From positions 41,740 through 105,739 of the forward strand of contig JAXDTJ010000018.1 in NCBI GenBank assembly GCA_034090015.1: a stretch of 64,000 bases of DNA, read 5' to 3'. The position numbers were made by a program, and so were the translations under genes. Below the pieces are notes generated by a model. It searched no databases. It worked only from the letters and a program-made list of their open reading frames with translations, and was not told the origin of the DNA. Of this stretch, positions 1 through 64,000 are shown piece by piece; position 1 is the first letter of the stretch, and every line of letters starts with the position of its first letter. Source of the DNA: Paludibacteraceae bacterium (GTDB lineage: Bacteria; Bacteroidota; Bacteroidia; Bacteroidales; Paludibacteraceae).

Positions 1-1
1 G

Positions 2-1633
<1,632 letters not shown>

Positions 1634-1636
1634 CCT

Positions 1637-2164
1637 ATGTCCATCAAAGAAAAGATATACTCTTTTATCGCTCGCAGGCAGCCTCAGCGGGAAGCCAAGT
1701 GGCCGCACTGGGAGAGCGTGAAGCATGTGCTGGTGTTGTATGAAAGCGACTTTGTGGAGAAGAATCCTGCCATTCGCACGATTCGCACCGAGTTACAAAA
1801 ACATCATATCGATGCCGTCTTTTGGGGTTATGTGCCGAAGAAAGAGGTGCAGTCGGCAGTGTTACCACAAAGCCGTATCGTGGGGATGAAGGATTTTACT
1901 ATTCTTGGTTTCCCGTGCAAGGAATTGGTACAGGATTTGCAGCAACAAGAATATGACATAGTGATAGACCTCAACCAAAGCAATGCCCTGCCCTTGCGCT
2001 ACCTATGCCTGCTGGCGGATGCCGGCTTCAAAAGCGGCATGGCGTTTGAAGATGGCATACCCTCACCGCGCGACCTGCTAATCAACACGCAGCCGCAGGA
2101 GACACCCGAGTTCCTTTTCCAACAGATACTTCACTATTTAATCAATATACAAAGCAATGACTAA
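1637..2164 (+). CDS. hypothetical protein (175 aa)
   Basis: The ORF starts 3 nt after the ligA stop and overlaps the dapA ATG by 8 nt. I cannot name a motif. The call rests on coding-like composition and operon position only. Confidence 0.55.
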   Translation: MSIKEKIYSFIARRQPQREAKWPHWESVKHVLVLYESDFVEKNPAIRTIRTELQKHHIDAVFWGYVPKKEVQSAVLPQSRIVGMKDFTILGFPCKELVQDLQQQEYDIVIDLNQSNALPLRYLCLLADAGFKSGMAFEDGIPSPRDLLINTQPQETPEFLFQQILHYLINIQSND

Positions 2165-3074
2165 CCCCTCTCAACATTCAACGCTCAACGCTCAACCTTT
2201 GCTACCCTCTTTGTGTGGTTTAGGTACCGCCCTTATCACGCCTTTCCTACCCGATAAAACGGTAGATTTCAAAGCCCTTGGCACCCTGATAGAGCACCAG
2301 ATTGCAGCGGGAGTGGATTATATTGTGGTCTTCGGCACTACCTCCGAGATGGTTACGCTCAACGAGTTGGAGCGTATCACCGTGCGCGATTTTATTGTTC
2401 GCCGTGTGGCGGGGCGCGTGCCGTTGGTGCTCGGCATTGGCGGTAACTGCACAGAGCATGTCATCTGCGAGATAAAGCAGCAGGCACCCATCCTCACGCA
2501 ACATTTCCGCGCCATCCTCTCCGTCTGCCCTTACTACAACAAACCCAACCAGCAGGGCATGTTCCAACATTTCTGCGCCATCGCAGAAGCCTCGCCGCTG
2601 CCTATCATCTTATATAATGTGCCCGGGCGCACGGGCGTGAACCTGCTGCCGGAGACGGTGGCAAGGCTCTACAAAGCCATGCCGGAGAAGATAGTAGGCA
2701 TCAAGGAGGCAAGCGGGAAACTTGACCAGATAAAAAGCCTGCTGGAGATTATGCCCGAAGAGTTTATGGTGATTTCGGGCGATGATAAGTACGCTTGCGA
2801 ACTGATGGAGGCGGGTGCCAAAGGACTTATCTCCGTGGCAAGCAACGCCTTCCCCGAGGACTTCCGCACCATCGTATATGAGAAAGACGCGGCATTGGCT
2901 GCGCGATACAAGCAACTGGTTCACCTATTGTTTGCCGAAGGTAGCCCCGCAGGCATTAAATGTGTCCTGTCGGAGCAGGGTTTAGTCAGCAACATCCTCC
3001 GCCTCCCCTTAGTCCCCTGCACCCCCCTCCTCCAACAGGAAATCCATGAAGAACTGCTGGCAATTGGCATTTAG
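2157..3074 (+). CDS. dapA: 4-hydroxy-tetrahydrodipicolinate synthase
   Basis: Shows GLGTALITPF, YNVPGRTG and GIKEASG (Schiff-base Lys) motifs of the DapA/NAL family. The first ~18 codons are made of CTCAACG-type repeat words, so an in-frame TTG near 2211 is an alternative start. Confidence 0.9.
   Translation: MTNPSQHSTLNAQPLLPSLCGLGTALITPFLPDKTVDFKALGTLIEHQIAAGVDYIVVFGTTSEMVTLNELERITVRDFIVRRVAGRVPLVLGIGGNCTEHVICEIKQQAPILTQHFRAILSVCPYYNKPNQQGMFQHFCAIAEASPLPIILYNVPGRTGVNLLPETVARLYKAMPEKIVGIKEASGKLDQIKSLLEIMPEEFMVISGDDKYACELMEAGAKGLISVASNAFPEDFRTIVYEKDAALAARYKQLVHLLFAEGSPAGIKCVLSEQGLVSNILRLPLVPCTPLLQQEIHEELLAIGI
2168..2197. repeat. CTCAAC(G/A)-word tract inside the dapA 5' end
   Basis: CTCTCAACATTCAACGCTCAACGCTCAACC, related to the CTCAACT arrays at 62984 and 63646. 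Confidence 0.6.
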
Positions 3075-3107
3075 TATTTTTCACAATAATACTCAAAGTC
3101 GAATGAA

Positions 3108-3146
3108 TAAAAAAGAGTTAGGCCTATGGGCTTAACTCTTTTCTTT
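3108..3146. terminator. bidirectional hairpin between convergent dapA and fbp
   Basis: AAGAGTTAGGCC-TAT-GGGCTTAACTCTT flanked by an A-run and a T-run. The fbp stop codon lies in the stem. Confidence 0.55.
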
Positions 3147-5159
3147 GATGATGCCGGCTTGGTAGGCGGCGAGGAGGTGTTGGAGGTTAGTTATCTGCTG
3201 TTGGAGTTCTTTTCCGCGGTCGGTGTCGCGCACACGGATACGGTGGCGGCTGAAGTCCTCGAGCAGGGTGCGGTTGTGGATGTCGCTGCCGGATAGGATA
3301 GCCTGCTCGCGGCTCTCAAACGACTCATGCTCCACGAGTTGGATTCCGTGGCTGTTGTAGATAAGCGTGTAGCCCGCTATGCCCGTCTTCTCTTGGTAGG
3401 GCTTGCTGAATCCGCCGTCTATCACAAACCGCTTGCCCTCGGCGCGGATAGGGGTCTCGCCCTTGATGGTGCGCACGGGGATATGCCCATTGATGATACG
3501 CCCCGTCTCGGGGTCGAGCCCGAACTCGCGCAGTATCTGCTCGCATATATCGCGGCGGTTTGCCAGTTCGTAGTAGGCTCCTTTCTGCTCTTTCCACAGC
3601 GCTTCATCGTCAATGAAATAGCGTTCGAAAGTGGTCATCTTGTCTTTGTTGTAGAGCGGCGAGTGTGCTCCCTGCCAGAGGTAGAGCATATAGTCCAGCG
3701 CGTTGTCTTTCTCGGAGCCCGTACCGTAGTAGGCGGTGCGCACCACTTCGTCTATGCGCTCCATCAGCGCCCGTCCGCGCACCTGTTCGCCGCAGACATC
3801 CACCGTGGTGAACGACCCGTCGGCGTTCAGTGGGATGGCGGCATGGTAGAGCAGGAAGCCGTTGCGGACAAGGAAAAGCGAGCCATGCTGGTAGAGTCGC
3901 TTCAGGTCGCGCTGCATCTTCTCCGACTTGCGGAACGAGCGCGCCAGTTGCACCATCAGTTCCTCCTCCTCCGCGGAGAGCGCGTAGGGGTGCTTCGCAT
4001 TGATGGTAGGCAGGTTGCGGTCGGTGAGCGGGTAGGTGGCACCCTGTATGCGGATGGTGCCCGCGGCGAGGTCAATCTTATCCAGCAGCAAACGGTCGTC
4101 CATCTCCCACTCGGGATGGCGGAGGATGGTCTGTCCCTCCAACTTAAACTGTATGATAGCCATCGCCTTGTGCATCTTCGCCATGAGTTGTGCGGAGCGC
4201 GTCAGGCGCGGGTTGTTCTCGAAGTCTTTCGTCTGGAAGACGGTGCAAGGGTCGTTGCCGTAGGTCTCCATAGCGAAGTTCGCCAGCGGCAGGAGGTTGA
4301 TACCGTAGCCTTCCTCCAGTGTCTCGATGTTCGCGTAACGGATAGACACGCGGAGCACGGTGGCGATGAGGGCGAGGTTGCCCGCCATAGCGCCCATCCA
4401 CTCGATGTCGTGGTTGCCCCACTGGATGTCGTAGTCGCGCACCCACGAGAGTGTGTCCATAATTTGGCTCGCTCCCGGTCCGCGGTCGAAGATGTCGCCC
4501 ACGATATGCAGCGTGTCGATGGTCAGGCTGTGGATGAGATAGGAGATGGCGATTATGAGTTGCTCGGCGCAGCCCACCTCCACAATGGCGTCGATGATAG
4601 CGTTGTAGTAGGCGGTGCGGTCGTGCTCTATGCTCGACTCGTGAAGCAACTCGTCGATGACGTAGGCGTAGTCCTGCGGCAGCAGTTTGCGCACTTTCGA
4701 GCGGCTGTATTTGATGGTAACCGCTCGCGCTACGAGCACCACTTGGTGCAACCGCCTGCGATACCACTCGTCCATCGTGAACGTGCCCATGCCTTCGTCC
4801 AACTCTCTCCCTTGTAGGGAGGGTAGGGGAGCGTCCTCCTCCAAACTCCGGCGTACCAGTTCAATACGCTCCTCGGGGTAGTAGGTGAGGGCGCAGAGGG
4901 CGCGTTTCTCCGTCTCCGAGAGGGTAAGCCCGTAGATGTCGTCCACCTTGCGGCGGATAACGCCCGAAGCGTTCTTGATGATATGCACAAACGCACCGCT
5001 CTCGCCGTGCAGGTCGCTCACGATATGCTCCGTGCCTTTGGGCAGCGAGATGATGGCTTTCAGGTTGATTAGTTCGGTTACAACCGCCTTGCGCGTGGGA
5101 AACTTCTCGCTCAGCAGGCGCAGGTAACGCTCATCGTTTTTCAGTTCTTCCAAACTCAT
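3132..5159 (-). CDS. fbp: fructose-1,6-bisphosphatase class 3
   Basis: N-terminal LINLKAIISLPKGTEHIVSDLHGE, plus GDIFDRGP and WGNHD metallophosphoesterase motifs. The 675-aa size is typical of Fbp/YydE-type FBPase. Confidence 0.9.
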   Translation of the reverse strand: MSLEELKNDERYLRLLSEKFPTRKAVVTELINLKAIISLPKGTEHIVSDLHGESGAFVHIIKNASGVIRRKVDDIYGLTLSETEKRALCALTYYPEERIELVRRSLEEDAPLPSLQGRELDEGMGTFTMDEWYRRRLHQVVLVARAVTIKYSRSKVRKLLPQDYAYVIDELLHESSIEHDRTAYYNAIIDAIVEVGCAEQLIIAISYLIHSLTIDTLHIVGDIFDRGPGASQIMDTLSWVRDYDIQWGNHDIEWMGAMAGNLALIATVLRVSIRYANIETLEEGYGINLLPLANFAMETYGNDPCTVFQTKDFENNPRLTRSAQLMAKMHKAMAIIQFKLEGQTILRHPEWEMDDRLLLDKIDLAAGTIRIQGATYPLTDRNLPTINAKHPYALSAEEEELMVQLARSFRKSEKMQRDLKRLYQHGSLFLVRNGFLLYHAAIPLNADGSFTTVDVCGEQVRGRALMERIDEVVRTAYYGTGSEKDNALDYMLYLWQGAHSPLYNKDKMTTFERYFIDDEALWKEQKGAYYELANRRDICEQILREFGLDPETGRIINGHIPVRTIKGETPIRAEGKRFVIDGGFSKPYQEKTGIAGYTLIYNSHGIQLVEHESFESREQAILSGSDIHNRTLLEDFSRHRIRVRDTDRGKELQQQITNLQHLLAAYQAGIIKEKS
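4799..4837. repeat. GC-rich palindromic element copy inside fbp
   Basis: CCAACTCTCTCCCTTGTAGGGAGGGTAGGGGAGCGTCCT matches 38672-38710 with 3 mismatches. Confidence 0.8.
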
Positions 5160-5176
5160 AATGCAACAATTTTCCG

Positions 5177-5184
5177 CAAAGGTA
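5177..5184 (-). promoter_or_regulatory. Bacteroidota -7 box TACCTTTG for fbp
   Basis: The reverse complement of CAAAGGTA matches TAnnTTTG, 18 nt upstream of the fbp ATG. Confidence 0.45.
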
Positions 5185-5237
5185 CACTTTTTTTACGATA
5201 CATGCAAGAAAAAGACAGAATTTCCGTAAAAGAGCCA

Positions 5238-5277
5238 CAAAAAACAGCATCCGCCTATCATCTCCCGATGACAGGCG
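5238..5277 (-). terminator. terminator of pectate lyase gene
   Basis: On the minus strand: GCCTGTCATC-GGGA-GATGATAGGC, followed by GGATGCTGTTTTTTG. Confidence 0.55.
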
Positions 5278-5326
5278 AACGCCTAACAAACAATCAAACA
5301 ATTATATCTATTTCTATCTCGTTCTT

Positions 5327-7654
5327 TTATCTCACCACAAAACGCATCGTCTCTCCTTCTGCTACTACTATATACATGCCTTGCGGTAGGTTCATAGTGC
5401 TCATCTCCGTAGCGTTGCCATCGCCTATCGAAACGCCGCTCACGGTGTACAAATGCAGCAATTTGCCTTCGGGGTTGAGTATTGCCGAGCCGTTGAAGGA
5501 GATAGTGGTGGCAGTAGCGTCTTTGACAGCTGTTTCCGGTTCATCTTCCTCTTCCTCCGAGTATAGATTGATATAGAAGAGGTTATAAGAGCCTTTCTTG
5601 GTCAGTTCATGGCTGCCGGTGGCGATATCGTACATAATCACGCTGTTTGCAGCGGTTACTACCACGCCGTCCACTTTGATATTTGCGCTCGTTTCTGTAG
5701 ATGCAAAGCCGAGGTAGAGCGTCATATCTTTCGTTGTCGTGAACTTGACAGACGTAGAGGATTCTATTTTCAAACACTCTGTATAAGTAGTGCCGTTTGG
5801 AGCTGTAAACGACCCCTTGGAATTGCTATAATTTCCTGAAATGGTATAGAAACTATTGCTTGGCGTGAGACCCGTGAAATGGCACTCATACTCGCCCGTG
5901 GAAGTCCCGGGTATAACGGGGTCTGTCGGGTCTGTGGGATCAGTGGGGTCAGTCGGTTCTGTGGGCTCCGTCGGGTCGGTCGGCTCATCGCCGCCACCGG
6001 TGCCGCTGCCGGTTTCTTCGCCGCCAACAATACCTATCAGTGTGGTGGTGTAGTTATCTATCTTATTCCGCAGCGCGTCAATCACTTCGTAGTTGGTGTC
6101 CTCCGTAGCATCGTTGAACGTATATTGGAAGTCGCCGTGCTCGCAGCGTCCTGCCCCTTTGTCGCCCGTTACGATGGCGGGCACTTGGTTGGGGTCGTCG
6201 GGCGTGAGGGAGGGCATGAGCGAAGAGTTGGTGTCGAAGTTACTATACGTGTTCCCGCCGAGCAAAGATTTCACACTCGAGGGCACTTGCTCGCTGCGGC
6301 TACTCACCACGTAGGCATCAAAATGCTGATTATTCGTGCTGCTGTAGGGGATGAACTTACACGAACCTGTCATGACATTGTTGTATGCCTTGATGCTGCC
6401 TCCTGCCTCGCCGGAGAATGTCCCTTTCGTCTGGTCGCTGCTGCCTACGCCGCAGTTCACATCCGAGCCTTGCTTCGAGGTCAGCATCGGGTACTTGCAG
6501 TTGCGGAAGTAGTTACACTCCACGAATACATCGGAGCCCGTAGTGGACCCTACACCGTATTTGGCTACGCCATCGAAATAATTGTTGTAGATATGTACGC
6601 TCATCGTGCGGATACGCGGATGGCGCGAGTCGGAGTGGTCGAACCAGTTGTGGTGGTAGGTAATATAGTTCGGTCCGCTCTCGCTCGTCATACCGCACAT
6701 CGTGGACTTGCCTGTGTCCCAGAAATGGCAGTATGAGATAGTAACATGTTTCGAATCACTTTTCACATCTATCGCTCCGTCGCCTTTCTTTTGGTCGCCG
6801 CCTTTATTCGGACCGTAGAACACATCAATGTGGTGAATCCAGATATGGTCGTTGTCGGTATCCAGCGAGATACCATCGTCCAACCCCGTCATCACGCCGA
6901 GGTTGCGCAACTCTACCGAAGCGGAGTTGCGAACCAAGAAACCGAAGCCTTTGATGGTCGCATCTTTGCCCACACCCTCAATAGTGATGTTCAACTCCGA
7001 GTCGGCGGCTTTACCTTTTATCTGCAAACCTTCCGAGGAACTGCTCAGTGCATCCATGTCTCTTGCTTGAATCGTGCCGATGATGCGGAAGACGATAGGC
7101 GTCTTGTCCTGCCCTTTTTGATAGGCGTTGATGATGGCTTGCATACCCGTGCAGGTCGTCTTGGTGCCGTTAGAACCCGTAACAACATCTGTCGAAATAG
7201 TCTTCGCGGTGTTCTTCGTTACGTAGAACACTTTCGCGCCGGCTTTCAGCGTACCGTCGTTGTTGTACGCGCCCACGCCCTTTGAATAGTTGAAGTGTGC
7301 AAACCCGTTGCGGTCGTGGGCTGCTACGGTCAGCGTGCCGGTTTCTGTGGCTTCCGTTGTAACCTCATTACCGCTGTTGTCCACGGGCACAATCTTCAAT
7401 TGGTAGTTGCCCGCCTTCAGTCCGAGGGCATCTACGCGCATATACGAACCGTAGTTACGCAGCAGCATAGCGTCCAACTGCGTATAGGTGCCACCCGCAG
7501 GGCGGACATACGCATGGTAGTTAGTGTATGACCCCGGTGCCCATTCCGCATAAGCGGTCTCCAGCCATCCGGCAGACTTAGTGATTTCTACGGCAGCCTG
7601 TGAGCTTACCGTGAGGGCTGCAAAAGCAGCAAGAAAGAGTGTACGAATCTTCAT
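5327..7654 (-). CDS. secreted pectate lyase (PL1-like) with T9SS C-terminal sorting domain
   Basis: Signal peptide MKIRTLFLAAFAALTVSSQA. Beta-helix lyase motifs WIHHIDVF, GDGAIDVKSDSKHVTISYCHF and HHNWFDHSDSRHPRIR. A (PTD/PTE)n linker is present. The C-terminus ending LPQGMYIVVAEGETMRFVVR looks like a T9SS type-A CTD. Confidence 0.8.
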   Translation of the reverse strand: MKIRTLFLAAFAALTVSSQAAVEITKSAGWLETAYAEWAPGSYTNYHAYVRPAGGTYTQLDAMLLRNYGSYMRVDALGLKAGNYQLKIVPVDNSGNEVTTEATETGTLTVAAHDRNGFAHFNYSKGVGAYNNDGTLKAGAKVFYVTKNTAKTISTDVVTGSNGTKTTCTGMQAIINAYQKGQDKTPIVFRIIGTIQARDMDALSSSSEGLQIKGKAADSELNITIEGVGKDATIKGFGFLVRNSASVELRNLGVMTGLDDGISLDTDNDHIWIHHIDVFYGPNKGGDQKKGDGAIDVKSDSKHVTISYCHFWDTGKSTMCGMTSESGPNYITYHHNWFDHSDSRHPRIRTMSVHIYNNYFDGVAKYGVGSTTGSDVFVECNYFRNCKYPMLTSKQGSDVNCGVGSSDQTKGTFSGEAGGSIKAYNNVMTGSCKFIPYSSTNNQHFDAYVVSSRSEQVPSSVKSLLGGNTYSNFDTNSSLMPSLTPDDPNQVPAIVTGDKGAGRCEHGDFQYTFNDATEDTNYEVIDALRNKIDNYTTTLIGIVGGEETGSGTGGGDEPTDPTEPTEPTDPTDPTDPTDPVIPGTSTGEYECHFTGLTPSNSFYTISGNYSNSKGSFTAPNGTTYTECLKIESSTSVKFTTTKDMTLYLGFASTETSANIKVDGVVVTAANSVIMYDIATGSHELTKKGSYNLFYINLYSEEEEDEPETAVKDATATTISFNGSAILNPEGKLLHLYTVSGVSIGDGNATEMSTMNLPQGMYIVVAEGETMRFVVR

Positions 7655-7677
7655 GATGTAGAGTTTTTAAGACATGG

Positions 7678-7685
7678 CAAAGGTA
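7678..7685 (-). promoter_or_regulatory. -7 box TACCTTTG for pectate lyase gene
   Basis: TAnnTTTG match 24 nt upstream of the ATG at 7654. Confidence 0.45.
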
Positions 7686-7767
7686 CATTTCTTTTTTTAT
7701 ATAGGCAAATAAAAGACTTATTTTCTACAAAAATCGCCAAAACCTTGCATATCTCGCCAAAAAACAG

Positions 7768-7775
7768 TACTTTTG
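7768..7775 (+). promoter_or_regulatory. -7 box TACTTTTG for sulfhydrylase-lyase operon
   Basis: TAnnTTTG preceded by an A-run, 64 nt before the ATG at 7840. Confidence 0.45.
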
Positions 7776-7797
7776 CAACCGTTTTTTACCCAACACA

Positions 7798-7836
7798 AAT
7801 CGTAATTCGTAAATTCGTAAATCGTAAATCGTAAAT
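7798..7836. repeat. CGTAA(A/T)T word tract in 5' leader
   Basis: AATCGTAATTCGTAAATTCGTAAATCGTAAATCGTAAAT. Confidence 0.85.
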
Positions 7837-7839
7837 ATC

Positions 7840-9018
7840 ATGTTGTCTTCTTCCACTCTCGCTATTCAGACGCCGTACCAACGGCAAGACGCATGGGGAG
7901 CCCTCTCCATGCCTGTGTATCATAGTGTCGCCTTTGAGTTCGACGATGCTGCCACCATGAGCGACGTCTTCTGCGGGCGGGTCATCGCCCCCGACTACTC
8001 GCGCGTGATTAACCCGACCGTTACCTGCCTTGAAGACAAGGTGAAAGCCCTAACGGGTGCCGCCAACGTCATTGCCCTCAACTCGGGCATGGCGGCGATT
8101 TCCGCTACGCTCTTTGCCCTCGCAGGGCAGGGGAAGAACATCGTGTGCTCGCGGCACCTCTTCGGCAACACCTACCAACTCATCGCCGACATGCTGCCCC
8201 GCTTCGGCGTGGAGGCACATATCTGCGACCTGACCAAGCCCGAGGATGTGGAGCAGGCGGTGGATGAGCAGACGGCTTGTCTATTCGTGGAAATCATCAC
8301 TAACCCCCAGTTGGAGGTCGCTGACCTGCGGATGTTGGCAGAGGTATGCCACCGAAAGGGCACCTGCCTTGTAGCGGACACGACGATGATTCCCTTCACG
8401 CAGTTCTCCGCCCACGCGCTCGGCGTGGACATCGAGGTGGTATCGTCCACCAAGTACCTCTCCGGCGGGGCGACGTCGCTCGGCGGGCTGGTGATAGACT
8501 ACGGAACGGTGGGGGACTTCGGCAAGCGCCTGAAGACGGACATGCTATATTGCCTCGGGGCGTACATGACGCCCCACGCGGCGTATATGCAGACGCTGGG
8601 GTTAGAGACGCTCGCCGTGCGCTACCAACGGCAGGCGGCATCGGCACTGACCGTAGCGCAACGACTACACGACGAGGCGGAGGGCGTGAAGGTGAACTAC
8701 ATTGGACTTGCTGACAACCCCTACCACGACCTAGCCGCGGCGCTGTTCGGGCAGACGGCGGGGGCGATGATGACCCTTGAACTGGAGAGCCAAGAGGCAT
8801 GCTTCCGCTTCATCAACCGGCTGCAACTCATCAAACGTGCAACCAACCTCTTTGACAACCGCTCGCTCGCCATCCACCCCGCCAGCACCATCTTCGGACC
8901 TTTCACGCCCGAACGCAGGCGCGAGATGGACGTGCGCGATACCGTGATTCGCCTCTCCATCGGACTCGAAGACCCCGCCGACCTCCTCGCCGACATCCTC
9001 CAAGCGGCAAAAAGATAG
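7840..9018 (+). CDS. PLP-dependent O-acetylhomoserine/O-acetylserine sulfhydrylase family enzyme
   Basis: Cys/Met-metabolism PLP family layout with the SSTKYLSGG PLP-lysine motif. The exact substrate cannot be decided by eye. Confidence 0.8.
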   Translation: MLSSSTLAIQTPYQRQDAWGALSMPVYHSVAFEFDDAATMSDVFCGRVIAPDYSRVINPTVTCLEDKVKALTGAANVIALNSGMAAISATLFALAGQGKNIVCSRHLFGNTYQLIADMLPRFGVEAHICDLTKPEDVEQAVDEQTACLFVEIITNPQLEVADLRMLAEVCHRKGTCLVADTTMIPFTQFSAHALGVDIEVVSSTKYLSGGATSLGGLVIDYGTVGDFGKRLKTDMLYCLGAYMTPHAAYMQTLGLETLAVRYQRQAASALTVAQRLHDEAEGVKVNYIGLADNPYHDLAAALFGQTAGAMMTLELESQEACFRFINRLQLIKRATNLFDNRSLAIHPASTIFGPFTPERRREMDVRDTVIRLSIGLEDPADLLADILQAAKR

Positions 9019-9020
9019 TT

Positions 9021-9090
9021 CCCCCTAAAATCCCTAGAAAATATAGAATCCCTAGAAAATCTAGAAAAACTAGAAAAAAAAATCCCCCCT
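9021..9090. repeat. CCCTAGAAAAT / CTAGAAAAA word tract between sulfhydrylase and lyase genes
   Basis: AATCCCTAGAAAAT x2, then CTAGAAAAA x2, bracketed by C-runs. Confidence 0.8.
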
Positions 9091-10221
9091 ATGCCCTCCA
9101 CCTTTGAAACCCTCATAGACCGCCGCGGTAGTGGTGCGCTGAAGACCGACGCCCTTCGGGAACGATTTCCGATGTATCGGAACGAAGACGGCAGGGACGA
9201 CCTGCTGCCGATGTGGGTCGCCGACATGGACTTCGCGACGCCCGACTTCATCCTCGACGCCATCCGCCAACGGCTGGAACACCCCATCTTGGGGTACACC
9301 ATTGAGCCAGAGGACTATCGCCCCGCTATCATCGACTGGGTTCAATCGCACCATGGATGGGAGATTCAGCCCGAGTGGATTTCGTATATCCCGGGCGTGG
9401 TCAAAGGTATCGGCACCGCCCTTAACCTCTTCACCAAGCCCGGCGACAGCGTGGCAATCATGGAGCCCGTCTATCATATCTTCCGGCAGGTGATAGAAGG
9501 CAACGGGAGAAAAGTGGTAGGAGGAAAAGAAGGCTCGCCTGCCGTCTTTCTCCTCTCCAACCCGCACAATCCGATTGGGATATGTTGGTCGCGGGAGTGG
9601 TTGCAGGCGTTGGCGCACTACTGCTACGAGCACCATATCCTCGTCATCAGCGACGAAATACACGCCGACCTCGCCCTCTTCGGGCATAAACATATCCCCT
9701 TTGCCAGCGTCTCGGAAGAGGCGGCGATGAACAGCATCACCTTCATGGCACCCACCAAGACCTTCAACATGGCAGGTATCATCAGCGCGTACAGCATTAT
9801 CCCCAACCCCGACATCCGCGAACGCTACTACTCTTGGCTTGACACCAACGAACTGAGCGAACCGAACATCTTTGCCCCTATCGCCACCATCGCCGCCTAT
9901 CGCAATGGCGAACCATGGCGGCAGGAACTGATAGCCTATATCGAGCAGAACATCCTCTTCGCCGAGCAGTATTTGGCTCAACACCTGCCACAGGTGAAGG
10001 TCGTTCGCCCCGAGGCGTCGTTCCTTGTGTGGCTCGACTGCCGAGCATTAGGGCTGTCGCATGACGCACTGATAGACCTCTTCGTCAACCGCGCCCGACT
10101 CGCCCTCAACGACGGCGAGATGTTCGGACACGGCGGCGAAGGCTTCATGCGCATGAACGTTGGCTGCCCGCGGGCTGTATTGCAGCAAGCTTTAGAGCGA
10201 CTGCGAGATGCCTGCCAATAA
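9091..10221 (+). CDS. MalY/PatB-type cystathionine beta-lyase / aminotransferase class I-II
   Basis: Motifs WVADMDF, SNPHNPIG, APTKTFNMAG (PLP Lys) and the GFMRMNVGCPR tail. It appears to lack ~20 residues between the NGRKV and LLSNPHNP blocks. Confidence 0.78.
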   Translation: MPSTFETLIDRRGSGALKTDALRERFPMYRNEDGRDDLLPMWVADMDFATPDFILDAIRQRLEHPILGYTIEPEDYRPAIIDWVQSHHGWEIQPEWISYIPGVVKGIGTALNLFTKPGDSVAIMEPVYHIFRQVIEGNGRKVVGGKEGSPAVFLLSNPHNPIGICWSREWLQALAHYCYEHHILVISDEIHADLALFGHKHIPFASVSEEAAMNSITFMAPTKTFNMAGIISAYSIIPNPDIRERYYSWLDTNELSEPNIFAPIATIAAYRNGEPWRQELIAYIEQNILFAEQYLAQHLPQVKVVRPEASFLVWLDCRALGLSHDALIDLFVNRARLALNDGEMFGHGGEGFMRMNVGCPRAVLQQALERLRDACQ

Positions 10222-10240
10222 AAAAAAGACCCATAAAACA

Positions 10241-10276
10241 AAACGCCATCCCGAAATCTCAGGATGGCGTTTTTCT
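10241..10276. terminator. bidirectional terminator between the lyase gene and rluB
   Basis: AAACGCCATCC-loop-GGATGGCGTTTTT, with an A-run upstream. Confidence 0.7.
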
Positions 10277-10296
10277 ATCAATCTGATAATCTATTC

Positions 10297-11499
10297 CTAC
10301 TCAAATGCACCCATCTGGAGCATCGAGACCTCCTTGGGCGTGAGGAAACGGTACTTGCCGCGAGCAACGTTCTTCTTGGTGAGACCGGCGAACGACACGC
10401 GGTCAAGTTGCATCACCTTATAGCCCACTTTCTCGAAGATACGGCGCACCACGCGGTTCTGCCCGGAGTGAATCTCCAAGCCGATATGGCGGCGATCCTC
10501 TTTCGGGAACTCCAAGGCATCGGGCACGATCTTCTCATCGTCCAGCAAGATACCTTCGCGTACAGTGGCTTCGTCCGTCTCGTCTAAATCGCGGTCGAGC
10601 GTTACGGCGTAAATCTTCTTCTTGCCGAACTTCGGATGCGTCAGTTTGGCAGCCAAGTCGCCATCGTTGGTCAGCAGGAGCACGCCCGTGGTGTTGCGAT
10701 CAAGTCTGCCTACGGGGTAGATACGTTCGGAGCAGGCGTTGCGCACGATGTCAATCACCGTGTTGCGCTCTTGAGGGTCATCGGTGGTCGTTACGGTGTT
10801 CTTCGGCTTGTTGAGCAGGATATACACCTTGCGCTCGCGGCGCACAGGCTGGTCGTGGAACTGCACTTTATCGGTCGGCAGCACCTTTGCGCCCAGCGAA
10901 TCAACCACCACGCCGTTCACCGAGATTACGCCTGCCTGTATGAAGTCGTCTGCCTCACGGCGCGAGCAGATGCCCGCATTGGCGAGGTACTTGTTCAAAC
11001 GAATAGGCTTCGTGGGGTCTTCGTATTGCTTCTGATAGGTCTGGCGTTTGCGCTGGCTATAAACGCCGGCATTACGCTGCGGACGCGGACGGAAGGCACG
11101 TTGCTGTCCCTCGCCGTTACCATTGTTATAACCGTTGTTTCTGTTGTTTTCGTAGTTCTCGTTGCTACCGTTGTAGCCGCGATTGTTGTAGCGCGGACGT
11201 TGCTGATAGTCGGATTGGTTCCCGTTGTTGAACCTCGGGCGGGGTTGATACTCGCCCCCCTCGGCATTGTAGCGCGGGCGCGGCGTTACGCGCTCGGCGC
11301 GTTGCTGTCCGTCAGCAGGACGGCTGAAACGCTGACGAGGGCGACCTCCTTCGCGGCGGTTGTTGAATCCGTCAGGAGTACCCGAGTAGCCGTTGTTCTC
11401 ACGGCGGGCATTGTAGCCCCCTTCACGATGGGAATTGTCTGCATTGAAACGCGGGCGACGTGCGCCTTCTGCATTGAAATCTTGATGATCGTTGTACAT
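10297..11499 (-). CDS. rluB: 23S rRNA pseudouridine synthase, RsuA/RluB family, with Arg/Asn/Gly-rich N-terminal extension
   Basis: S4 domain (IRLNKYLANAGICSRREADDFI) and catalytic motif VGRLDRNTTGVLLLTNDG. Confidence 0.85.
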   Translation of the reverse strand: MYNDHQDFNAEGARRPRFNADNSHREGGYNARRENNGYSGTPDGFNNRREGGRPRQRFSRPADGQQRAERVTPRPRYNAEGGEYQPRPRFNNGNQSDYQQRPRYNNRGYNGSNENYENNRNNGYNNGNGEGQQRAFRPRPQRNAGVYSQRKRQTYQKQYEDPTKPIRLNKYLANAGICSRREADDFIQAGVISVNGVVVDSLGAKVLPTDKVQFHDQPVRRERKVYILLNKPKNTVTTTDDPQERNTVIDIVRNACSERIYPVGRLDRNTTGVLLLTNDGDLAAKLTHPKFGKKKIYAVTLDRDLDETDEATVREGILLDDEKIVPDALEFPKEDRRHIGLEIHSGQNRVVRRIFEKVGYKVMQLDRVSFAGLTKKNVARGKYRFLTPKEVSMLQMGAFE

Positions 11500-11583
11500 A
11501 ATCTTTTTGTCCTTTCTCTTTTGATTTAGGTTACGAGTAACCCTCGCGGGCTACGGGTACGCTCACGCGCACGGGAATAAAAT

Positions 11584-11671
11584 AATTAAGAATTATGAAT
11601 TAAGAATTAAGAGCGGCTTACGCCAACGGGATAACCACTGCCTCTTAATTCATAATTCTTAATTCTTAATT
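11584..11671. repeat. TTAAGAATTATGAA-word hairpin between rpmF and rluB
   Basis: Left arm AATTAAGAATTATGAATTAAGAATTAAGAG, 29-nt GC-rich loop, right arm CTCTTAATTCATAATTCTTAATTCTTAATT. Confidence 0.85.
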
Positions 11672-11683
11672 CTCAACATTCAC

Positions 11684-11869
11684 TTACGCTTCTGCTGCCT
11701 GCTCGATAGCCAGTTTGCCACGATAGTAGCCGCAAGAGGGGCATACGGTGTGGTAGATGTAGTGTGCACCACAGTTCGGGCAAATAGCCAATGCAGGTAC
11801 AATCAGTTTGTCATGCGTACGACGTTTCGCTTGTCTGGTGTGCGATTGTCTTCTTTTAGGATGTGCCAT
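11684..11869 (-). CDS. rpmF: 50S ribosomal protein L32
   Basis: MAHPKRRQSHTRQAKRRTHDKL start, CPNCG...CPSCG zinc ribbon, 61 aa. Confidence 0.95.
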   Translation of the reverse strand: MAHPKRRQSHTRQAKRRTHDKLIVPALAICPNCGAHYIYHTVCPSCGYYRGKLAIEQAAEA

Positions 11870-11947
11870 AGTTGTGTTATAATTTTACAGAATAATGTTA
11901 TACGTTTTGACTTGCCGCCTTCAAGTTAGTAGCCACGCAGAATAGCC

Positions 11948-12397
11948 CTATTCCTTGTCCTTCGGTTCGTCTATATCTTCATCCTCCGGCATGGTACAAA
12001 GGTGGTCTTGGAGAAGAGCATCCATTTGCGGATTACAACCACCGGCTTGGTGACTATGCACCAGCGGAAGATTCACAATTACAAGTTCATACGCCAGCCA
12101 CTCCAAGTCGAGCATCTCTGTGCCTTCGTCCATCTCCATATCGTCCTCGGCATCCACTGCCACGTCCATCGGGTCAAGACAACGGTCGCATGTAACTTGC
12201 ACCACACCACAGACTTTGATACGAAGGTCAAAGTCCTGCTCTCGGAGAGCCAACTCCGCTTTTGCCTGCACATTTCCGCCGAGCACTTCACTTTTCTCTA
12301 CACTTTGAAAGTACGCGCTATCTAACTCATAATCAAAGGAATAGTTACCTATTTCCAATTTAGAGAGCTCGATAATATGTGGCTTTTGTATAGGCAT
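11948..12397 (-). CDS. yceD: YceD/DUF177 family protein
   Basis: 149-aa acidic protein with a CDRCL motif directly upstream of rpmF, which is the canonical yceD-rpmF pairing. Confidence 0.8.
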   Translation of the reverse strand: MPIQKPHIIELSKLEIGNYSFDYELDSAYFQSVEKSEVLGGNVQAKAELALREQDFDLRIKVCGVVQVTCDRCLDPMDVAVDAEDDMEMDEGTEMLDLEWLAYELVIVNLPLVHSHQAGGCNPQMDALLQDHLCTMPEDEDIDEPKDKE

Positions 12398-12413
12398 AAC
12401 GCGAAATCGGCTG

Positions 12414-12421
12414 CAAAATTA
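12414..12421 (-). promoter_or_regulatory. -7 box TAATTTTG for yceD-rpmF-rluB
   Basis: TAnnTTTG on the minus strand, 17 nt upstream of the yceD ATG. Confidence 0.4.
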
Positions 12422-12497
12422 CTACTTTTTTTTGAAACTCACAAACTTTTCCGCAAAAAAAAACGCACGGATATTTGCATAGTTCGTTTTTTTTGTG

Positions 12498-12505
12498 TAC
12501 CTTTG
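12498..12505 (+). promoter_or_regulatory. -7 box TACCTTTG for glucokinase-deacetylase
   Basis: TAnnTTTG 81 nt before the ATG at 12587. Confidence 0.45.
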
Positions 12506-12535
12506 CGGGCGTTTTAAGCATTTTTTGGGCAAAAA

Positions 12536-12562
12536 ATCGTAATTCGTAAATCGTAAATCATT
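12536..12562. repeat. CGTAA(A/T)T word tract in glucokinase leader
   Basis: AAATCGTAATTCGTAAATCGTAAATC. Confidence 0.85.
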
Positions 12563-12586
12563 CTAACACTTAATACATTATCATTT

Positions 12587-13546
12587 ATGGAAAAACCTTA
12601 TGTCTTAGGGCTTGATATGGGAGGTACGAACTCCGTATTGGGCATCGTGGATGCCAGGGGACATGTGCTGGCACGTACATCCATCAAAACACAAGCGTAT
12701 GCAAAGATTGAAGATTATGTGAACGCTTTGTATGAAGAGGCGTTGAAAATCATTGAGCCCGTTGGCGGTATTGAGATGTTCCGCGGCATTGGTGCCGGCG
12801 CGCCGAATGCTAACTACTACTCGGGAAATATTGAGTATGCAGCCAACCTGCCATGGAAAGGTATCGTTCCTTTCGCTGAACTGATGACAGCAAAGTTCGG
12901 TATCCCCTGCCGTATTACCAACGATGCCAACGCGGCTGCGATGGGAGAGATGGCGTACGGTGCTGCACGCGGCATGAAGAACTTCATCATGATTACTCTC
13001 GGCACCGGCGTAGGCTCCGGTATTGTGATTGACGGAAAGTTGGTCTATGGACACGATGGTTTTGCCGGTGAGTTAGGGCATACCAAGATCGTTCGCGGCG
13101 AGAACGCACGTCTCTGCGGCTGCGGACACAAAGGCTGCTTGGAGGCGTATGCTTCGGCTACGGGCGTAGCACGCACCGCACGCGAAATAGTGATGAACAC
13201 CAACGAGCCTACACTCCTGCGCAACTTAGAGCCCGAGAGTATCACCTCGAAGGATGTCTTCGACGCCGCTGAGCAAGGCGACGAGGTGGCTAAGCGTATC
13301 TTCGACGAGACGGGCAAGATGCTCGGACAGAAGTTCGCTGACTTCGTGGCATTCTCCGCACCTGAGGCGATTATCCTCTTCGGAGGCATGACCAAGTGCG
13401 GACACTATATCCTCGACCCCATCGTGAAGACGATGAACGAAGATGTGCTCCCCATCTGGCAAAACAAAGTGAAAGTGATGTTCTCTGACTTGAAAGAGGC
13501 AGACGCTGCCGTGCTCGGTGCTTCGGCATTGGCATGGGGGGAATAA
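12587..13546 (+). CDS. ROK family glucokinase
   Basis: LGLDMGGTN ATP-binding N-terminus, GELGH, and Zn motif CGCGHKGCLEAYAS. Confidence 0.85.
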   Translation: MEKPYVLGLDMGGTNSVLGIVDARGHVLARTSIKTQAYAKIEDYVNALYEEALKIIEPVGGIEMFRGIGAGAPNANYYSGNIEYAANLPWKGIVPFAELMTAKFGIPCRITNDANAAAMGEMAYGAARGMKNFIMITLGTGVGSGIVIDGKLVYGHDGFAGELGHTKIVRGENARLCGCGHKGCLEAYASATGVARTAREIVMNTNEPTLLRNLEPESITSKDVFDAAEQGDEVAKRIFDETGKMLGQKFADFVAFSAPEAIILFGGMTKCGHYILDPIVKTMNEDVLPIWQNKVKVMFSDLKEADAAVLGASALAWGE

Positions 13547-13550
13547 GACC

Positions 13551-14189
13551 ATGGTGAGACTGCTTTATCAATTCCCTATGTGGTGGCAGAAGATGTACAG
13601 AACCGCAACATGGCGCATACAGCCTGAGCGCAAAGCCGTCTATCTGACCTTCGACGACGGACCAATACCTGAGGTAACCCCTCGGGTATTGGACGTTTTA
13701 CGCAAGTACCATGTCAAAGCCACCTTCTTCATGGTGGCGGACAACGTGCGCAAACACCCGGAGGTCTATCGGCAAGTGGTAGCAGAAGGGCACTCCGTCG
13801 GCAACCATACTTTCCATCATGTGAAAGGCATGCGTCTCCCCACCTCTGCTTACCTGCGCGAGGTGGATAAAGCAGCCGCCCTCTTGGGCAACACCCGCCT
13901 CTTTCGACCGCCTTATGGCAGGACATGGGTCTGGCAACGCAAAGCCCTGCTGCAACGCGGATACAAGATTTACCTGTGGGACGTGCTCACGCACGATTAC
14001 CACAAGAAATACTCGCCCGAGCGCATGCTTTCTATCATCAAAACTCTCACCCGCAACGGCAGTATCATCAACTTTCACGACTCTTTGAAATCCAACGAGC
14101 GCATGCTCCAAGTCCTTCCTCAAGCCATCGAATGGCTCCAAGCCGAAGGCTACGACATACTGCCGATAACTCCAAAAGACGGTAAGTAA
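13551..14189 (+). CDS. polysaccharide deacetylase (NodB homology domain)
   Basis: YLTFDDGP, GNHTFHH and RPPYG motifs. I prefer the ATG at 13551 over 13518 because it avoids overlap with the upstream gene. Confidence 0.8.
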   Translation: MVRLLYQFPMWWQKMYRTATWRIQPERKAVYLTFDDGPIPEVTPRVLDVLRKYHVKATFFMVADNVRKHPEVYRQVVAEGHSVGNHTFHHVKGMRLPTSAYLREVDKAAALLGNTRLFRPPYGRTWVWQRKALLQRGYKIYLWDVLTHDYHKKYSPERMLSIIKTLTRNGSIINFHDSLKSNERMLQVLPQAIEWLQAEGYDILPITPKDGK

Positions 14190-14223
14190 CTTTTTAACGT
14201 ATCATTCTCACTTGCTTTCCTTT

Positions 14224-14348
14224 CAACATATAATTACCGTATAATTAACCATTAATTTTTCTTTGCTGAATTATTAGGAATACATACACGTAGAAATGTC
14301 CTCAATGAAAATAATTAATGAATAATTACACGTTAATTATATGTTAAA
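14224..14348. repeat. ACATATAATTACCGTATAATTAACC-word hairpin
   Basis: The left arm is ~85 % identical over ~50 nt to 56661-56712. The right arm is an imperfect complement (TTAATTATATGTT). Confidence 0.7.
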
Positions 14349-14464
14349 ATGTAAATTGGCAATTACACGTTAAATGTACTACATTACCTATCATACACGT
14401 CAATTAAACGTGAAATGTATCACACCTTGATTATATGTTAGAAGTTGATTTGCACCGATCTCCA

Positions 14465-16330
14465 ATGCGGCTCATCGCATTCTCCCTGCTGTTGCTGTTT
14501 TTCTCTTCGTGTGCCAACCGAGGGATTGGACCGCAGGGAGGACCCAAAGACACTATCCCCCCGCGGATGGTGAAAGAGCAACCGCTGAACCAGTCCGTCA
14601 ACTTCCACGGAAAGAAGATAGAAATCACCTTCAACGAGTATCTGCAACTCGATAACATCCAGCAGAATCTGCTTGTCTCTCCGCCGCAGCAAGTGTCTCC
14701 TATCGTGAAAGCCGTCGGCAAGAAAGTAACCGTGGAGATGCAGGAAGACCTCATCGACTCCACTACCTACACCCTTGACTTCGGCAACGCTATCTGCGAC
14801 TATACAGAGAAGAACCCCTTGCGCGGCTATGTGTTTGCCTTTTCCACAGGCGACCGCATTGACTCTATGGAGGTCTATGGGCGTGTTGCCAATGCCGAGG
14901 ACCTCAACCCCGTCTCGGGACTGATGGTCGGACTGCAAGCCAACCTCCATGATAGCGCTTTCTCCACCCTGCCTTTCACCCGCGTAGCGCGCTCCGACTC
15001 CTTGGGCGAGTTCGGTATTCAGAACCTGCGCAACGGCGTTTACCGTCTTTATGCCCTCCAAGACCAGAGCCGAGACTTCCTATACCAGCCCGGCGAGGGA
15101 CTGGCGTTCGCCGACTCACTCGTCATACCCGAATACGAGACAGAAATCGTCTTCGACACAATATGGAAAGAACTCGCCGATACCATCGATTCCCTCGCGT
15201 CGGTGCCACAAATCGACACCATCCTGACTATCCAAAACACCTATGTAGGCCCCGCGGACTTGCTGCTCTGGTTCTTCAAGGAAGACAAGCAACGCCACTA
15301 TTTCCAGCGTGTGTACCGCGATGAGCCGCATATCATCAAGTTGCAGTTCTCCGCGCCGCAAGACAGCCTCCCCGCTCTGCGCGCCTTGCCGCCCTCTGCC
15401 ATGGACTCCACGCGCGCCGACAGCCTGTGGACGGACCCGTGGGCATACACCCTCCTCCAAGCCAACCCCACGCGCGACACCCTCGTCTATTGGCTCACCG
15501 ACTCCATCGCCATCCGCCAAGACACCATCTATCTGGAGATGACTTACCTCAAGTCCGACTCCCTATATAACCTCGTGCCGCAGATCGATACCGTCTCCGC
15601 CATCTACCGTGCACCGCGCATGACCCAGAAAGCCAAAGAGGCGCAGGAGAAGAAAGCCCGCGAGCGCAAACTCGATCTCAAGAGCAATGCGAAAGACAAG
15701 TTCGAAGTGTACGACACGCTATGCGTCGTCTCTGCTTTCCCAATCGACTCTATCTACACCGACAGCATTCGCCTCTACGAGAAGCAAGACACCCTGCTCA
15801 TAGACAAGCCCTTCACGCTCTGCCAAAAGGATGTGATGAGTTTCCAAATCATCGCCCCCTTGCAGCAAGGTAAGCAGTATGAGTTGCACCTCGACTCTGC
15901 TGCTGTGCGCGACATCTATGGCGTGGCGAGCGACAAGAAGAAGTTCACGCTCAAACTGAAGACCGCCGAAGACTACTCCACTTTGCTCATCCGCCTGCCG
16001 GACTACGACCCGCGTATCCGCTTGCAGTTGCTCAGCGAGAAAGACCAGCCTGTGCGCGAGTTGCCTGCCCGCGAGGAGGGGACGAAGTTCGAGTACCTCG
16101 CTCCCAAGACCTATTACCTGCGCCTCTATTTCGACTTGAACGGCGACGGCAGGTGGACGACGGGCGACTGGGCGACTAAGCGACAACCCGAGCCGGTCTA
16201 TTATTTCCCTGCTAAACTCAGCCTGCGCGCCAACTGGGACTTCGAGGAGCGTTTCGACTACCTCGCCCGTCCCCAACTGGAAGCCAAGCCCCGCGAACTC
16301 CGCAAAGACGCCACTGCTACGAAGAAATAA
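14465..16330 (+). CDS. Ig-like domain lipoprotein, function unknown
   Basis: Lipoprotein signal MRLIAFSLLLLFFSSC from the ATG at 14465. The N-terminal DTIPP...ITFNEYL pattern is Big_5/SbsA-Ig-like. The rest is unassigned. Confidence 0.6.
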   Translation: MRLIAFSLLLLFFSSCANRGIGPQGGPKDTIPPRMVKEQPLNQSVNFHGKKIEITFNEYLQLDNIQQNLLVSPPQQVSPIVKAVGKKVTVEMQEDLIDSTTYTLDFGNAICDYTEKNPLRGYVFAFSTGDRIDSMEVYGRVANAEDLNPVSGLMVGLQANLHDSAFSTLPFTRVARSDSLGEFGIQNLRNGVYRLYALQDQSRDFLYQPGEGLAFADSLVIPEYETEIVFDTIWKELADTIDSLASVPQIDTILTIQNTYVGPADLLLWFFKEDKQRHYFQRVYRDEPHIIKLQFSAPQDSLPALRALPPSAMDSTRADSLWTDPWAYTLLQANPTRDTLVYWLTDSIAIRQDTIYLEMTYLKSDSLYNLVPQIDTVSAIYRAPRMTQKAKEAQEKKARERKLDLKSNAKDKFEVYDTLCVVSAFPIDSIYTDSIRLYEKQDTLLIDKPFTLCQKDVMSFQIIAPLQQGKQYELHLDSAAVRDIYGVASDKKKFTLKLKTAEDYSTLLIRLPDYDPRIRLQLLSEKDQPVRELPAREEGTKFEYLAPKTYYLRLYFDLNGDGRWTTGDWATKRQPEPVYYFPAKLSLRANWDFEERFDYLARPQLEAKPRELRKDATATKK

Positions 16331-16354
16331 CCTTCAGCCTAATCTGTAATCAAA

Positions 16355-17479
16355 ATGGGGTGGTATCTTTTTATATTATTTCCAGCGGTGGTCGCCATCA
16401 TATGGGCAGTGGTAGTGAAAGTGCGTGCGAGAGCGTGGCGCGACGTGGTGGATATGCTTATCTGCGCCGTGGCGACGCTGGTCAACGCATTTTTTGTTTG
16501 CTACGCTTTCTCACCGAGCAGCCTGCCGCCCTGCGGACTGGTGATTAGGCAACTGCTCTCGGCGGTTATCCTGCCGGTTGCCTATATCTTTTTTGCCCGC
16601 CAACTCTCTATGGGCAAGTGGGACACCGTCATCACCACGCTCCTGTGGTCGTCGCTGCTGCTTTTCATCCTCCCGGGAGGGGTCATCTTCTTGGACGAAA
16701 CGCCCTTGAACACCGGCGTGGTCTGCCGCTGGGTGTACTATTGCGCCTACCATGGGCGTATCCTCTTCCGCTGCGAGACGGCGGATATCGTGCTGTGTTT
16801 GCAGACTTGGCTCGTGGTAATCAGTTATATTGACATCGCGCGAATCCTGCGCAAGTACGGCATGCGTGCCTCGGGGAAGTTGCGCTATTTCATGGTGTGG
16901 TGTACCGCAATGATGTTGTTCATCTTTTCCTGCGCACTGAGCGATATCCTCTATGCAGGCGGTCGCGAGTGGTTGTTCTTCGTGCTCTATTCCCTGCTCC
17001 TCACCTCTATCTACGGCTTGCTGGCACTGAATTTCGACCTGCGCCCCTACCTGCAACAGATGGTGGCGGAGGAAGAAAATGTGAAGGAATACACGGTGCA
17101 AATAGGGCAGCCCGTGGATGCCGAAAAGATGATTATCCAGACCCAATGCTTGGCGGAGCAGGTGCGCGTGCTGATGGAGCAGGAGCAGGTATGGCTCCAC
17201 CCCGGCTACAGTTCCAAAGACGCTATCGCCGCACTGGGCACCAACCGCACGTATTTCGCCCGCATGATGATGACGGAGTTCGGCTGCCGCTTCGGAGACT
17301 TGGTCTTGAAGCGTCGCATGGACGAGGCACGCCGCCTCTTGAGCACCACCGACATGACCATCACCGAGGTGGCAGATAAAAGCGGATTCGGCGACGCGGG
17401 CACTATGACCGCCCGCTTCAAGGAGATAGAGCATATCACGCCCGCTAAGTGGAGACAAAAAGCAAAACGGCAGTATTAG
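16355..17479 (+). CDS. membrane-anchored AraC/XylS family transcriptional regulator
   Basis: The first ~230 aa are a run of hydrophobic helices. The C-terminus is an AraC HTH pair (TYFARMMMTEFG..., ITEVADKSGFGDAGTMTARFKE). Confidence 0.75.
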   Translation: MGWYLFILFPAVVAIIWAVVVKVRARAWRDVVDMLICAVATLVNAFFVCYAFSPSSLPPCGLVIRQLLSAVILPVAYIFFARQLSMGKWDTVITTLLWSSLLLFILPGGVIFLDETPLNTGVVCRWVYYCAYHGRILFRCETADIVLCLQTWLVVISYIDIARILRKYGMRASGKLRYFMVWCTAMMLFIFSCALSDILYAGGREWLFFVLYSLLLTSIYGLLALNFDLRPYLQQMVAEEENVKEYTVQIGQPVDAEKMIIQTQCLAEQVRVLMEQEQVWLHPGYSSKDAIAALGTNRTYFARMMMTEFGCRFGDLVLKRRMDEARRLLSTTDMTITEVADKSGFGDAGTMTARFKEIEHITPAKWRQKAKRQY

Positions 17480-17505
17480 ATTCTGATAATCAGCGTTTTG
17501 TAATA

Positions 17506-17548
17506 AAAACATGGAAATCGTCAATTGACGTTTTCCATGTTTTTTTTG
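17506..17548 (+). terminator. terminator after AraC-like gene
   Basis: AAACATGGAAA-TCGTCAATTGACG-TTTCCATGTTTTTTTT. The 3' half plus T-run is then duplicated (17534-17575). Confidence 0.7.
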
Positions 17549-17603
17549 ATGATTCCCATGTTTTTTTTGATGATTTCTGTGCGATATTTACCAAAAAAAG
17601 TAG

Positions 17604-17611
17604 TATCTTTG
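17604..17611 (+). promoter_or_regulatory. -7 box TATCTTTG for symporter operon
   Basis: AAAAAAAGTAGTATCTTTGC context, 276 nt before the ATG at 17888. Confidence 0.45.
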
Positions 17612-17640
17612 CAGACTTTTTGAGAAAATTAGACCGTCTT

Positions 17641-17880
17641 GCGACTGTCAGACCGCTGTCCGACTGATTTACTGGGGACGCGGGCGGCTCGCCCGCGGGC
17701 CCGTCGGGCCCGAACAGCGGGTGTGGGCCATGTGATATCCTCCACGGCTTGCGCCTTGCCCGGGGGCGAGACGCCCGCGTCCCCAGTAAATCAGTCGTTC
17801 AGCGCAGCGGTCGGACAATGAAATGGTCCCGATAAATCGGGATGCAAGCATCTGACAGCGAAGCGGTCAGAAACATCTGT
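17641..17880. repeat. composite element: CAGACCGC-word palindrome with nested GC-rich MITE-like insert
   Basis: Perfect 25-bp inverted repeat GACTGATTTACTGGGGACGCGGGCG (17662-17686 / 17772-17796), flanked by GACCGC and GCGGTC words. Confidence 0.8.
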
Positions 17881-17887
17881 TAATCCC

Positions 17888-19090
17888 ATGAGAATCCCTC
17901 GTATTCCTCTTTTAGTCCGTGTGCTGATTGCCATTGCCTTGGGTATCGCTTTCGGCTTGTTCATGCCCGCTTGGGGTGTGCGTATCTTCACCACCTTCAA
18001 CGCTCTGTTCGACCAACTGCTGCGGTTCCTTATCCCGCTGATTATTTTGGGCTTGGTAACACCCGCCATCGCCGATTTGGGCAAGGGCGCATCGCGTCTG
18101 CTCCTGCTCACGGTGGGCATTGCTTACGTGGCGACTGTCCTCTCGGGTTTGTTCGGATACGGCTGCAGCATGCTTATCTTCCCGCATATCATCCACGCTT
18201 GCGAAGGCGAGACAACGGCTGCGGGCGCGGTGCCCGCTTTCCCGCCCTATTTCGAGGTGAGCATTCCGCCGCTCTTCGATGTGATGACGGCGCTTGCCAC
18301 GGCGTTTCTGCTCGGCTTGGGCATTGCCTTCCTTGCGGGCAAAGAGTCGGGCACGGAGGCGGAAGGCGGGCTGAAACGTGCCGCCCGCGAGTTCCAGAGT
18401 ATCGTGGTGCTGGCTATCCAAAAAGTCATCATCCCCTTGCTGCCGCTCTATATCTTCGGTGTCTTCATGAGCATGACCGCTTCGGGCGAGGCGGGCACTA
18501 TCTTGGTGAACTTTGCCGAGGTGATAGCCGTCCTCATCGGGCTCACGCTGGTCATCCTGCTCTTGCAGTATCTGGTTGCGGGCGCGGTGGTCAAGCGTAA
18601 TCCGTTCAAACTGCTCTGGACGATGTCCCCCGCCTATTTCACGGCGTTGGGCTGTTGCAGTTCGGCGGCGACCATCCCCGTAACGCTCAGGCAGACGCTC
18701 CAGAACGGTGTGAACGCCGATGTGGCGGGCTTTGTGGTGCCCCTCTGCGCCACCATCCACATGAGCGGCTCTATCGCGAAAATCACGGGTACCGCCATCG
18801 CCATCATGCTTATGCAGGGCGTACCCTTTGACGCATGGCAGATAGTCGGCTTCGTCCTCATGCTCGCCATCACCATGGTGGCAGCCCCGGGCGTGCCGGG
18901 CGGCTGCGTGATGGCGTCGCTGGGCTTGCTCGGCAGCATGCTGGGCTTCACGGGCGAGCAACAGGCACTCATGATAGCCATCTACATCGCCATCGACTCC
19001 TTCGGCACCGCCTGCAACGTAACGGGCGACGGCGCTATCGCCTTAATTATTGACAAAATACAATCCACTAATAAACTAAAACAATTATGA
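17888..19090 (+). CDS. dicarboxylate/amino acid:cation symporter (DAACS/SDF family)
   Basis: Polytopic membrane protein with SSAATIPV and NVTGDG motifs. Confidence 0.85.
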   Translation: MRIPRIPLLVRVLIAIALGIAFGLFMPAWGVRIFTTFNALFDQLLRFLIPLIILGLVTPAIADLGKGASRLLLLTVGIAYVATVLSGLFGYGCSMLIFPHIIHACEGETTAAGAVPAFPPYFEVSIPPLFDVMTALATAFLLGLGIAFLAGKESGTEAEGGLKRAAREFQSIVVLAIQKVIIPLLPLYIFGVFMSMTASGEAGTILVNFAEVIAVLIGLTLVILLLQYLVAGAVVKRNPFKLLWTMSPAYFTALGCCSSAATIPVTLRQTLQNGVNADVAGFVVPLCATIHMSGSIAKITGTAIAIMLMQGVPFDAWQIVGFVLMLAITMVAAPGVPGGCVMASLGLLGSMLGFTGEQQALMIAIYIAIDSFGTACNVTGDGAIALIIDKIQSTNKLKQL

Positions 19091-19524
19091 AAAAACTATG
19101 TTTCATTGCGGCTACCGTAGTAGCCATGGTGCTGGGAATGACTGGCTGTTTCACAACGGAAGTATCTGATGTAAACATCTATTGCCGAGTGAGTTCCAAT
19201 GCGTCCTCCAGCACTACCAAGCCTGTAACGCCGGGACTCGACGACAGTGAGTTGAAAAGCATTTTCAAAAAACACATGCTGACTTTGGGTGAGCCTTTTG
19301 GTGATGATGGTATCATTATCCGCCGCCAAAACAACGAGAAGAATGTGAAGCAAGCCATCCTCGAAGCGGCGCAGGAAGCCGATGCCGAGGTGAAAGAGAA
19401 GTACGGCAACCCCGTTACCGTAAAGGAGAACTACAAAAGCCTCAAAATGTCGGTCTATTACGACTTCGCCGATAACCCCGAAGTAAAAGTGGTAACCTAT
19501 ATCTACAAAGAAGAAACAGAATAA
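19087..19524 (+). CDS. small lipoprotein, unknown function
   Basis: MKKLCFIAATVVAMVLGMTGC lipobox. An ATGA overlap with the symporter stop suggests translational coupling. Confidence 0.6.
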   Translation: MKKLCFIAATVVAMVLGMTGCFTTEVSDVNIYCRVSSNASSSTTKPVTPGLDDSELKSIFKKHMLTLGEPFGDDGIIIRRQNNEKNVKQAILEAAQEADAEVKEKYGNPVTVKENYKSLKMSVYYDFADNPEVKVVTYIYKEETE

Positions 19525-19535
19525 CCGCTTAATTG

Positions 19536-19692
19536 CGACCGCAGACGCTAAAAGACCTTCTATCGACTGCAAGACCGCGCTTTGCACTGTAAGACTGATA
19601 TACAATTAAATACTGAATAAGTCGGACAGTGCACTGTCGTTCAGCGATAGCGGTCGGATAGTGCAACGGTCGTTCAGCGATAGCGGTCGTAA
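19536..19692. repeat. ~155-bp CAGACCGC-word palindrome after lipoprotein gene
   Basis: GACCGC words on the left, GCGGTC words on the right, centre GACTGATATAC...CTGAATAAGTC. Confidence 0.8.
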
Positions 19693-19705
19693 ACCAAAAT
19701 CAACC

Positions 19706-21289
19706 ATGAACATCCACGAAGAATCCCAACGCTGCTTGTTGTGCGAGAACGCCCCTTGCAGTCAAGCGTGTGCCCACGGCGACCCTGCGCGGGCAGTGCG
19801 CGCCATCCGTTTTGATAACCTCCACGCGGCAGGGCAGTGGTTGCTGCCATGCACCGACCGCGACCTCCAAGCCGCTGAGCAGGCGTGTATCCACTACGAC
19901 CGCTCCATCCGCCTGCGCGAACTCCGCGATGCCTACAAGCAGGAATGTAAACAAAGGTTAGATAACCATCTCCCCCGCCCCGCTTCGTTTATCCCAGTTT
20001 ATCCCGACTTGTCGGGAACCAGTCGGGACGGGGAGGAGAATAGGGGGCGGGGAGAAAATACCTTGTTAGCCTCCCTCCCCTCCCTCGCCATCGACTTCTG
20101 CGGTATCCCCTGCGAGAACCCCTTCTTCCTCGCCTCGTCCGCCATCTGCACCAACTACGAGATGGTCGCCCGCGCCTTCGACGCCGGCTGGGCAGGGGTC
20201 TTCTACAAGACAATCAGCCTCCAAGACATCCGCGAGGTCTCGCCCCGCTTCGACGCCATGCACACCAACGCCGCCAAGGGCGATTTCTACACCCTGCGCA
20301 ACATGGAGCAACTCAGCGAGAACCCCGCCGAGGTGGACTTTGACATCCTCGCCCGACTCAAGCAGAACTACCCCTCGAAAGTCATCGTAGCGAGTATCAT
20401 GGGGCAGACCGAGGAGGAGTGGATTACCCTCGCGAAGATGGCGGAGAAGGCGGGAGCCGATGCCGTGGAACTCAATTTCTCTTGCCCGCAGATGCGCCTC
20501 GCGGGGATGGGTAGCGACGTGGGGCAGAACCCCGAACTGGTTACGTTCTACACCGCCTACGTCAAGCGCAACGTCTCCATCCCCGTCATACCCAAGATGA
20601 CGCCCAACATCACCCATATCACCGAACCCGCGATGGGAGCCTTCTTCGCCGGCGCAGACGCTATCTCGGCTATCAACACCATCAAGTCCGTAACCATGAG
20701 TCCCCGCGCGGAGGTCGCCGACCGCCGCACCGTCTCAGGTTTGTCTGGACGCGCCGTCAAGCCCATCGCCCTGCGCTTCATCGTCGAGATGGCGAAGAAC
20801 CCCCTGATGAAGAACATCCAGTTCAGCGGTATCGGAGGCATAGAGACGTGGCGCGACGCGCTGGAATTCATACAGTTAGGCTGCCGCAACGTGCAGGTGT
20901 GCACCGCCGTTATGCAGTACGGCTACCGTATCATCGATGACCTTACCTTAGGCTTACAATTATATATGTCCGCCCGCGGGCTCACGCGCGTGGAGCAACT
21001 CGTTGGCGAGGAACTGCCCTCGTTCGTAACCCCCACAGACCTCGACCGCGAGACGATGGTCTTCCCCAAGATTGACCGCACGCGCTGTGTCGGCTGCGGG
21101 CGTTGTTTCATCTCTTGCGCCGATGGCGGACACCAAGCCATCACCTTCGATGCCGACCGCCGCCCCCATATCGTGGGTATCAAGTGCGTGGGCTGCCACC
21201 TCTGTCGCCTCGTCTGCCCCACGGGCGCCATCGGCGCGGCGCAACGCATGCCCAAGCACCAACTCCCCCGCACCTCCGACCCCACCTAA
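19706..21289 (+). CDS. PreA/dihydropyrimidine-dehydrogenase-B-like flavoprotein (DHOD-like TIM barrel + Fe-S domains)
   Basis: N-terminal CLLCENAPCSQAC. DHOD-like blocks NPFFLASS, ELNFSCPQ and GIGGI. C-terminal CVGCGRCFISC and CVGCHLCRLVCP ferredoxin motifs. I prefer the ATG at 19706 over the track start at 19661. Confidence 0.75.
   Translation: MNIHEESQRCLLCENAPCSQACAHGDPARAVRAIRFDNLHAAGQWLLPCTDRDLQAAEQACIHYDRSIRLRELRDAYKQECKQRLDNHLPRPASFIPVYPDLSGTSRDGEENRGRGENTLLASLPSLAIDFCGIPCENPFFLASSAICTNYEMVARAFDAGWAGVFYKTISLQDIREVSPRFDAMHTNAAKGDFYTLRNMEQLSENPAEVDFDILARLKQNYPSKVIVASIMGQTEEEWITLAKMAEKAGADAVELNFSCPQMRLAGMGSDVGQNPELVTFYTAYVKRNVSIPVIPKMTPNITHITEPAMGAFFAGADAISAINTIKSVTMSPRAEVADRRTVSGLSGRAVKPIALRFIVEMAKNPLMKNIQFSGIGGIETWRDALEFIQLGCRNVQVCTAVMQYGYRIIDDLTLGLQLYMSARGLTRVEQLVGEELPSFVTPTDLDRETMVFPKIDRTRCVGCGRCFISCADGGHQAITFDADRRPHIVGIKCVGCHLCRLVCPTGAIGAAQRMPKHQLPRTSDPT
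19969..20055. repeat. palindromic element inside the PreA-like gene
   Basis: TCTCCCCCGCCCC ... GGGGGCGGGGAGA arms enclosing ATCCCGACTTGTCGGGAACCAGTCGGGAC. Confidence 0.75.
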
Positions 21290-21292
21290 TAC

Positions 21293-21340
21293 CCACTGGG
21301 GACGCCTCACTGGGGACGCCCCGACAGTGTCGCGGGCGGA
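21293..21340. repeat. ACTGGGGACGC words after the PreA-like gene stop
   Basis: CACTGGGGACGCCTCACTGGGGACGCCCCGACAGTGTCGCGGGCGG, related to 17668 and 63388. Confidence 0.7.
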
Positions 21341-21407
21341 TAGTTCGGAACGAACTAATATCAACTAATAGGGGATAATGAGCCGACGATAAGCCGACAA
21401 TTACGGT

Positions 21408-21447
21408 AAAAAGACGGCAAAAGGACGGCAAAAAGACGGCAAAAGGA
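21408..21447. repeat. GACGGCAAAA(A/G) x3 tandem words
   Basis: AAAAGACGGCAAAAGGACGGCAAAAAGACGGCAAAAGGA. Confidence 0.8.
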
Positions 21448-21511
21448 GCCGAGACGAAGCGGAGAATAACGCAAGTTCTTGCTATTATAAAACTAATTAA
21501 AAAACAAAACA

Positions 21512-21829
21512 ATGAAAAAGATTCAGTTAGCACTTATGTGCGCAGTAGTGGCAGTGCTTTTTGCCTGCAAACCCAATGGTGTCAGTGTGAAGGACATGGA
21601 CGCTACCAAGTTAGACAACACCACCCCCAAATGTTGGGCATATACCATCGTTTATTCCGATGGAAAGACCACAGAAGCCTATTTGTGGGGTACAGAGCAG
21701 GAAATCGTGCTCAAGTTGCAAACAGTCATCAAGAACGCGGAACACACCGTTGCCAACGAGCCCAAGGACATCACCTACCGGGCAGACGGCACCAAAGACG
21801 AACAATCCTGCATGGATAAGAATATGTAA
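21512..21829 (+). CDS. small lipoprotein, unknown function
   Basis: MKKIQLALMCAVVAVLFAC lipobox, 105 aa. Confidence 0.6.
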   Translation: MKKIQLALMCAVVAVLFACKPNGVSVKDMDATKLDNTTPKCWAYTIVYSDGKTTEAYLWGTEQEIVLKLQTVIKNAEHTVANEPKDITYRADGTKDEQSCMDKNM

Positions 21830-22023
21830 GACCGCAGCAAGACCGTCTGACGACTGTCAGACCGCGCTTCGCGCTGAAAGACAAAAGATCGCTCACTTCG
21901 TTCGCTGTCAGACTGATATAGTCTCAAATGCTGAATCAGTCTTTCAGCGAAGCGGTCGTACAGTGAAACGGTCAGACAGCGAAGCGGTCGTTCAGCGAAA
22001 GCGGTCTAACAGCACAGCGGTCA
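21830..22023. repeat. ~190-bp CAGACCGC-word palindrome after second lipoprotein gene
   Basis: Same architecture and centre (GACTGATATAG...CTGAATCAGTC) as 19536-19692. Confidence 0.8.
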
Positions 22024-22034
22024 TAATAATCAAT

Positions 22035-23129
22035 ATGCACTCCCGTAATCTCACATACGATGTAGTCAAAGGTCTTGGTATTCTGTTGGTTATCTTTGCT
22101 CATTTCTCTAACCGTTGGCAGATAGAGAACATCTTTTTTTCTTTTCACATGCCGCTATTCATCTTGGTGGCAGGCTTGTTCGATAAGGGCGAAGCGCATA
22201 TCAAGGACTTTGGCAAGCGCACGCGGCAGAACGCGTGGCGGTTGCTGGTACCCTATTTCGGCACACTCATCTATATGTGCCTAATCTCATGGATATGGGA
22301 TGCCTATACAGGAGAAGAGACACTCAATCGCTTGCCGTTGGTGCGTCTTGTCATTAGCACGGGCGATTTCTATGCCACGCCCTACGGAGAGGCATGGTGC
22401 GGACCGCTGTGGTTCCTCTTCGCGCTCTTCATCACGCGCGAACTCTTCTTCTTGCTACGCTGCGGCATTCGGAACCCCTATGTCGTCTTGCTGGTATGCA
22501 CCGCACTCTCTTTCACGGCGAGTGTGCTTTATCCTTTGCTGGCACCTATGGCATGGAATCCCCTGCCGGGAATAGGCATGCTTATCTTCTATGCCATCGG
22601 CTGGTTTGCCCACCAAAGACATATCCCCGCCATTGCTAAGGTGCTGAGTATCATCGCGTGGCTCGCTGTCATCTATTGGTATTTGTGGGGCGGTGCCGCT
22701 GCCCATTTAGACATGCGCACCTGCCATGCCAATGCGCTGGAGGTGCTCGGTGCTTGCGGCGGCTCGCTATTGCTCTACGGCTTCTGCCGCTATCTTCTTT
22801 CGGCGCTCGAGGAACTGCAGACATGGTGCGAACATCGTGGATGGAAGTTCGCCCCTGCCCCTTTCTGGACATGGTGTGGCAGAAACTCCATGCTCATCCT
22901 CTGCGTGCATAGTTTTGACTTGGTAACCAATAAGTTTGCATTTATCATGACTTGGGCAACGGCTCTCTCTCCGTGGTTGGCTACGCTGGACAGCGCATGG
23001 CTTGCACTGCTCCGTGCGGCTATCACCCTGCTGGTGGCGCTGCTCATAGACTTAGGCTTGCACTTGTTCTACCACCTGCGCGACCGCATCTTCCCCAACA
23101 ACTTGGAGCACATGGCGCAAAGCATATAA
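22035..23129 (+). CDS. acyltransferase family 3 (OafA/YrhL-like) membrane protein
   Basis: About 10 hydrophobic helices. The N-terminal DVVKGLGILLVIFAHF pattern fits this family. The upstream 125 codons of track ORF 21660.. run through a palindromic repeat and are rejected. Confidence 0.7.
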   Translation: MHSRNLTYDVVKGLGILLVIFAHFSNRWQIENIFFSFHMPLFILVAGLFDKGEAHIKDFGKRTRQNAWRLLVPYFGTLIYMCLISWIWDAYTGEETLNRLPLVRLVISTGDFYATPYGEAWCGPLWFLFALFITRELFFLLRCGIRNPYVVLLVCTALSFTASVLYPLLAPMAWNPLPGIGMLIFYAIGWFAHQRHIPAIAKVLSIIAWLAVIYWYLWGGAAAHLDMRTCHANALEVLGACGGSLLLYGFCRYLLSALEELQTWCEHRGWKFAPAPFWTWCGRNSMLILCVHSFDLVTNKFAFIMTWATALSPWLATLDSAWLALLRAAITLLVALLIDLGLHLFYHLRDRIFPNNLEHMAQSI

Positions 23130-23161
23130 AACTGCGTGTAGGGAAGCCTCTTCGAGGCTGT

Positions 23162-23257
23162 ACACGAAGCGAAGCGGAGTTAAAAACACGAAGTTGCATA
23201 CACGAAGCGAAGCGAAGTTTCCTACACGAAGTTATAACACGAAGTTAAAACACGAAG
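23162..23257. repeat. six ACACGAAG octamers abutting the giant ORF start
   Basis: Copies at 23162, 23186, 23200, 23224, 23237 and 23250. The last three are 13-bp tandem units ending 6 nt before the ATG. Confidence 0.85.
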
Positions 23258-23263
23258 TTTGAT

Positions 23264-26200
23264 ATGAAAAACCGTTTATTCTTTTTATGCGTTGCCATGC
23301 TGGTGGCATGCGGCGTAACGATGGCTGACAACACTTGGTTTGAGGAGGGTCGTAACTTCTCTGCCTATTCTTTGGGTCAAGGCAAAGTGCATGTGAAGGT
23401 GCTGGTCTTTGCGAGAGGAGGTACGAATAACCACTGGGCAACGACGGGAAACGGCGGAAGCTTCGTCTATGCCTATTCCTCCGGAAATACAGTTTATGCG
23501 TTGCAGTACGAAGGCGATAATAATTACAACTGTGAGAACGACTACAAAGGTTGGGTGAAGTTTCAAGTGAAGAGCGGTACGGTGATTATTACCAATTCCT
23601 ACGGAGGCAACAACAGCACCACATACACTCCGAGCAACGGTTGGGTAAATCTATACCTATCGCGTACAGGAGAGAGCAACACCCCTACTTATTTGGAGTT
23701 CGACTGGTATCCGCCCACAGTCTTGGATAACAGGTCCTTCGACTTGAAAGCGACCATCACCGATACACGAAAGTATGGGGATACATGGACGCACACGTGG
23801 TACTTAGGCTCTTTCTCCGGCCTCTCTTTACAAGCGCCTATGCTCTATCAACCCGTGTTCTATAGCGTTGGAGAAGATGGTCAGCCGGGGCACGGACAAG
23901 TGGCTATTCCGTATGTGGTGTACCAAGAGCCGAAGAGTTACACCACCTCCACCACCGGCAATACTACCTTCATCTGCAAAGAGCGGACAGGTCAACTGCT
24001 GGCAAAGACCACCGACACGGTGCAGTATGGTTTTTCTGCCAACTTCACTGTCGTGCGCGAAGACAAGACCACCACGGTAGTAACTTCCAGCAAGGTGGAC
24101 ATCCCTGCGTTCCACCGTATCTATGATTTTAAAGCAGAACATTATGTACCGGAAGGTATGGATAGTATGTGGTATATAAAAACCAAGACCACCCTCAGTT
24201 GGAAGGTGCGGACACCCTGGGCAACCGATATCATGCCTATGGATATGTTCCAGATTCAGCGCGCCTACCATCCCGACTTCTCCGATGCCGAGACCCTCGC
24301 ACTCATCCCTTACGAGACAGGCAAGGGCACCTACCAGTGGGTGGACGACACAGAAGGGGCGATGAAAAACCTGAGAACGGATACTATTGACATGAATATC
24401 TACTATCGTGTAAACCGCGTCTCTACCACCAACTGGGGCTATGAAGGGCACGAGTGGGTGCGTACTACCGCCATCCGGAAAAACACCAGCTTAACGCATT
24501 TTGACTCCGATTATAGTAACTACCGCAAAGCAGACGATTTTCAAGAAACAAGGCGCGTGTTGTTTACATTAGAAACATTGACTGATCTAAACATGTCATA
24601 CTGTTGGGATGAGAGAGCCTCCATACGCGTACGCCGACTGGCTATCTCTGCCGTGGATACTATCATCACGGAGAGAGTATTCCCCGGCTCTATGGTGCGG
24701 CCCTTGCCCCCAGACCCCAAACGAGGCAACCCTTATTTCAGTACCCTCTACCGGTTTGACTTCGAAGATGTAGCAGACATCCCTTGTTGCCACTATGAGT
24801 ATGAGGTATATATAGACGACAGCCAAAGTCTGCTGAAGTTAGATGACTTGTACCACCGCTATCAAGAACCGCTGAAGTTAACCTCCTTAGACCTTTACTA
24901 CACCGATGCGGCTTCTATTGCTACCTTCCGCGTGTCGGACGGAGTCTATCCCGACCGTATCTTCCTGCAATGGAACCCAACATCAGGCAGCGTAGACTCC
25001 TTCTATGTATATCGGAGCACAGACCAGAGGCAAGGAGGCGAGGAGATTGCCCGCATCGCAGGACAGCACTATTATATAGACACGGATGTCGTCCCGGGCA
25101 CGGTTTACTACTATACCCTAATGGCGTCTTATCTTTGCGGCGGTACGCATCAGACGCAGTTTACCGAGCAAAAGAGAGGCAGTCTGTCGCCCTACGGATG
25201 CATCCGCGGGCGTATCACATACCCCAATGGCACCGGCAACGTCGGCGTAACAGTACGGGCTGAGGGTATAAGTGGAGATGTTGCTTCTATCACCCCCAAC
25301 TACCTCTATGCCGACTCCACACGCGTAGTATATAATAGTACGCAAGACCCCGTTTCCCTGAGCGGCGATTTCTCTATCCAGATGATGGTCAAAGACTCCG
25401 ACCTCACTATCGTTAGCGGTACCGGACACCCATTGCTATATAGCACCGATAGTACTTTCCGCCTCGAACTATCCGGCGAAACTATCCGCTTCACCATGGG
25501 CAACCAGACCAGACTACTCAGCCTACGTAACGAACACAGCCAAAACAACGATAACAACATTTTCTCCCTCACCCTCACCTACTGTGCCCACACCCAAACG
25601 GTAACCCTCTACCGCGATGAGCAACAGACCGCTACCGCCACTATCCCCCTGCACAACATCCATAGCCGCTTGCGCTTCTGCTGCCCCTACTCGCTCGCCC
25701 CCGTCTCTTCCTACGGCGTGGGCATTGATGAAGTGCGTATCTTCCACCGCGTGCTCTCACAAGACAACGTCCGCACATACTCGCGACATGCCTTGGCGGG
25801 AGACGAAAACGGACTGATACTCTACTACAAGTTCGACATGCTATCTTTATCTGATATCGCTATCCCCAATATAGCAAAGATGCAAGCCACGGACGGCAAC
25901 GGAATGATGGCAGCGAACAACGCACTCATTTGGGACAAGGCAAAAAATGATGATGATTACCGATATATCCACCTCCCGGGAGACCTCATCACGCGCTTCG
26001 AGGCACTCACCGACGAGAGCGGCAACTATGTCTTAGCGGGCATACCCTTTGCCAACGGCATTACTTACAGCCTTACCCCCACAGCCCAACACGGCACCTT
26101 CCGCTATAACGGCACATCCTCTGCTTCAGCCACCATCACGATTGGCAACACGCGCCCGGAAGCAACCGCTGTGGACTTCATGAACACCGATGCCGTGCGC

Positions 26201-29200
26201 TTCAGCGGCAGGATACTCTACGAACGCTCCACCATACCGGTGAAGGGCGTGCATTTCTTGGTGAACGGCATACTCGCCACCGATGCCACAGGCAACCCCG
26301 TCGAGACCAACGAGAGCGGTAACTTCCAGTTTGAATTGCCCAAAGCACCGATACGGGTGCAGGCTGTGAAAGACGGACACTGCTTTGCCAACGATGGATA
26401 CCTGATTCTCAACGGAGACACCCTCTTCCAACCTACCGACAACATCGATGCCATTCGCTTCTACGACCGAACGAAGGTACGCCTCATCGGGCGTATTGCC
26501 GGCGGTAACGACCAAGGACTACTCCCCTTAGGCTTCGGACTCAGCCGTAACAACCTCGGCGACCATATCTGCATGGTGCTGGAGTTAGAGGGCGACAACG
26601 CCGCGCAGATAGTCTTCGACCCCTTGGACAAGACCCTCAACCGCCTTGACACCACTATCGTCCATGCCATAGACACCACCCAACATACCGACATTTCCTT
26701 GCAGAGCAAGCGGATAATGATTTACCCCGACCCGGCTTCCGGAGAGTTCTTTGCCGACCTCTTCCCCGTGAAGTACAAAGTAACCCAACTGACCGCACAA
26801 GGCTATAGCACGCTCACCAACGAGAAGACCGCCATGCAGGTCATAGACCTCACCAACAAACTCGACAGCCAATACACCTATTATACTGACACCATTCAAG
26901 GAGGTGCGGTCTCCAGGCCGCACCAAGAGAACTATGACGAAACCATGGTGCGGTTAGGAGACCGCACCTCCTTGGCCTTCCACGACACCTTCCGACATAT
27001 CTACCATAGCCCCATCACCGTAACGCCCGTACAGAGCCTTTACGGCATGGAGGTGGGCTATTTCGGCGTCGAGCGTATCGCTGTGCAACGATGGGACGGA
27101 GAGTCGGAATCCCAGTCGGTAGCACTTGCCAAAGAAGACGGCACCTATGAATACCTCTTCGGAAAACCCATCTTCACCGAAGGCAAATACACCTTCAATA
27201 TCTACGCGCACGAGGACTATTACTATAATGGCGACCGCAACCTCGGCAAGCACGACCGCGTGATGCTCCACGAAGGCGAGGTGAAAATCTATAACGGCAT
27301 GCACTCCAACACAGAAGTGCTGACCGGGACGCTCGATAAAGACGGTGTCTGCCGCAACATGGTCCTCCGCGCGGATTATCCCACCTACACGCGCGTGGAC
27401 GAAGACGCTGCGCGAAACATACAGGTTACTGTAACCTACGAGCGTGAATCCCATACTACCGAGCCTTTGCGGGTGCTGGTATTCGCCGACCGACGAGAGG
27501 GAACAGAGGCAATATCCTCCACCACGGCAGACATCACACTCTACGATATCCTGCGCGACCCGCCCGGCTCCGGCAGTTTCGCTACACTCAGCGCAGGAGC
27601 ATCATACTCCGCATCGAAAACATGGGCGTTATCCGTCAAAGCGGGTGTCACACTCGAGTTCGAAAAAGGAGTAAAATATGCCGGATTTGTGGGAGCGGTT
27701 ACTGCCGTCCCGGGACTGCTATCAGCGCAAAACTATAACATAAACACAACCACACCATTCAGCATTCCGCTGGTGTATAATTATTCCATCAACAAAGATT
27801 ATAGTTATTCCTATTCCACCACCGAGACCATACGAACGGGTAGTGATGCCTACCATGTAGGTGCAAAAGCGGACATATTCATGGGGGCAGTGGAGAATCT
27901 CTATATATCTACTTGCCACGGTATGGCTGTGCTGGACTCGCTGACCTATCTATCGATGGCTGCGCAGAAGGAGAACGGCACCATGCGGCATATCGCTACC
28001 GCACGAAATCTACAAGGTGAACTACGCCACCTCGTGGTAGCGCCTAAACTCACCTTAGACATGGTGCAGGATGCCACTTTCTGCTACACCCAAGAGCACA
28101 TCCTCACCACCGTGATTCCCAAACTGGTAGCCCAACGCAATGCCTTGGTGCTTTGCGTGGACTCAGCGGCGGCAAGAGCAAAAGCCAATCAAGAGAAAAA
28201 GCGTATCTACTACACTACGATGAGCCCTGATAGTGCCGACTTCGCAATAACACGCGGGAAAGGGTACGACTTTGTTGACCCCGTAAATAATACCGATAAT
28301 ACACCCGAGGCGGATAAAGTAGCCGGTATCAACCGTGCCATCCTCGCTTGGACCAACCTGATAAAACAAAACGAGAAGGAGAAGGTCAATGCACAATATA
28401 CCACCGACAAAAAAACATATTCCGTGGCAGGTGGCTCTACGCTTACCTATTCCGAAACGGTAACTTACGGCAGCAAATATAACGAAATACCCTTCAACTT
28501 GGGCGGTTCTGCCGGAGCAAGCAATCTGAGCAATCTATGGGGAAACGCCATCAACAAAACCATACAGACGCTTCTACAGGTAGGTGGAAAGGCTGATTCT
28601 ATCACCATTGAGAGCGAAGCGCCGGGCAGCAAGTTCTCCTTCAGTTTGAAACCCATTGCCAATATAAGCACCCAACCAACTTACGCCGCCTCCGAACAGA
28701 AGTCGCGCACCTATGGTTATACGCTATCCCCAGACCGGTTCGGATATATGGATGTGCAAGTAATGCGCATGAAAGACACGATAAGCGATTTCTACCAAAA
28801 CGCGGAGGATACCCTTGCGTTAACAGGAGAGAAAGCCAATGGTAAACTGCAAAGTTACAGCAGTTTCATCTTCCGCCAGTTGGCAGGTGCCAGCCGCTGC
28901 CCGTGGGAGGATGCCGACTCCACACTCTTCTACCAGCCCGGCACGCCGCTGAGCATTGCCACCGCGCGCTTGGAAAACCCGCAGATAACCATCGCCCAAC
29001 GCGAGATAAGTAATGTGCCTGCCGACCAACGCGCCATCTTCCAAATCGCCCTCAACAACGAGCAGACCTACTACACGGGCATAGGTGCAGCCACCCTGCC
29101 CTTTGAACTGTCGGTTATGCCGGGTAGCAACCCCAACGGACTCAAGATAACCATAGACGGCCAACCCCTCACCTCGGATCCTTTATCCATCACTCTCCCG

Positions 29201-32200
29201 CACGGCACTACGATCCACAAGACCATAGAGGTGGAGCGCGGACAGGGTTACGACTTCGAGGACATCACGCTCCTCCTGCGCTCTACCTGCGATATCATGG
29301 AGTATGCCCTCGCCGCCTTCTCCGTCCATTTCGTACCTGCCGCCACCCCTGTCTCCATGCCTACCCCGCATGACCAATGGGTGCTTAACACGCAGTCCGC
29401 ACGCGACTCCGCAGGCTACTACCTACCCGTCTCCATCGACGGCTTCGACATCCACTCCGACGGCTTCGACCATATCGAGTTGCAGTACAAGCCCCACACC
29501 GCCTCCGATGCTGATTGGGTGAACATCTGCTCCTACTACGTCTCCGACAGCCTCTACGAGCAGGCATCGGGCACCAAGCAGCGTATCGCGGGCAGCAAGA
29601 TAGACAACATCCGTTTCTACGGCGGGCGCGACCCCATGGAGCAGGAGTACGACCTCCGTGCTATGGCGTTCGCACGCTACGGCAACGGCTTCGTTACTCG
29701 CGCCTCGGAGGTGCTCCACGGCGTGAAAGACACACGCCGACCCGAACTCTTCGGCACCCCAACGCCTGCCGACGGCATACTTTCCGTAGGCGATGTGCTC
29801 TCGCTGCGTTTCAGCGAACCCATTGCAGGAAACCTATTGGACGAGGATGTTAATTTCGAGGTGATTGGTACGGATGATGTTCTCTCACTCACCACCTCCC
29901 TCCATTTCACAGGCGAATTCTCTTGCTACGCCCGCACAAAGGTTACCCGCAACATGAACGCCCGACCCTTCACCATTGAGGCAATGATTAAACCTACCGG
30001 AAATGCAGCCTTGCAAACCATCTTCGCGCTGGACAACGAGAAAGAGCCTCTGTGGTTCGCATGGGCGGGAGACCATCTCGAAGCACAGATAGGAAAAGTG
30101 CGACTGCAATCCGCCACCGTAGAGCCTATCCTCGACTTCACACGAGTAGCACTTACCTACAACCTGGAGGACTCTATTGCCCGATTCTTTGTTGGAACAC
30201 AAGAGATTAATTATGAATTAAGAATTAAGAATTATGAGCATTCCGAGCACTCCGATAACTCCGAACACTCCGATTACTCAGCAACCAACGCGAAGCCGTC
30301 GTACCATAGTGCTGCTCAACTGATTTGGGGTAACAATGCTACTTATGATGCTCCCTTCCAAGGGGATATGTTGGAAGCACGACTATGGACGAAAGCACTC
30401 ACGCAAGCCGAGTTGGCGCGGTATAAAGACTGCCATCTGACGGGCTACGAGCGCGAACTGGTGGCATATTACCCGATGAACGAAGGGAAAGGCACTACTT
30501 GCGAGGACAAAGCCAATGGTGCCACCCTCACCCTTAACGGCACCTCGTGGGTACTGCCCGAAGGTATGTCTATCCACTTGAACGGCGCAGAGCCTATCTG
30601 TCTCAACGGCGACCTGCTCAGCCGCTCCGACATCGAAGACCTGACCCTGCTCTTCTCCTTCAAGGCAGACGAAAACCTCGCTGATACATCTGAACTCCTG
30701 CATGCAGGCAAGCATACCATGCACCTTACCTCGGATGCCTTGCTATGGAGAACCGACAGCACCGAACGCCGTGCACCGGGGGCTTTTGCAGATGCTCAGT
30801 GGCACCAGTTGGTGGTGGCTATTGACCGCACGAGGAATATAGCCTCTCTGCTTGTGGATGGCAACACACTGCTTGCCACAGCGGCTGACGACATACCCGC
30901 CTTCGCAGACAGTGTCTGGACACTGGGGCAGTCTTTCCGAGGACATATCGATGCTTTCACGCTCTTCGAACAGGCATTGCCTACCTATGTGATAGAACGC
31001 TACAACAATCTCGCACCGCAAGGAGACGAGATGGGACTTATCGCATATATGCCTTTCGGGCAGTATATCCTCCAACCCAACGGACGCTACGAGTTAGTCT
31101 ATTCGCCGGAGAACGCCCGTATCTTCCGCGATGCCGACGGGAATACGGTAGAGAAGCACCAAAAGCTGGTGATGAACAACCTCACACGCTACACCGATAA
31201 AAAGGATTTTGCACCCTTGCGTAATGGGAATGCCCGAAAGAAACTTAACTTCTCGTGGGCAAGCAATGGCGATGAACTGATGATAAACATCAACATGCCC
31301 GACCATGAGATTAACCATCGCAACCTGCTCCTGACGGTGCAGCGCGTGGAGGACCAACATGGCAACGCCATGCTCAGCCCCCACACATGGGCGGCTTATG
31401 TGCACCGGCAGCAACTGCGTTGGGACAACCCGCAGATTAACTATGAGCAACAGGTTCCTGGTTCCGAGTCTCAGGTTTCAAGTGCGCAGCCTTACACCTT
31501 CACCGCCACCATCCGCAACCACGGTGGTACTACGCGGGAGTATCATCTTAACTCCCTTCCCTCGTGGCTCACGGCGCAGCCGGCTTCCGGATTCCTTGCG
31601 CCGCTGGAGACGCAGACCATCACCTTCACTGTGGACGAAGGGCTGAACATCGGCGAATATACCGAGTATATCTACCTGACCGACGACCAACAGTTGGACG
31701 ACCGCTTGTTGCTCAACCTGCACATAAAAGCCACCTGCCCTTGGACACTCGACCAGACGGAACTCAACCGCTCCATGTCGCTAATCGGGCAGGTACAAAT
31801 ACCCGTCGAGAACGGTACAATACAAATAGATACCGACTCACAGGATATGGTGGCAGCCTTCGTTGGCGAGCAGTGCGTGGCTTTGGCTCCCGTGCGGCTG
31901 AATCAGCAGACAAAGCCGGTTACCTACATGACCATCTACGGTAACGATAGCCATGCAGGCAAGGCGCTACGCTTCCAACTCTGGCATGCCAAGAACGGCA
32001 AGGTCTATATCCTTGCCCCGAGCGAAGACATCCCCTTCCGCGCCAACGAATGTTATGGCTGCGAGGGTACACCCATCACGCTCACCGTGACCGACCGACA
32101 GGTGCAACTGCTCACGCTGCAGCCCGGGTGGAATTGGTTCAGCCTGTATCTCAAGCCCACCTATCGCTCGGACCTCACGCGCCTCTTCTGTTCATCCGAC

Positions 32201-33334
32201 GCATGGACGAACGGCGACATCATCAAGAACCCCGAAGAGCAATACTTCGCAGAATATCAGATGAATACCTCGCCAATTCGATGGTATGGTACCCTATCCA
32301 CGATACGGTACCGCAGCATTTTCTTGGCGCATGTGTCGAATCCTATTCTACTGCAGATTGAGGGCGACCGTTTGGACGATGAGGGACGCACGCTCACGCT
32401 TGAGCAGGGGTGGAACGTAATGCCCTATCTCCTGACAGAGAAGCAGTCGCTCACCGACGCCTTGGCTGACTACTACGACGATGCCTCCGAGGGCGACCTC
32501 ATCAAGAGTCGCGATGCCTTTGCTGTCTTCTCCCACGCAGGCAAGTGGGAAGGCAACCTCACATATATGCAACCCGGGCTGGGGTACATGCTCCGCCGCC
32601 TCGCACCCGACCCCTGTACCTTCACTTACTATACTTATAACCCGTTGGAACAAGGGACAGGAAGCCAGGAGTCAAGAATTAATTATGAATTAAGAATTAA
32701 GAAAAAATCGTTCGAGCGTAGCGGAGATAAGAATTATGAGGGCAACGCAAACAACGTAAACAACGCAAACAACGCAAACAACGCGCAGCCTTACACCTCT
32801 GCCACTACCATGTCGCTCATTGCCACGGTGGAATTGGAGCCGGGAGTCAAGAACCAAGAACAAAGACTAAATGGTTCCAACGATGAGATTGCAGAAACGA
32901 AGGTAATAAGTCTTTCATCCTGTGTCCTTTGTCCTTCATCCAATGAAAGCCTTACCCTCGCTGCTTATATCGGCAACAGGCTTGTGGGGGTCGGTTATCC
33001 GCAGCAGGTAGGGACAACGACAGAAGACGCTATCTTCTTCCTATCTATCGCCGATGGCGCAGAGGTGGCAAGTGGGCAGTGGCCAGTGGCCAGTGGTCAG
33101 GAGGTTAGTGGTCAGATACGCTTTGTCCTTCTCTGCAACGGCGAGCCGGTGGCACACGGCACCCAGACCTTGCCTTATCAACAAGATACGGTGGTGGGTA
33201 CCCTACGCAAACCCTATCGTATCACATTCCATACCATAGACGATATGCAAGACAAGCCGTATAAGATATTGGAAAATCAACAAATATACATTATTCGCAA
33301 TGAAAACAAATATAATATCCTTGGCGTTCATTAG
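23264..33334 (+). CDS. giant (3356 aa) secreted surface protein with FN3-like, carboxypeptidase-regulatory-like and three LamG (laminin-G_3) domains
   Basis: Signal peptide MKNRLFFLCVAMLVACGVTMA. FN3-like FLQWNPTSGSVDSFYVYRS. LamG endings IDEVRIFHRVLSQDNV, LEARLWTKALTQAEL and IDAFTLFEQALP. The frame is uninterrupted for 10 kb. Confidence 0.85.
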   Translation: MKNRLFFLCVAMLVACGVTMADNTWFEEGRNFSAYSLGQGKVHVKVLVFARGGTNNHWATTGNGGSFVYAYSSGNTVYALQYEGDNNYNCENDYKGWVKFQVKSGTVIITNSYGGNNSTTYTPSNGWVNLYLSRTGESNTPTYLEFDWYPPTVLDNRSFDLKATITDTRKYGDTWTHTWYLGSFSGLSLQAPMLYQPVFYSVGEDGQPGHGQVAIPYVVYQEPKSYTTSTTGNTTFICKERTGQLLAKTTDTVQYGFSANFTVVREDKTTTVVTSSKVDIPAFHRIYDFKAEHYVPEGMDSMWYIKTKTTLSWKVRTPWATDIMPMDMFQIQRAYHPDFSDAETLALIPYETGKGTYQWVDDTEGAMKNLRTDTIDMNIYYRVNRVSTTNWGYEGHEWVRTTAIRKNTSLTHFDSDYSNYRKADDFQETRRVLFTLETLTDLNMSYCWDERASIRVRRLAISAVDTIITERVFPGSMVRPLPPDPKRGNPYFSTLYRFDFEDVADIPCCHYEYEVYIDDSQSLLKLDDLYHRYQEPLKLTSLDLYYTDAASIATFRVSDGVYPDRIFLQWNPTSGSVDSFYVYRSTDQRQGGEEIARIAGQHYYIDTDVVPGTVYYYTLMASYLCGGTHQTQFTEQKRGSLSPYGCIRGRITYPNGTGNVGVTVRAEGISGDVASITPNYLYADSTRVVYNSTQDPVSLSGDFSIQMMVKDSDLTIVSGTGHPLLYSTDSTFRLELSGETIRFTMGNQTRLLSLRNEHSQNNDNNIFSLTLTYCAHTQTVTLYRDEQQTATATIPLHNIHSRLRFCCPYSLAPVSSYGVGIDEVRIFHRVLSQDNVRTYSRHALAGDENGLILYYKFDMLSLSDIAIPNIAKMQATDGNGMMAANNALIWDKAKNDDDYRYIHLPGDLITRFEALTDESGNYVLAGIPFANGITYSLTPTAQHGTFRYNGTSSASATITIGNTRPEATAVDFMNTDAVRFSGRILYERSTIPVKGVHFLVNGILATDATGNPVETNESGNFQFELPKAPIRVQAVKDGHCFANDGYLILNGDTLFQPTDNIDAIRFYDRTKVRLIGRIAGGNDQGLLPLGFGLSRNNLGDHICMVLELEGDNAAQIVFDPLDKTLNRLDTTIVHAIDTTQHTDISLQSKRIMIYPDPASGEFFADLFPVKYKVTQLTAQGYSTLTNEKTAMQVIDLTNKLDSQYTYYTDTIQGGAVSRPHQENYDETMVRLGDRTSLAFHDTFRHIYHSPITVTPVQSLYGMEVGYFGVERIAVQRWDGESESQSVALAKEDGTYEYLFGKPIFTEGKYTFNIYAHEDYYYNGDRNLGKHDRVMLHEGEVKIYNGMHSNTEVLTGTLDKDGVCRNMVLRADYPTYTRVDEDAARNIQVTVTYERESHTTEPLRVLVFADRREGTEAISSTTADITLYDILRDPPGSGSFATLSAGASYSASKTWALSVKAGVTLEFEKGVKYAGFVGAVTAVPGLLSAQNYNINTTTPFSIPLVYNYSINKDYSYSYSTTETIRTGSDAYHVGAKADIFMGAVENLYISTCHGMAVLDSLTYLSMAAQKENGTMRHIATARNLQGELRHLVVAPKLTLDMVQDATFCYTQEHILTTVIPKLVAQRNALVLCVDSAAARAKANQEKKRIYYTTMSPDSADFAITRGKGYDFVDPVNNTDNTPEADKVAGINRAILAWTNLIKQNEKEKVNAQYTTDKKTYSVAGGSTLTYSETVTYGSKYNEIPFNLGGSAGASNLSNLWGNAINKTIQTLLQVGGKADSITIESEAPGSKFSFSLKPIANISTQPTYAASEQKSRTYGYTLSPDRFGYMDVQVMRMKDTISDFYQNAEDTLALTGEKANGKLQSYSSFIFRQLAGASRCPWEDADSTLFYQPGTPLSIATARLENPQITIAQREISNVPADQRAIFQIALNNEQTYYTGIGAATLPFELSVMPGSNPNGLKITIDGQPLTSDPLSITLPHGTTIHKTIEVERGQGYDFEDITLLLRSTCDIMEYALAAFSVHFVPAATPVSMPTPHDQWVLNTQSARDSAGYYLPVSIDGFDIHSDGFDHIELQYKPHTASDADWVNICSYYVSDSLYEQASGTKQRIAGSKIDNIRFYGGRDPMEQEYDLRAMAFARYGNGFVTRASEVLHGVKDTRRPELFGTPTPADGILSVGDVLSLRFSEPIAGNLLDEDVNFEVIGTDDVLSLTTSLHFTGEFSCYARTKVTRNMNARPFTIEAMIKPTGNAALQTIFALDNEKEPLWFAWAGDHLEAQIGKVRLQSATVEPILDFTRVALTYNLEDSIARFFVGTQEINYELRIKNYEHSEHSDNSEHSDYSATNAKPSYHSAAQLIWGNNATYDAPFQGDMLEARLWTKALTQAELARYKDCHLTGYERELVAYYPMNEGKGTTCEDKANGATLTLNGTSWVLPEGMSIHLNGAEPICLNGDLLSRSDIEDLTLLFSFKADENLADTSELLHAGKHTMHLTSDALLWRTDSTERRAPGAFADAQWHQLVVAIDRTRNIASLLVDGNTLLATAADDIPAFADSVWTLGQSFRGHIDAFTLFEQALPTYVIERYNNLAPQGDEMGLIAYMPFGQYILQPNGRYELVYSPENARIFRDADGNTVEKHQKLVMNNLTRYTDKKDFAPLRNGNARKKLNFSWASNGDELMININMPDHEINHRNLLLTVQRVEDQHGNAMLSPHTWAAYVHRQQLRWDNPQINYEQQVPGSESQVSSAQPYTFTATIRNHGGTTREYHLNSLPSWLTAQPASGFLAPLETQTITFTVDEGLNIGEYTEYIYLTDDQQLDDRLLLNLHIKATCPWTLDQTELNRSMSLIGQVQIPVENGTIQIDTDSQDMVAAFVGEQCVALAPVRLNQQTKPVTYMTIYGNDSHAGKALRFQLWHAKNGKVYILAPSEDIPFRANECYGCEGTPITLTVTDRQVQLLTLQPGWNWFSLYLKPTYRSDLTRLFCSSDAWTNGDIIKNPEEQYFAEYQMNTSPIRWYGTLSTIRYRSIFLAHVSNPILLQIEGDRLDDEGRTLTLEQGWNVMPYLLTEKQSLTDALADYYDDASEGDLIKSRDAFAVFSHAGKWEGNLTYMQPGLGYMLRRLAPDPCTFTYYTYNPLEQGTGSQESRINYELRIKKKSFERSGDKNYEGNANNVNNANNANNAQPYTSATTMSLIATVELEPGVKNQEQRLNGSNDEIAETKVISLSSCVLCPSSNESLTLAAYIGNRLVGVGYPQQVGTTTEDAIFFLSIADGAEVASGQWPVASGQEVSGQIRFVLLCNGEPVAHGTQTLPYQQDTVVGTLRKPYRITFHTIDDMQDKPYKILENQQIYIIRNENKYNILGVH
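26897..26974. repeat. 78-nt palindromic element in-frame in giant ORF
   Basis: Arms GGAGGTGCGGTCTCCAGGCCGCACC / GGTGCGGTTAGGAGACCGCACCTCC. The left arm is identical to 62935-62959. Confidence 0.85.
30206..30280. repeat. TTAAGAATTATGA words + CACTCCGA words in-frame in giant ORF (LamG domain 2)
   Basis: ATTAATTATGAATTAAGAATTAAGAATTATGAG, then GAGCACTCCGATAACTCCGAACACTCCGATTACTC. Confidence 0.85.
32666..33115. repeat. cluster of five different word-repeat families in-frame in the giant ORF 3' region
   Basis: Five families are present: TTAAGAATT words (32675-32705); CAACGCAAA x~5 (32744-32786); AAGAACC words (32846-32865); the AAGGTAATAAGTCTTTCATCC... copy of the 58204 repeat (32897-32945); and CAGTGGC words (33070-33115). 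Confidence 0.85.
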
Positions 33335-33785
33335 CCTTCTTCTTCTGAGTTCGTGTAAGCGCGAGACGATTTTTCCTACCCACCCGCAGCCGGACTGGCA
33401 GGTGGTGAGCGATGTAGATATGCGTTATAGCATGACATTAGTAGGTGCTCTACCTGAGCACCTACTCGCCGATGCGGACACCGCAGACATCATCGCTGCC
33501 TTCGTAGTAGCCAACTCCGAGAACTCCGACACCCTCTGCTGTGGGCTCACCCATCTCACACCTATCCTCGGCAGCAACGAAAACAACAACGCCACTTACC
33601 TCCGCGCCTTCCTCTATATTACCCTGCCAACGGGGGTGAAGGAAGACTGCCGCATTTTCTTTCGCTACTACGCCACCCGCACACGCTACCTCTACCAAGC
33701 GGAAAGCACCATTCCCTTCCAATCGGATGCCATCATAGGCAACATCTCCGACCCCTACGAGATAGCCTTCGGGGAGCCGAGATGA
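33300..33785 (+). CDS. lipoprotein paralogous to the C-terminal module of the giant protein
   Basis: MKTNIISLAFISLLLLSSC lipobox. The ATG lies 35 nt inside the giant ORF. The sequence pattern SMTLVG...DIIAAFV...IPF...DPYEIAF matches two modules of the giant protein. Confidence 0.65.
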   Translation: MKTNIISLAFISLLLLSSCKRETIFPTHPQPDWQVVSDVDMRYSMTLVGALPEHLLADADTADIIAAFVVANSENSDTLCCGLTHLTPILGSNENNNATYLRAFLYITLPTGVKEDCRIFFRYYATRTRYLYQAESTIPFQSDAIIGNISDPYEIAFGEPR

Positions 33786-33786
33786 A

Positions 33787-33830
33787 AAAAGAGGGTGTGT
33801 CAGAAAGCATGACACACCCTCTTTCTTTGT
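33787..33830 (+). terminator. terminator after giant-ORF/lipoprotein pair
   Basis: Perfect 12-bp stem GAGGGTGTGTCA / TGACACACCCTC followed by TTTCTTTGTT. Confidence 0.75.
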
Positions 33831-33888
33831 TATAGGCGACCTTATAAAAACATGTCTTTATCGTAGATTTTCGTCAAGCCGATAAGCT

Positions 33889-33943
33889 TAGGTGATTCAT
33901 AGGTGATTCTTAGGTGATTCTTAGGTGATTCATAGGTGATTCA
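33889..33943. repeat. TAGGTGATTC(A/T) x5 perfect-register tandem repeat
   Basis: Five 11-bp units. Two inverted copies lie at 56425-56445. Confidence 0.9.
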
Positions 33944-33994
33944 CAGCGAAGCAATCTATCCCGACAAGTCGGGACCAACAGCGAAGCGATCTAT
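33943..33994. repeat. TCCCGAC-AA-GTCGGGA hairpin flanked by direct ACAGCGAAGC(A/G)ATCTAT repeats
   Basis: Same hairpin core as 20001-20029 and 52378-52408. Confidence 0.75.
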
Positions 33995-34053
33995 TTTTAG
34001 GTAGAAAAATACGCGAAAATGTCGTTTTGTTTGCATATATGGGAAAAAAGTGG

Positions 34054-34061
34054 TAACTTTG
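34054..34061 (+). promoter_or_regulatory. -7 box TAACTTTG for polyamine operon
   Basis: AAAAAAGTGGTAACTTTG context, 279 nt before the speB ATG. Confidence 0.45.
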
Positions 34062-34071
34062 TCGCCCCAAT

Positions 34072-34336
34072 AAATTTACGAATTACGATTTACGAATTAC
34101 GATTTTCCGTTAAAGACCATTAAAAGACCATTAAAAGTTTAAGTTATACTCCGTTAATTGCCGTTAATTATTCGTTAATTTTTTTGCCTCCATTAAAGAC
34201 CATTAAAGGTTCATTAAAGGCAAAGTTTTAATGGTTCTTTAATGGGCTTTAACGGAGAAAACAAAAAGAAATTAATGAATAATTAACGGTCATTAACGGA
34301 GAACGAAAATAATTAACGGGCATTAACGGAAAACGA
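34072..34336. repeat. word-repeat leader of polyamine operon (CGTAAAT, CCATTAAAG, CCGTTAAT words) with nested inverted repeats
   Basis: 34150-34182 is a near-perfect complement of 34270-34301. The inner pair is 34190-34220 / 34226-34247. Confidence 0.8.
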
Positions 34337-34340
34337 GATT

Positions 34341-35228
34341 ATGGAGAATTTTGCCGGATTAAGCGGGCGTTGGGCGGACGAAAAGACCGCGCGGATAGTG
34401 GTGTTGCCTGTGCCTTATGACAAGACGAGTTCGTGGGTACACGGTGCGGAGAAGGGACCGGAAGCCTTCTTGGAGGCGAGCGTGCAGTTGGAGTGGCTGG
34501 ACACGGAGACGCGGACGGAGGTCTATCGTCAGGGTATCCATACCGCCGCGCCCGTAACGGAAGACCGCACGCCGGCGTTGCTATGCGAGGCGGTGGAAGA
34601 ACGCATGGGGGCACTATGGGACGCGGGGAAGTTCCCCTGCATGATAGGCGGCAACCACACGGTGTCTATCGGTGCTTGCCGCGCGGCGGCGAAGCGTTTT
34701 GAGGGGCTGACGGTGCTGCAATTAGACGCACACAGCGACCTGCGACCCGAATACGAGGGGTCGGAGTTGAACCACGCCTGCATCATGAAAGAGGCGCAGA
34801 AAGTGGCGAAGACGGTGCAGGTGGGGATCCGCAGCCAGTGCGTAGAAGAGGCGGAGAACGCTGCGAAGAGCACGATTATATGGGCGCGCGAGATATGGGA
34901 AGACGAGACCTTCGGGCAGCGACCTGCCTCGGCGAGCGAGAGTTGGGCGTGGGAGAAGCGGGTATATGATGCGCTGACGGAGAATGTGTATCTGACCATC
35001 GACCTCGATGTGTTCGACCCTGCTTATCTGCCCTCTACGGGTACGCCGGAGCCCGGGGGCATGGGCTACTATCAGGTGCTGCACCTGCTGCGACCTGTGT
35101 TCGAGCGATACAACGTGGTGGGGTTTGATATCGTGGAACTCTGTCCGAGCCCGACCCGCCAAGCGCATGCGTCGCAGTACCTCGCCGCACGGCTGGCATA
35201 TCAGTTGATGACATACAAATTTATTTGA
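34341..35228 (+). CDS. speB: agmatinase (arginase/ureohydrolase family)
   Basis: GGNHTVSIG, LDAHSDL and DLDVFDP Mn-binding motifs, in a polyamine gene context. Confidence 0.85.
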   Translation: MENFAGLSGRWADEKTARIVVLPVPYDKTSSWVHGAEKGPEAFLEASVQLEWLDTETRTEVYRQGIHTAAPVTEDRTPALLCEAVEERMGALWDAGKFPCMIGGNHTVSIGACRAAAKRFEGLTVLQLDAHSDLRPEYEGSELNHACIMKEAQKVAKTVQVGIRSQCVEEAENAAKSTIIWAREIWEDETFGQRPASASESWAWEKRVYDALTENVYLTIDLDVFDPAYLPSTGTPEPGGMGYYQVLHLLRPVFERYNVVGFDIVELCPSPTRQAHASQYLAARLAYQLMTYKFI

Positions 35229-35305
35229 CAATTGGACAATTTACAATTTGACAATTATGCGCCGCATGGCTAATTGTAAAATTGTCAATTGTAAAATTGT
35301 AAAAT
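35224..35305. repeat. GACAATTT-word hairpin between speB and nspC
   Basis: Loop TGCGCCGCATGGC. The speB TGA lies inside the first word. Confidence 0.85.
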
Positions 35306-35311
35306 GATACC

Positions 35312-36553
35312 ATGTTTCCCAATCCTTGCTACATAGTGGAAGAGCGGCTTCTGCACCGTAACCTCGCGCTGATAAAGCGCGTGGCGGATGAGACGGGCGT
35401 GGAGATAATCTTGGCATTCAAGGCGTTTGCGCTTTGGAAGACTTTCCCTATCTTCCGTGAGTATATTCAGCATACCACGGCTTCGAGTGTCTATGAGGCG
35501 CGGCTGGCATACGAGCAATTCGGTGCCCCCGCGCACACCTATAGCCCCGCCTACACGGAGGAGAACTTCCCCGAGTTTCTGCGGTATTCGAGCCATATCA
35601 CGTTCAATAGTTTGAGTCAGTGGGAGAGATTTGGAAGGATCCAAGAACCAAGAACCGAGAACCAAGAGGGGAGAGTCTCTTTCGGCATACGTATTAACCC
35701 TGAGTATTCGGAGATAGAGACCTTGCTCTACAATCCTACGGCGCCCGGGTCGCGGTTTGGCGTGCTGGCGGAGCAGTTGGAGACCTATTGCGAGGCGCGT
35801 GGCGGGAGGCTGCCCGAAGGATTGGAGGGCTTTCATTGCCACTGCCATTGCGAGGATGATTCCTACACTTTCGAGCGGACGCTGCAACACATAGAGGCGA
35901 AGTTCGGCAAGTGGTTCCCGCAGTTGCAATGGCTCAACCTCGGCGGCGGGCACCTGATGACCCGCAAGGACTACGATGTGGAGCATCTGATAGGGTTGCT
36001 CAAAGGACTGCGCAGCCGCTATCCGCACCTGAAGATACTGCTTGAGCCCGGCAGCGCGTTTGCTTGGCAGACGGGTGTGCTGACGAGCAAGGTGGTGGAT
36101 ATCGTGGAGAACCACGGTATACGGACGGCAATACTGAACGTGTCGTTTGCCTGCCACATGCCCGACACGCTGGAGATGCCCTATCAACCGGCAGTGAGGG
36201 GAGCAAGACCCACCCCTCCCCTCCCTGAAGCCACCCCACTACGCGTTGCTTGTGGGGACCCCGGAAAGGGAGGGAGTGAAGACCCCCGCGAGGTAGGGAG
36301 TGAAGAGGGGTATCGGTATCGCCTTGGGGGCAATAGTTGTCTGTCGGGGGACTGGATAGGCGATTGGGTGTTTGACCACGAGTTGCAGATTGGGGAGGAG
36401 ATAATCTTTGAGGATATGATTCACTACACCACGGTGAAGACGCACATGTTCAACGGCATTGCTCATCCCTCGCTGGGAATACGCCGCGAAGACGGCACGG
36501 AGGAAGTGCTCCGCACATTTGATTACGAAGATTACTTGAATAGGATGGACTGA
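35312..36553 (+). CDS. nspC: carboxynorspermidine/carboxyspermidine decarboxylase
   Basis: N-terminus PCYIVEERLLHRNLALIK...ILAFKAF (PLP Lys), then LGG.SCLSGD and HYTTVKTHMFNG blocks. It carries two repeat-derived in-frame inserts. Confidence 0.85.
   Translation: MFPNPCYIVEERLLHRNLALIKRVADETGVEIILAFKAFALWKTFPIFREYIQHTTASSVYEARLAYEQFGAPAHTYSPAYTEENFPEFLRYSSHITFNSLSQWERFGRIQEPRTENQEGRVSFGIRINPEYSEIETLLYNPTAPGSRFGVLAEQLETYCEARGGRLPEGLEGFHCHCHCEDDSYTFERTLQHIEAKFGKWFPQLQWLNLGGGHLMTRKDYDVEHLIGLLKGLRSRYPHLKILLEPGSAFAWQTGVLTSKVVDIVENHGIRTAILNVSFACHMPDTLEMPYQPAVRGARPTPPLPEATPLRVACGDPGKGGSEDPREVGSEEGYRYRLGGNSCLSGDWIGDWVFDHELQIGEEIIFEDMIHYTTVKTHMFNGIAHPSLGIRREDGTEEVLRTFDYEDYLNRMD
35637..35671. repeat. 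AAGAACC words in-frame in nspC
   Basis: GGATCCAAGAACCAAGAACCGAGAACCAAGAGGGG. The same word occurs at 32846. Confidence 0.75.
36205..36312. repeat. GC-rich repeat block in-frame in nspC
   Basis: Contains CACCCCACTACGCGTTGCTTGTGGGGACCCCGG, which matches 38593-38630 (CACCCCACTGCGCGTTGCTTGCGGGGACCCCGC). Confidence 0.8.
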
Positions 36554-36560
36554 TATTAAA

Positions 36561-36645
36561 CTTGTAATTTGTAATTTTTAATTTGTAATTTTTAATTGCC
36601 ATTCGGCGAAAATAATTACAAATTAAAAATTAAACATTAAAAATT
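36561..36645. repeat. TGTAATTT-word hairpin between nspC and speA
   Basis: Left arm CTTGTAATTTGTAATTTTTAATTTGTAATTTTTAATT, loop GCCATTCGGCGAAA, complementary right arm. Confidence 0.85.
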
Positions 36646-36647
36646 GC

Positions 36648-38546
36648 ATGAAACGCTGGCATATAAAAGATAGTGCAGAACTGTACAACCTGCAGGGTTG
36701 GGGCGTGAACTATTTCGATATCAACGAGAAAGGGCACATGGTGGTTACCCCCAAGAAAGATGACAATCAGATAGATATCCGCGAACTGATTGACGAGTTG
36801 GCATTGCGCGACATTCAGCCGCCCGTGCTGCTGCGTTTCTCGGATATCATCGAGAACCGTATCGAGCGCATGAACGAATGCTACGAGCATGCCGCGAAAG
36901 AGTACGGCTACAAGGGCGAATGCTTCTTGGTGTATCCTATCAAGGTCAACCAGATGCAGCCCGTGGTGCACGAGATAGTGAGCCACGGCAAGAAGTTCAA
37001 TATCGGGCTGGAGGCAGGCAGTAAGCCGGAGTTGCACGCCGTGATAGCCGTCAATCAGGAGCCCGACTCCATCATCATCTGCAACGGCTACAAAGACGAG
37101 GCGTATATTGAGTTGGCTTTGCTCGCGCAGAAGATGGGCAAGCATATCTATATCGTTGCTGAGAAACTGAACGAGTTGGAACTCATTGCAAAAGTGTCGG
37201 AGCGGCTGGGTGTGCGCCCGAACATCGGCATCCGCATCAAGTTAGCGTCGGTAGGCTCGGGCAAGTGGGAAGAGTCGGGCGGCGATGCGTCGAAGTTCGG
37301 ACTGACCAGCAGCGAGTTGCTGGAAGCCCTCGAGACGCTGGACGCGCACCGGATGCACGACTGTCTGAAACTGATACACTTCCATATCGGCAGCCAAATC
37401 ACCAACATCCGCAACGTGAAGACGGCTATCCGCGAGGCGGCGCAGTACTACGTGCAACTGCACAAATTAGGTTTCCCCGTGGAGTTTGTGGATGCCGGCG
37501 GCGGGCTGGGCGTGGACTACGACGGCACGCGGTCGAGCAACTCAGAGTCGTCGGTCAACTACTCTATCCAAGAGTACGTCAACGATATCATGTACGGGCT
37601 GATAGAGGCGGCGGACAAGAACAACCTGCCGCACCCGAATATCATCACCGAGTCGGGGCGCTCGCTCAGTGCCCACCACACGGTGCTCATCATGGAGGTG
37701 CTGGAGACGGCGCACCTACCCGAGATGCCCGAAGAATGGGAGGTAGGCGAAGGCGACCACCAGTTGGTGAAAGACCTGTACGAGATTTGGGACAACCTCA
37801 CGCAACGGTCTGCGTTGGAGAGTTGGCACGATGCGGAGCAGATACGCGACGAGGTGGTGGAACTGTTCAGCCACGGGCTCATTGACCTGCGCACCCGCGC
37901 ACAGATAGAGAAACTCTATTGGTCGGTAACGCGCGAGATAGCCTCGCTCGCCAACCAGATGCGGCGCGTGCCCGAGGAGTTGGAGAAAGTGAATAAACTA
38001 TTGGCAGACAAGTACTTCTGCAATTTCTCGCTCTTCCAATCCATGCCCGACACATGGGCTATCGACCAAGTGTTCCCCATCATGCCTATCCAACGGCTCG
38101 ATGAGATGCCCGACCGCCATGCGACGATACAAGACATCACCTGCGACTCCGATGGCAAGGTGCAGAAATATGTCTCGGAGGGGACGCTGACGAAATCGCT
38201 GCCCGTGCATTCGTTGCGCAAAGGCGAGCCCTACTACATTGGTGTCTTCCTCGTGGGGGCGTACCAGGAAATCTTGGGAACTATCCACAACCTCTTCGGC
38301 GATGTTACCGCCGTGCATATCGCGATGAAAGACGAGGGCTACTCCATCGAGCAGACCATCGATGGCGAGAGCGTGCAGGATGTGCTGCGCTGGACGGAGT
38401 ACGATGTGAAGAAGATGGTGCGCACGCTGGAGACTTGGGTAACGAAGTCGGTGAAAGCAGGGAAAATCACCCTCGCCGAGGGCAAAGAGTTCCTCTCCAA
38501 CTACCGCTCCGGATTGTACGGATATACCTATTTGGAAAGGGAATAA
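36648..38546 (+). CDS. speA: biosynthetic arginine decarboxylase
   Basis: 632 aa. WGVNYFDINEKGH start, YPIKVNQ PLP-lysine block, HFHIGSQ, and C-terminal GYTYLE. Confidence 0.9.
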   Translation: MKRWHIKDSAELYNLQGWGVNYFDINEKGHMVVTPKKDDNQIDIRELIDELALRDIQPPVLLRFSDIIENRIERMNECYEHAAKEYGYKGECFLVYPIKVNQMQPVVHEIVSHGKKFNIGLEAGSKPELHAVIAVNQEPDSIIICNGYKDEAYIELALLAQKMGKHIYIVAEKLNELELIAKVSERLGVRPNIGIRIKLASVGSGKWEESGGDASKFGLTSSELLEALETLDAHRMHDCLKLIHFHIGSQITNIRNVKTAIREAAQYYVQLHKLGFPVEFVDAGGGLGVDYDGTRSSNSESSVNYSIQEYVNDIMYGLIEAADKNNLPHPNIITESGRSLSAHHTVLIMEVLETAHLPEMPEEWEVGEGDHQLVKDLYEIWDNLTQRSALESWHDAEQIRDEVVELFSHGLIDLRTRAQIEKLYWSVTREIASLANQMRRVPEELEKVNKLLADKYFCNFSLFQSMPDTWAIDQVFPIMPIQRLDEMPDRHATIQDITCDSDGKVQKYVSEGTLTKSLPVHSLRKGEPYYIGVFLVGAYQEILGTIHNLFGDVTAVHIAMKDEGYSIEQTIDGESVQDVLRWTEYDVKKMVRTLETWVTKSVKAGKITLAEGKEFLSNYRSGLYGYTYLERE

Positions 38547-38560
38547 AAGCCCCTGCGAGG

Positions 38561-38710
38561 CCCAGGACCCCCTCCTACTCCCCCTACAAGAGCACCCCAC
38601 TGCGCGTTGCTTGCGGGGACCCCGCGAGGGGGAGAGTATAAAATAACTATTGTATAACTAAAACTAATTTCCCAACTCCCTCCCTTGTAGGGAGGGTTGG
38701 GGAGAGTCCT
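38561..38710. repeat. GC-rich composite palindrome between speA and the dehydrogenase gene
   Basis: CCCCTACAAGAG on the left and CTCCCTTGTAGGGAGGG on the right. It ends at the ATG at 38711. Confidence 0.75.
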
Positions 38711-39964
38711 ATGAATCGAGTATTATTGATTGGCTGTGGAGGTGTAGGCACCGTGGCAGCCCACAAGTTGGCTCAGAATCCCGATGTGTTCGGTGAGATT
38801 TGTATCGCGAGCCGCACCAAGTCGAAATGTGATGCGACGGCGGAGGCTATCCGCGCGAAGCACTACACGAAGAACGGCTTGCAGTCTGTCATCACCACCG
38901 CGCAAGTGGATGCCGACGATGTGGCAGCGCTGGTGGCGCTGATGAAGGAGTACAAGCCCGCACTGTGTATCAACCTTGCACTTCCCTACCAAGACCTGAC
39001 CATCATGGACGCTTGTCTGGAAGCAGGGGTGCACTACATGGACACCGCCAACTACGAGCCGAAAGATGAGGCGCACTTTGAGTATTCATGGCAGTGGGCT
39101 TATCGCGAGCGTTTTGAGAAAGCAGGGCTCTGCGCGCTGCTCGGCTGCGGCTTCGACCCGGGCGTAACCTCCATCTTCACTGCCTATGCGGCGAAGCACT
39201 ACTTCAAGGAGATTCACTACCTCGACATCGTGGACTGCAACGCGGGCAACCATCACAAAGCATTCGCCACCAACTTCAACCCCGAAATCAACATCCGCGA
39301 GATTACCCAAAAGGGACTCTACTGGGAGAACGGCGCTTACCACGAGACGGAGCCGATGGAGATTCACAAGACGCTCCACTATCCGAATATCGGTCCGAAG
39401 GAGAGTTACCTGCTCCACCACGAGGAGATAGAGTCGCTCGTCATCAACTACCCGACCATCAAGCGTGCGCGCTTCTGGATGACCTTCGGACAGCAGTATC
39501 TGAACTACCTCGACGTGATTCAGAACATCGGCATGGCGCGTATCGATGAGATAGAGTACAAAGCGCCGAAAGCCGATGGCACGGGCGATGAAGTGGTGAA
39601 GATAGTGCCCTTGCAGTTCCTGAAAGCCGTGCTGCCGAACCCCAAGGAGTTGGGCGAGAACTACGACGGCGAGACCTCTATCGGTTGCCGTATCCGCGGC
39701 ATCGGCAACGACGGGCAGGAGCACACCTACTATGTCTGGAACAACTGCTCCCACCGTGCTGCTTACGAGGAGACGGGCATGCAGGGCGTCAGTTACACCA
39801 CGGGCGTGCCGGCGATGATTGGCGCGATGATGATGCTCACGGGCAAGTGGCTCCGCGCGGGTGTGCACAACGTGGAAGAGTTCGACCCCGATCCCTTCAT
39901 GGAGATGCTCAACGTCCACGGACTGCCCTGGCACGAGGAGCACGACGGAGATTTGGAACTGTAA
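38711..39964 (+). CDS. carboxynorspermidine/carboxyspermidine dehydrogenase (saccharopine dehydrogenase family)
   Basis: VLLIGCGGVGTVAAHKL Rossmann start, ~415 aa, clustered with nspC/speA/speB. Confidence 0.85.
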   Translation: MNRVLLIGCGGVGTVAAHKLAQNPDVFGEICIASRTKSKCDATAEAIRAKHYTKNGLQSVITTAQVDADDVAALVALMKEYKPALCINLALPYQDLTIMDACLEAGVHYMDTANYEPKDEAHFEYSWQWAYRERFEKAGLCALLGCGFDPGVTSIFTAYAAKHYFKEIHYLDIVDCNAGNHHKAFATNFNPEINIREITQKGLYWENGAYHETEPMEIHKTLHYPNIGPKESYLLHHEEIESLVINYPTIKRARFWMTFGQQYLNYLDVIQNIGMARIDEIEYKAPKADGTGDEVVKIVPLQFLKAVLPNPKELGENYDGETSIGCRIRGIGNDGQEHTYYVWNNCSHRAAYEETGMQGVSYTTGVPAMIGAMMMLTGKWLRAGVHNVEEFDPDPFMEMLNVHGLPWHEEHDGDLEL

Positions 39965-39966
39965 AA

Positions 39967-40063
39967 ACAATTTGAAAGTTAACAATTTGAAAATTTGAAA
40001 ATGACGATGCAGAATTAATCATTTTCAAATTTTCAAATTTACAAATTTACAAATTTTCAAATT
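39967..40063. repeat. TTTGAAAA-word hairpin between dehydrogenase and GT2 genes
   Basis: TTTGAAAATTTGAAAATGA - loop - TCATTTTCAAATTTTCAAA... Confidence 0.85.
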
Positions 40064-40071
40064 AAGACTTT

Positions 40072-41028
40072 ATGGATATATCAATTATTGTTCCCTTGTA
40101 CAACGAGGCAGAGTCGCTGCCGAAACTCTATGAATGGATAGTGCGCGTGATGAAAGAGCACGGGTACACCTATGAGATACTGTTTGTGAACGATGGCAGT
40201 ACGGATGCGTCGTGGCAAGTGATAGAAGACCTCGCCAAATCAGCAGCGGAAGGCACTGTGCACGGTATCTCTTTCCGCCGCAATTACGGCAAGTCGGCTG
40301 CTCTCTACTGCGGCTTCCAAGCCGCACAAGGCGAGGTCGTCATCACGATGGATGCCGACCTGCAAGACTCGCCCGACGAGATACCCGAACTCTATCGCAT
40401 GATTACCGAGGACGGTTTCGACCTCGTGAGCGGCTGGAAACAAAAACGCTATGATAACAAACTGACCAAGAACTTGCCGAGCAAACTCTTCAACGCGACG
40501 GCTCGGCGGGTTACCGGTATTGCGCTCCACGACATGAACTGCGGGCTGAAAGCCTATCGGCAGGAGGTAGTGAAGAACATCGAGGTCTTCTCGGAGATGC
40601 ACCGCTATATCCCGTACCTCGCTAAGAATGCGGGATTCACCAAGATTGGCGAGAAAGTGGTGCAACATCGCAAGCGTGAGTTCGGGGTATCGAAGTTCGG
40701 GTTGAGCCGCTTCGTGAACGGCTACCTCGACCTACTCACGCTGTGGTTCCTCAATAAGTTCGGCAAGCAGCCCATGCACTTCTTCGGGCTAATTGGCAGC
40801 CTGATGTTCTTCATCGGACTGGTGGCGGTGATAGTGGTAGCGGGAATGAAAGTGCATGCGCTGGCAAACGGTATTCCCGCCATGCTGATAGGCGTCAATC
40901 CCTACTTCCACATCGCCATCCTGATGATGATTCTCGGCTGCATGCTCTTCCTCGCAGGTTTCTTAGGCGAACTCATCATCCGCAACTCCGGCGAACGCAA
41001 CAACTACCTGATTGGGAAAAGAATATAA
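40072..41028 (+). CDS. family 2 glycosyltransferase (polyprenyl-phosphate sugar transferase-like, two C-terminal TM helices)
   Basis: ISIIVPLYNE, VNDGSTD and TMDADLQD motifs. The C-terminus is hydrophobic. Confidence 0.85.
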   Translation: MDISIIVPLYNEAESLPKLYEWIVRVMKEHGYTYEILFVNDGSTDASWQVIEDLAKSAAEGTVHGISFRRNYGKSAALYCGFQAAQGEVVITMDADLQDSPDEIPELYRMITEDGFDLVSGWKQKRYDNKLTKNLPSKLFNATARRVTGIALHDMNCGLKAYRQEVVKNIEVFSEMHRYIPYLAKNAGFTKIGEKVVQHRKREFGVSKFGLSRFVNGYLDLLTLWFLNKFGKQPMHFFGLIGSLMFFIGLVAVIVVAGMKVHALANGIPAMLIGVNPYFHIAILMMILGCMLFLAGFLGELIIRNSGERNNYLIGKRI

Positions 41029-41128
41029 CATTTGACAATTTGACAATTTACTATTTTACAATTAACCATGCGGCGCATAGTTGTCAAATTGTAAATTGTC
41101 AAATAGTCAAATAGTAAATTGTCAAATA
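41029..41128. repeat. GACAATTT-word hairpin between GT2 and hypothetical gene (inverted copy of the 35224 family)
   Basis: The loop CCATGCGGCGCATAG is the reverse complement of the 35258 loop. Confidence 0.85.
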
Positions 41129-42334
41129 ATGAAGCTTTCCGAGCAAGTAAATACCGTAGAGAGGGCATTGGGTGAACGCATGATTACCCATGCGATGGTG
41201 ATTGTGCGCCAATGGGCAAATGAGTTGGGCGATGAACTGTGTACAGGGCGGATTGACCAACTGGAGCAGAACTATCGCTATGTCTTCGATTATTACCTCT
41301 CTACCGAAGACCCCGATAGAGACGCTTTGCTCGACAAGATGACCGGCGAGGCTTATCGCATCACCGATGAGGTCTATGCCGCCCTGCGCGTGAAGCGCGG
41401 CATGTCGCCCGATATGCACGGCTTCAACCCCCGCAACCCCCAGAGCGTGATGCACTATTTCAGTTCCTGCGTGCAACTGAAGCCGGAGGACCTGCAATGG
41501 TTGCAGCAAGCAGCGCAGTATGAGCACTCTGCCGCCATCGCTATTGCCGCCTCTGCGGCGTTGGCACAGAACCTGCGCGAGTGCTTCAACGAAGCGGCGA
41601 TGCTGGCACTCATCGATGTGGCAAACGCCGACAACGGGCTGGTGGCTGACCAAGCGCTCGCTAACCTCATCCTGCTGCTTGCACACTACGATGTGCGTAT
41701 TGACTTTTTCCCCAATATACAAGACGCTTTTATGGAGCCGTTGGGCGATGGCACACGCGCTTTTGAAACGATGTGCGCCATCATACGCTCCACCAAGATG
41801 AATCTCCGCGATGTGCTGGCGTCAGGACAACTCTCTTTCGACGACCTGCCCGACGCACTCAAAGACTTGCTTGGCAGCACCGGCGACACTCCCGACATAG
41901 AGTCCATCGAGTCGTGGATGCCTGCATCGGAGAACGAGTATATGGCAGGGATTACCTCCATCCTGCCCGACACATGGGTGTATGCCGTCATCGTAGGGGA
42001 CAACGCGGAGCGCGAAGAGAAAGTAGCACTCACCTACTTGACAGTCGGAAAGATGGATATGCTGTGGGACAACCTCGAACCGGCGGAAGGCTGGCTCACT
42101 CAGCGTCTCTGCTCCGAGCAAGCCGCGCCTATCGACTATATCAACTACGGGCATTGCTGCTTCGTACGAGGCGACCGCATGATGGCGTATGAGAACTACC
42201 GCGAGGCGCGCAGCCGCTGCAAATCCGCCAAAGAGTTCTTCGCCCTCTTCCGCCCCGACAGACATTTCCTATTAGAGAAAGGCATACCCGTAGAGCAAAT
42301 CTACCTGATGGAAGACCAATTGCTGCGGTCGTAA
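41129..42334 (+). CDS. hypothetical protein (401 aa)
   Basis: Long ORF with host-like composition. The ATG at 41129 is chosen because the track start at 41081 lies inside a word repeat. I recognise no motif. Confidence 0.55.
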   Translation: MKLSEQVNTVERALGERMITHAMVIVRQWANELGDELCTGRIDQLEQNYRYVFDYYLSTEDPDRDALLDKMTGEAYRITDEVYAALRVKRGMSPDMHGFNPRNPQSVMHYFSSCVQLKPEDLQWLQQAAQYEHSAAIAIAASAALAQNLRECFNEAAMLALIDVANADNGLVADQALANLILLLAHYDVRIDFFPNIQDAFMEPLGDGTRAFETMCAIIRSTKMNLRDVLASGQLSFDDLPDALKDLLGSTGDTPDIESIESWMPASENEYMAGITSILPDTWVYAVIVGDNAEREEKVALTYLTVGKMDMLWDNLEPAEGWLTQRLCSEQAAPIDYINYGHCCFVRGDRMMAYENYREARSRCKSAKEFFALFRPDRHFLLEKGIPVEQIYLMEDQLLRS

Positions 42335-42348
42335 AAAGACAAATCAAT

Positions 42349-42392
42349 AAAGAGGCGGTCTAACAACTCCAAATTAGGCAGTCTCTTTTTTC
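42349..42392 (+). terminator. degenerate terminator-like hairpin after hypothetical gene (left copy of island-flanking repeat)
   Basis: AAAGAGGCGGTCTAACAACTCCAAATTAGGCAGTCTCTTTTTT. The stem is imperfect and a T-run is present. Confidence 0.4.
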
Positions 42393-42454
42393 TTGATTTA
42401 TTACATTTTTTGTGAAAAAGTGTATATTTATTTGCAAATATAAAAAATAAGCAG

Positions 42455-42462
42455 TATCTTTG
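42455..42462 (+). promoter_or_regulatory. -7 box TATCTTTG for LRR surface-protein operon
   Basis: AATAAGCAGTATCTTTGC context, 266 nt before the ATG at 42729. Confidence 0.45.
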
Positions 42463-42496
42463 CATTATAATTTAGTAGCACTTCGCTATTTCCGTA

Positions 42497-42538
42497 GTGT
42501 ATCAGTTTAGACGTTCGTCTAAACTGATACACTTTTTT
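42497..42538 (+). promoter_or_regulatory. leader hairpin 1 + T6 (terminator/attenuator-like) downstream of the LRR operon promoter
   Basis: Perfect 16-bp stem GTGTATCAGTTTAGAC-GTTC-GTCTAAACTGATACAC followed by TTTTTT. Confidence 0.6.
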
Positions 42539-42570
42539 ATGCCTTTTTCATTCTATTTTTCGGTCTTTTA

Positions 42571-42613
42571 GTGTGTAAGTTTAGACGTTCCTCTAAACTA
42601 TCTCACTTTTTTG
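42571..42613 (+). promoter_or_regulatory. leader hairpin 2 + T6, diverged copy of hairpin 1
   Basis: GTGTGTAAGTTTAGACGTTCCTCTAAACTATCTCAC followed by TTTTTT. Confidence 0.5.
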
Positions 42614-42728
42614 TTTAACCTCTTTGTTTTCATCCTAATACATAAAACTATTTAGTCATCAAAAAAAACGATAGAGACACTATTGAGTATAATCATTTTT
42701 TTTAACCATAATAAATCAAATTAAAATT

Positions 42729-45700
42729 ATGAAAAAGCTATTTACAGTATGCGTTGCCTTGGTGGTTGCCATGACCATGACGGCAGAAAACATGACTTGC
42801 TCGGATGCTGCTACAGCAGCACTTGCTTTGGGCGGGGGAGTAACAGCTACTGACTCTGTTACGGTTACAGGCTATGTCTCTGTGCTTAAAGGAGATGTCT
42901 CTACCAAGTATGAAACCCCTCAACAGCAATTTTGCATGGATGACACTAAAGGCTCAAATGCAGAAACATTGCTAATTTATTGGGCGAACATTCCCGAAGA
43001 GTTTCGTGAGTCATTAACCTCCCTCAACGTTGGAGATAAAGTCTCTGTTACGGGGCTATTATGCCATTATGTAAAAAGCGGTGTTTCTATTCCGGAATTG
43101 GTGAACGGCAATGTAAAAATGCTGGAACGTAACGAAGTAGAGATTGACACGCTTGATATGACCACTTGTGAAGTCATTGCAGCGGCAGAAGCGCTGAATG
43201 CCGACGAGTATTTAGATGAGGTGATAATAGTAAGTGGTTTGGTGAGTGCGGTATCCAGTACAAGCGAAAGACAACAGACTTTTGAAATGACTTGTGACGA
43301 TAATAACAAAATTTTTCAAGCGTATAATGTTGCCGTTACAGAGCCTGTTTTTGTAGGTGATTCCGTCATTGTTGTAGGGAAAGTAAAGAACTATAATGGG
43401 ATAATAGAAGCTCACGGAGGAAAAGCATATATCACCAAAAAGGGAGAGGTGAAGCATGGACCAATCGTTGTAACCTCCAATTCGTCCTCCGGCATTTCGA
43501 ATGCATGTTTCACCGCCACTCTTGAGGACGGAACTATTTTAGGATTTTATTCCTATTTCCCTGATTTAGGTTATGACGATGATTTTGTTTTCTGTGGTGC
43601 TATTTCACAACGAACAGAACTAACCATTCCGGATAGTGTTATTTTTAACTCTATTTCTTATCCGGTGACGAAGATAGGATGCTATAATAACGGTAATCGT
43701 GCTTATCAATGTGATTTGAGCAATGCTACAAGTGTAAAATCTGTTATATTACCCTCTACGATAGCTTATATATATGATTTGCCTTCCACAGTTGAAGACC
43801 TCCATATAAATAGTGATGTAAGTTGGTATAATGGAACAAAAACACTACAAAACCTATCCAAACTCTATGTGCCTGCAGACTTGTACAATCCCATTATGGG
43901 GAATGCGAATATGAGAAACTATGTCATTATCCTCGAAGAAGGGCAAGAGCCTATCCGCATCACCATCAATATGACCACTGCCGGCGAATTTGCACAACTG
44001 CTCTTGCAACAGACCGACAATAACTGGTATCATGTGCATGAATTAACCGTAACCGGACCGCTCAATGCTAATGACCTGAATGTATTCAAACGGATGAAGC
44101 AACTACAGAAGTTGGATTTGTCTAATGCGGTGATTGCAGACATACCGAATAATTTTAATGGTGCAACCGGTTATAGAGGTAATAGTTCCGATATGAACCT
44201 ATTGGAGGAATTGTCTTTACCGAGCATAAATAACATAGGCAATTATGCATTCTCCGGATGTAAAAAACTAAAAAGCATCAGTCTTACATCGGTGAATAGC
44301 ATAGGTCAATATGCTTTCTCTTACCTTGGCGCACCGCATATTTCTTTGCCGGAAGGAACAACATCAATAGGGACCAATGCTTTTTACTACAGCAACATCA
44401 CCGGAATCGACCTACCCTCTACGCTTACTTCGATTGGGGATTATGCTTTCGCATATAGTGAATTAAAAAGCATAGAAATTCCATCACCAATTACAGATGT
44501 TAGTGCATATTGTTTTTATGAGTGCGATAGCCTGGTTTCTGTATCGTTACCGATATCCACACAACAAATCAAGTCGTATGCATTCAGCAATTGTGAAAAT
44601 TTGACTGCAATCAATCTTCAAGAACTAATCAACCTAAAGAGCATTGAGAGTTATGCGTTTAACGGATGTTATGCCTTGAAAGAGATAGAATTAGCCGGTT
44701 CCCTTCGTAACATAAATTCCGGAACTTTTGGCGGATGTTATAATATCAAGTCTGTCAAAAGCTACGCTGTAATTCCGCCTTCCGGTAATTCTACCTATTC
44801 TCTATTGGACGGATGTGATTATACGGGAGTAACCCTATATGTCCCTGCCATGTCTATTGCTGCTTATCGTGCAGCAGCCGGATGGAGTGATTTCTATACC
44901 GTACTTCCTTTGGAGGAACAAATAAACAACTTGTATATCTATGATTTTGCGACTATTGCAGATGTCTCTGAGTTTTCGACAGATTGCAATGTAACGTTGG
45001 GCTGGGAATACTTGTCGCGCAACGGTTATTCGAGTATGTTCTATGGTGCATTAACGTACAACGATACCGCTACCTTCTCTATGCACAACTATCGGCAATA
45101 TCAAGATTTAGGAAGTTCTTCGTCTTCTTATCCTTATGCCGTTAATCCTATATTTACTTCGCTCGTGGCGAATGGCCCGATGCGTGCAGATAGTGTACAA
45201 ACAACGCTTATCACAAAATCAACATACGATTGGTACTTCATTTCCTTGCCTTACGATGTGCAGGTGGCGGATATTACTTATTCCGAGGGTGCGCAGTTTG
45301 TTATTCGCAAATACTCCGGCTACAACCGTGCGCAACAGGCAGGAGCTACGTGGCAGAATCTGACGACCGATAGCGTGATGCATGCATACGAGGGGTATAT
45401 CTTGAAATGTAATTTGCAAGATGCTTCGTTTACTTTCCCTGCCATCAACAATGCCCATAAAAACAATATGTTCCAAAAGGGCGATGCCGTAGTGCCGTTG
45501 AATGAATATCTGAGCGAGTTTGAGCATAACCGCTCATGGAACTTGATAGGTAACCCATATCCATGCTGGTACGACTCGCGCTATATGGACTTCTCGGCAC
45601 CTATCAGTGTATGGAATAGGTACTATGATCGTTACGATGCATTCTCTCCCGTTGACGATTCCTTTATCTTGCAACCCTCGCAGGCATTCTTTGTACAATG

Positions 45701-46379
45701 CCCCGTTGACCAATCTTCTATTACTTTCGACCAAGAAGGTCGTCAAGATTGTTGGTACACGCGCGTAAAATCGGATAAGGCTCCCATGCGTGTGGCAGCA
45801 AACGCAAACCGAAAAGTATTCAATATCGTTATGACAAGAGATTCGATAGAGGATCATACGCGTATAGTGCTCAACGATGATGCTTTGCTCGCATACGAGT
45901 TGGATAAAGATGCTTCCAAATTGATGGCTGATAATAATGCTGCTATGTTGCTCTATAGTGTTCACGATGGTGTACGCTATGCCATCAACGAGCGTCCTAT
46001 GGACAACGGAAAGGTAAGTTTAGGTTTCTTTGCACCTGAGGAAGGAGATTTCGAACTCTCTCTCAACACAACAGAAAGTGGCAATGTTATCTTGATGGAT
46101 AGTCTCACCAATACTATGACTACTCTGACCGGCAGTTACCGTTTCCATTCCGTAGCAGGTTACCACAATACCCGTTTAACCCTTGTATTCGAAACACCCA
46201 CCGAACTCAATCGCGCGGTTATCGGCAGCGATGGAAGTCTGTTGCATCAATCGGCTCAAATCTATTCAGTGGATGGTCGATGGATAGGGAATTATTATGA
46301 TGGCTGCATCAACAACTTGAATGCAGGTATTTACCTCATTATCGGACAGGATGTTAAACGCAAAATAATTGTGAAATAA
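42729..46379 (+). CDS. BspA-type leucine-rich-repeat surface protein with T9SS type-A C-terminal domain (1216 aa)
   Basis: Signal peptide. Two N-terminal OB-like modules. LRR units of the form IGNYAFSGCKKLKSISL and IGQYAFS. The C-terminus NLNAGIYLIIGQDVKRKIIVK looks like a T9SS CTD. Confidence 0.8.
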   Translation: MKKLFTVCVALVVAMTMTAENMTCSDAATAALALGGGVTATDSVTVTGYVSVLKGDVSTKYETPQQQFCMDDTKGSNAETLLIYWANIPEEFRESLTSLNVGDKVSVTGLLCHYVKSGVSIPELVNGNVKMLERNEVEIDTLDMTTCEVIAAAEALNADEYLDEVIIVSGLVSAVSSTSERQQTFEMTCDDNNKIFQAYNVAVTEPVFVGDSVIVVGKVKNYNGIIEAHGGKAYITKKGEVKHGPIVVTSNSSSGISNACFTATLEDGTILGFYSYFPDLGYDDDFVFCGAISQRTELTIPDSVIFNSISYPVTKIGCYNNGNRAYQCDLSNATSVKSVILPSTIAYIYDLPSTVEDLHINSDVSWYNGTKTLQNLSKLYVPADLYNPIMGNANMRNYVIILEEGQEPIRITINMTTAGEFAQLLLQQTDNNWYHVHELTVTGPLNANDLNVFKRMKQLQKLDLSNAVIADIPNNFNGATGYRGNSSDMNLLEELSLPSINNIGNYAFSGCKKLKSISLTSVNSIGQYAFSYLGAPHISLPEGTTSIGTNAFYYSNITGIDLPSTLTSIGDYAFAYSELKSIEIPSPITDVSAYCFYECDSLVSVSLPISTQQIKSYAFSNCENLTAINLQELINLKSIESYAFNGCYALKEIELAGSLRNINSGTFGGCYNIKSVKSYAVIPPSGNSTYSLLDGCDYTGVTLYVPAMSIAAYRAAAGWSDFYTVLPLEEQINNLYIYDFATIADVSEFSTDCNVTLGWEYLSRNGYSSMFYGALTYNDTATFSMHNYRQYQDLGSSSSSYPYAVNPIFTSLVANGPMRADSVQTTLITKSTYDWYFISLPYDVQVADITYSEGAQFVIRKYSGYNRAQQAGATWQNLTTDSVMHAYEGYILKCNLQDASFTFPAINNAHKNNMFQKGDAVVPLNEYLSEFEHNRSWNLIGNPYPCWYDSRYMDFSAPISVWNRYYDRYDAFSPVDDSFILQPSQAFFVQCPVDQSSITFDQEGRQDCWYTRVKSDKAPMRVAANANRKVFNIVMTRDSIEDHTRIVLNDDALLAYELDKDASKLMADNNAAMLLYSVHDGVRYAINERPMDNGKVSLGFFAPEEGDFELSLNTTESGNVILMDSLTNTMTTLTGSYRFHSVAGYHNTRLTLVFETPTELNRAVIGSDGSLLHQSAQIYSVDGRWIGNYYDGCINNLNAGIYLIIGQDVKRKIIVK

Positions 46380-49300
46380 TGAAAAAGGTATTTATTGCAC
46401 TATGTCTTCTATGCCTTTATGTAGTTGCATGGGGACAGATTGGTGGCGACTACGATCCCGAGAGTCCTTCCGACCCCGGCACACCGGTGAAGACATACGC
46501 GCTGACGCTCAATGCCACTCCCTCCAACGGCGGTAGTTTCAACACTACTGCAGTCCGTCTGGAAAGCGGAGAAACATACACGATACGAGCATATCCCAAC
46601 ACTGACTATAGGTTCATAGCATGGTTGTGCGAGGGGGATACGCTGTCGAAATCAACAGGCTACACCTACACTATGCCGGCGCACGATGTAAGAATTACCG
46701 GCGTGTTTGAGTATCATCCTGTCTCACCCTCAGACCCGCAACAGCCCGATACCACACGAAAATATCAGTTATTCATAAGCGCCAGTCCCGCGAATGGCGG
46801 TAGTTTCAATATCAGCAACGCCAAAGTGGCAGAAGGCAGTCATAACCAATTGCAGGCGTATTCCAATACAGACTTTGTGTTCAAACATTGGATAATGGGT
46901 GATTCCGTACTATCCACAGCCCAAAGTCTCGATTTCGTGATGCCGAAGCATGATGTACGGTTGGCGGGGGTATTTGAATACAATCCCGGTAACCCGGGAG
47001 ATCCCAATACCAATCCGTGGAATGCAGCAACGGGGGAAGTGATTATAGATGATTTTGTCCCGGGCTATCTACGCAACGCCATCTCTTCCGCTACTGGCAA
47101 CAACAGCAGTGCGGTGCTATCCATTATGGTGGTGGGTATCATGAATAGTTATGATTTTGAAGCCTTTAGCCGCTATAGCAACTGCGCGAACTTGGACTTA
47201 AGTCGTGTGTCGGGCATCACGACGGTACCTTCAAACGCGTTCTCAGCTTCTAACTTCAACCGTGTGGTACTGCCGGCTACCATTGAGTCGTTGGGTTACC
47301 GCTCTTTTGCCAATTGCGCCAACCTCACAAGCATTGTGCTGTATGCTATGACTCCGCCTACGCTCAACACAGACGTATTCAGCGGTGTCTCCGATGGGTT
47401 GCTTGTATATGTGCCGGCAGCGGCGATCCCGCAGTATCAAAATGAAACAGCATGGAGCGGCTTCACCCTATTGCCTATACAAGAAGATATTCTCAATCTG
47501 GAGGTTTCGTTACCGGAAGATGCCGACATTGCCGATTTCACCAATATGTGGTTGGAACTCACCAATACGAAGAACGGTCAGCGGATACATTACGTGATGA
47601 CAGATCGACGCTCCTACACCTTTGCCAACATCATCCGAAATACCACATGGAATGTTACCCTTCGAAACGAAAGGGGGGATGTCTTCGGACAAATACTCAA
47701 TGTGCAGGCACAAGATGAGGATATCAGTGTTTCGTTTACCTCATTATTGAAGCCGCAAAACCTGTCGTTGCGGGTGCTTACTCCCGACAGCGTGGATATT
47801 ACGGAGCAAGTCCAAGTGGTATGGACGGATAGCAAGGGCAATTATCTGGCACAAGCCCGTTCGCTGGTAGGTTTGCCGACGGGATATAGTGCTACCTACA
47901 CGGTTTCTCTGCCGCAACGTCTTGCCATGGTGTATGCTACGCCGCCTTCGGCTACCTGCGTCTTGACTGATGAGAGCAATGAGGTATTTTGTCGGCTATG
48001 CGCCATTCCAAATGTGCATATCTCGGGAACGGTTACCGATGCTTCAACGGGGCTGCCTATGTGCAATGCCACGGTGAGTGCATCGCAAACTTTCGCGGGC
48101 AAGTATAGCAAGACGTTAGGGACGCAAACGGATGCTAAGGGTGTTTACACGCTGGATATAGCCAATGTCCCCACGTCGTTATCGGTTTCCGCATCCAACT
48201 ATGTCAGCCAATCGTGCCGATGCGACTCACTGCTGTCGGGGCAGGATACCGTTGCTATACCCGTTTTTGCGCTACGAACAATCTCGGGTGCTACTATCGC
48301 ACTCGGATTTACCTACACCGATTTAGATGGCAACAGCCAAAACTGGTATCGCGACTACAACAATATAGACTACTCTATCTTCAATCTCACTACCGGAAAA
48401 GCAATTGACCGCTACACGCTGCAGTATCCCCAGATAGTGATTACGGAAGAGGTTGCCGATGGAGACCTGTTGCGCCTGACTGTCACGAGCAGAACCGGCT
48501 CTTTCATGCCGGTTAGTGTGGTGGATACTCTTGCCGACCAAAAAGCAACTGCCACGTTTGATATAGTGGCGTTGGGACGCATCGAATCGTCCTTTGCTTC
48601 TTCCAAAAACTCTACCGTAGCGGGCATTCTGTACGACAGCAACGGGAAATGGATGAATACATACGAATATACCTCCGGCAAGTTGTCGGTCAGCAATCTT
48701 CCCGATGGGCGTTATATCTTGGTAAGCATGGGCAGTAGCCGATTCTTCAATACGATTTATGATTTGGCGAAACTGCCACAAACAGGGCTGGTAAAGGGAG
48801 TGGATTACGTGGAGGACACAGCTGTGGTACGTAGCGGGGAGATAACCACGATTGCAATTAGCGAAGTGCCGACATTGGACGAAAGCAAACTATACTACAC
48901 AGGGGACAAAACCCAGTTCTCTGTGAACAAACCCAGCATTGTGGTGGGCAACTATCTCACCCTCTCGGGTACGATTGATTTCAAGCCGACCTATTCCCAA
49001 AGTGTCAGCAATGTACAGATGATAATAGACCTGCCCGAATCCTGTGAGTTTGTCAGCAACTCTGTGATGATCGGTACGAGTATCGGCAACTATACACTTA
49101 ATGGAAGTCAACTCACCATTCCGCTGATGCACTATACGGATCGGGTGCGTTTCTGCGTTATCCCCACCGAGGGAGGCGACTGTGCGCCGACGGCTTTTGT
49201 ACAGTTTGATCTACAGGGAACATCTATTATGCAACCCATTGGTTCGGCACACGTATCGGTGCAAGATTTGTCTGTTTCCGTTCCTTCTACGGTTGCCAAT

Positions 49301-52300
49301 CCCAGCATTCCGGTAAGCGGAACGGCGGTAGGCGTTTGCGATATCGAGATATTCGATGGCAATGTGTTAATAGGGCAAACCAAGTCATTAGCCAATGGTA
49401 CATGGGCAACCACCTATGAACTGTCTGATGCTTCAAATTTGTCCGTACATGCTATTCATGCTAAGGTGACAACTCAGACAGGAGTTCAATTGATCTCCGA
49501 AAGTAAAAATTGCGTTTATGATATGAACGCCATTGAGTTGATAAAAGTTACTATGTATCATATGAATCCTGAAAAGAATATGCAGACAGCTGTGTATAAT
49601 TTTCAAAATCCTTCTGTCACCCCCAATAAGTGGACAGTATATTACCCAAATAAAGCATTTACATATACAATAGAGTTCACCAACAATTCGCCGACCAAAG
49701 TTTCAAATGTGGTTTTATATGTTCATACTGCCGATAATGAAAAATTACCATTTGCAGCCACATACAACTCAGAGAAAGATTTTTGGTATGTTAATTGCAA
49801 TTTAGGGAATAAATCGGATCAGCACTACCCGATTAATGTGTCTGTCAGTTATACAGCTATTACAGAATTAGACTCTATGGCTACTCTTTCAATTTTTGAG
49901 GAAACTATAAAAAAACAAGACGATTATAATATAGAAATCACAAATGTTTCCGCCGATGAAGATTATTACTATACAGACTATATACATAATGGTTCCAACG
50001 TGGGATTAATTAGCAACTTTTCTACAATTGATACATTACCATGTAGCATTACGCCAATGGTAGATACGGTATTCGACAATTTTAGCATTTATTCAGACAT
50101 TGATTATGTTTCAAATACACTAAACGTATATATTCCAAAACTATCATTGACATATCTTTCAGACATAACAGACACGATTTTAATACAATATCTTGAATGG
50201 GCAGATGAGATTTGTACCTCCAACTTTTTGCGCTTCGCAATCAAAGTAGAAAACCGAAGTACATCTACAAACAACATTAGATTCCGTGCTCCCCTTCAAA
50301 ACTATTTGAGACGCTCACTCTACTTTACAGAACAGATTCTAGGAGCATATGATTCGTACCTAATGGAGAGAGAGGTTAGGGAACGTCTTGAACAGTTAGC
50401 AGATTTGTCAAATAGATTGGATAAGTTGGATTGTATGGACGAAAGCATAAAGGACGACATACGAGATAATATTAATAGATTATTTGAACAATACTTTGAT
50501 ATTAAAGAAACTTCCAACTTAATGCAGGATATGGATAATGAGTTTACTTCTCCGCTATATGCTATAAATTTTGCAGGTGGTTGGCTGGAATTTGCAGCTG
50601 AAATAGGATTTGCAACCCGAAGAAGACAAATATCAAACTTTATCGCAGTATTTGAGAATGCCTGTCCGCCTCCTTTTGAAGGTAATGATGGCGGAGATTA
50701 TACGCCTTACAATCCTGACGATGAAGTACAAATTGACCCCTCCGGCTATGTATATGAAGGGGTGTCGTCCAATCGGTTGGAAGGCGTAACTGCCACTATT
50801 TACTACAAAGAGATGGTGGAAGATATGTATGGTGATTTGCACGAGAACATTGTGAAATGGGATGCAGAAGCGTATGCACAGGAAAATCCGCTCTTTACGG
50901 ATGAGAACGGTTTGTATGCTTGGGATGTACCACAGGGACTATGGCAAGTGAAGTTTGAGAAACAAGGATATGAGACCACCCACTCCGATTGGCTTCCTGT
51001 ACCTCCACCGCAATTAGACGTGAATGTCGCTATGAAGCAGAACGTGCAACCTATGGTGAGAAAAGCCGGAGCTTATGAGGATGCTGTAGAGGTGGAGTTT
51101 GACAAGTATATGCTGCCGGAACAGTTGAACACCGACAATATCATCGTGATGCAAGGCGACAGCATGGTGGCGGGTACCATTCAATTGCTGGACGAGGAAG
51201 TAAGTTATGCGCAAAGCGATATCTCGTATGCATCCAAAGTGCGTTTTCAAGCCGCCGCTCCTTTCTCAGAGCCGATCGTTACGCTTATTGTGAGCAATCG
51301 GGTAAAGAGTTACGCGGGGGTTCGCATGCAAGACAACTACTCACAAACATTCGCTGTAGAGCAGGAAATCAAACAAATCCTCTGCGACTCTGTTAAGAAA
51401 GTGGGGTACTGCAAATCCACTACGCTTAGCGTTCAGGTATTGCCCGCAACAGCGGCGGCAAGAAAAGTGCTGAGGGCGCAATCCTCGTCAGACATGATGG
51501 TCAGCTTGCAAACGACGGAAGCGACTATCGACAACAACGGTCGGGCGGTGTTTACTCTCTCCGGCAATCTACCCGGTACTGCCGCTATCTTATTCGACAT
51601 TGAGGGTACGGATAAAACGGCGCAGACGATGGTCAATGTCGTTCCCGTTGCACAATTGATTCCTACCATCACTGTGGTTTCTGCCGATACGCTGCGGGGT
51701 ACGGTGCATATCGACCAAAAGGTGAATGAGGATAGCATTGCCGTCATCTCTGCTACACCGCTGTTCGGTTACCATTTCACACACTGGAACGATGGCAATA
51801 CCGATAATCCACGTACTATCAAACTGGCGGGCGACAGCACGCTGGTTGCCTCTTTTGACTTGACACGTTTCGGTTTGTGCGGCGATGCACTCTATTGGGA
51901 GTACAGCGACTCGGTAGTGATGGTTACCGGCGCAGGCGAGATGTATCATTTCACCGCCACCACCATGCCATGGCTGCTTCTGCGCGACAGTATCACCACT
52001 ATATCCATCAGCAGGGAGGCAACAACGATTGGAGAAGCCGCATTCTATGGCAGCAACAAGGTGGATACCATCTTCAGTTATGCGCTTGTACCGCCGATAT
52101 GTGGGGATTCCTGTTTCTATCTTGTGCCGCAGGAGGCACAGGTATTCGTACCGAATGGCTCATTGGAAGCGTACAAAGCCGCGGAAGGTTGGAGGTACTT
52201 CTTCCATATCAGCGAAATGGAGAAAATGCCGGAGACAGAGTTGGAACAAACAGAATTTTACCAATGCATCACAAAGTACGTCCGCAATGGAGTGCTGTAT

Positions 52301-52351
52301 ATCCGGAAGGGAAATAGAACCTATAATCTATTGGGAAATGAAGTTAGGTAA
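46379..52351 (+). CDS. giant (1990 aa) surface protein: Listeria-Bacteroides-type repeats, BspA-LRR blocks, carboxypeptidase-regulatory-like domains
   Basis: The start overlaps the upstream stop (TAATG). Signal peptide MKKVFIALCLLCLYVVAWGQ. Two N-terminal GGSFN...F.HW...V.GVFEY repeats and a third, divergent copy near the C-terminus. LRR blocks at both ends. Confidence 0.8.
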   Translation: MKKVFIALCLLCLYVVAWGQIGGDYDPESPSDPGTPVKTYALTLNATPSNGGSFNTTAVRLESGETYTIRAYPNTDYRFIAWLCEGDTLSKSTGYTYTMPAHDVRITGVFEYHPVSPSDPQQPDTTRKYQLFISASPANGGSFNISNAKVAEGSHNQLQAYSNTDFVFKHWIMGDSVLSTAQSLDFVMPKHDVRLAGVFEYNPGNPGDPNTNPWNAATGEVIIDDFVPGYLRNAISSATGNNSSAVLSIMVVGIMNSYDFEAFSRYSNCANLDLSRVSGITTVPSNAFSASNFNRVVLPATIESLGYRSFANCANLTSIVLYAMTPPTLNTDVFSGVSDGLLVYVPAAAIPQYQNETAWSGFTLLPIQEDILNLEVSLPEDADIADFTNMWLELTNTKNGQRIHYVMTDRRSYTFANIIRNTTWNVTLRNERGDVFGQILNVQAQDEDISVSFTSLLKPQNLSLRVLTPDSVDITEQVQVVWTDSKGNYLAQARSLVGLPTGYSATYTVSLPQRLAMVYATPPSATCVLTDESNEVFCRLCAIPNVHISGTVTDASTGLPMCNATVSASQTFAGKYSKTLGTQTDAKGVYTLDIANVPTSLSVSASNYVSQSCRCDSLLSGQDTVAIPVFALRTISGATIALGFTYTDLDGNSQNWYRDYNNIDYSIFNLTTGKAIDRYTLQYPQIVITEEVADGDLLRLTVTSRTGSFMPVSVVDTLADQKATATFDIVALGRIESSFASSKNSTVAGILYDSNGKWMNTYEYTSGKLSVSNLPDGRYILVSMGSSRFFNTIYDLAKLPQTGLVKGVDYVEDTAVVRSGEITTIAISEVPTLDESKLYYTGDKTQFSVNKPSIVVGNYLTLSGTIDFKPTYSQSVSNVQMIIDLPESCEFVSNSVMIGTSIGNYTLNGSQLTIPLMHYTDRVRFCVIPTEGGDCAPTAFVQFDLQGTSIMQPIGSAHVSVQDLSVSVPSTVANPSIPVSGTAVGVCDIEIFDGNVLIGQTKSLANGTWATTYELSDASNLSVHAIHAKVTTQTGVQLISESKNCVYDMNAIELIKVTMYHMNPEKNMQTAVYNFQNPSVTPNKWTVYYPNKAFTYTIEFTNNSPTKVSNVVLYVHTADNEKLPFAATYNSEKDFWYVNCNLGNKSDQHYPINVSVSYTAITELDSMATLSIFEETIKKQDDYNIEITNVSADEDYYYTDYIHNGSNVGLISNFSTIDTLPCSITPMVDTVFDNFSIYSDIDYVSNTLNVYIPKLSLTYLSDITDTILIQYLEWADEICTSNFLRFAIKVENRSTSTNNIRFRAPLQNYLRRSLYFTEQILGAYDSYLMEREVRERLEQLADLSNRLDKLDCMDESIKDDIRDNINRLFEQYFDIKETSNLMQDMDNEFTSPLYAINFAGGWLEFAAEIGFATRRRQISNFIAVFENACPPPFEGNDGGDYTPYNPDDEVQIDPSGYVYEGVSSNRLEGVTATIYYKEMVEDMYGDLHENIVKWDAEAYAQENPLFTDENGLYAWDVPQGLWQVKFEKQGYETTHSDWLPVPPPQLDVNVAMKQNVQPMVRKAGAYEDAVEVEFDKYMLPEQLNTDNIIVMQGDSMVAGTIQLLDEEVSYAQSDISYASKVRFQAAAPFSEPIVTLIVSNRVKSYAGVRMQDNYSQTFAVEQEIKQILCDSVKKVGYCKSTTLSVQVLPATAAARKVLRAQSSSDMMVSLQTTEATIDNNGRAVFTLSGNLPGTAAILFDIEGTDKTAQTMVNVVPVAQLIPTITVVSADTLRGTVHIDQKVNEDSIAVISATPLFGYHFTHWNDGNTDNPRTIKLAGDSTLVASFDLTRFGLCGDALYWEYSDSVVMVTGAGEMYHFTATTMPWLLLRDSITTISISREATTIGEAAFYGSNKVDTIFSYALVPPICGDSCFYLVPQEAQVFVPNGSLEAYKAAEGWRYFFHISEMEKMPETELEQTEFYQCITKYVRNGVLYIRKGNRTYNLLGNEVR

Positions 52352-52377
52352 GCCAAGCGATAACTCATAGAGGCGCG

Positions 52378-52408
52378 GTTCCCGACAAGTCGGGAACTGG
52401 TCGGGAGC
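52378..52408. repeat. TCCCGAC-AA-GTCGGGA hairpin between the 1990-aa and 802-aa genes
   Basis: GTTCCCGACAAGTCGGGAACTGGTCGGGAGC. Confidence 0.75.
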
Positions 52409-52463
52409 CGCACCAAAAGAAATAATGTATCAACAAATTTATTAACCTTTTCATCAAAAAAGT

Positions 52464-54872
52464 ATGAGAAAAAGAGTTTTTTCACTTTTTGTGGCACTGG
52501 GTACCACATTGAGTCTTCTCGCCTACGACTTCCAATCGGGCGACTTGTACTACACAATCACGAGTAGTACGGACCCATTAACTGTCAGCGTGGCAGCCGA
52601 TGCAGGCGGCAGTTATGCCTCGCTGACCACCGTAACCATCCCCGAGACGGTAACCAACAATGATGTAACCTACAGCGTAACGGGTATCGAAACCAACGCG
52701 TTCAGCGGTTGCACGAACCTTACAAGCGTGGTATGGAACGCCAAGAACTGCCAAAGTTGGGGTTCCTACAAAACGGCTCCGTTTCATAGCATTGCCGCAC
52801 AGATAACTTCGTTCACTTTCGGCGAGGGAGTAGAACTCATCCCCTACGCCATCTGTGACGATATGACGGCTCTCACCAACGTAACCTTACCCGAGAGCAC
52901 GAAAATAATCAAGGGCAGTGTTTTCTACGGTTGCACGGGGCTTACATCCATCAGCATCCCAACCAATGTGGATACGATTGGACTGGATGCGTTCAAGAAT
53001 TGCAGCCAACTGACTTCCGTAACATGGAACGCCAAGAACTGCCGCCCAAACTACTACCAAGGGGCTCTTAGCACGCCTTTCTATGCTATTGTGTCGCAGA
53101 TGACTTCGTTCACTTTCGGCGATTCGGTAGAGTGCATCCCTGATGGACTGATGATGGGGATGTCAAATATCTCCGCCATCACCATTCCCCTTCATGTAGA
53201 TTCCATTGGCGGATGTGATGCGTTTAGTGGTTGCAGCAGTTTGAACTCAGTAGTATGGAATGCGAAGCATTGCAAAACAGTCAAAGTACTAAATAGGACG
53301 TATGACTATGAAATAGGCGAATACAAATACTACTATGATAGTCAAAGTCCCTTCTACGGAGCCGCAGAGCAAATTACTTCTTTCACCTTTGGCGATCAAG
53401 TGGAGAGTTTGCCGGATAGGTTATGTGAAGGTATGAAAAATCTTAGTTCTATCTTGCTACCCGATGGTATCACTGCTATCGGAGAGAGAATGTTCTATGA
53501 TTGCTATGCCTTGTCTGCCATCACAATCCCTGAAAGCGTGCAAAGTATAGGAGAGAGTGCCTTTTCTTCTTGTAGAGGGCTAACCTCTATCACCATACCC
53601 AATAGTGTGAAAAGTATTGGAGGGTGGGCATTTAGTGGTTGCTATGGTATCAAAAAGACCAATTTTATAGGTACGCTTAGCGAATGGTGCCAAATAAATA
53701 CCGGAAGTACGCCGGTAGAGTATTCTCACAATTTGTACCTCAACGATGTCTTACTCACCCACGCAGATATACCGGATGGTGTTACAACCATTCATGATGA
53801 TGCTTTTAATGGAGACACCTGTTTGGTTTCCATCACAATTCCCAATAGTGTAACTTATATAGGAAAGGATGCTTTCGATGGTTGCTACAATGTAGAAACC
53901 GTAATGGTCGGTAATGGCGTAGAAACAATAGATGAGTATGCATTCTATGATTGCAGCGCACTGAAGAAATTCGTTTATGAGAGCCCGCTTGCAGCACCTT
54001 TGGATGTGATTTCTTACAAAGCAGACTTAGACACACTGATAGCACCTGCAACAGTACTAAACACTTATTATATGTCACCTTCTACACATGTCCGTTATAT
54101 CAAGATACATAGCGGAGAGATTACTGAACGGGGTTTTGCTGCATTGCTGGGCAGTTACAAGACTCTGGGCACCATAGACCTTGCCGGAGCAAGCAACACC
54201 GGCATGGCAGACAGGACGTTCTACGAGTGCTACAACCTGACGCAACTCAGCCTGCCCGCACAGTTGGAGGCCATTCCTTACAAGATGATAGCCGACTGCT
54301 ACATGCTGCAGTCTATCACCATCCCTGCTACGGTAACCGAAATCGACAACAATGCTTTTGAGAACTGCCGTAGCCTGCAAACGGTAAACTTTGCAGCGAA
54401 CAATGCACTGCAACGCATCGGCAACTGGGCATTCTACAACTGCCATGCTTTGCAGACCATCAGCATACCCGAGGGCGTAACATACGTGGGCGATGGTGCT
54501 TTCTACGGATGCACCTACCTGACCAACATCACGCTGCCGAGCACTATGCTCGCTATGGGGGACAACAGTTTCGCGCTCTGCTCGAAATTGCAGCAGATGA
54601 ATGTGCGTGCCAACATCCCGCCCACTATCGCAAGCAAGACCTTCTACAACGTGCTCCGCACTATACCCGTATATGTTCCTATGGATGCCGTAGCGCAGTA
54701 CAAAGCCGATACCTACTGGCGCGAGTTTAATATCATCGGTAGCGATGCCCCGTCCGATACGGAGAACGTACTCACCGATGCCGCTACACCCACGCGTATT
54801 GTTCGAGACGGGAAAGTGCTTGTCTATAGCAATGGCAAATGGTACGATATGTTAGGAAATATCGTGGAATAA
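52464..54872 (+). CDS. BspA-type leucine-rich-repeat surface protein (802 aa)
   Basis: Signal peptide MRKRVFSLFVALGTTLSLLA. There are over 15 LRR units (IETNAFSGCTNLTSV, IGESAFSSCRGLTSITIPNSV...). Confidence 0.8.
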   Translation: MRKRVFSLFVALGTTLSLLAYDFQSGDLYYTITSSTDPLTVSVAADAGGSYASLTTVTIPETVTNNDVTYSVTGIETNAFSGCTNLTSVVWNAKNCQSWGSYKTAPFHSIAAQITSFTFGEGVELIPYAICDDMTALTNVTLPESTKIIKGSVFYGCTGLTSISIPTNVDTIGLDAFKNCSQLTSVTWNAKNCRPNYYQGALSTPFYAIVSQMTSFTFGDSVECIPDGLMMGMSNISAITIPLHVDSIGGCDAFSGCSSLNSVVWNAKHCKTVKVLNRTYDYEIGEYKYYYDSQSPFYGAAEQITSFTFGDQVESLPDRLCEGMKNLSSILLPDGITAIGERMFYDCYALSAITIPESVQSIGESAFSSCRGLTSITIPNSVKSIGGWAFSGCYGIKKTNFIGTLSEWCQINTGSTPVEYSHNLYLNDVLLTHADIPDGVTTIHDDAFNGDTCLVSITIPNSVTYIGKDAFDGCYNVETVMVGNGVETIDEYAFYDCSALKKFVYESPLAAPLDVISYKADLDTLIAPATVLNTYYMSPSTHVRYIKIHSGEITERGFAALLGSYKTLGTIDLAGASNTGMADRTFYECYNLTQLSLPAQLEAIPYKMIADCYMLQSITIPATVTEIDNNAFENCRSLQTVNFAANNALQRIGNWAFYNCHALQTISIPEGVTYVGDGAFYGCTYLTNITLPSTMLAMGDNSFALCSKLQQMNVRANIPPTIASKTFYNVLRTIPVYVPMDAVAQYKADTYWREFNIIGSDAPSDTENVLTDAATPTRIVRDGKVLVYSNGKWYDMLGNIVE

Positions 54873-54912
54873 CCGCCGATTCCGAGAGCAATTGTTAAGT
54901 TATACATGGCGG

Positions 54913-54952
54913 AAAGGGACTGTCTAACAAGTCAAGTAGGCAGTCCCTTTTA
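54913..54952. terminator. bidirectional terminator between 802-aa LRR gene and DUF4301 gene (right copy of island-flanking repeat)
   Basis: AAAGGGACTGTC...GGCAGTCCCTTTT, stem 8 of 9 paired. Confidence 0.6.
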
Positions 54953-54978
54953 TTTGTTGTTTCAGGCAGATGTGTTGT

Positions 54979-56328
54979 TTAGCCTTGGTGTTGGGGGCGG
55001 AGGAGGTCGTTGACCATCTTGACGGGGTTGAAGGTGCTGACGGGCACTTCTACGAAGAGGGTGTTCCACTTCGCCATCGCGCCGTTCCACAAGCCCGGTA
55101 ACTCAAGTGCGAGCAGTTCTTTGCCATCCTTCGATTTCTGGGAGATGAAGCCCGTCTGCGGGTCCACATAGTCGGGGAGATGGAAGGGCTTGCCGTTGAC
55201 ATCGCGGGTAGCGCATACGAGGTCCACGGGGTTGAAGTGGGTAGCCTGCGCCATGAGAGCGGGGTCGGCTATCTGCGAGGACTCGAGGATTTGTCGGCTG
55301 ATAGTGCCGTCAGCGTCGCGCACGAGGAAGGGTCCGCCGCCGGGCTCGCCCGTGTTCTTCACTACGCCGCAGACGCGGATAGGACGGTTGAGGCGCTCGC
55401 GCTCTTCGTCCGTGATAGTGGGGTCTTGCAGGCGCGCGAACACACGCTTCTGCTCTGCCACGAGTACGCCGGCGAGAATCTGCTTGTAGCGCACGGTGTC
55501 TTTCTTCAGTCGGTCGGGCACTACATTGTCAATGTTCTTCACGAAGATAATGTCAGCATCCTGTGCGTTGAGGTTTTCAATGAGTGCTCCGTGTCCTCCC
55601 GGGCGGAAGAGGAGTTTGCCCTCTTTGTCGCGGAAGGGGGTGCCGTCGGGGTTAGCAGCGAGCGTATCGGTGCTGGGCAGTTGCTCGGAGAAGGAGATGT
55701 CGAAACGCACGCCGTACTTGGTCTCGAAGGCTTGCAGGTGGTCGGCAATGTGCTGACGGAAGAGGGGCAGGTGCTGGTGGGAGACGGTGAAATGGAGGTG
55801 CACCTGTCCGTTGCTGGCTGCGTAGAGTGCGCCTTCTACCATGTGCTCCAAGGCGGGGGTGCGGGGACCGTCTTTGTATTTATGAAAGAGGAGCAATCCC
55901 TTGGGCAGGTCGCCATAGTGCATGTCTTCGAGGAGGAAGCGCACGGCGTCTTGCCCGCTCTTGCCTGCGAGTTGGTCGCCGAAAGCAAAATCATCGATAT
56001 GGGTGAGGAACTCCTGTATGAATGCCGTCTCTTCGCCGTCTTCGAGGTACTGGAAGAGGTTCTTGAACATACGGCTGGCAGCGCCGCTGGCGGGGACGAA
56101 CTTCAAGATTTTGTGTCCCTCGGCGAGGTAGTCCTCCCAGATGCGGATGTACTCGTCCTGCTCTTTCTTGGTGGGGGCGAGGATACCGTCTTTGGTGGAG
56201 GCGGCGGCTACGATGTCTAATGCGGGGAAGCCTGTGCGAAAATGCTCCAGTTGTTCTTCGGCTTTCGCCACACTGATGCCTCGGGCTTCTAACTGCTCAA
56301 GGTCTTGGGGAGTGAAGACTGTGTTCAT
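54979..56328 (-). CDS. DUF4301 family protein
   Basis: N-terminus FTPQDLEQLEARGISVAKAEEQLEHFRTGFP and the KFVPASGAASRMFK block match my memory of DUF4301. This was not checked against a database. Confidence 0.6.
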   Translation of the reverse strand: MNTVFTPQDLEQLEARGISVAKAEEQLEHFRTGFPALDIVAAASTKDGILAPTKKEQDEYIRIWEDYLAEGHKILKFVPASGAASRMFKNLFQYLEDGEETAFIQEFLTHIDDFAFGDQLAGKSGQDAVRFLLEDMHYGDLPKGLLLFHKYKDGPRTPALEHMVEGALYAASNGQVHLHFTVSHQHLPLFRQHIADHLQAFETKYGVRFDISFSEQLPSTDTLAANPDGTPFRDKEGKLLFRPGGHGALIENLNAQDADIIFVKNIDNVVPDRLKKDTVRYKQILAGVLVAEQKRVFARLQDPTITDEERERLNRPIRVCGVVKNTGEPGGGPFLVRDADGTISRQILESSQIADPALMAQATHFNPVDLVCATRDVNGKPFHLPDYVDPQTGFISQKSKDGKELLALELPGLWNGAMAKWNTLFVEVPVSTFNPVKMVNDLLRPQHQG

Positions 56329-56334
56329 GATGTT

Positions 56335-56445
56335 GATTAAGAATTAAGAATTATGAATTAAGAGTGCATTTTTGGGTCGTTATCGGTTCGGTATCGTCTC
56401 GTCATCGTCTCACTATTCTCTCGTGAATCACCCACGAATCACCTA
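56335..56445. repeat. three word families in the DUF4301 leader
   Basis: GATTAAGAATTAAGAATTATGAATTAAGAG, TCGT(T/C)ATCG words, and GAATCACC(C/T)A x2. Confidence 0.8.
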
Positions 56446-56500
56446 CGATTGACGGCTTGCAGACCGCTTTGGATAATGGAGCATACCCGATACCTGCACG

Positions 56501-56508
56501 CAAAGGTA
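56501..56508 (-). promoter_or_regulatory. -7 box TACCTTTG for DUF4301 gene
   Basis: TAnnTTTG on the minus strand, 172 nt upstream of the ATG at 56328. Confidence 0.4.
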
Positions 56509-56612
56509 ACACTTTTTCTTTATTTGGACAAATAAATTTCTGTTTTGACGGCTTATTTGCCCTATTTTCTGATAAAATAGGGGTGAGTCTTGCATATGTC
56601 AAAAAAAAGTAG

Positions 56613-56620
56613 TAAATTTG
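56613..56620 (+). promoter_or_regulatory. -7 box TAAATTTG for lipid kinase-dut operon
   Basis: AAAAAAAAGTAGTAAATTTGC context, 150 nt before the ATG at 56771. Confidence 0.45.
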
Positions 56621-56660
56621 CAACGGAATTTTTGGGCACTTCTTTTTGTGCTGACCTTCT

Positions 56661-56745
56661 TTAACATATAATTATCGTATAATTAACCATTAATTCTTTC
56701 ATTGCGGAATTATACGGGCAATTATATGGCAATTAATGTTTATAA
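56661..56745. repeat. ACATATAATTATCGTATAATTAACC-word element in lipid-kinase leader
   Basis: Homologous to 14224-14275. Confidence 0.75.
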
Positions 56746-56770
56746 TAGTACGAGAAACAACCCTTAGAAA

Positions 56771-57652
56771 ATGAAAAACATCGCCTTTATCATCAACCCT
56801 ATATCGGGTACGCAGAATAAGCGGAAACTGCCGAAGTTGATTCAGCAGACGCTGGACAGTGAGCAATGGTTGCCGAACATCGTCTATACGGAGCGTCAGG
56901 GGCACGCCACGGAGTTGGCGCAGCAGTTCGCCCGCATGGGTTTTGATGCGGTGGTTGCTGTGGGCGGCGACGGTACGGTGAACGAGGTGGCAAGCGGCTT
57001 GCGGCACACTCAGACGGCAATGGGGATTCTGCCGATGGGCAGCGGCAACGGCTTCGCAAGGCATATAGGCGTGCCGGTGCATGTGAATCGGGCGATAGAG
57101 ATGCTGAACCGCTGTGAGCCTATCACGGTGGACTACGGTTTGGCAAACGACCGTTTCTTCGTCAGCACTTGCGGCACGGGTTTTGACGCGCTGATAGCCG
57201 ACCACTTTGCCGTGGCAGGCAAGCGCGGGATGAAGACCTACATTGAGAACATCCTGAGAGACGCGTTCACCTACAAGTCGCAGACCTATCATATCACGGG
57301 CGACGGGCTGGATATCACCCACAAAGCATTCCTCATCACTTTTGCCAACGCGGGGCAGTGGGGTAACGACGCTTATATCGCGCCCAAAGCGAGTATCCAG
57401 GACGGGAAGATGGATATCTGCATGATGTCATCTTCGGCGCTGATAGGGGCAGCAGGGCTGGCGCTCAGGCTCTTCACGAAGAGCATAGACAACAGCCTGT
57501 TTATGGACACTGTGCGGGCGAAGGAAGTACTATTAGAGCGCGAAGAGGCGGCACCCTTCCATGTGGACGGCGACCCCGTGGAGATGCCCAAAGATATACG
57601 GATAAAGATAGTACCCGACGGGCTGAAGGTGCTGGTGGAGAAAAGGTTTTGA
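56771..57652 (+). CDS. diacylglycerol/lipid kinase family protein (YegS/BmrU-like)
   Basis: VVAVGGDGTVNEV and PMGSGNGFAR motifs of DAGK_cat. Confidence 0.8.
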   Translation: MKNIAFIINPISGTQNKRKLPKLIQQTLDSEQWLPNIVYTERQGHATELAQQFARMGFDAVVAVGGDGTVNEVASGLRHTQTAMGILPMGSGNGFARHIGVPVHVNRAIEMLNRCEPITVDYGLANDRFFVSTCGTGFDALIADHFAVAGKRGMKTYIENILRDAFTYKSQTYHITGDGLDITHKAFLITFANAGQWGNDAYIAPKASIQDGKMDICMMSSSALIGAAGLALRLFTKSIDNSLFMDTVRAKEVLLEREEAAPFHVDGDPVEMPKDIRIKIVPDGLKVLVEKRF

Positions 57653-57655
57653 GAG

Positions 57656-57730
57656 GACCGCTCACTGCGTTCGCTGACAGACCGCTACGCTGACAGACCG
57701 CTTTGCTGTCTGACCGCTACGCTGACAGAC
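57656..57730. repeat. GCTGACAGACCGCT words x3-4 between lipid kinase and dut
   Basis: GACCGCTCACTGCGTTCGCTGACAGACCGCTACGCTGACAGACCGCTTTGCTGTCTGACCGCTACGCTGACAGAC. Confidence 0.8.
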
Positions 57731-57760
57731 ATTGGAATAATCGGAATAAATAGTATTTCT

Positions 57761-58195
57761 ATGGAACTGAAAATCATTAACAAAAGCAATAACCCTTTGC
57801 CGCGGTATGAGAGTGAGCAGGCGGCGGGTATGGATATACGGTGCAACCTCAGCGAGGAGGTAACGTTGCAGCCTATGGAGCGGCGACTGCTTCCTACGGG
57901 TTTGTTCATCGAACTGCCGCAGGGCTACGAGGCGCAGATTCGTCCGCGTAGCGGTTTGGCACTCAAACGCGGACTCACCGTACTGAACAGCCCGGGGACT
58001 ATTGATGCCGACTACCGCGGCGAGGTGGGGATTATCCTTATCAACCTGAGCAATGAGCCGCAGACCATCGCCCCCGGGGAGCGTATCTGTCAGATGGTCA
58101 TCGCGCGACATGAGCAGCCCGAGGTGGTGGAAGTAGAGGTGCTGAGCGACACCGAACGGGGAGCAGGAGGTTTCGGGCACTCGGGGGTGAAGTGA
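57761..58195 (+). CDS. dut: dUTP diphosphatase
   Basis: [28 protein letters not shown] and [11 protein letters not shown] motifs. Confidence 0.95.
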
Positions 58196-58203
58196 ATATG
58201 TTA

Positions 58204-58404
58204 GATGAAGGATAAAGGATTAAGGATAAAAGACTTATTACCTTTGTCTCTGAATATTCATAGTTGAAACTATTTCGTCTTTCATCCTGTATCCTTAATC
58301 TTTTATCCAAATAGTGTCTCTAATCCTTTATCCAAATAGAGTCCTTAATCCTTTATCCAATAAACTATTTAGTCTTTAATCCTGTGTCTTTAATCCTTCA
58401 TCCA
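58204..58404. repeat. GGATAAAGGATTAAGG-word hairpin plus tandem tail, overlapping the TPR gene start
   Basis: Left arm GATGAAGGATAAAGGATTAAGGATAAAAGAC, right arm GTCTTTCATCCTGTATCCTTAATC, then 3 more TAATCCTTTATCC units. Confidence 0.85.
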
Positions 58405-59361
58405 AAATGGCTTTTGGCGGTTCTTCTGTTTGTTGGGCAGGGGGCGTGGGCGGTGGAGTACGGGCTCTCGACGGAGCGTGAGCAGCAGTTTATGTACCAT
58501 TGGGTAGCGGCGCGCGATGCACTTGACCATAGCCAATACGATGCCGCGCTTGCACAACTGCTCTTCTGCGAGCAACTGAACCCGCAAGATGCCCTTACCA
58601 AGGAGTATTTAGGGGTGCTCTACAACGCTATCAACCAAAAAGAGAAAGCCTTTGATTACCTGCAGCAAGCCTACCGATTAGACCCCGCCAAGCGGTGGTA
58701 TCTCTACTCGGCTGCCCTATATAAATCGGGCGACAAGAAGCAGCATAAGACCCTGCTGCAAGTGGCGAAACGGGTGGTGAAACTGCAACCCAAAGACGAG
58801 GATGCGTGGAATAACCTGCGGCAGGCGGCATTGGCGAACGATGACTATAAACAGGCGCTCAAAGCGCAAGACGAATTGGACCAACTGCGCGGCTACGACG
58901 GGCTGAGTGCGCTCAACCGTTACCGCGTGTATGTGATGGCAGGCAAGCCGAAGAAAGCGCTGGCGGAGATAGAGCGATACCTCGCGCAAGACTCGCTGAA
59001 CCTGCAGTTTTGGCTCTTCAAGGTGCAGATACAAGAGGCGATGCACGCGCCTTTCCGCGACTGCGAGGCAACCTATCGGCAGATACTGCGCCTTGACCCG
59101 AACCACCTTTCCGCACTGAACAACTACGCCTACCTGCTCGCTATCCATGGCGGCGACCTACGGCTGGCGGAGAGCATGAGCCAACGCACCATTCAGGCGC
59201 AGCCTGACAACGCCACTTTCCTCGATACCTATGCGTGGATACTCCACCTGCAAGGACAAGACTACCTCGCGGCGTTCTATATCCAAAAAGCCCTCCGCAA
59301 TGCTGCCGAAGAGGAGAAAGCAGAGATAGTGAAACACTATAAGATAATTATGAAGGAATGA
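58384..59361 (+). CDS. TPR-repeat protein with signal peptide
   Basis: KWLLAVLLFVGQGAWA signal followed by TPR-like helices. There is no in-frame ATG before the signal peptide, so a GTG (58384) or TTG start inside the repeat block is implied. Confidence 0.65.
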   Translation: MSLILHPKWLLAVLLFVGQGAWAVEYGLSTEREQQFMYHWVAARDALDHSQYDAALAQLLFCEQLNPQDALTKEYLGVLYNAINQKEKAFDYLQQAYRLDPAKRWYLYSAALYKSGDKKQHKTLLQVAKRVVKLQPKDEDAWNNLRQAALANDDYKQALKAQDELDQLRGYDGLSALNRYRVYVMAGKPKKALAEIERYLAQDSLNLQFWLFKVQIQEAMHAPFRDCEATYRQILRLDPNHLSALNNYAYLLAIHGGDLRLAESMSQRTIQAQPDNATFLDTYAWILHLQGQDYLAAFYIQKALRNAAEEEKAEIVKHYKIIMKE

Positions 59362-59444
59362 GAATGTTGCGGTTTATCATACGGATGTTGCAAAACAGTA
59401 TAGCCCGCGGAATGCGGGGCATTGCGAGGTTGGCTGTGCGCACT

Positions 59445-60014
59445 ATGGCATATTGTGGCATTGAAATCATCACTATGTTGGCGCTTGGTACGGGTTTTGC
59501 GATAGGGCTGACGGGTTGCCACACACAGCAAGTAGCCGTACAACCACAGCCGACTGAAACGGCGACTGAAGAAGAAAAACCGTGGCATACCTGCTTGATG
59601 CAGGGGGCGAAAGCTACACTCACCATGGATGGGCAGACTATCACTGCCAACTGTACGATGCAGGTTGTGCGCGACTCCATGCTGGTGATTAGCGTCATGC
59701 CCATGCTCGGCATAGAGGTCTATCGACTTGAAGCCACGCCCGAAGAACTGATTGCGATTGATAAACTCAACCACCAATACTTGAAAACGGACTACGCGCG
59801 GATAAACCGATATGTAACCCCCTCGCTGACGTGGGAAGACCTGCAGCAGATAGCGAGCAACGAGGTGCAAGGGGGACCGTTCATAGGTTATGCCATCGGA
59901 GAGAAAACCATTGCACTCAAGATAACGTATCCCGAGAAACAGACGGATGTCGCTGTGCGCATGCTGCATATCGACCTATCGCGCTACAAGCAAGTGGTAG
60001 TAGAGAACTTATAG
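59445..60014 (+). CDS. DUF4292-like (LolB-like) lipoprotein
   Basis: Lipobox FAIGLTGC after the ATG at 59445. Position after dut-TPR and before M23 is as usual in Bacteroidota. The start is uncertain (59358 in the track). Confidence 0.55.
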   Translation: MAYCGIEIITMLALGTGFAIGLTGCHTQQVAVQPQPTETATEEEKPWHTCLMQGAKATLTMDGQTITANCTMQVVRDSMLVISVMPMLGIEVYRLEATPEELIAIDKLNHQYLKTDYARINRYVTPSLTWEDLQQIASNEVQGGPFIGYAIGEKTIALKITYPEKQTDVAVRMLHIDLSRYKQVVVENL

Positions 60015-60017
60015 ACA

Positions 60018-61184
60018 ATGAAACGCATCGGAATATACATATTGCTTTGCCTGCTGAGCCTCGCCGCGTCGGCAGATACTGTCAAGCAACTGCAGCAGAA
60101 GCAGAAGCAGCTGCAGCAGGAGATAGAGCAGACCAACAAGATGCTGCAGCAGACGAAGAAAGACGAGACCTCCACGCTGAATAAACTGCAACTACTGAGC
60201 AAGAACATCAGCACACAAAAGCAGTTGATTCGCACCCTTGGTAGCGAGATAACAGCCCTCGATGATGAAATGTTGCTGCTCGGTTTACAGCGCGACTCGC
60301 TGCAAGGGGAGTTGGAGCGTTGCAAAGCCGACTATGCGCGGTTGGTCCGCGAGACGCACCACACGAGTATGCAGCAGTCGCCGCTACTCTTCATCCTCTC
60401 GGCGGACGACTTCCAGCAGATGGTGCGCCGTGTGCGCTACATGCAGGAATTCGCCCGTTATCGGCAGGAGCAGGCAGCGCGTATCGAGCAGCTACAGGCG
60501 GAGATAGATGCACGCAACGATGCCTTGCAGACCAACCGCAAGGACAAGGAGCAGGCGTTGCAGTCGCGCAAACGGCAGCAAGAGAGCCTTGCCCGCGACG
60601 AGAAGAAGCACAAGAGTATGCTCAATAACCTCAAGAAGAAAGAGAAAGACCTCACTGCGCAACTCAAGAAACAGCAGAAGAAAGCCGCAGAACTCAACAA
60701 AAAGATAGACGATGCCATCCGCAAGCAGACGGCTACCAAGACCACGCTCACCAAAGAGCAGCAACTCGTGGCAGGAGGCTTCGAGCAGAACAAAGGCAAA
60801 CTACCGTGGCCCGTGGAGAAAGGGTATATCAGCGGCAAGTTCGGCAAGCAGCAACACCCCGTCTATGAGCATGTGGTAACCGACAACAAAGGTATCTATA
60901 TCCAGACCACCGCGGGCATGCAGGCGCGGGCGATATACAAGGGCGAGGTAACGAGTTGCTTCCTCGTGGGCAACACCTACGCCGTTATCGTGCAGCATGG
61001 TAACTACCGCTCGGTCTATTCCAATCTGAGCAAACTCAATGTGAAGCAGGGCGACAAGATAGAGACCAAGCAGACACTCGGCACCATCTATTCCGACCCC
61101 GAGCAAGACAATAAGACGGAACTCTATTTCCAGATATACCAAGACCGCAATATCCTAAACCCCGCCTCGTGGATATGTCAATAG
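60018..61184 (+). CDS. EnvC-like coiled-coil protein with degenerate M23/LytM domain
   Basis: Signal peptide, then ~230 aa Q/K/E-rich coiled coil, then a C-terminal LytM fold in which the Zn ligands are replaced (NKGIYI, YSNL, ELYFQIY). Confidence 0.8.
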   Translation: MKRIGIYILLCLLSLAASADTVKQLQQKQKQLQQEIEQTNKMLQQTKKDETSTLNKLQLLSKNISTQKQLIRTLGSEITALDDEMLLLGLQRDSLQGELERCKADYARLVRETHHTSMQQSPLLFILSADDFQQMVRRVRYMQEFARYRQEQAARIEQLQAEIDARNDALQTNRKDKEQALQSRKRQQESLARDEKKHKSMLNNLKKKEKDLTAQLKKQQKKAAELNKKIDDAIRKQTATKTTLTKEQQLVAGGFEQNKGKLPWPVEKGYISGKFGKQQHPVYEHVVTDNKGIYIQTTAGMQARAIYKGEVTSCFLVGNTYAVIVQHGNYRSVYSNLSKLNVKQGDKIETKQTLGTIYSDPEQDNKTELYFQIYQDRNILNPASWICQ

Positions 61185-61413
61185 CGGCGAAAGGCACGAT
61201 TTTTGTAATTTACTTTTATGCACAAAAACTATCAATAATACTTTACAAGAATAACCAAGAACTTTTTTTGAACAAATATTTTTCAAATATTGTCCAAATA
61301 TTCGTATCTTTAGCATATATTTCTCATTTCTTCATTATCAAAAACTCAATTACTATTTGACTGCTGAACAAGATACTTTCATTAATGGATAATTATACGA
61401 CAATTAATGTTTC

Positions 61414-61914
61414 ATGAAACACTATCTTTTTATATTTCTCGCTTTGGCGGCGGTGATGCTGTCGGGCTGCAAAGAGAATAACTGGATGGACTGGAAGGCA
61501 CAGAACGACCTTTGGCTGGCGCAGAACGCCAAACGGGACAGCGTGGTAACCACCTCCACAGGCCTGCAGTATAAGATTATCTATCAGGGGAACCCCACCG
61601 ATGCCCGACCGGATAACAGCAAGACCGTATTGGTAACCTACGAAGGTTACCTGATTAACGGTTGCCGATTCGATGGCGGCACGGCGTCCTTCGCATTGTC
61701 AAGCGTAGTGAGCGGTTTTGCGGAGGGACTGCGCAAGATTAACAACAAAGGCGTGATAGAGATTTATGTGCCGTATTACTTGGGTTACGACGAGGAAAAA
61801 TACACCAGCGATGATATTTACGAAGCCGAAGGTAACGGCACGGAGGGGACAAGCAGTTACATTCCGCCTTACTCGGTACTGATTTTCAAAGTGAACTTAG
61901 ATGCGGTGTATTAG
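61414..61914 (+). CDS. FKBP-type peptidyl-prolyl isomerase lipoprotein
   Basis: Lipobox AVMLSGC. GLQYKIIYQG...VLVTYEGYLINGCRFD...VSGFAEGL...YVPYYLGYD. Confidence 0.85.
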   Translation: MKHYLFIFLALAAVMLSGCKENNWMDWKAQNDLWLAQNAKRDSVVTTSTGLQYKIIYQGNPTDARPDNSKTVLVTYEGYLINGCRFDGGTASFALSSVVSGFAEGLRKINNKGVIEIYVPYYLGYDEEKYTSDDIYEAEGNGTEGTSSYIPPYSVLIFKVNLDAVY

Positions 61915-62410
61915 TATTCTACAACTCCCCGCTTTCAAGGGACTGACCTTTCTTCTCTTTCTCCTTGCACTTTGCGCCTGCGATACGCATACCACGTACC
62001 GCAGTTCGGTGCCGTCGTATCCCGTGAACATTCGCATCAACACCAATGAGGGTGTTTATGTGCATTTCGTGCCAGAGAACACCACTTTGTATATGATAGT
62101 GGACAAGGACGGCTACCATTTTAACGGGCAGACCATGCCCCGCAAGGAGACTGACCGATTTGGCTATGCCGGAGTAGTGGTATATATAGATATTTTCGGC
62201 AGTTACAGCGCTTACGACATGGCGTGTCCGCATTGCGTGAAGCAGGACAAGCCTGTGGAGGTGGACGGCATGCTTGCTACCTGCCCTATTTGCGGCGAAG
62301 AGTACGACCTCGGCACCGGCTATGCCACGCCGCAAAAAGGGATTAGCAACGAGGCACTGAGGCGCTACGATTTGATAGTTTCCAACGGAGTAATCACCAT
62401 ACGCAACTGA
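61901..62410 (+). CDS. lipoprotein with CPHC...CPICG metal-binding-like motif, unknown function
   Basis: Lipobox LLALCAC. Overlaps the FKBP gene by 14 nt. Two CxxC pairs. Confidence 0.55.
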   Translation: MRCISILQLPAFKGLTFLLFLLALCACDTHTTYRSSVPSYPVNIRINTNEGVYVHFVPENTTLYMIVDKDGYHFNGQTMPRKETDRFGYAGVVVYIDIFGSYSAYDMACPHCVKQDKPVEVDGMLATCPICGEEYDLGTGYATPQKGISNEALRRYDLIVSNGVITIRN

Positions 62411-62412
62411 TT

Positions 62413-62913
62413 ATGATTCAAGCCAACGAACTCATACGAATCGGCACGATGCGACGCCCGCACGGCAAAAGCGGGGAACTGCAATGCCAAATGGACAACG
62501 ACTACTGGGACGAAGCCGATGCCGACTTCCTTATCCTGCTCTTGGACGGCATCTTCGTGCCTTTCCGCGTGGAAGACTGGCGAGGGAAGGGAGCAGATAG
62601 CCTTATCTTTCGGTTGAAAGGGGTAGATTCGGAAATCAAAGCGCTGCGGTTAGTGAACGCGGAGGCGTACATGCTCCGCCGCGACCTTGCCGAGGAGGCG
62701 GAGGAGATGATGACTTGGCAGGACTTGACAGGTTATGAGGTGCTGAATGGCAATCGTGTGGTGCAGGGTAGGGTAGCAGCCGTGGATGAATCCACTATCA
62801 ACACCTTATTAGAATTGGAAGACGGACGCCTCTTGCCGGTGCACGAAGATTTGATAATAGAGATAGACGAACCGCAGAAACGCATTATCCTCGACCTGCC
62901 AGAAGGACTGTAA
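62413..62913 (+). CDS. rimM: 16S rRNA processing protein RimM
   Basis: IGTMRRPHGKSGEL N-terminal motif and PRC-barrel-like C-terminus, 166 aa. Confidence 0.8.
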   Translation: MIQANELIRIGTMRRPHGKSGELQCQMDNDYWDEADADFLILLLDGIFVPFRVEDWRGKGADSLIFRLKGVDSEIKALRLVNAEAYMLRRDLAEEAEEMMTWQDLTGYEVLNGNRVVQGRVAAVDESTINTLLELEDGRLLPVHEDLIIEIDEPQKRIILDLPEGL

Positions 62914-62934
62914 ACTCAATTCCCCCGCCATCAT

Positions 62935-62959
62935 GGAGGTGCGGTCTCCAGGCCGCACC
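62935..62959. repeat. solo arm of the GGAGGTGCGGTCTCC palindromic element
   Basis: 25 of 25 nt identical to 26900-26924. Confidence 0.85.
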
Positions 62960-62983
62960 ATCGGAGAAAAGGGCGCGGACTAT

Positions 62984-63017
62984 CTCAACACTCAACTCTC
63001 AACCCTCAACTCTAAAC
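62984..63017. repeat. CTCAACT 7-mer array upstream of trmH-family gene
   Basis: CTCAACACTCAACTCTCAACCCTCAACTCTAAAC. Confidence 0.85.
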
Positions 63018-63020
63018 TAC

Positions 63021-63613
63021 ATGCAGAAACTGACCATACAAGAGATGAATCGCCTATCTGCGGAGGCCTTCCGCGAGGCGGAGAAATTGCCGCTGGTGGT
63101 GGTGCTGGATAATGTCCGCAGCCAACATAATGTAGGTGCTGTGTTCCGTACAGCCGATGCGTTCTTGTTGGAGGGCTTGTACCTCTGCGGCATCACGCCG
63201 AAGCCCGACACGCTGAGTACCAACAACGACCTGCACAAGACGGCGCTCGGCGCAGAGCTGACAGTGGCGTGGCAGGCGTTTGCAGAGACGATGGAGGCGG
63301 TGAAGACACTGCAAGCGAGAGGCTATAAGGTCTATGCTGTAGAGCAGGCGCACCACTCCATCACCCTCGAGCAGGCTGCGCAAGAAATCACTGGGGACGC
63401 GGGCGTCTCGCCCGCGGTGGGGCTGTCCCTCCCCGTCTGCACTAACGGCATCGCCATCGTTCTCGGGCATGAGGTCTTCGGTGTGGCGCAGGAAGTGGTG
63501 GATGCTTGCGACGGCTGCATAGAGATTCCGCAGTATGGCACCAAACACTCGCTGAACGTCAGCGTAACAGCAGGCATCGTCATGTATGCTCTCGCCACCG
63601 CCATGCGGGGTTC

Positions 63614-63620
<7 letters not shown>
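63021..63620 (+). CDS. TrmH/SpoU family RNA 2'-O-methyltransferase
   Basis: VVVLDNVRSQHNVGAVFRTADAF, VLGHEVFGV and IPQYGTKHSLNVSVTAGIVMY motifs. It carries a 16-codon repeat-derived insert. Confidence 0.85.
63388..63435. repeat. GC-rich MITE-arm sequence in-frame in trmH-family gene
   Basis: CTGGGGACGCGGGCGTCTCGCCC (63391-63413) is identical to the reverse complement of 17768-17790. Confidence 0.8.
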
Positions 63621-63734
<114 letters not shown>

Positions 63735-64000
63735 ATGCACTTAAACAGATGGATTTTCGGTGGATTGGGCTTTGCGTTGCGCGGTCCTATGGGTGCCCTG
63801 ATTGGGGTTACCATTGCCATACTATTGGAGGAGAAACTTGACAGTTTAGACAAAGAACGCCCTGCGGAGGATGAAAAGGCGGAAAACGACCGTCGTTTTG
63901 TAGGCGGGGAGTCCACGAACTACCGTCGCGCCACCGTGGGCGACATCCGCGTGTCGCTCATCGTGCTCATCGCCTGCGTGATGAAAGCAGACGGGCAGGT
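63735..64000 (+). CDS. TerB/DjlA-like membrane protein, 3' end cut by window edge
   Basis: ATG at 63735 opens a frame to the window end. N-terminal TM (WIFGGLGFALRGPMGALIGVTIAIL) is followed by a ...IVLIACVMKADGQ TerB-like start. It is absent from the ORF track because no stop is reached. Confidence 0.45.
   Translation, partial: MHLNRWIFGGLGFALRGPMGALIGVTIAILLEEKLDSLDKERPAEDEKAENDRRFVGGESTNYRRATVGDIRVSLIVLIACVMKADGQ

Follow-up and report, generated by a model that had tools for sequence, protein, structure and literature searches.

DNA inversion, as a mechanism of phase variation, is the main route of surface diversification in gut Bacteroidales. Catalogues of such inversions consist almost entirely of invertible promoters, gene shufflons and intragenic inversions. 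A 2025 review of Bacteroidales inversions covers no types other than promoter, gene-shuffling and intragenic ones, and the word stem "terminat" is absent from it. Likewise, our literature searches on invertible and phase-variable terminators found, among the papers examined, no description of a terminator-type inverton in Bacteroidales. The closest analogue of the putative switch described below is cwpV of C. difficile (RecV), in which neither the promoter, located 5′ of the invertible region, nor the ORF is part of the segment that inverts (Emerson et al., 2009, PMC2784873). In one orientation of that segment, a stem-loop with a poly-U stretch after it spans the junction where the left repeat meets the invertible DNA, and transcription terminates prematurely, 60–70 nt from the start (PMC2784873).

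Within the Bacteroidales, the Mpi promoters of B. fragilis (capsule PSA–PSH and other loci) serve surface targets and are controlled by a global, trans-acting invertase that is encoded away from the target locus. Their invertible segments, which carry the promoter itself, are ~170–230 bp long. Invertible-promoter segments of B. intestinalis measure 183–186 bp (PMC8375218). The repeat of the master invertase Mpi of B. fragilis is ARACGTTCGTN, as quoted second-hand in PMC8375218, where GTTCGTTTAA is given for B. intestinalis. In the EPS locus of B. fragilis (Tsr19 / BF2766), transcription is reduced by inverted-repeat copies that separate the promoter from the genes, and expression correlates inversely with repeat number (PMC4747536). 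Capsule operons of Bacteroides can also be governed by UpxY/NusG-SP antitermination, which depends on a UpxY encoded in the operon and on an ops-like pause site (PMC11685472).

Here we describe a locus of a Paludibacteraceae bacterium in which the DNA between the cores of two leader hairpins inverts and the promoter stays outside the inverting segment. We consider it probable that the region is an invertible-terminator phase-variation switch. The window, that is, the whole stretch of DNA that was analysed, has a length of 64 kb, and all coordinates below are window positions.

Results

Architecture of the locus

The features of the region are listed below in the order in which they occur.

42341–42399, + strand: intrinsic terminator of the upstream gene, an imperfect hairpin followed by T6 (fold −17.2 kcal/mol, z = −3.84; inverted repeat I4)
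42431–42462, + strand: fixed promoter outside the invertible segment, with a −33 TTTG (42431–42434) and a −7 box TATCTTTG (42455–42462), located from the sequence and the cassette alignment
42474–42490, + strand: small 5′ leader hairpin with a 6-bp stem and a 5-nt loop (87.5–90% of cells paired in the paralogues)
42496–42538, + strand: hairpin 1 (site 1 plus an 8-bp outer stem) followed by T6, a predicted orientation-dependent intrinsic terminator (17–18 bp, −25.5 kcal/mol, z = −8.65)
42504–42525, + strand: recombination site 1, AGTTTAGACG-TT-CGTCTAAACT, a 10-2-10 palindrome with its centre at 42514–42515, recognised from the sequence and from the same site type bounding inverted segments elsewhere
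42526–42577, + strand: invertible inner segment (52 nt separating the site cores, 74 nt centre to centre), T-rich here; its exact reverse complement is found in the sister strain L068, and it is homologous to the inner segments of 9 paralogues in either orientation
42570–42612, + strand: hairpin 2, imperfect, followed by T6 (−11.5 kcal/mol, z = −3.43)
42578–42599, + strand: recombination site 2, AGTTTAGACG-TT-CCTCTAAACT, with its centre at 42588–42589 and one arm mismatch; recognised from the sequence and identical in L068
42729–54872, + strand: the operon under putative control, encoding three BspA-type leucine-rich-repeat surface proteins (42729–46379, 46379–52351 and 52464–54872; Pfam LRR_5, Flg_new_2 and CarbopepD_reg_2)

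The upstream ORF ends at 42334 and is followed by its own hairpin + T6 terminator. This signal shows that hairpins with T-runs close genes in the source genome, and because the upstream gene has its own terminator, the promoter at 42431–42462 opens a new transcription unit. The −33 TTTG precedes the −7 box by 20 nt, a spacing usual for Bacteroidetes promoters. The consensus of these promoters, TTTG/TAnnTTTG, is quoted in PMC4747536. The surroundings of the promoter (~70 nt) are kept in all of the 10 aligned cassettes of the family described below, with an invariant TTTGC, AAAAAT and C.TTGC core of the −7 box.

The leader that carries both hairpins is ~260 nt long. Its small 5′ hairpin (42474–42490) has been kept between the window and L068 by changes on both sides of the stem; as a guess, it might be a 5′ stabiliser. 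The operon downstream spans ~12 kb, and its ORFs of 1216, 1990 and 802 aa are all intact. Homologues of the second gene product bear a T9SS Por_Secre_tail domain. Homologues of the first BspA gene at ~55% identity (P0013, P0033 and P0034) have no cassette upstream and hence provide no test of orientation.

Pfam scans of 36 ORFs of the window detected neither a NusG/UpxY-like or KOW protein nor a recombinase, in agreement with the initial annotation of this DNA, which had reported that no antitermination factor is encoded here. With Rfam 15, there were 0 matches at gathering score across the whole window, and an E-value scan of 42380–42760 gave only sub-threshold chance matches to miRNA hairpins (E = 0.07–0.4).

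Two hairpins in the leader

The initial annotation had described two hairpin + T6 units 74 nt apart after the promoter, the first with a perfect 16-bp stem, and had drawn both as intrinsic terminators. The two units are present in the sequence as described (42496–42538 and 42570–42612), and the complementarity of the first extends even further, to 18 + 18 nt (42496–42513 with 42516–42533, 100%) around a 2-nt centre. The stem of hairpin 1, GTGTATCAGTTTAGAC-GTTC-GTCTAAACTGATACAC, occupies 42497–42532, and its T6 occupies 42533–42538. Among the terminator-like sites found in a 16-kb scan, hairpin 1 ranks first (17 pairs including 6 G-C, a 4-nt loop and the tail TTTTTATGCC); it has the G+C-containing stem, the short loop and the directly following U-tract of an intrinsic terminator. 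The right outer arm and the T-run (42526–42538) are part of the invertible segment. In an alignment of 10 sequences with ~3 independent stem types, the outer stem of hairpin 1 shows compensatory changes at four pairs, with 95.5% of cells paired. The hairpin cores are invariant in sequence, and covariation is confined to the outer stem.

Hairpin 2 is a diverged copy (42571–42606, with T6 at 42607–42612). The start-to-start distance of the copies is 74 nt, and they are 84% identical over 44 nt (copy 42569–42612). Allowing up to 2 mismatches, TTTAGACNNNNGTCTAAA occurs 2 times in the window against an expectation of 0.14, so the hairpin pair is not a product of chance. The stem of hairpin 2 is interrupted, and this hairpin was not called by the 16-kb terminator scan. 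Its outer part is mostly unpaired across the cassette family, and the T-run after site 2 is missing from all other family members. The reading as an intrinsic terminator is supported for hairpin 1 by its full set of sequence features and its compensated outer stem. Hairpin 2 with its T6 is not a terminator that the family conserves, its T-run being unique to this species and its outer stem mostly unpaired elsewhere. Since the T6 of hairpin 2 lies in the fixed downstream flank, both orientations carry it, and it is present in L068 too. Hairpin 2 with its T6 would be at most a weak constitutive attenuator.

Inversion of the segment between the hairpin cores

Over 6.6 kb, the sister strain L068 shares 99.4% identity with the window; the counterpart of 42526–42577 (52 nt) in this strain reads as the exact reverse complement. 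A second case is the L014 orthologue, which was found on 13 independent pig-gut contigs, nine of them in the T-rich orientation (state A) and four flipped. The flipped contigs are the exact reverse complement over the 71 nt from one site centre to the other. Eight of the 13 contigs have no mismatch in either flank; in the remaining five, the left flank (162 nt) has 1–12 mismatches, and the right flank has none in any of the 13. The k-mers used in these assemblies (111–127) are longer than the segment, and both junctions must therefore exist in the reads. Between two MAGs (L007 and L023), a 280-bp segment enclosed by sites of the same type is inverted within orthologous outer flanks.

Comparison among paralogues gave the same picture of two orientations. 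Seven of the 10 short cassettes with both sites are in state A, as is the window, and three are in the opposite state B. When the inner segments were aligned to that of L016 (self score 51), scores of +16 to +43 were obtained in the matching orientation and −17 to −24 in the opposite one. These observations show that the two hairpin cores are the recombination sites of a mini-inverton, and that the segment inverts at the same locus. The initial annotation had suggested attenuation or control of the NusG/UpxY type; this proposal gave way to inversion, as the segment is inverted in L068 and across the 13 pig-gut assemblies and the cores are recombination sites. The 52-nt segment contains no TAnnTTTG in either orientation, and the promoter typical of classical invertons is thus not found in it.

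Contigs L026 and L027 from Logan, which start exactly at 42504, were considered as a sign of heterogeneity and dropped, because fold-back chimeras at the perfect 38-nt palindrome explain them equally well. L026 runs through site 2 unbroken.

Recombination sites and candidate recombinase

Sites of the site 1 type bound the inverted segments in L068, in the pig-gut contigs (L054–L066) and in L007/L023. Across the family, the sites have the form AGTTTAGACG-NN-CGTCTAAACT, the fixed arm of site 2 often being CGTTTAACCT, and at every locus the arms form inverted repeats. Partner sites have complementary central dinucleotides (AC/GT, GT/AC or AA/TT) in 11 of 11 other MAG elements, at the pig-gut locus and in L068. 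Such complementarity is the signature of the 2-bp staggered crossover made by serine recombinases (Hin, Gin and resolvases). In the sites of Hin and Gin (hix and gix), palindromic half-sites flank a 2-bp crossover whose polarity sets the orientation of the site.

Site 1 holds AGACGTTCGTC, which fits the Mpi repeat consensus. A scan of JGI metagenomes with GTTTAGACGNNCGTCTAAAC returned 5 loci, four of which are seemingly chance or unrelated matches, and only L031 is informative. It encodes a 195-aa recombinase that matches the family NF009949 "master DNA invertase Mpi family" (E = 1e-74, 250 bits, with a curated cut-off of 272), and the gene ends 113 nt from TGTTTAGACG-AA-CGTCTAAACA. Other Mpi homologues adjoin type V pilus operons and have AACG-AA-CGTT cores nearby. 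As no recombinase is encoded in the window, the enzyme, like Mpi, must be trans-acting; judging from the sites, it is most likely a trans-encoded serine invertase of the Mpi family. The link to Mpi rests on site similarity and one gene adjacency (L031).

The initial annotation had offered a pair of operators for a dimeric repressor as another possibility. This idea comes near the mark, as the sites are palindromes of the kind bound by dimeric proteins, although the binding partner is most likely the Mpi-family invertase and not a repressor. A bound recombinase could also serve as a roadblock.

Consequences of inversion for the leader transcript

The part of the transcript that is altered by inversion is the 3′ flank of site 1. 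In state A, the invertible flank complements the fixed 5′ flank and is followed by a T-run; the pairing is GTGTATC/GATACAC at the window locus and TGCAAC/GTTGCA or GCGTC/GACGC elsewhere. The stems in state A have 15–20 bp and −20 to −27.5 kcal/mol with T-rich sequence after them, while those in state B have 10–12 bp and −4.6 to −12.1 kcal/mol across the cassettes, with A-rich sequence after them. At the window locus, the values are −25.5 kcal/mol plus U6 in the window versus −12.8 kcal/mol and then UAAAAGACCG in L068. A T-run occurs 3′ of site 1 only in state A in all 10 cassettes, and the stem is also extended in nine; the exception is L012, whose state A lacks the extended stem. As in cwpV, the promoter is external, and the stem-loop with a U-tract is found at the junction of repeat and segment in one orientation only (L012 excepted).

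We infer from these features that state A would be OFF by way of the terminator and that state B would be ON by read-through. In the proposed mechanism, the fixed promoter (42431–42462) would transcribe the leader across the two palindromic sites (42504–42525 and 42578–42599), and a trans-encoded recombinase, most likely the Mpi-family serine invertase, would flip the ~74-bp stretch between the site centres. In state A, the state of the window, pairing of GATACAC with GTGTATC would enlarge the site-1 palindrome to an 18-bp RNA stem directly followed by U6. The resulting intrinsic terminator, ~70 nt past the start site, would turn the 12-kb BspA operon OFF. In state B, the state of L068, the stem would be limited to the core of ~10 bp and be followed by UAAAAGACCG, and RNA polymerase would read through into the operon (ON). 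The flipped A6 of L068 is able to pair with the fixed U6 of hairpin 2, and the ON state at the window locus may still be attenuated via hairpin 2 and its U6.

A family of promoter–leader cassettes

A scan with AGTTTAGACNNNNGTCTAAACT, using one genome per species, returned 24 loci. Half of these (12 of 24) lie in four Bacteroidales MAGs, namely LOHA31_bin.011 and PUUB51_bin.022 of the Paludibacteraceae and the Bacteroidales HGM05423 and SUG649; the remaining loci are lone matches scattered over unrelated phyla, in a number close to the chance expectation. LOHA31_bin.011 has at least 5 cassettes, and at least 10 paralogous cassettes precede surface-protein genes in the Paludibacteraceae/Bacteroidales MAGs.

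The conserved cassette of ~230 bp consists of the promoter region (~70 nt), the small leader hairpin, palindrome 1, a pyrimidine-rich linker and palindrome 2. Its polarity is constant, and each copy faces a signal-peptide surface-protein gene directly downstream. The domains of the target proteins include Big_2, Big_3, the InlB B-repeat and CHB_HEX_C/Fn3, and one target is a lipoprotein with an OMP barrel and an S41 peptidase. The element of L007/L023, 302 bp long, has the same sites and resembles the classical invertible-promoter type of Mpi. Two other classifications of the repeat were tried and rejected: a CRISPR-like mini-array, since the "spacer" is conserved between copies and found in two orientations, and a REP/MITE-like repeat as the primary reading, since the promoter is always included and a surface-protein gene is always faced.

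The T-tracts of the inner segment are regularly placed, being centred near 21, 32, 44 and 54 nt from the site-1 centre in all cassettes and at ~22, 32.5, 44.5 and 54 nt in the window. All four are present in the window and in L016, with spacings of 10.5, 12 and 9.5–10.5 nt. A-tracts in phase with the helix bend DNA. The inner segment may accordingly be intrinsically curved, which would allow synapsis of sites only 74 bp apart; in the proposed mechanism, the four T-tracts, phased at ~11 bp, probably pre-bend the short segment for this purpose. Intrinsic curvature would likewise account for a degree of linker conservation that exceeds the needs of a terminator. The T-tracts possibly serve mainly for DNA bending and not for termination.

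The allele of the window

The site centres are TT/TT in the window versus AA/TT in L068. The two strains have 10 differences within ~50 nt (42465–42515), in a patch that ends exactly at the centre of site 1; none falls within the right arm of site 1, within the inner segment or within site 2. Elsewhere, 40 differences were counted in 6600 nt of genes and 4 in the 263 nt further upstream. This patch is most simply read as the trace of one exchange with a paralogous cassette, or as a gene-conversion tract, ending on its right at the crossover point. Such an exchange would have made hairpin 1 a perfect 18-bp palindrome and would have given both sites equal polarity. An exact inversion of a larger interval of L068 that includes the site centres was also considered as the origin of the window allele and does not fit in a hand comparison.

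With a serine recombinase, the equal polarity of the TT/TT sites means that inversion should be blocked and deletion alone allowed. We lean, by a little, towards the view that the window strain is locked in the terminator (OFF) orientation. Such a lock, if real, would seem to be a recent one, given that the ORFs (1216, 1990 and 802 aa) are still intact.

Discussion

Alternative explanations

The hairpin + T6 units within a 260-nt leader could be taken as two constitutive terminators that are conditionally overcome by attenuation or by NusG/UpxY-like antitermination, with no DNA rearrangement. Hairpin 2 and its T6 are indeed independent of orientation here, and factor-dependent read-through could act at that point. 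We regard this explanation as very unlikely, because the segment with one half of hairpin 1 and the T-run has the reverse orientation in the sister strain and at related loci. The window has no NusG-like gene, and the first gene of the operon encodes an LRR protein and not UpxY. No Rfam family is matched, and the cores are invariant in the manner of protein sites, with covariation only in the outer stem. Invariant half-sites, perfect 10-2-10 palindromes and their repetition just 3′ of the promoter would equally suit operators for a dimeric transcriptional repressor, present twice, next to which the T-runs would be incidental. However, the DNA between the palindromes is inverted in nature with breakpoints inside the palindromes, their partner centres are reverse-complementary, which is a constraint of recombination and not of an operator, and the sites match the repeat of the Mpi invertase; the operator explanation is highly improbable.

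Two further readings concern the role of the element. An inverton whose output is not termination could act on mRNA stability or translation or through a cryptic promoter, or the ~70-nt transcript of state A could be a functional small RNA. Termination is a prediction, a promoter followed by 70 nt and a terminator is built like a small-RNA gene, the inner segment is conserved among paralogues beyond the needs of a bare U-tract, and TATTTTTC at 42554–42561 within it matches 7 of the 8 positions of TAnnTTTG. Yet the full −7 consensus is absent in both orientations, and phased A-tracts together with shared ancestry explain the conservation of the inner segment equally well. The outer stem covaries, and the T-run follows site 1 solely in state A in 10 of 10 cassettes, with an extended stem in nine (not L012). 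Another output is thus unlikely. The multiplicity of the cassette (at least 5 copies in LOHA31_bin.011) and the seemingly recombination-disabled TT/TT allele of the window would be expected of a selfish or decaying dispersed repeat, such as a REP/MITE-like element or a relic of a two-repeat CRISPR-like array, with no regulatory role here. Against this stand the constant polarity of the cassettes, the inclusion of the promoter and the position directly 5′ of signal-peptide surface-protein genes. Moreover, the "spacer" is conserved between copies, unlike in CRISPR, and the downstream ORFs (1216, 1990 and 802 aa) are intact, so that a mere dispersed repeat is hardly credible. The reading that we prefer remains the invertible-terminator switch.

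Comparison with known systems

The external promoter, the junction terminator in the putative OFF state and the large surface-protein target are shared with cwpV. The latter differs in its 21-bp imperfect repeats 195 bp apart, its tyrosine recombinase and its Firmicute host. At the window locus, hix-like 10-2-10 palindromes of the Mpi type are placed 74 bp apart in a multi-copy family of Bacteroidales, and the recombination site itself is the stem of the predicted terminator. With the Mpi promoters of B. fragilis, the element has in common the ARACGTTCGTN core, the surface targets, the Bacteroidales host and, most likely, a global trans-acting invertase. There, however, the promoter is part of the invertible segment, whereas the window locus has a fixed promoter outside a segment that is ~3–4 times shorter and carries terminator determinants. 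The EPS locus may be regarded as a looser relative: inversion there is carried out by a tyrosine recombinase and moves the promoter itself, and the attenuation arises incidentally from surplus repeats and not from a dedicated flip of a U-tract. A long hairpin-bearing leader before a long surface-structure operon in Bacteroidales is also characteristic of UpxY/NusG-SP control, but the window locus has neither a upxY gene nor an ops-like pause site.

Hin and Gin invert segments of ~1–3 kb and need an enhancer bound by Fis. For the window element, no enhancer or accessory factor was identified. A switch of this kind would pose the mechanistic question of how a serine invertase brings about synapsis of sites 74 bp apart. 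The arrangement also recalls the synthetic "transcriptor" logic, in which an asymmetric terminator is flipped between a fixed promoter and a gene by large serine integrases.

Implications

Tentatively, and with slightly less than even confidence, we suggest that the window element is the first recognised member of a family of miniature natural "transcriptors" in Bacteroidales. The family would comprise invertons of ~74 bp in which the recombination site is the terminator stem, phased A-tracts pre-bend the DNA for synapsis by a serine invertase below one persistence length, a portable promoter–leader–switch cassette has spread before many surface-protein operons, and TT/TT alleles are phase-locked variants. 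If this is true, a crossover-to-crossover length of ~74 bp would place the elements among the shortest invertons known, and the TT/TT alleles would be natural phase-locked variants generated by exchange ending at the crossover point. Current inverton finders, which seek promoters between repeats, would miss or mis-score such elements. A compact natural part of ~100 bp with one recombinase would also be available for recombinase logic in the engineering of Bacteroides.

For the window strain, the proposed switch predicts that the 12-kb operon of BspA/T9SS adhesin-like proteins is silent, and that it is expressed in the sister strain L068. Leader hairpins with T-runs before surface-protein genes of uncultured Bacteroidales would have to be read as possible ON/OFF switches, and the scoring of such operons in metagenomes and metatranscriptomes would change accordingly. 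The flip of a terminator downstream of an external promoter, documented earlier only for cwpV of C. difficile, would add a fourth class of inversion to the phylum.

Promoter region and leader of the proposed switch

A 10-nt inverted repeat upstream of the BspA operon (42433-42464) consists of TGCAAATATA and TATCTTTGCA and places a second box on the opposite strand:

42442-42433, minus strand: TAnnTTTGCA box TATATTTGCA, adjacent to the operon promoter and facing away from it

This box may be a divergent promoter, or may merely represent the -33 region. In the leader of the sister strain L068 (state B; around 366-430), the A6 of the flipped segment falls just 5′ of hairpin 2. Pairing between this A6 and the fixed U6 3′ of hairpin 2 is predicted to give one long interrupted hairpin, which may either weaken termination at hairpin 2 or strengthen it. 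Between the window and L068, which are 99.4% identical, both sides of the small leader hairpin have changed and its stem is still paired. The region 42465-42515 is a mosaic patch with 10 differences in ~50 nt between the two strains, and its right end is exactly the central dinucleotide of recombination site 1.

Two Logan contigs from independent k=31 assemblies (L026 and L027; SRR5008275 and SRR21357857) both start exactly at 42504. Each breaks at the first 31-mer to extend beyond the 38-nt palindrome 42496-42533. Fold-back library chimeras at this perfect palindrome could account for the breaks, and so could heterogeneity at site 1.

A larger inverton and duplicated cassettes

A second inverton, whose ends are the same type of recombination site as those of the mini-inverton, was found in two MAGs:

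L007, 6431-6754, and L023, 3748-4072: larger inverton, ~302 bp centre to centre

The flanks are orthologous in the two MAGs and the inverton lies in opposite orientations, with SusE/F-like and SusC-like genes downstream. As its inner segment carries a promoter-like TGTCTTTTGCAC directed outward across one site, the element is probably a classical invertible promoter, and it is probably served by the recombinase of the mini-inverton.

At the paralogous cassette loci L004, L011, and L016, the first genes after the cassette encode surface proteins with a near-identical signal peptide (MKKFTLLLSAMLLACATNLWAGE or similar) that are otherwise different. The shared signal peptide suggests that the duplicated unit may extend beyond the cassette into the 5′ end of the gene.

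Other features of the window

Three further features are located upstream of the operon:

39969-40063: 8-nt tandem repeats filling the intergenic region before the GT2 gene
41030-41128: 8-nt tandem repeats filling the intergenic region before the 401-aa gene
23264-33334: 3356-aa ORF, sole Pfam match Laminin_G_3

The tandem repeats comprise ATTTTCAA (5.4 copies, 94% matches) and TTGTCAAA/ATTTGACA (4-6 copies). A TAnnTTTGCA box at 22931 precedes the 3356-aa ORF; a search of the window with a threshold of 15 of 20 matches gave no site of the mini-inverton type for this ORF.

Recombinase genes and inverted repeats at other loci

In ruminant and pig gut Bacteroidales (L043-L053), Mpi-family recombinase genes directly adjoin type V (Mfa-like) pilus operons (DUF3575, DUF5119, and Mfa_like_1), and AACG-AA-CGTT cores are located at the recombinase stop codon or just 3′ of it. 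The contigs that carry them are in many cases very short, a pattern that assembly breaks at invertible DNA would be expected to produce.

Upstream of a BspA homologue (55% identical) in L033 and L034, a different pair of repeats adjoins a Phage_int_SAM_5/Phage_integrase gene:

L033/L034, about 1910-2150: 20-bp inverted repeats CTCTCTATGTAAGAGATACT / AGTATCTCTTACATAGAGAG, ~190 bp apart

L035 and L036 encode the same BspA-homologue protein behind another upstream region, which is without these repeats. By this comparison, homologous BspA/T9SS operons in other species seem to be phase-variable by means of a different, tyrosine recombinase inverton.

Follow-up and report, generated by a model that had tools for sequence, protein, structure and literature searches.

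A dispersed repeat within a methyltransferase gene

Within the 64-kb window, which is the whole stretch of Paludibacteraceae DNA analysed here, a gene for a SpoU/TrmH-family RNA 2'-O-methyltransferase contains a segment that recurs outside the gene, and this raises the question of whether the segment entered the gene as repeat DNA, by what route it did so, and what it means for the enzyme. The 23-mer CTGGGGACGCGGGCGTCTCGCCC lies on the plus strand at 63391-63413 and matches exactly the minus-strand arm (17764-17786) of an inverted repeat at 17.6 kb, as well as 22 of the 23 positions of the plus-strand arm (17672-17694). No chance match arose in 100 dinucleotide-preserving shuffles, and the match to the arm of the 17.6-kb element extends to 28 nt at 96% identity. 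Both likenesses had been pointed out in a preliminary description of this DNA, which also held that the segment reads ITGDAGVSPAVGLSLPVCT directly before NGIAIVLGHEVFGV, in frame within a TrmH/SpoU methyltransferase gene, and each of these points was borne out by the ORF at 63021-63620 and its domain content.

The 199-residue product matches PF00588 (SpoU_methylase) over residues 25-189 with E = 2.2e-32 and 112.6 bits against a curated cut-off of 29.7. Motifs 1-3 are present, and the stretches NVGAVFRTADAF, VLGHEVFGV and IPQYGTKHSLNVSVTAGIVMY show little or no variation across the alignments, placing the protein in the SpoU/TrmH family. All NCBIfam equivalog models scored below their cut-offs on this protein, the best being RlmB (TIGR00186, 94.5 bits against 160.15), and none of them allowed a named specificity (RlmB, TrmH, TrmJ or TrmL) to be assigned. 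Outside the cassette, dN/dS between the window allele and every other allele is 0.02-0.11, which indicates that the gene is under purifying selection whichever cassette is present.

The repeat segment is part of a cassette located immediately 5' of the sequence encoding the motif-2 beta-strand, and the cassette consists of a repeat module, termed unit A, followed by a spacer and the remnant of a second module, termed unit B (Table 1). Relative to the A-B dimers that recur at other loci (L042, L077, L044 and L038), the remnant has retained GCTGTCC and CCCCGTCTGC, and GGGTrCGCAGGCGT has been reduced to CT. In a DNA alignment of eight alleles the sequences on either side of the cassette are conserved (...CAAGAAATC before it and AACGGCATCGCC... 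after it), while the cassettes themselves differ completely. No intrinsic terminator or promoter was found at the SpoU cassette.

Table 1. Positions of the methyltransferase gene, its cassette and related repeats within the window.
Feature	Position	Strand	Details
SpoU/TrmH-family RNA 2'-O-methyltransferase gene, host of the insertion	63021..63620	+	ORF, 199 aa
In-frame repeat cassette TGDAGVSPAVGLSLPVCT, residues 124-141	63390..63443	+	54 nt, 18 codons; from the DNA alignment of alleles
Unit A, perfect consensus copy ACTGGGGACGCGGGCGTCTCGCCCGCGGT, 29 nt	63390..63418	+	0 mismatches to family consensus
Spacer and unit B remnant	63419..63443	+	12-nt internal deletion relative to recurrent A-B dimers, read from the sequences
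Unit C GGAGGTGCGGTCTCCAGGCCGCACCAT in the RimM-SpoU spacer	62935..62961	+	Presence varies among strains
CTCAACN heptamer array upstream of SpoU	62983..63018	+	Period 7, 5.1 copies
CTCTCAA heptamer array downstream of SpoU	63646..63733	+	Period 7, 12.6 copies
Inverted doublet of unit A, REPIN-like, intergenic	17654..17804		Arms 17671-17699 (+) and 17759-17787 (-)
Unit A2 ACTGGGGACGCCCCGACnnnGTCGCGGGCGGT, sister subfamily sharing the 5' tail of unit A but not its hairpin	21309..21340	+	Also in related MAGs
Inverted pair of unit C	26900..26971		From inverted-repeat search

Unit A and related modules

Unit A is a free-standing, REP-like module of 29 nt that folds into an 8-bp stem of G+C pairs with a 3-nt loop, preceded by an 8-nt 5' tail and followed by a 2-nt 3' tail (-12.2 kcal/mol, z = -4.1). 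An exact scan with the 23-mer was performed on one genome per species, and at least 93 stretches were found to carry the repeat. Nearly all of the matches listed are in eight related MAGs labelled Paludibacteraceae or Bacteroidales bacterium, which hold at least 120 copies, from at least 1 to at least 34 per genome; the comparison genomes are almost all MAGs or metagenome contigs. The fetched loci and the window together contain 137 copies with up to 4 mismatches, a count that is a lower bound on the size of the family. Unit A stands alone in 104 of about 120 places, forms an inverted pair in eight and a direct tandem in eight, and seven of the eight inverted pairs share a fixed spacing of 91-92 nt, including the one in the window (17672/17764), the other six being in MAG loci.

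Across 122 aligned copies, conservation is limited to the 29 nt of the module and the flanks are unrelated, although the uniformity of the copies is partly by construction because they were collected with an exact 23-mer. No target-site duplication was found in the flanks of these 122 copies, nor in a filled and empty pair of UvrA genes. Unit A is often adjoined by other modules of the same build, either unit B (TGTCCGGGTGCGCAGGCGTCCCCGCCTGCT) or unit C (ATGGAGGTGCGGTCTCCAGGCCGCACCAT), and by short-period arrays. An architecture of tail plus hairpin is common to all four units (A, A2, B and C), and none of them contains a stop codon in any of the six frames. Unit A lacks a GTAG tag; a GACG on the plus strand, which reads CGTC on the minus strand, overlaps the stem at its foot. 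No Rfam family reached its gathering score anywhere in the 64-kb window, and a search for literature on REP, RAYT or palindromic repeats in Paludibacteraceae returned nothing specific. A phage origin was rejected, as a 27-mer of the repeat had no match in viral contigs. A role as a DNA-uptake sequence was also rejected, since a copy adds length to its site (+30 nt in UvrA) and is not a motif of point-mutational origin.

Elsewhere in the window, the repeat occurs in two further forms. The 17.6-kb element has 47-nt inverted arms (17654-17700 and 17758-17804) that are 91% complementary and separated by 57 nt, its neighbours are an AraC-type regulator gene on one side and an SDF (sodium:dicarboxylate) symporter gene on the other, and positions 17660-17800 fold as single-stranded DNA with -64.1 kcal/mol and z = -10.4. 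The TA...TA flanks of this doublet were considered as a target-site duplication and rejected, since they are not reproduced at other doublets. The preliminary description had taken the SpoU segment for the arm of a MITE of this type, a view that does not hold, given the self-contained, mostly solo nature of unit A. The SpoU copy ends in GCGGT, like the solo copies and the A-B dimers, whereas the doublet arms end in GCGGG or GCGGA, and behind it lies unit B instead of the doublet spacer; the SpoU copy is therefore not derived from an element of the 17.6-kb type. The exact identity between the SpoU copy and the arm exists because both match the family consensus. The basic unit is thus a REP-like module, of which the 17.6-kb element holds two copies in inverted orientation; this element is not a MITE of which the SpoU gene holds a fragment.

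The other form was described as a third related copy, at 21293-21340, and it is only partly the same repeat: the tail 11-mer ACTGGGGACGC is shared and is present twice (21295-21305 and 21309-21319), so that a duplicated tail precedes the module, which is a full copy of the sister subfamily A2. This unit A2 lies just 3' of a DHO_dh and 4Fe-4S (PreA-like) gene whose stop codon is at 21287-21289. The 10-mer CTGGGGACGC occurs five times in the window against 0.16 expected.

Variation of the methyltransferase loop

Eighty orthologous SpoU loci from other Paludibacteraceae (57-68% identity, from among the matches listed of a protein-pattern scan) were translated. The modal length of these 80 is 175 residues, the typical ones lack the cassette, and length varies at one place only, between EQAHxSxTLE and xxAxVxGHEVFGV, where 0 to about 48 extra residues are found. 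The segment is thus an insertion, as had been proposed, and the refuting condition named beforehand, conservation of the segment in orthologues from genomes lacking the repeat, did not overturn this. The 175-position profile of the insert-less orthologues aligns collinearly across this loop with two TrmH structures (1V2X and 1ZJR); the loop has 32 residues in the window protein against 13 in 1V2X (query 108-141; chain residues 100-114). An AlphaFold2 model built on a 20-sequence alignment of close homologues was discarded (pLDDT 41.7), and the loop was positioned by sequence and profile alignment to the TrmH structures in its place. Judging from its length variation and this collinearity, the loop probably lies on the protein surface.

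The closest reference genome, CAMFEN01 (locus L183), was found with a DNA pattern taken from the SpoU gene; it has a heptamer-coded loop at this site and carries unit A elsewhere in the genome. The 120 closest homologues, at 83-100% identity, show almost no variation outside the one loop. Most of the loops (99) are made of heptamer-type (A/S/V)(Q/L)(L/P)STLN repeats, seven are of the A+B' type (ITGDAGVSPA...) present in the window, five contain unit C reversed (MKKEMVRPGDRTSLKK), two contain unit B reversed (IIISRRGRLRTRTFA), one contains unit C plus heptamers as a 35-residue insert, and six could not be parsed. The seven A+B' alleles are diverged, come from independent ENA and Logan assemblies and have an intact reading frame. 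The cassette sequence drifts fast, unlike the remainder of the protein, which hardly changes.

At the DNA level, the eight alleles all lie in a shared context (FKBP - unknown gene - RimM - SpoU - TerB/DnaJ), and their flanks are 84-98% identical on either side of unlike cassettes, which are delimited by ...GAAATC and AACGGCATCGCC... and are modules of the genome's own repeat set. The window and L181 alleles contain unit A followed by GGGGCTGTCC-CT-CCCCGTCTGC-ACT, which is an A-B dimer minus 12 nt of unit B; L180 contains unit B reversed; L179 contains unit C reversed; L175 contains unit C, a spacer and heptamers; and L174, L177, L182 and L183 contain CTCAACN heptamer arrays. Array lengths among the heptamer-type alleles differ by 21 nt, or three units. 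The nearest allele to that of the window by its flanks is L175 (93.8% and 97.5%), although the cassettes of the two differ. The allele with the window cassette, L181, is 85.9% identical to the window in the left flank and 96.3% in the right, a mosaic pattern, and its unit A has decayed by four substitutions, so that the insertion predates the split between the window and L181 alleles. In other genera, the loop carries the type of heptamer array that the host genome has in its intergenic DNA, and the loop type equals the nearby intergenic type for CACAATK (L139), ACTCTAM (L114), ACTTTAA (L108) and CTCAACN (the window).

Unit A within other genes

Long ORFs reading through copies of unit A were sought, and 30 of them, partly chosen by eye, were tested against Pfam. 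In related genomes, at least 25 further genes hold unit A in frame, surrounded or flanked on both sides by Pfam domains, and no less than a quarter of all copies examined are intragenic. The hosts include an RlmL-like THUMP methyltransferase, Ddl, 3-dehydroquinate synthase, IF-2, MreC, DnaE, Fe-ADH, a subtilase, an MmeI-type enzyme, a TMEM260-like protein, AcrB, a RecF-like ATPase, a carboxylesterase, an acyltransferase, a GH3 glycosidase, MetH, Dxs (with two copies) and a MiaB-like enzyme, and an amidohydrolase and a TPR protein likewise carry the unit. UvrA carries unit A at two sites. Whole doublets of unit A lie in frame in PriA (L021), just before the Walker A region, and in MmeI (L050). 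In glycogen synthase, A-C units are repeated with a 72-nt period in one species and a single unit is present in another. At one site in ValRS, unit A is present in sense orientation in one species and in antisense orientation beside an array in another. A classification of the heptamer-flanked RTQDKRLNSTGDAGVSPAVEKHYTE contexts as intergenic was rejected, as one of them appears to lie inside an LD-carboxypeptidase-like ORF.

The sole clean pair of filled and empty sites is in UvrA, where L086 is exactly 30 nt longer than L073; an intergenic pair is untidy. At SpoU, ValRS and the acyltransferase gene, content has been replaced rather than simply inserted. All six frames of unit A are stop-free but only three are used, TGDAGVSPA in 8 genes, AGETPASPV in about 14 and GRDARVPS in 6, and the most arginine-rich frames (LGTRASRPR, WGRGRLARG and PRARRPRPQ) were absent from the verified genes, whose ORFs were partly chosen by eye. 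This bias towards three frames is attributed to the avoidance of arginine-rich peptides.

Origin of the cassette and its effect on the enzyme

The cassette is in-frame repeat DNA at a position where any length is tolerated. Its two REP-like modules, unit A and unit B in truncated form, probably came into the gene as DNA, are now translated, and are borne as a passenger in a permissive loop. The repeat is best read as selfish DNA and the SpoU loop as a permissive, recurrent landing site for it; units A, A2, B and C, together with the short-period arrays, are a clade-specific set that behaves like selfish DNA. The distribution of unit A suggests that it is, or has been, mobile. The cassette persists because its length is a multiple of three, because unit A is stop-free, and because the frame encodes small, flexible residues (TGDAGVSPA). 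With the cassette in place the enzyme most likely still works, and the cassette, as a passenger that hardly affects it, would be neutral or close to neutral.

As to the route of entry, there is about an even chance that the cassette arrived by recombination or template switching at short homologies. Under this scheme, the loop would already have held a CTCAACN heptamer array, as it still does in most alleles, a recurrent A-B dimer would have been copied into that array from another repeat cluster, and 12 nt would have been deleted from unit B afterwards. At the left junction of the window cassette, unit A is preceded by AAGAAATCA, and an identical stretch separates unit C from unit A in L085 and L029. 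A module of unit C, spacer and CTCAAC array is present upstream of SpoU in the window, L174, L177 and L183, is absent there from L175, L180, L181 and L182, and in L175 sits in the SpoU loop instead. The agreement between loop and intergenic arrays, the occurrence of the unit C module in either place, and the AAGAAATCA junction speak for an exchange among repeat clusters rather than a simple cut-and-paste into naive DNA. This one 9-nt junction identity and the placement of unit C upstream or in the loop are suggestive of recombination or template switching, though no proof of it.

Mobilisation could alternatively, and this is the chief rival view, possible but doubtful, have been the work of a RAYT-like transposase (IS200/IS605, Y1 HUH) that would recognise the tail plus hairpin, cut and paste or copy unit A as single-stranded DNA, and insert it directly into the DNA of the loop. 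The common build of units A, A2, B and C from a tail and a hairpin is in keeping with REP-type transposition, as is the occurrence of solo, tandem and inverted doublet forms, known also for REP, BIME and REPIN, and the net gain of 30 nt in the UvrA pair. Y1 transposases are not expected to produce target duplications, so the lack of such duplications at unit A is in agreement with their action. Intragenic REPs have, moreover, been documented in other phyla (PMC3733652); however, unit A has no GTAG tag, CGTC-type REPs have no associated transposase (PMC3733652), and the neighbouring modules and the replacement of content at SpoU, ValRS and the acyltransferase gene fit recombination at least as well. 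No transposase was found at the unit A loci, and no RAYT-like ORF was noticed in the one place inspected. Transposition of a complete 135-nt element of the 17654-17804 type into the SpoU gene through its terminal inverted repeats, with later loss of one arm, is improbable: the identity of CTGGGGACGCGGGCGTCTCGCCC to an arm of the 17.6-kb element and the whole doublets in frame in PriA and MmeI speak for such a MITE event, but most places hold solo units with an intact consensus, the SpoU copy continues from its GCGGT end into unit B with no doublet-type end or spacer, and neither doublets nor solo copies have a target-site duplication.

That the segment is native sequence resembling the repeat by chance, or a product of mis-assembly at a repeat, deserves hardly any credence, given that the G+C-rich, low-complexity look of the segment is all that speaks for it, whereas no chance matches are expected, the orthologues lack the segment, and the seven diverged alleles from independent assemblies share the cassette with the frame intact. 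It is also very improbable that the cassettes are functional variation maintained by selection, altering the substrate choice or partner binding of the enzyme, or regulating expression through a hairpin in mRNA or DNA, one version of this being phase variation by heptamer slippage. Repeats do occupy the same loop across many genera, the heptamer-type alleles do differ by three units, and the three-frame bias shows selection on the encoded peptide. However, the cassettes are generic repeats of the genome that are found in either orientation and in at least 25 unrelated proteins, they drift quickly in a nearly invariant protein, they contain no terminator-like site and no Rfam family, and the frame bias is explained by the avoidance of arginine-rich peptides. 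The preferred reading therefore remains that of translated repeat DNA tolerated in a permissive loop. A bolder reading, rather unlikely as it stands, is that the clade harbours undescribed repeat dynamics, in which at least four stop-free hairpin modules of 29-32 nt and species-specific heptamer arrays occupy fixed islands within essential genes and between genes, and in which these islands swap content with intergenic clusters within species by a 'repeat conversion' through recombination or template switching that requires neither transposase nor target duplication. Such exchange would account for the different modules of sister strains at a single codon position and for the heptamer type peculiar to each genus in the same loop.

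Comparison with known repeat systems

The repeats described here extend selfish DNA in protein-coding genes, a phenomenon best known from Rickettsia, to abundant, uncultured Bacteroidales of the gut and rumen, where core genes of replication, repair and translation are affected. Public metagenomes sample the clade in many strains, so that filled, empty and swapped alleles can be compared and both REP-like movement and protein tolerance are open to test. The units also have practical consequences, in that they cause length polymorphism in conserved marker proteins, can mislead gene callers to wrong start codons where they lie stop-free upstream of genes, and are likely points of breakage or chimerism in metagenome assembly.

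Unit A is an imperfect palindrome of 20-40 nt with many dispersed copies, as is typical of REPs, but it is not mainly extragenic, being in frame in at least 25 genes recognisable by Pfam. Intragenic REPs of the GTAG and CGTC super-families often lie in replication and repair genes, including uvrA, and CGTC repeats have been reported in Bacteroidetes, with no transposase found for them (Di Nocera et al. 2013, PMC3733652). Unit A resembles these repeats in being a stem-loop of 20-40 nt with short unpaired tails, in occurring as singles, dimers and clusters, and in its replication and repair hosts (UvrA, PriA, DnaE and the RecF-like ATPase). It differs from CGTC-1 to CGTC-4, compared by description, in that the stems of these families, 8-9 bp long, begin with A-T pairs, their loops measure 4-5 nt and their tail is CCA (PMC3733652), whereas unit A has an 8-bp stem of G+C only, a 3-nt loop and other tails. 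A minority of the GTAG and CGTC repeats lie inside ORFs, where they encode 10-30 or more residues (PMC3733652). The intragenic share of unit A is high, at a quarter or more of the copies examined.

The 17654-17804 element resembles a REPIN (Bertels and Rainey 2011, PMC3116915) in that two REP-like units stand in inverted orientation about a fixed spacer and fold into a long hairpin. In REPINs the doublet is the replicating form and singlets are decaying remnants (PMC3116915), whereas unit A is predominantly solo (104 of about 120 places), its singlets match the consensus perfectly, and many of them are genic. Small, non-autonomous repeats that enter ORFs and add peptides are also known among bacterial MITEs that make in-frame fusions, such as the QMITEs of Coxiella (PMC5896051), ERIC and BOX (reviewed in PMC10969869). 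Unlike these, the SpoU copy, as unit A plus a unit B remnant, has no terminal inverted repeats, the 47-nt inverted arms being a property of the 17.6-kb doublet, and it has neither a target duplication, a feature absent from unit A in general, nor a known parent IS; an association of such MITEs with species-specific heptamer arrays, as seen for unit A, was not described in the literature searched.

A further likeness is to the RPEs, palindromic repeats found in frame in functional genes of Rickettsia (Ogata et al. 2000; summaries in PMC10969869 and PMC3733652). As far as these summaries describe them, RPEs share with unit A an in-frame position in many unrelated and apparently functional housekeeping genes, translation into a conserved peptide, a location in places tolerated by the fold, and the lack of a known transposase; for unit A, insertion into functional ORFs is indicated by the dN/dS of 0.02-0.11 in the SpoU gene. 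RPEs are summarised there as being about 100-150 nt long and as belonging to an obligate intracellular alphaproteobacterium, whereas unit A has 29 nt, only its doublet reaching about 135 nt, and belongs to a free-living gut or rumen clade of Bacteroidales; the presence of different modules at one site in sister strains is a further difference from the RPEs as summarised. Unit A appears to have no sequence relation to the RPEs, and no Rfam family matches in the window.

Unit A is thus an extension of the known REP- and RPE-like intragenic repeats, in-frame insertion itself being known from Rickettsia. The small dispersed repeats of cyanobacteria (Elhai et al. 2008), at about 21-27 nt, are reportedly of similar size and are said to insert into each other and into genes. 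Against this background, two features are unusually clear in the present case, namely the occupation of one codon position by different modules in sister strains and the sharing of heptamer arrays between protein loops and intergenic DNA.

Coding and spacer repeats at the SpoU gene

The variable loop of SpoU that precedes the motif-2 strand is encoded by a heptamer array in other Paludibacteraceae genera, and the array type matches that of nearby intergenic arrays in the same genome. The heptamer type is genome-specific and common to the SpoU protein loop and non-coding DNA.

The spacer between RimM and SpoU occurs in two states: it is only 13 nt in length, or it contains a module in which unit C (a hairpin module) is joined through a spacer to a CTCAAC array. 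The SpoU allele L175 has the short-type spacer, and the module is found inside its SpoU loop instead. Among the closest SpoU protein homologues, P0031, P0094, P0095, P0117 and P0119 are annotated with 15-28 additional N-terminal residues (alignment A1). These extensions, which read MTSPTLN..LSTLNF or MEVRSP..., come from translating stop-free upstream sequence, namely the heptamer array and unit C, and the start codons of these homologues have therefore probably been wrongly called.

Table. Coordinates of repeat features in the window and in related loci (L)
Feature	Position	Details
RimM-SpoU spacer, with module	window 62935-63018; L174, L177, L183	contrasted with L175, L180-L182 (positions 1425-1503)
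SpoU loop and intergenic arrays, L139	3319-3408 and 4709-4744	CACAATK
SpoU loop and intergenic arrays, L114	3322-3369 and 3977-4007, 4398-4427, 5690-5714	ACTCTAM
SpoU loop and intergenic arrays, L108	3322-3369 and 4671-4702	ACTTTAA
SpoU loop and intergenic arrays, L095	3322-3444 and 688-710, 4848-4879	TCCCGAAsCAC
Inverted pair of short-period arrays	window 35222-35320 / 41015-41113	99 nt, 86% complementarity, 5.7 kb apart
Inverted pair of short-period arrays	window 32844-32943 / 58201-58300	100 nt, 76%, 25 kb apart
16-nt-period arrays	window 17787-17874, 19651-19688, 21932-22006, 57670-57730	CGGTCrkACAGCGAAg, both orientations
Single 23-mer copies, distantly labelled MAGs	L034 6818, L048 7504, L066 2735, L090 590, L091 286	
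LD-carboxypeptidase-like ORF with repeat islands	L037 1290-2462; also L025, L036, L063, L076, L083, L092	

Repeats elsewhere in the window and in distantly labelled genomes

The 16-nt-period arrays flank the inverted doublet of unit A, a 29-nt REP-like hairpin module, and reappear in a number of the window's intergenic regions. The long inverted pairs of short-period arrays could support inversions.

The exact 23-mer core of unit A is present as one copy each in MAGs whose labels are Caldilineaceae, Gammaproteobacteria, Myxococcales, Binatia and Myxococcota. None of these copies has the GCGGT 3' end. In L066 and L091 the copy is flanked by AT-rich sequence, and these two loci are probably mis-binned contigs. 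Two of the distantly labelled copies sit in complete chromosomes.

Repeat islands inside other genes

A candidate LD-carboxypeptidase-like ORF in L037, with an IGFSDITALH motif, contains two in-frame repeat islands, the first a GGATAAAGGAC-type array with unit A and the second a variant form of unit A. The former island is seen again in several species, possibly at two loci in each genome. The glycogen synthase gene of L028 (3097-3263) reiterates an A-C module pair with a period of 72 nt (24 codons), an array within the gene whose growth steps keep the reading frame; that of another species (L075, about 3960-4200) holds one A-C copy and other G+C-rich modules. The acyltransferase (Acyl_transf_3) gene was compared in three species (L039 5792 versus L072 6168-6259 and L082 3690-3719): one species carries a long array of 8/9-nt period, another has unit A in place of part of it, and a third possesses neither. 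This pattern is the same as that at the SpoU loop.
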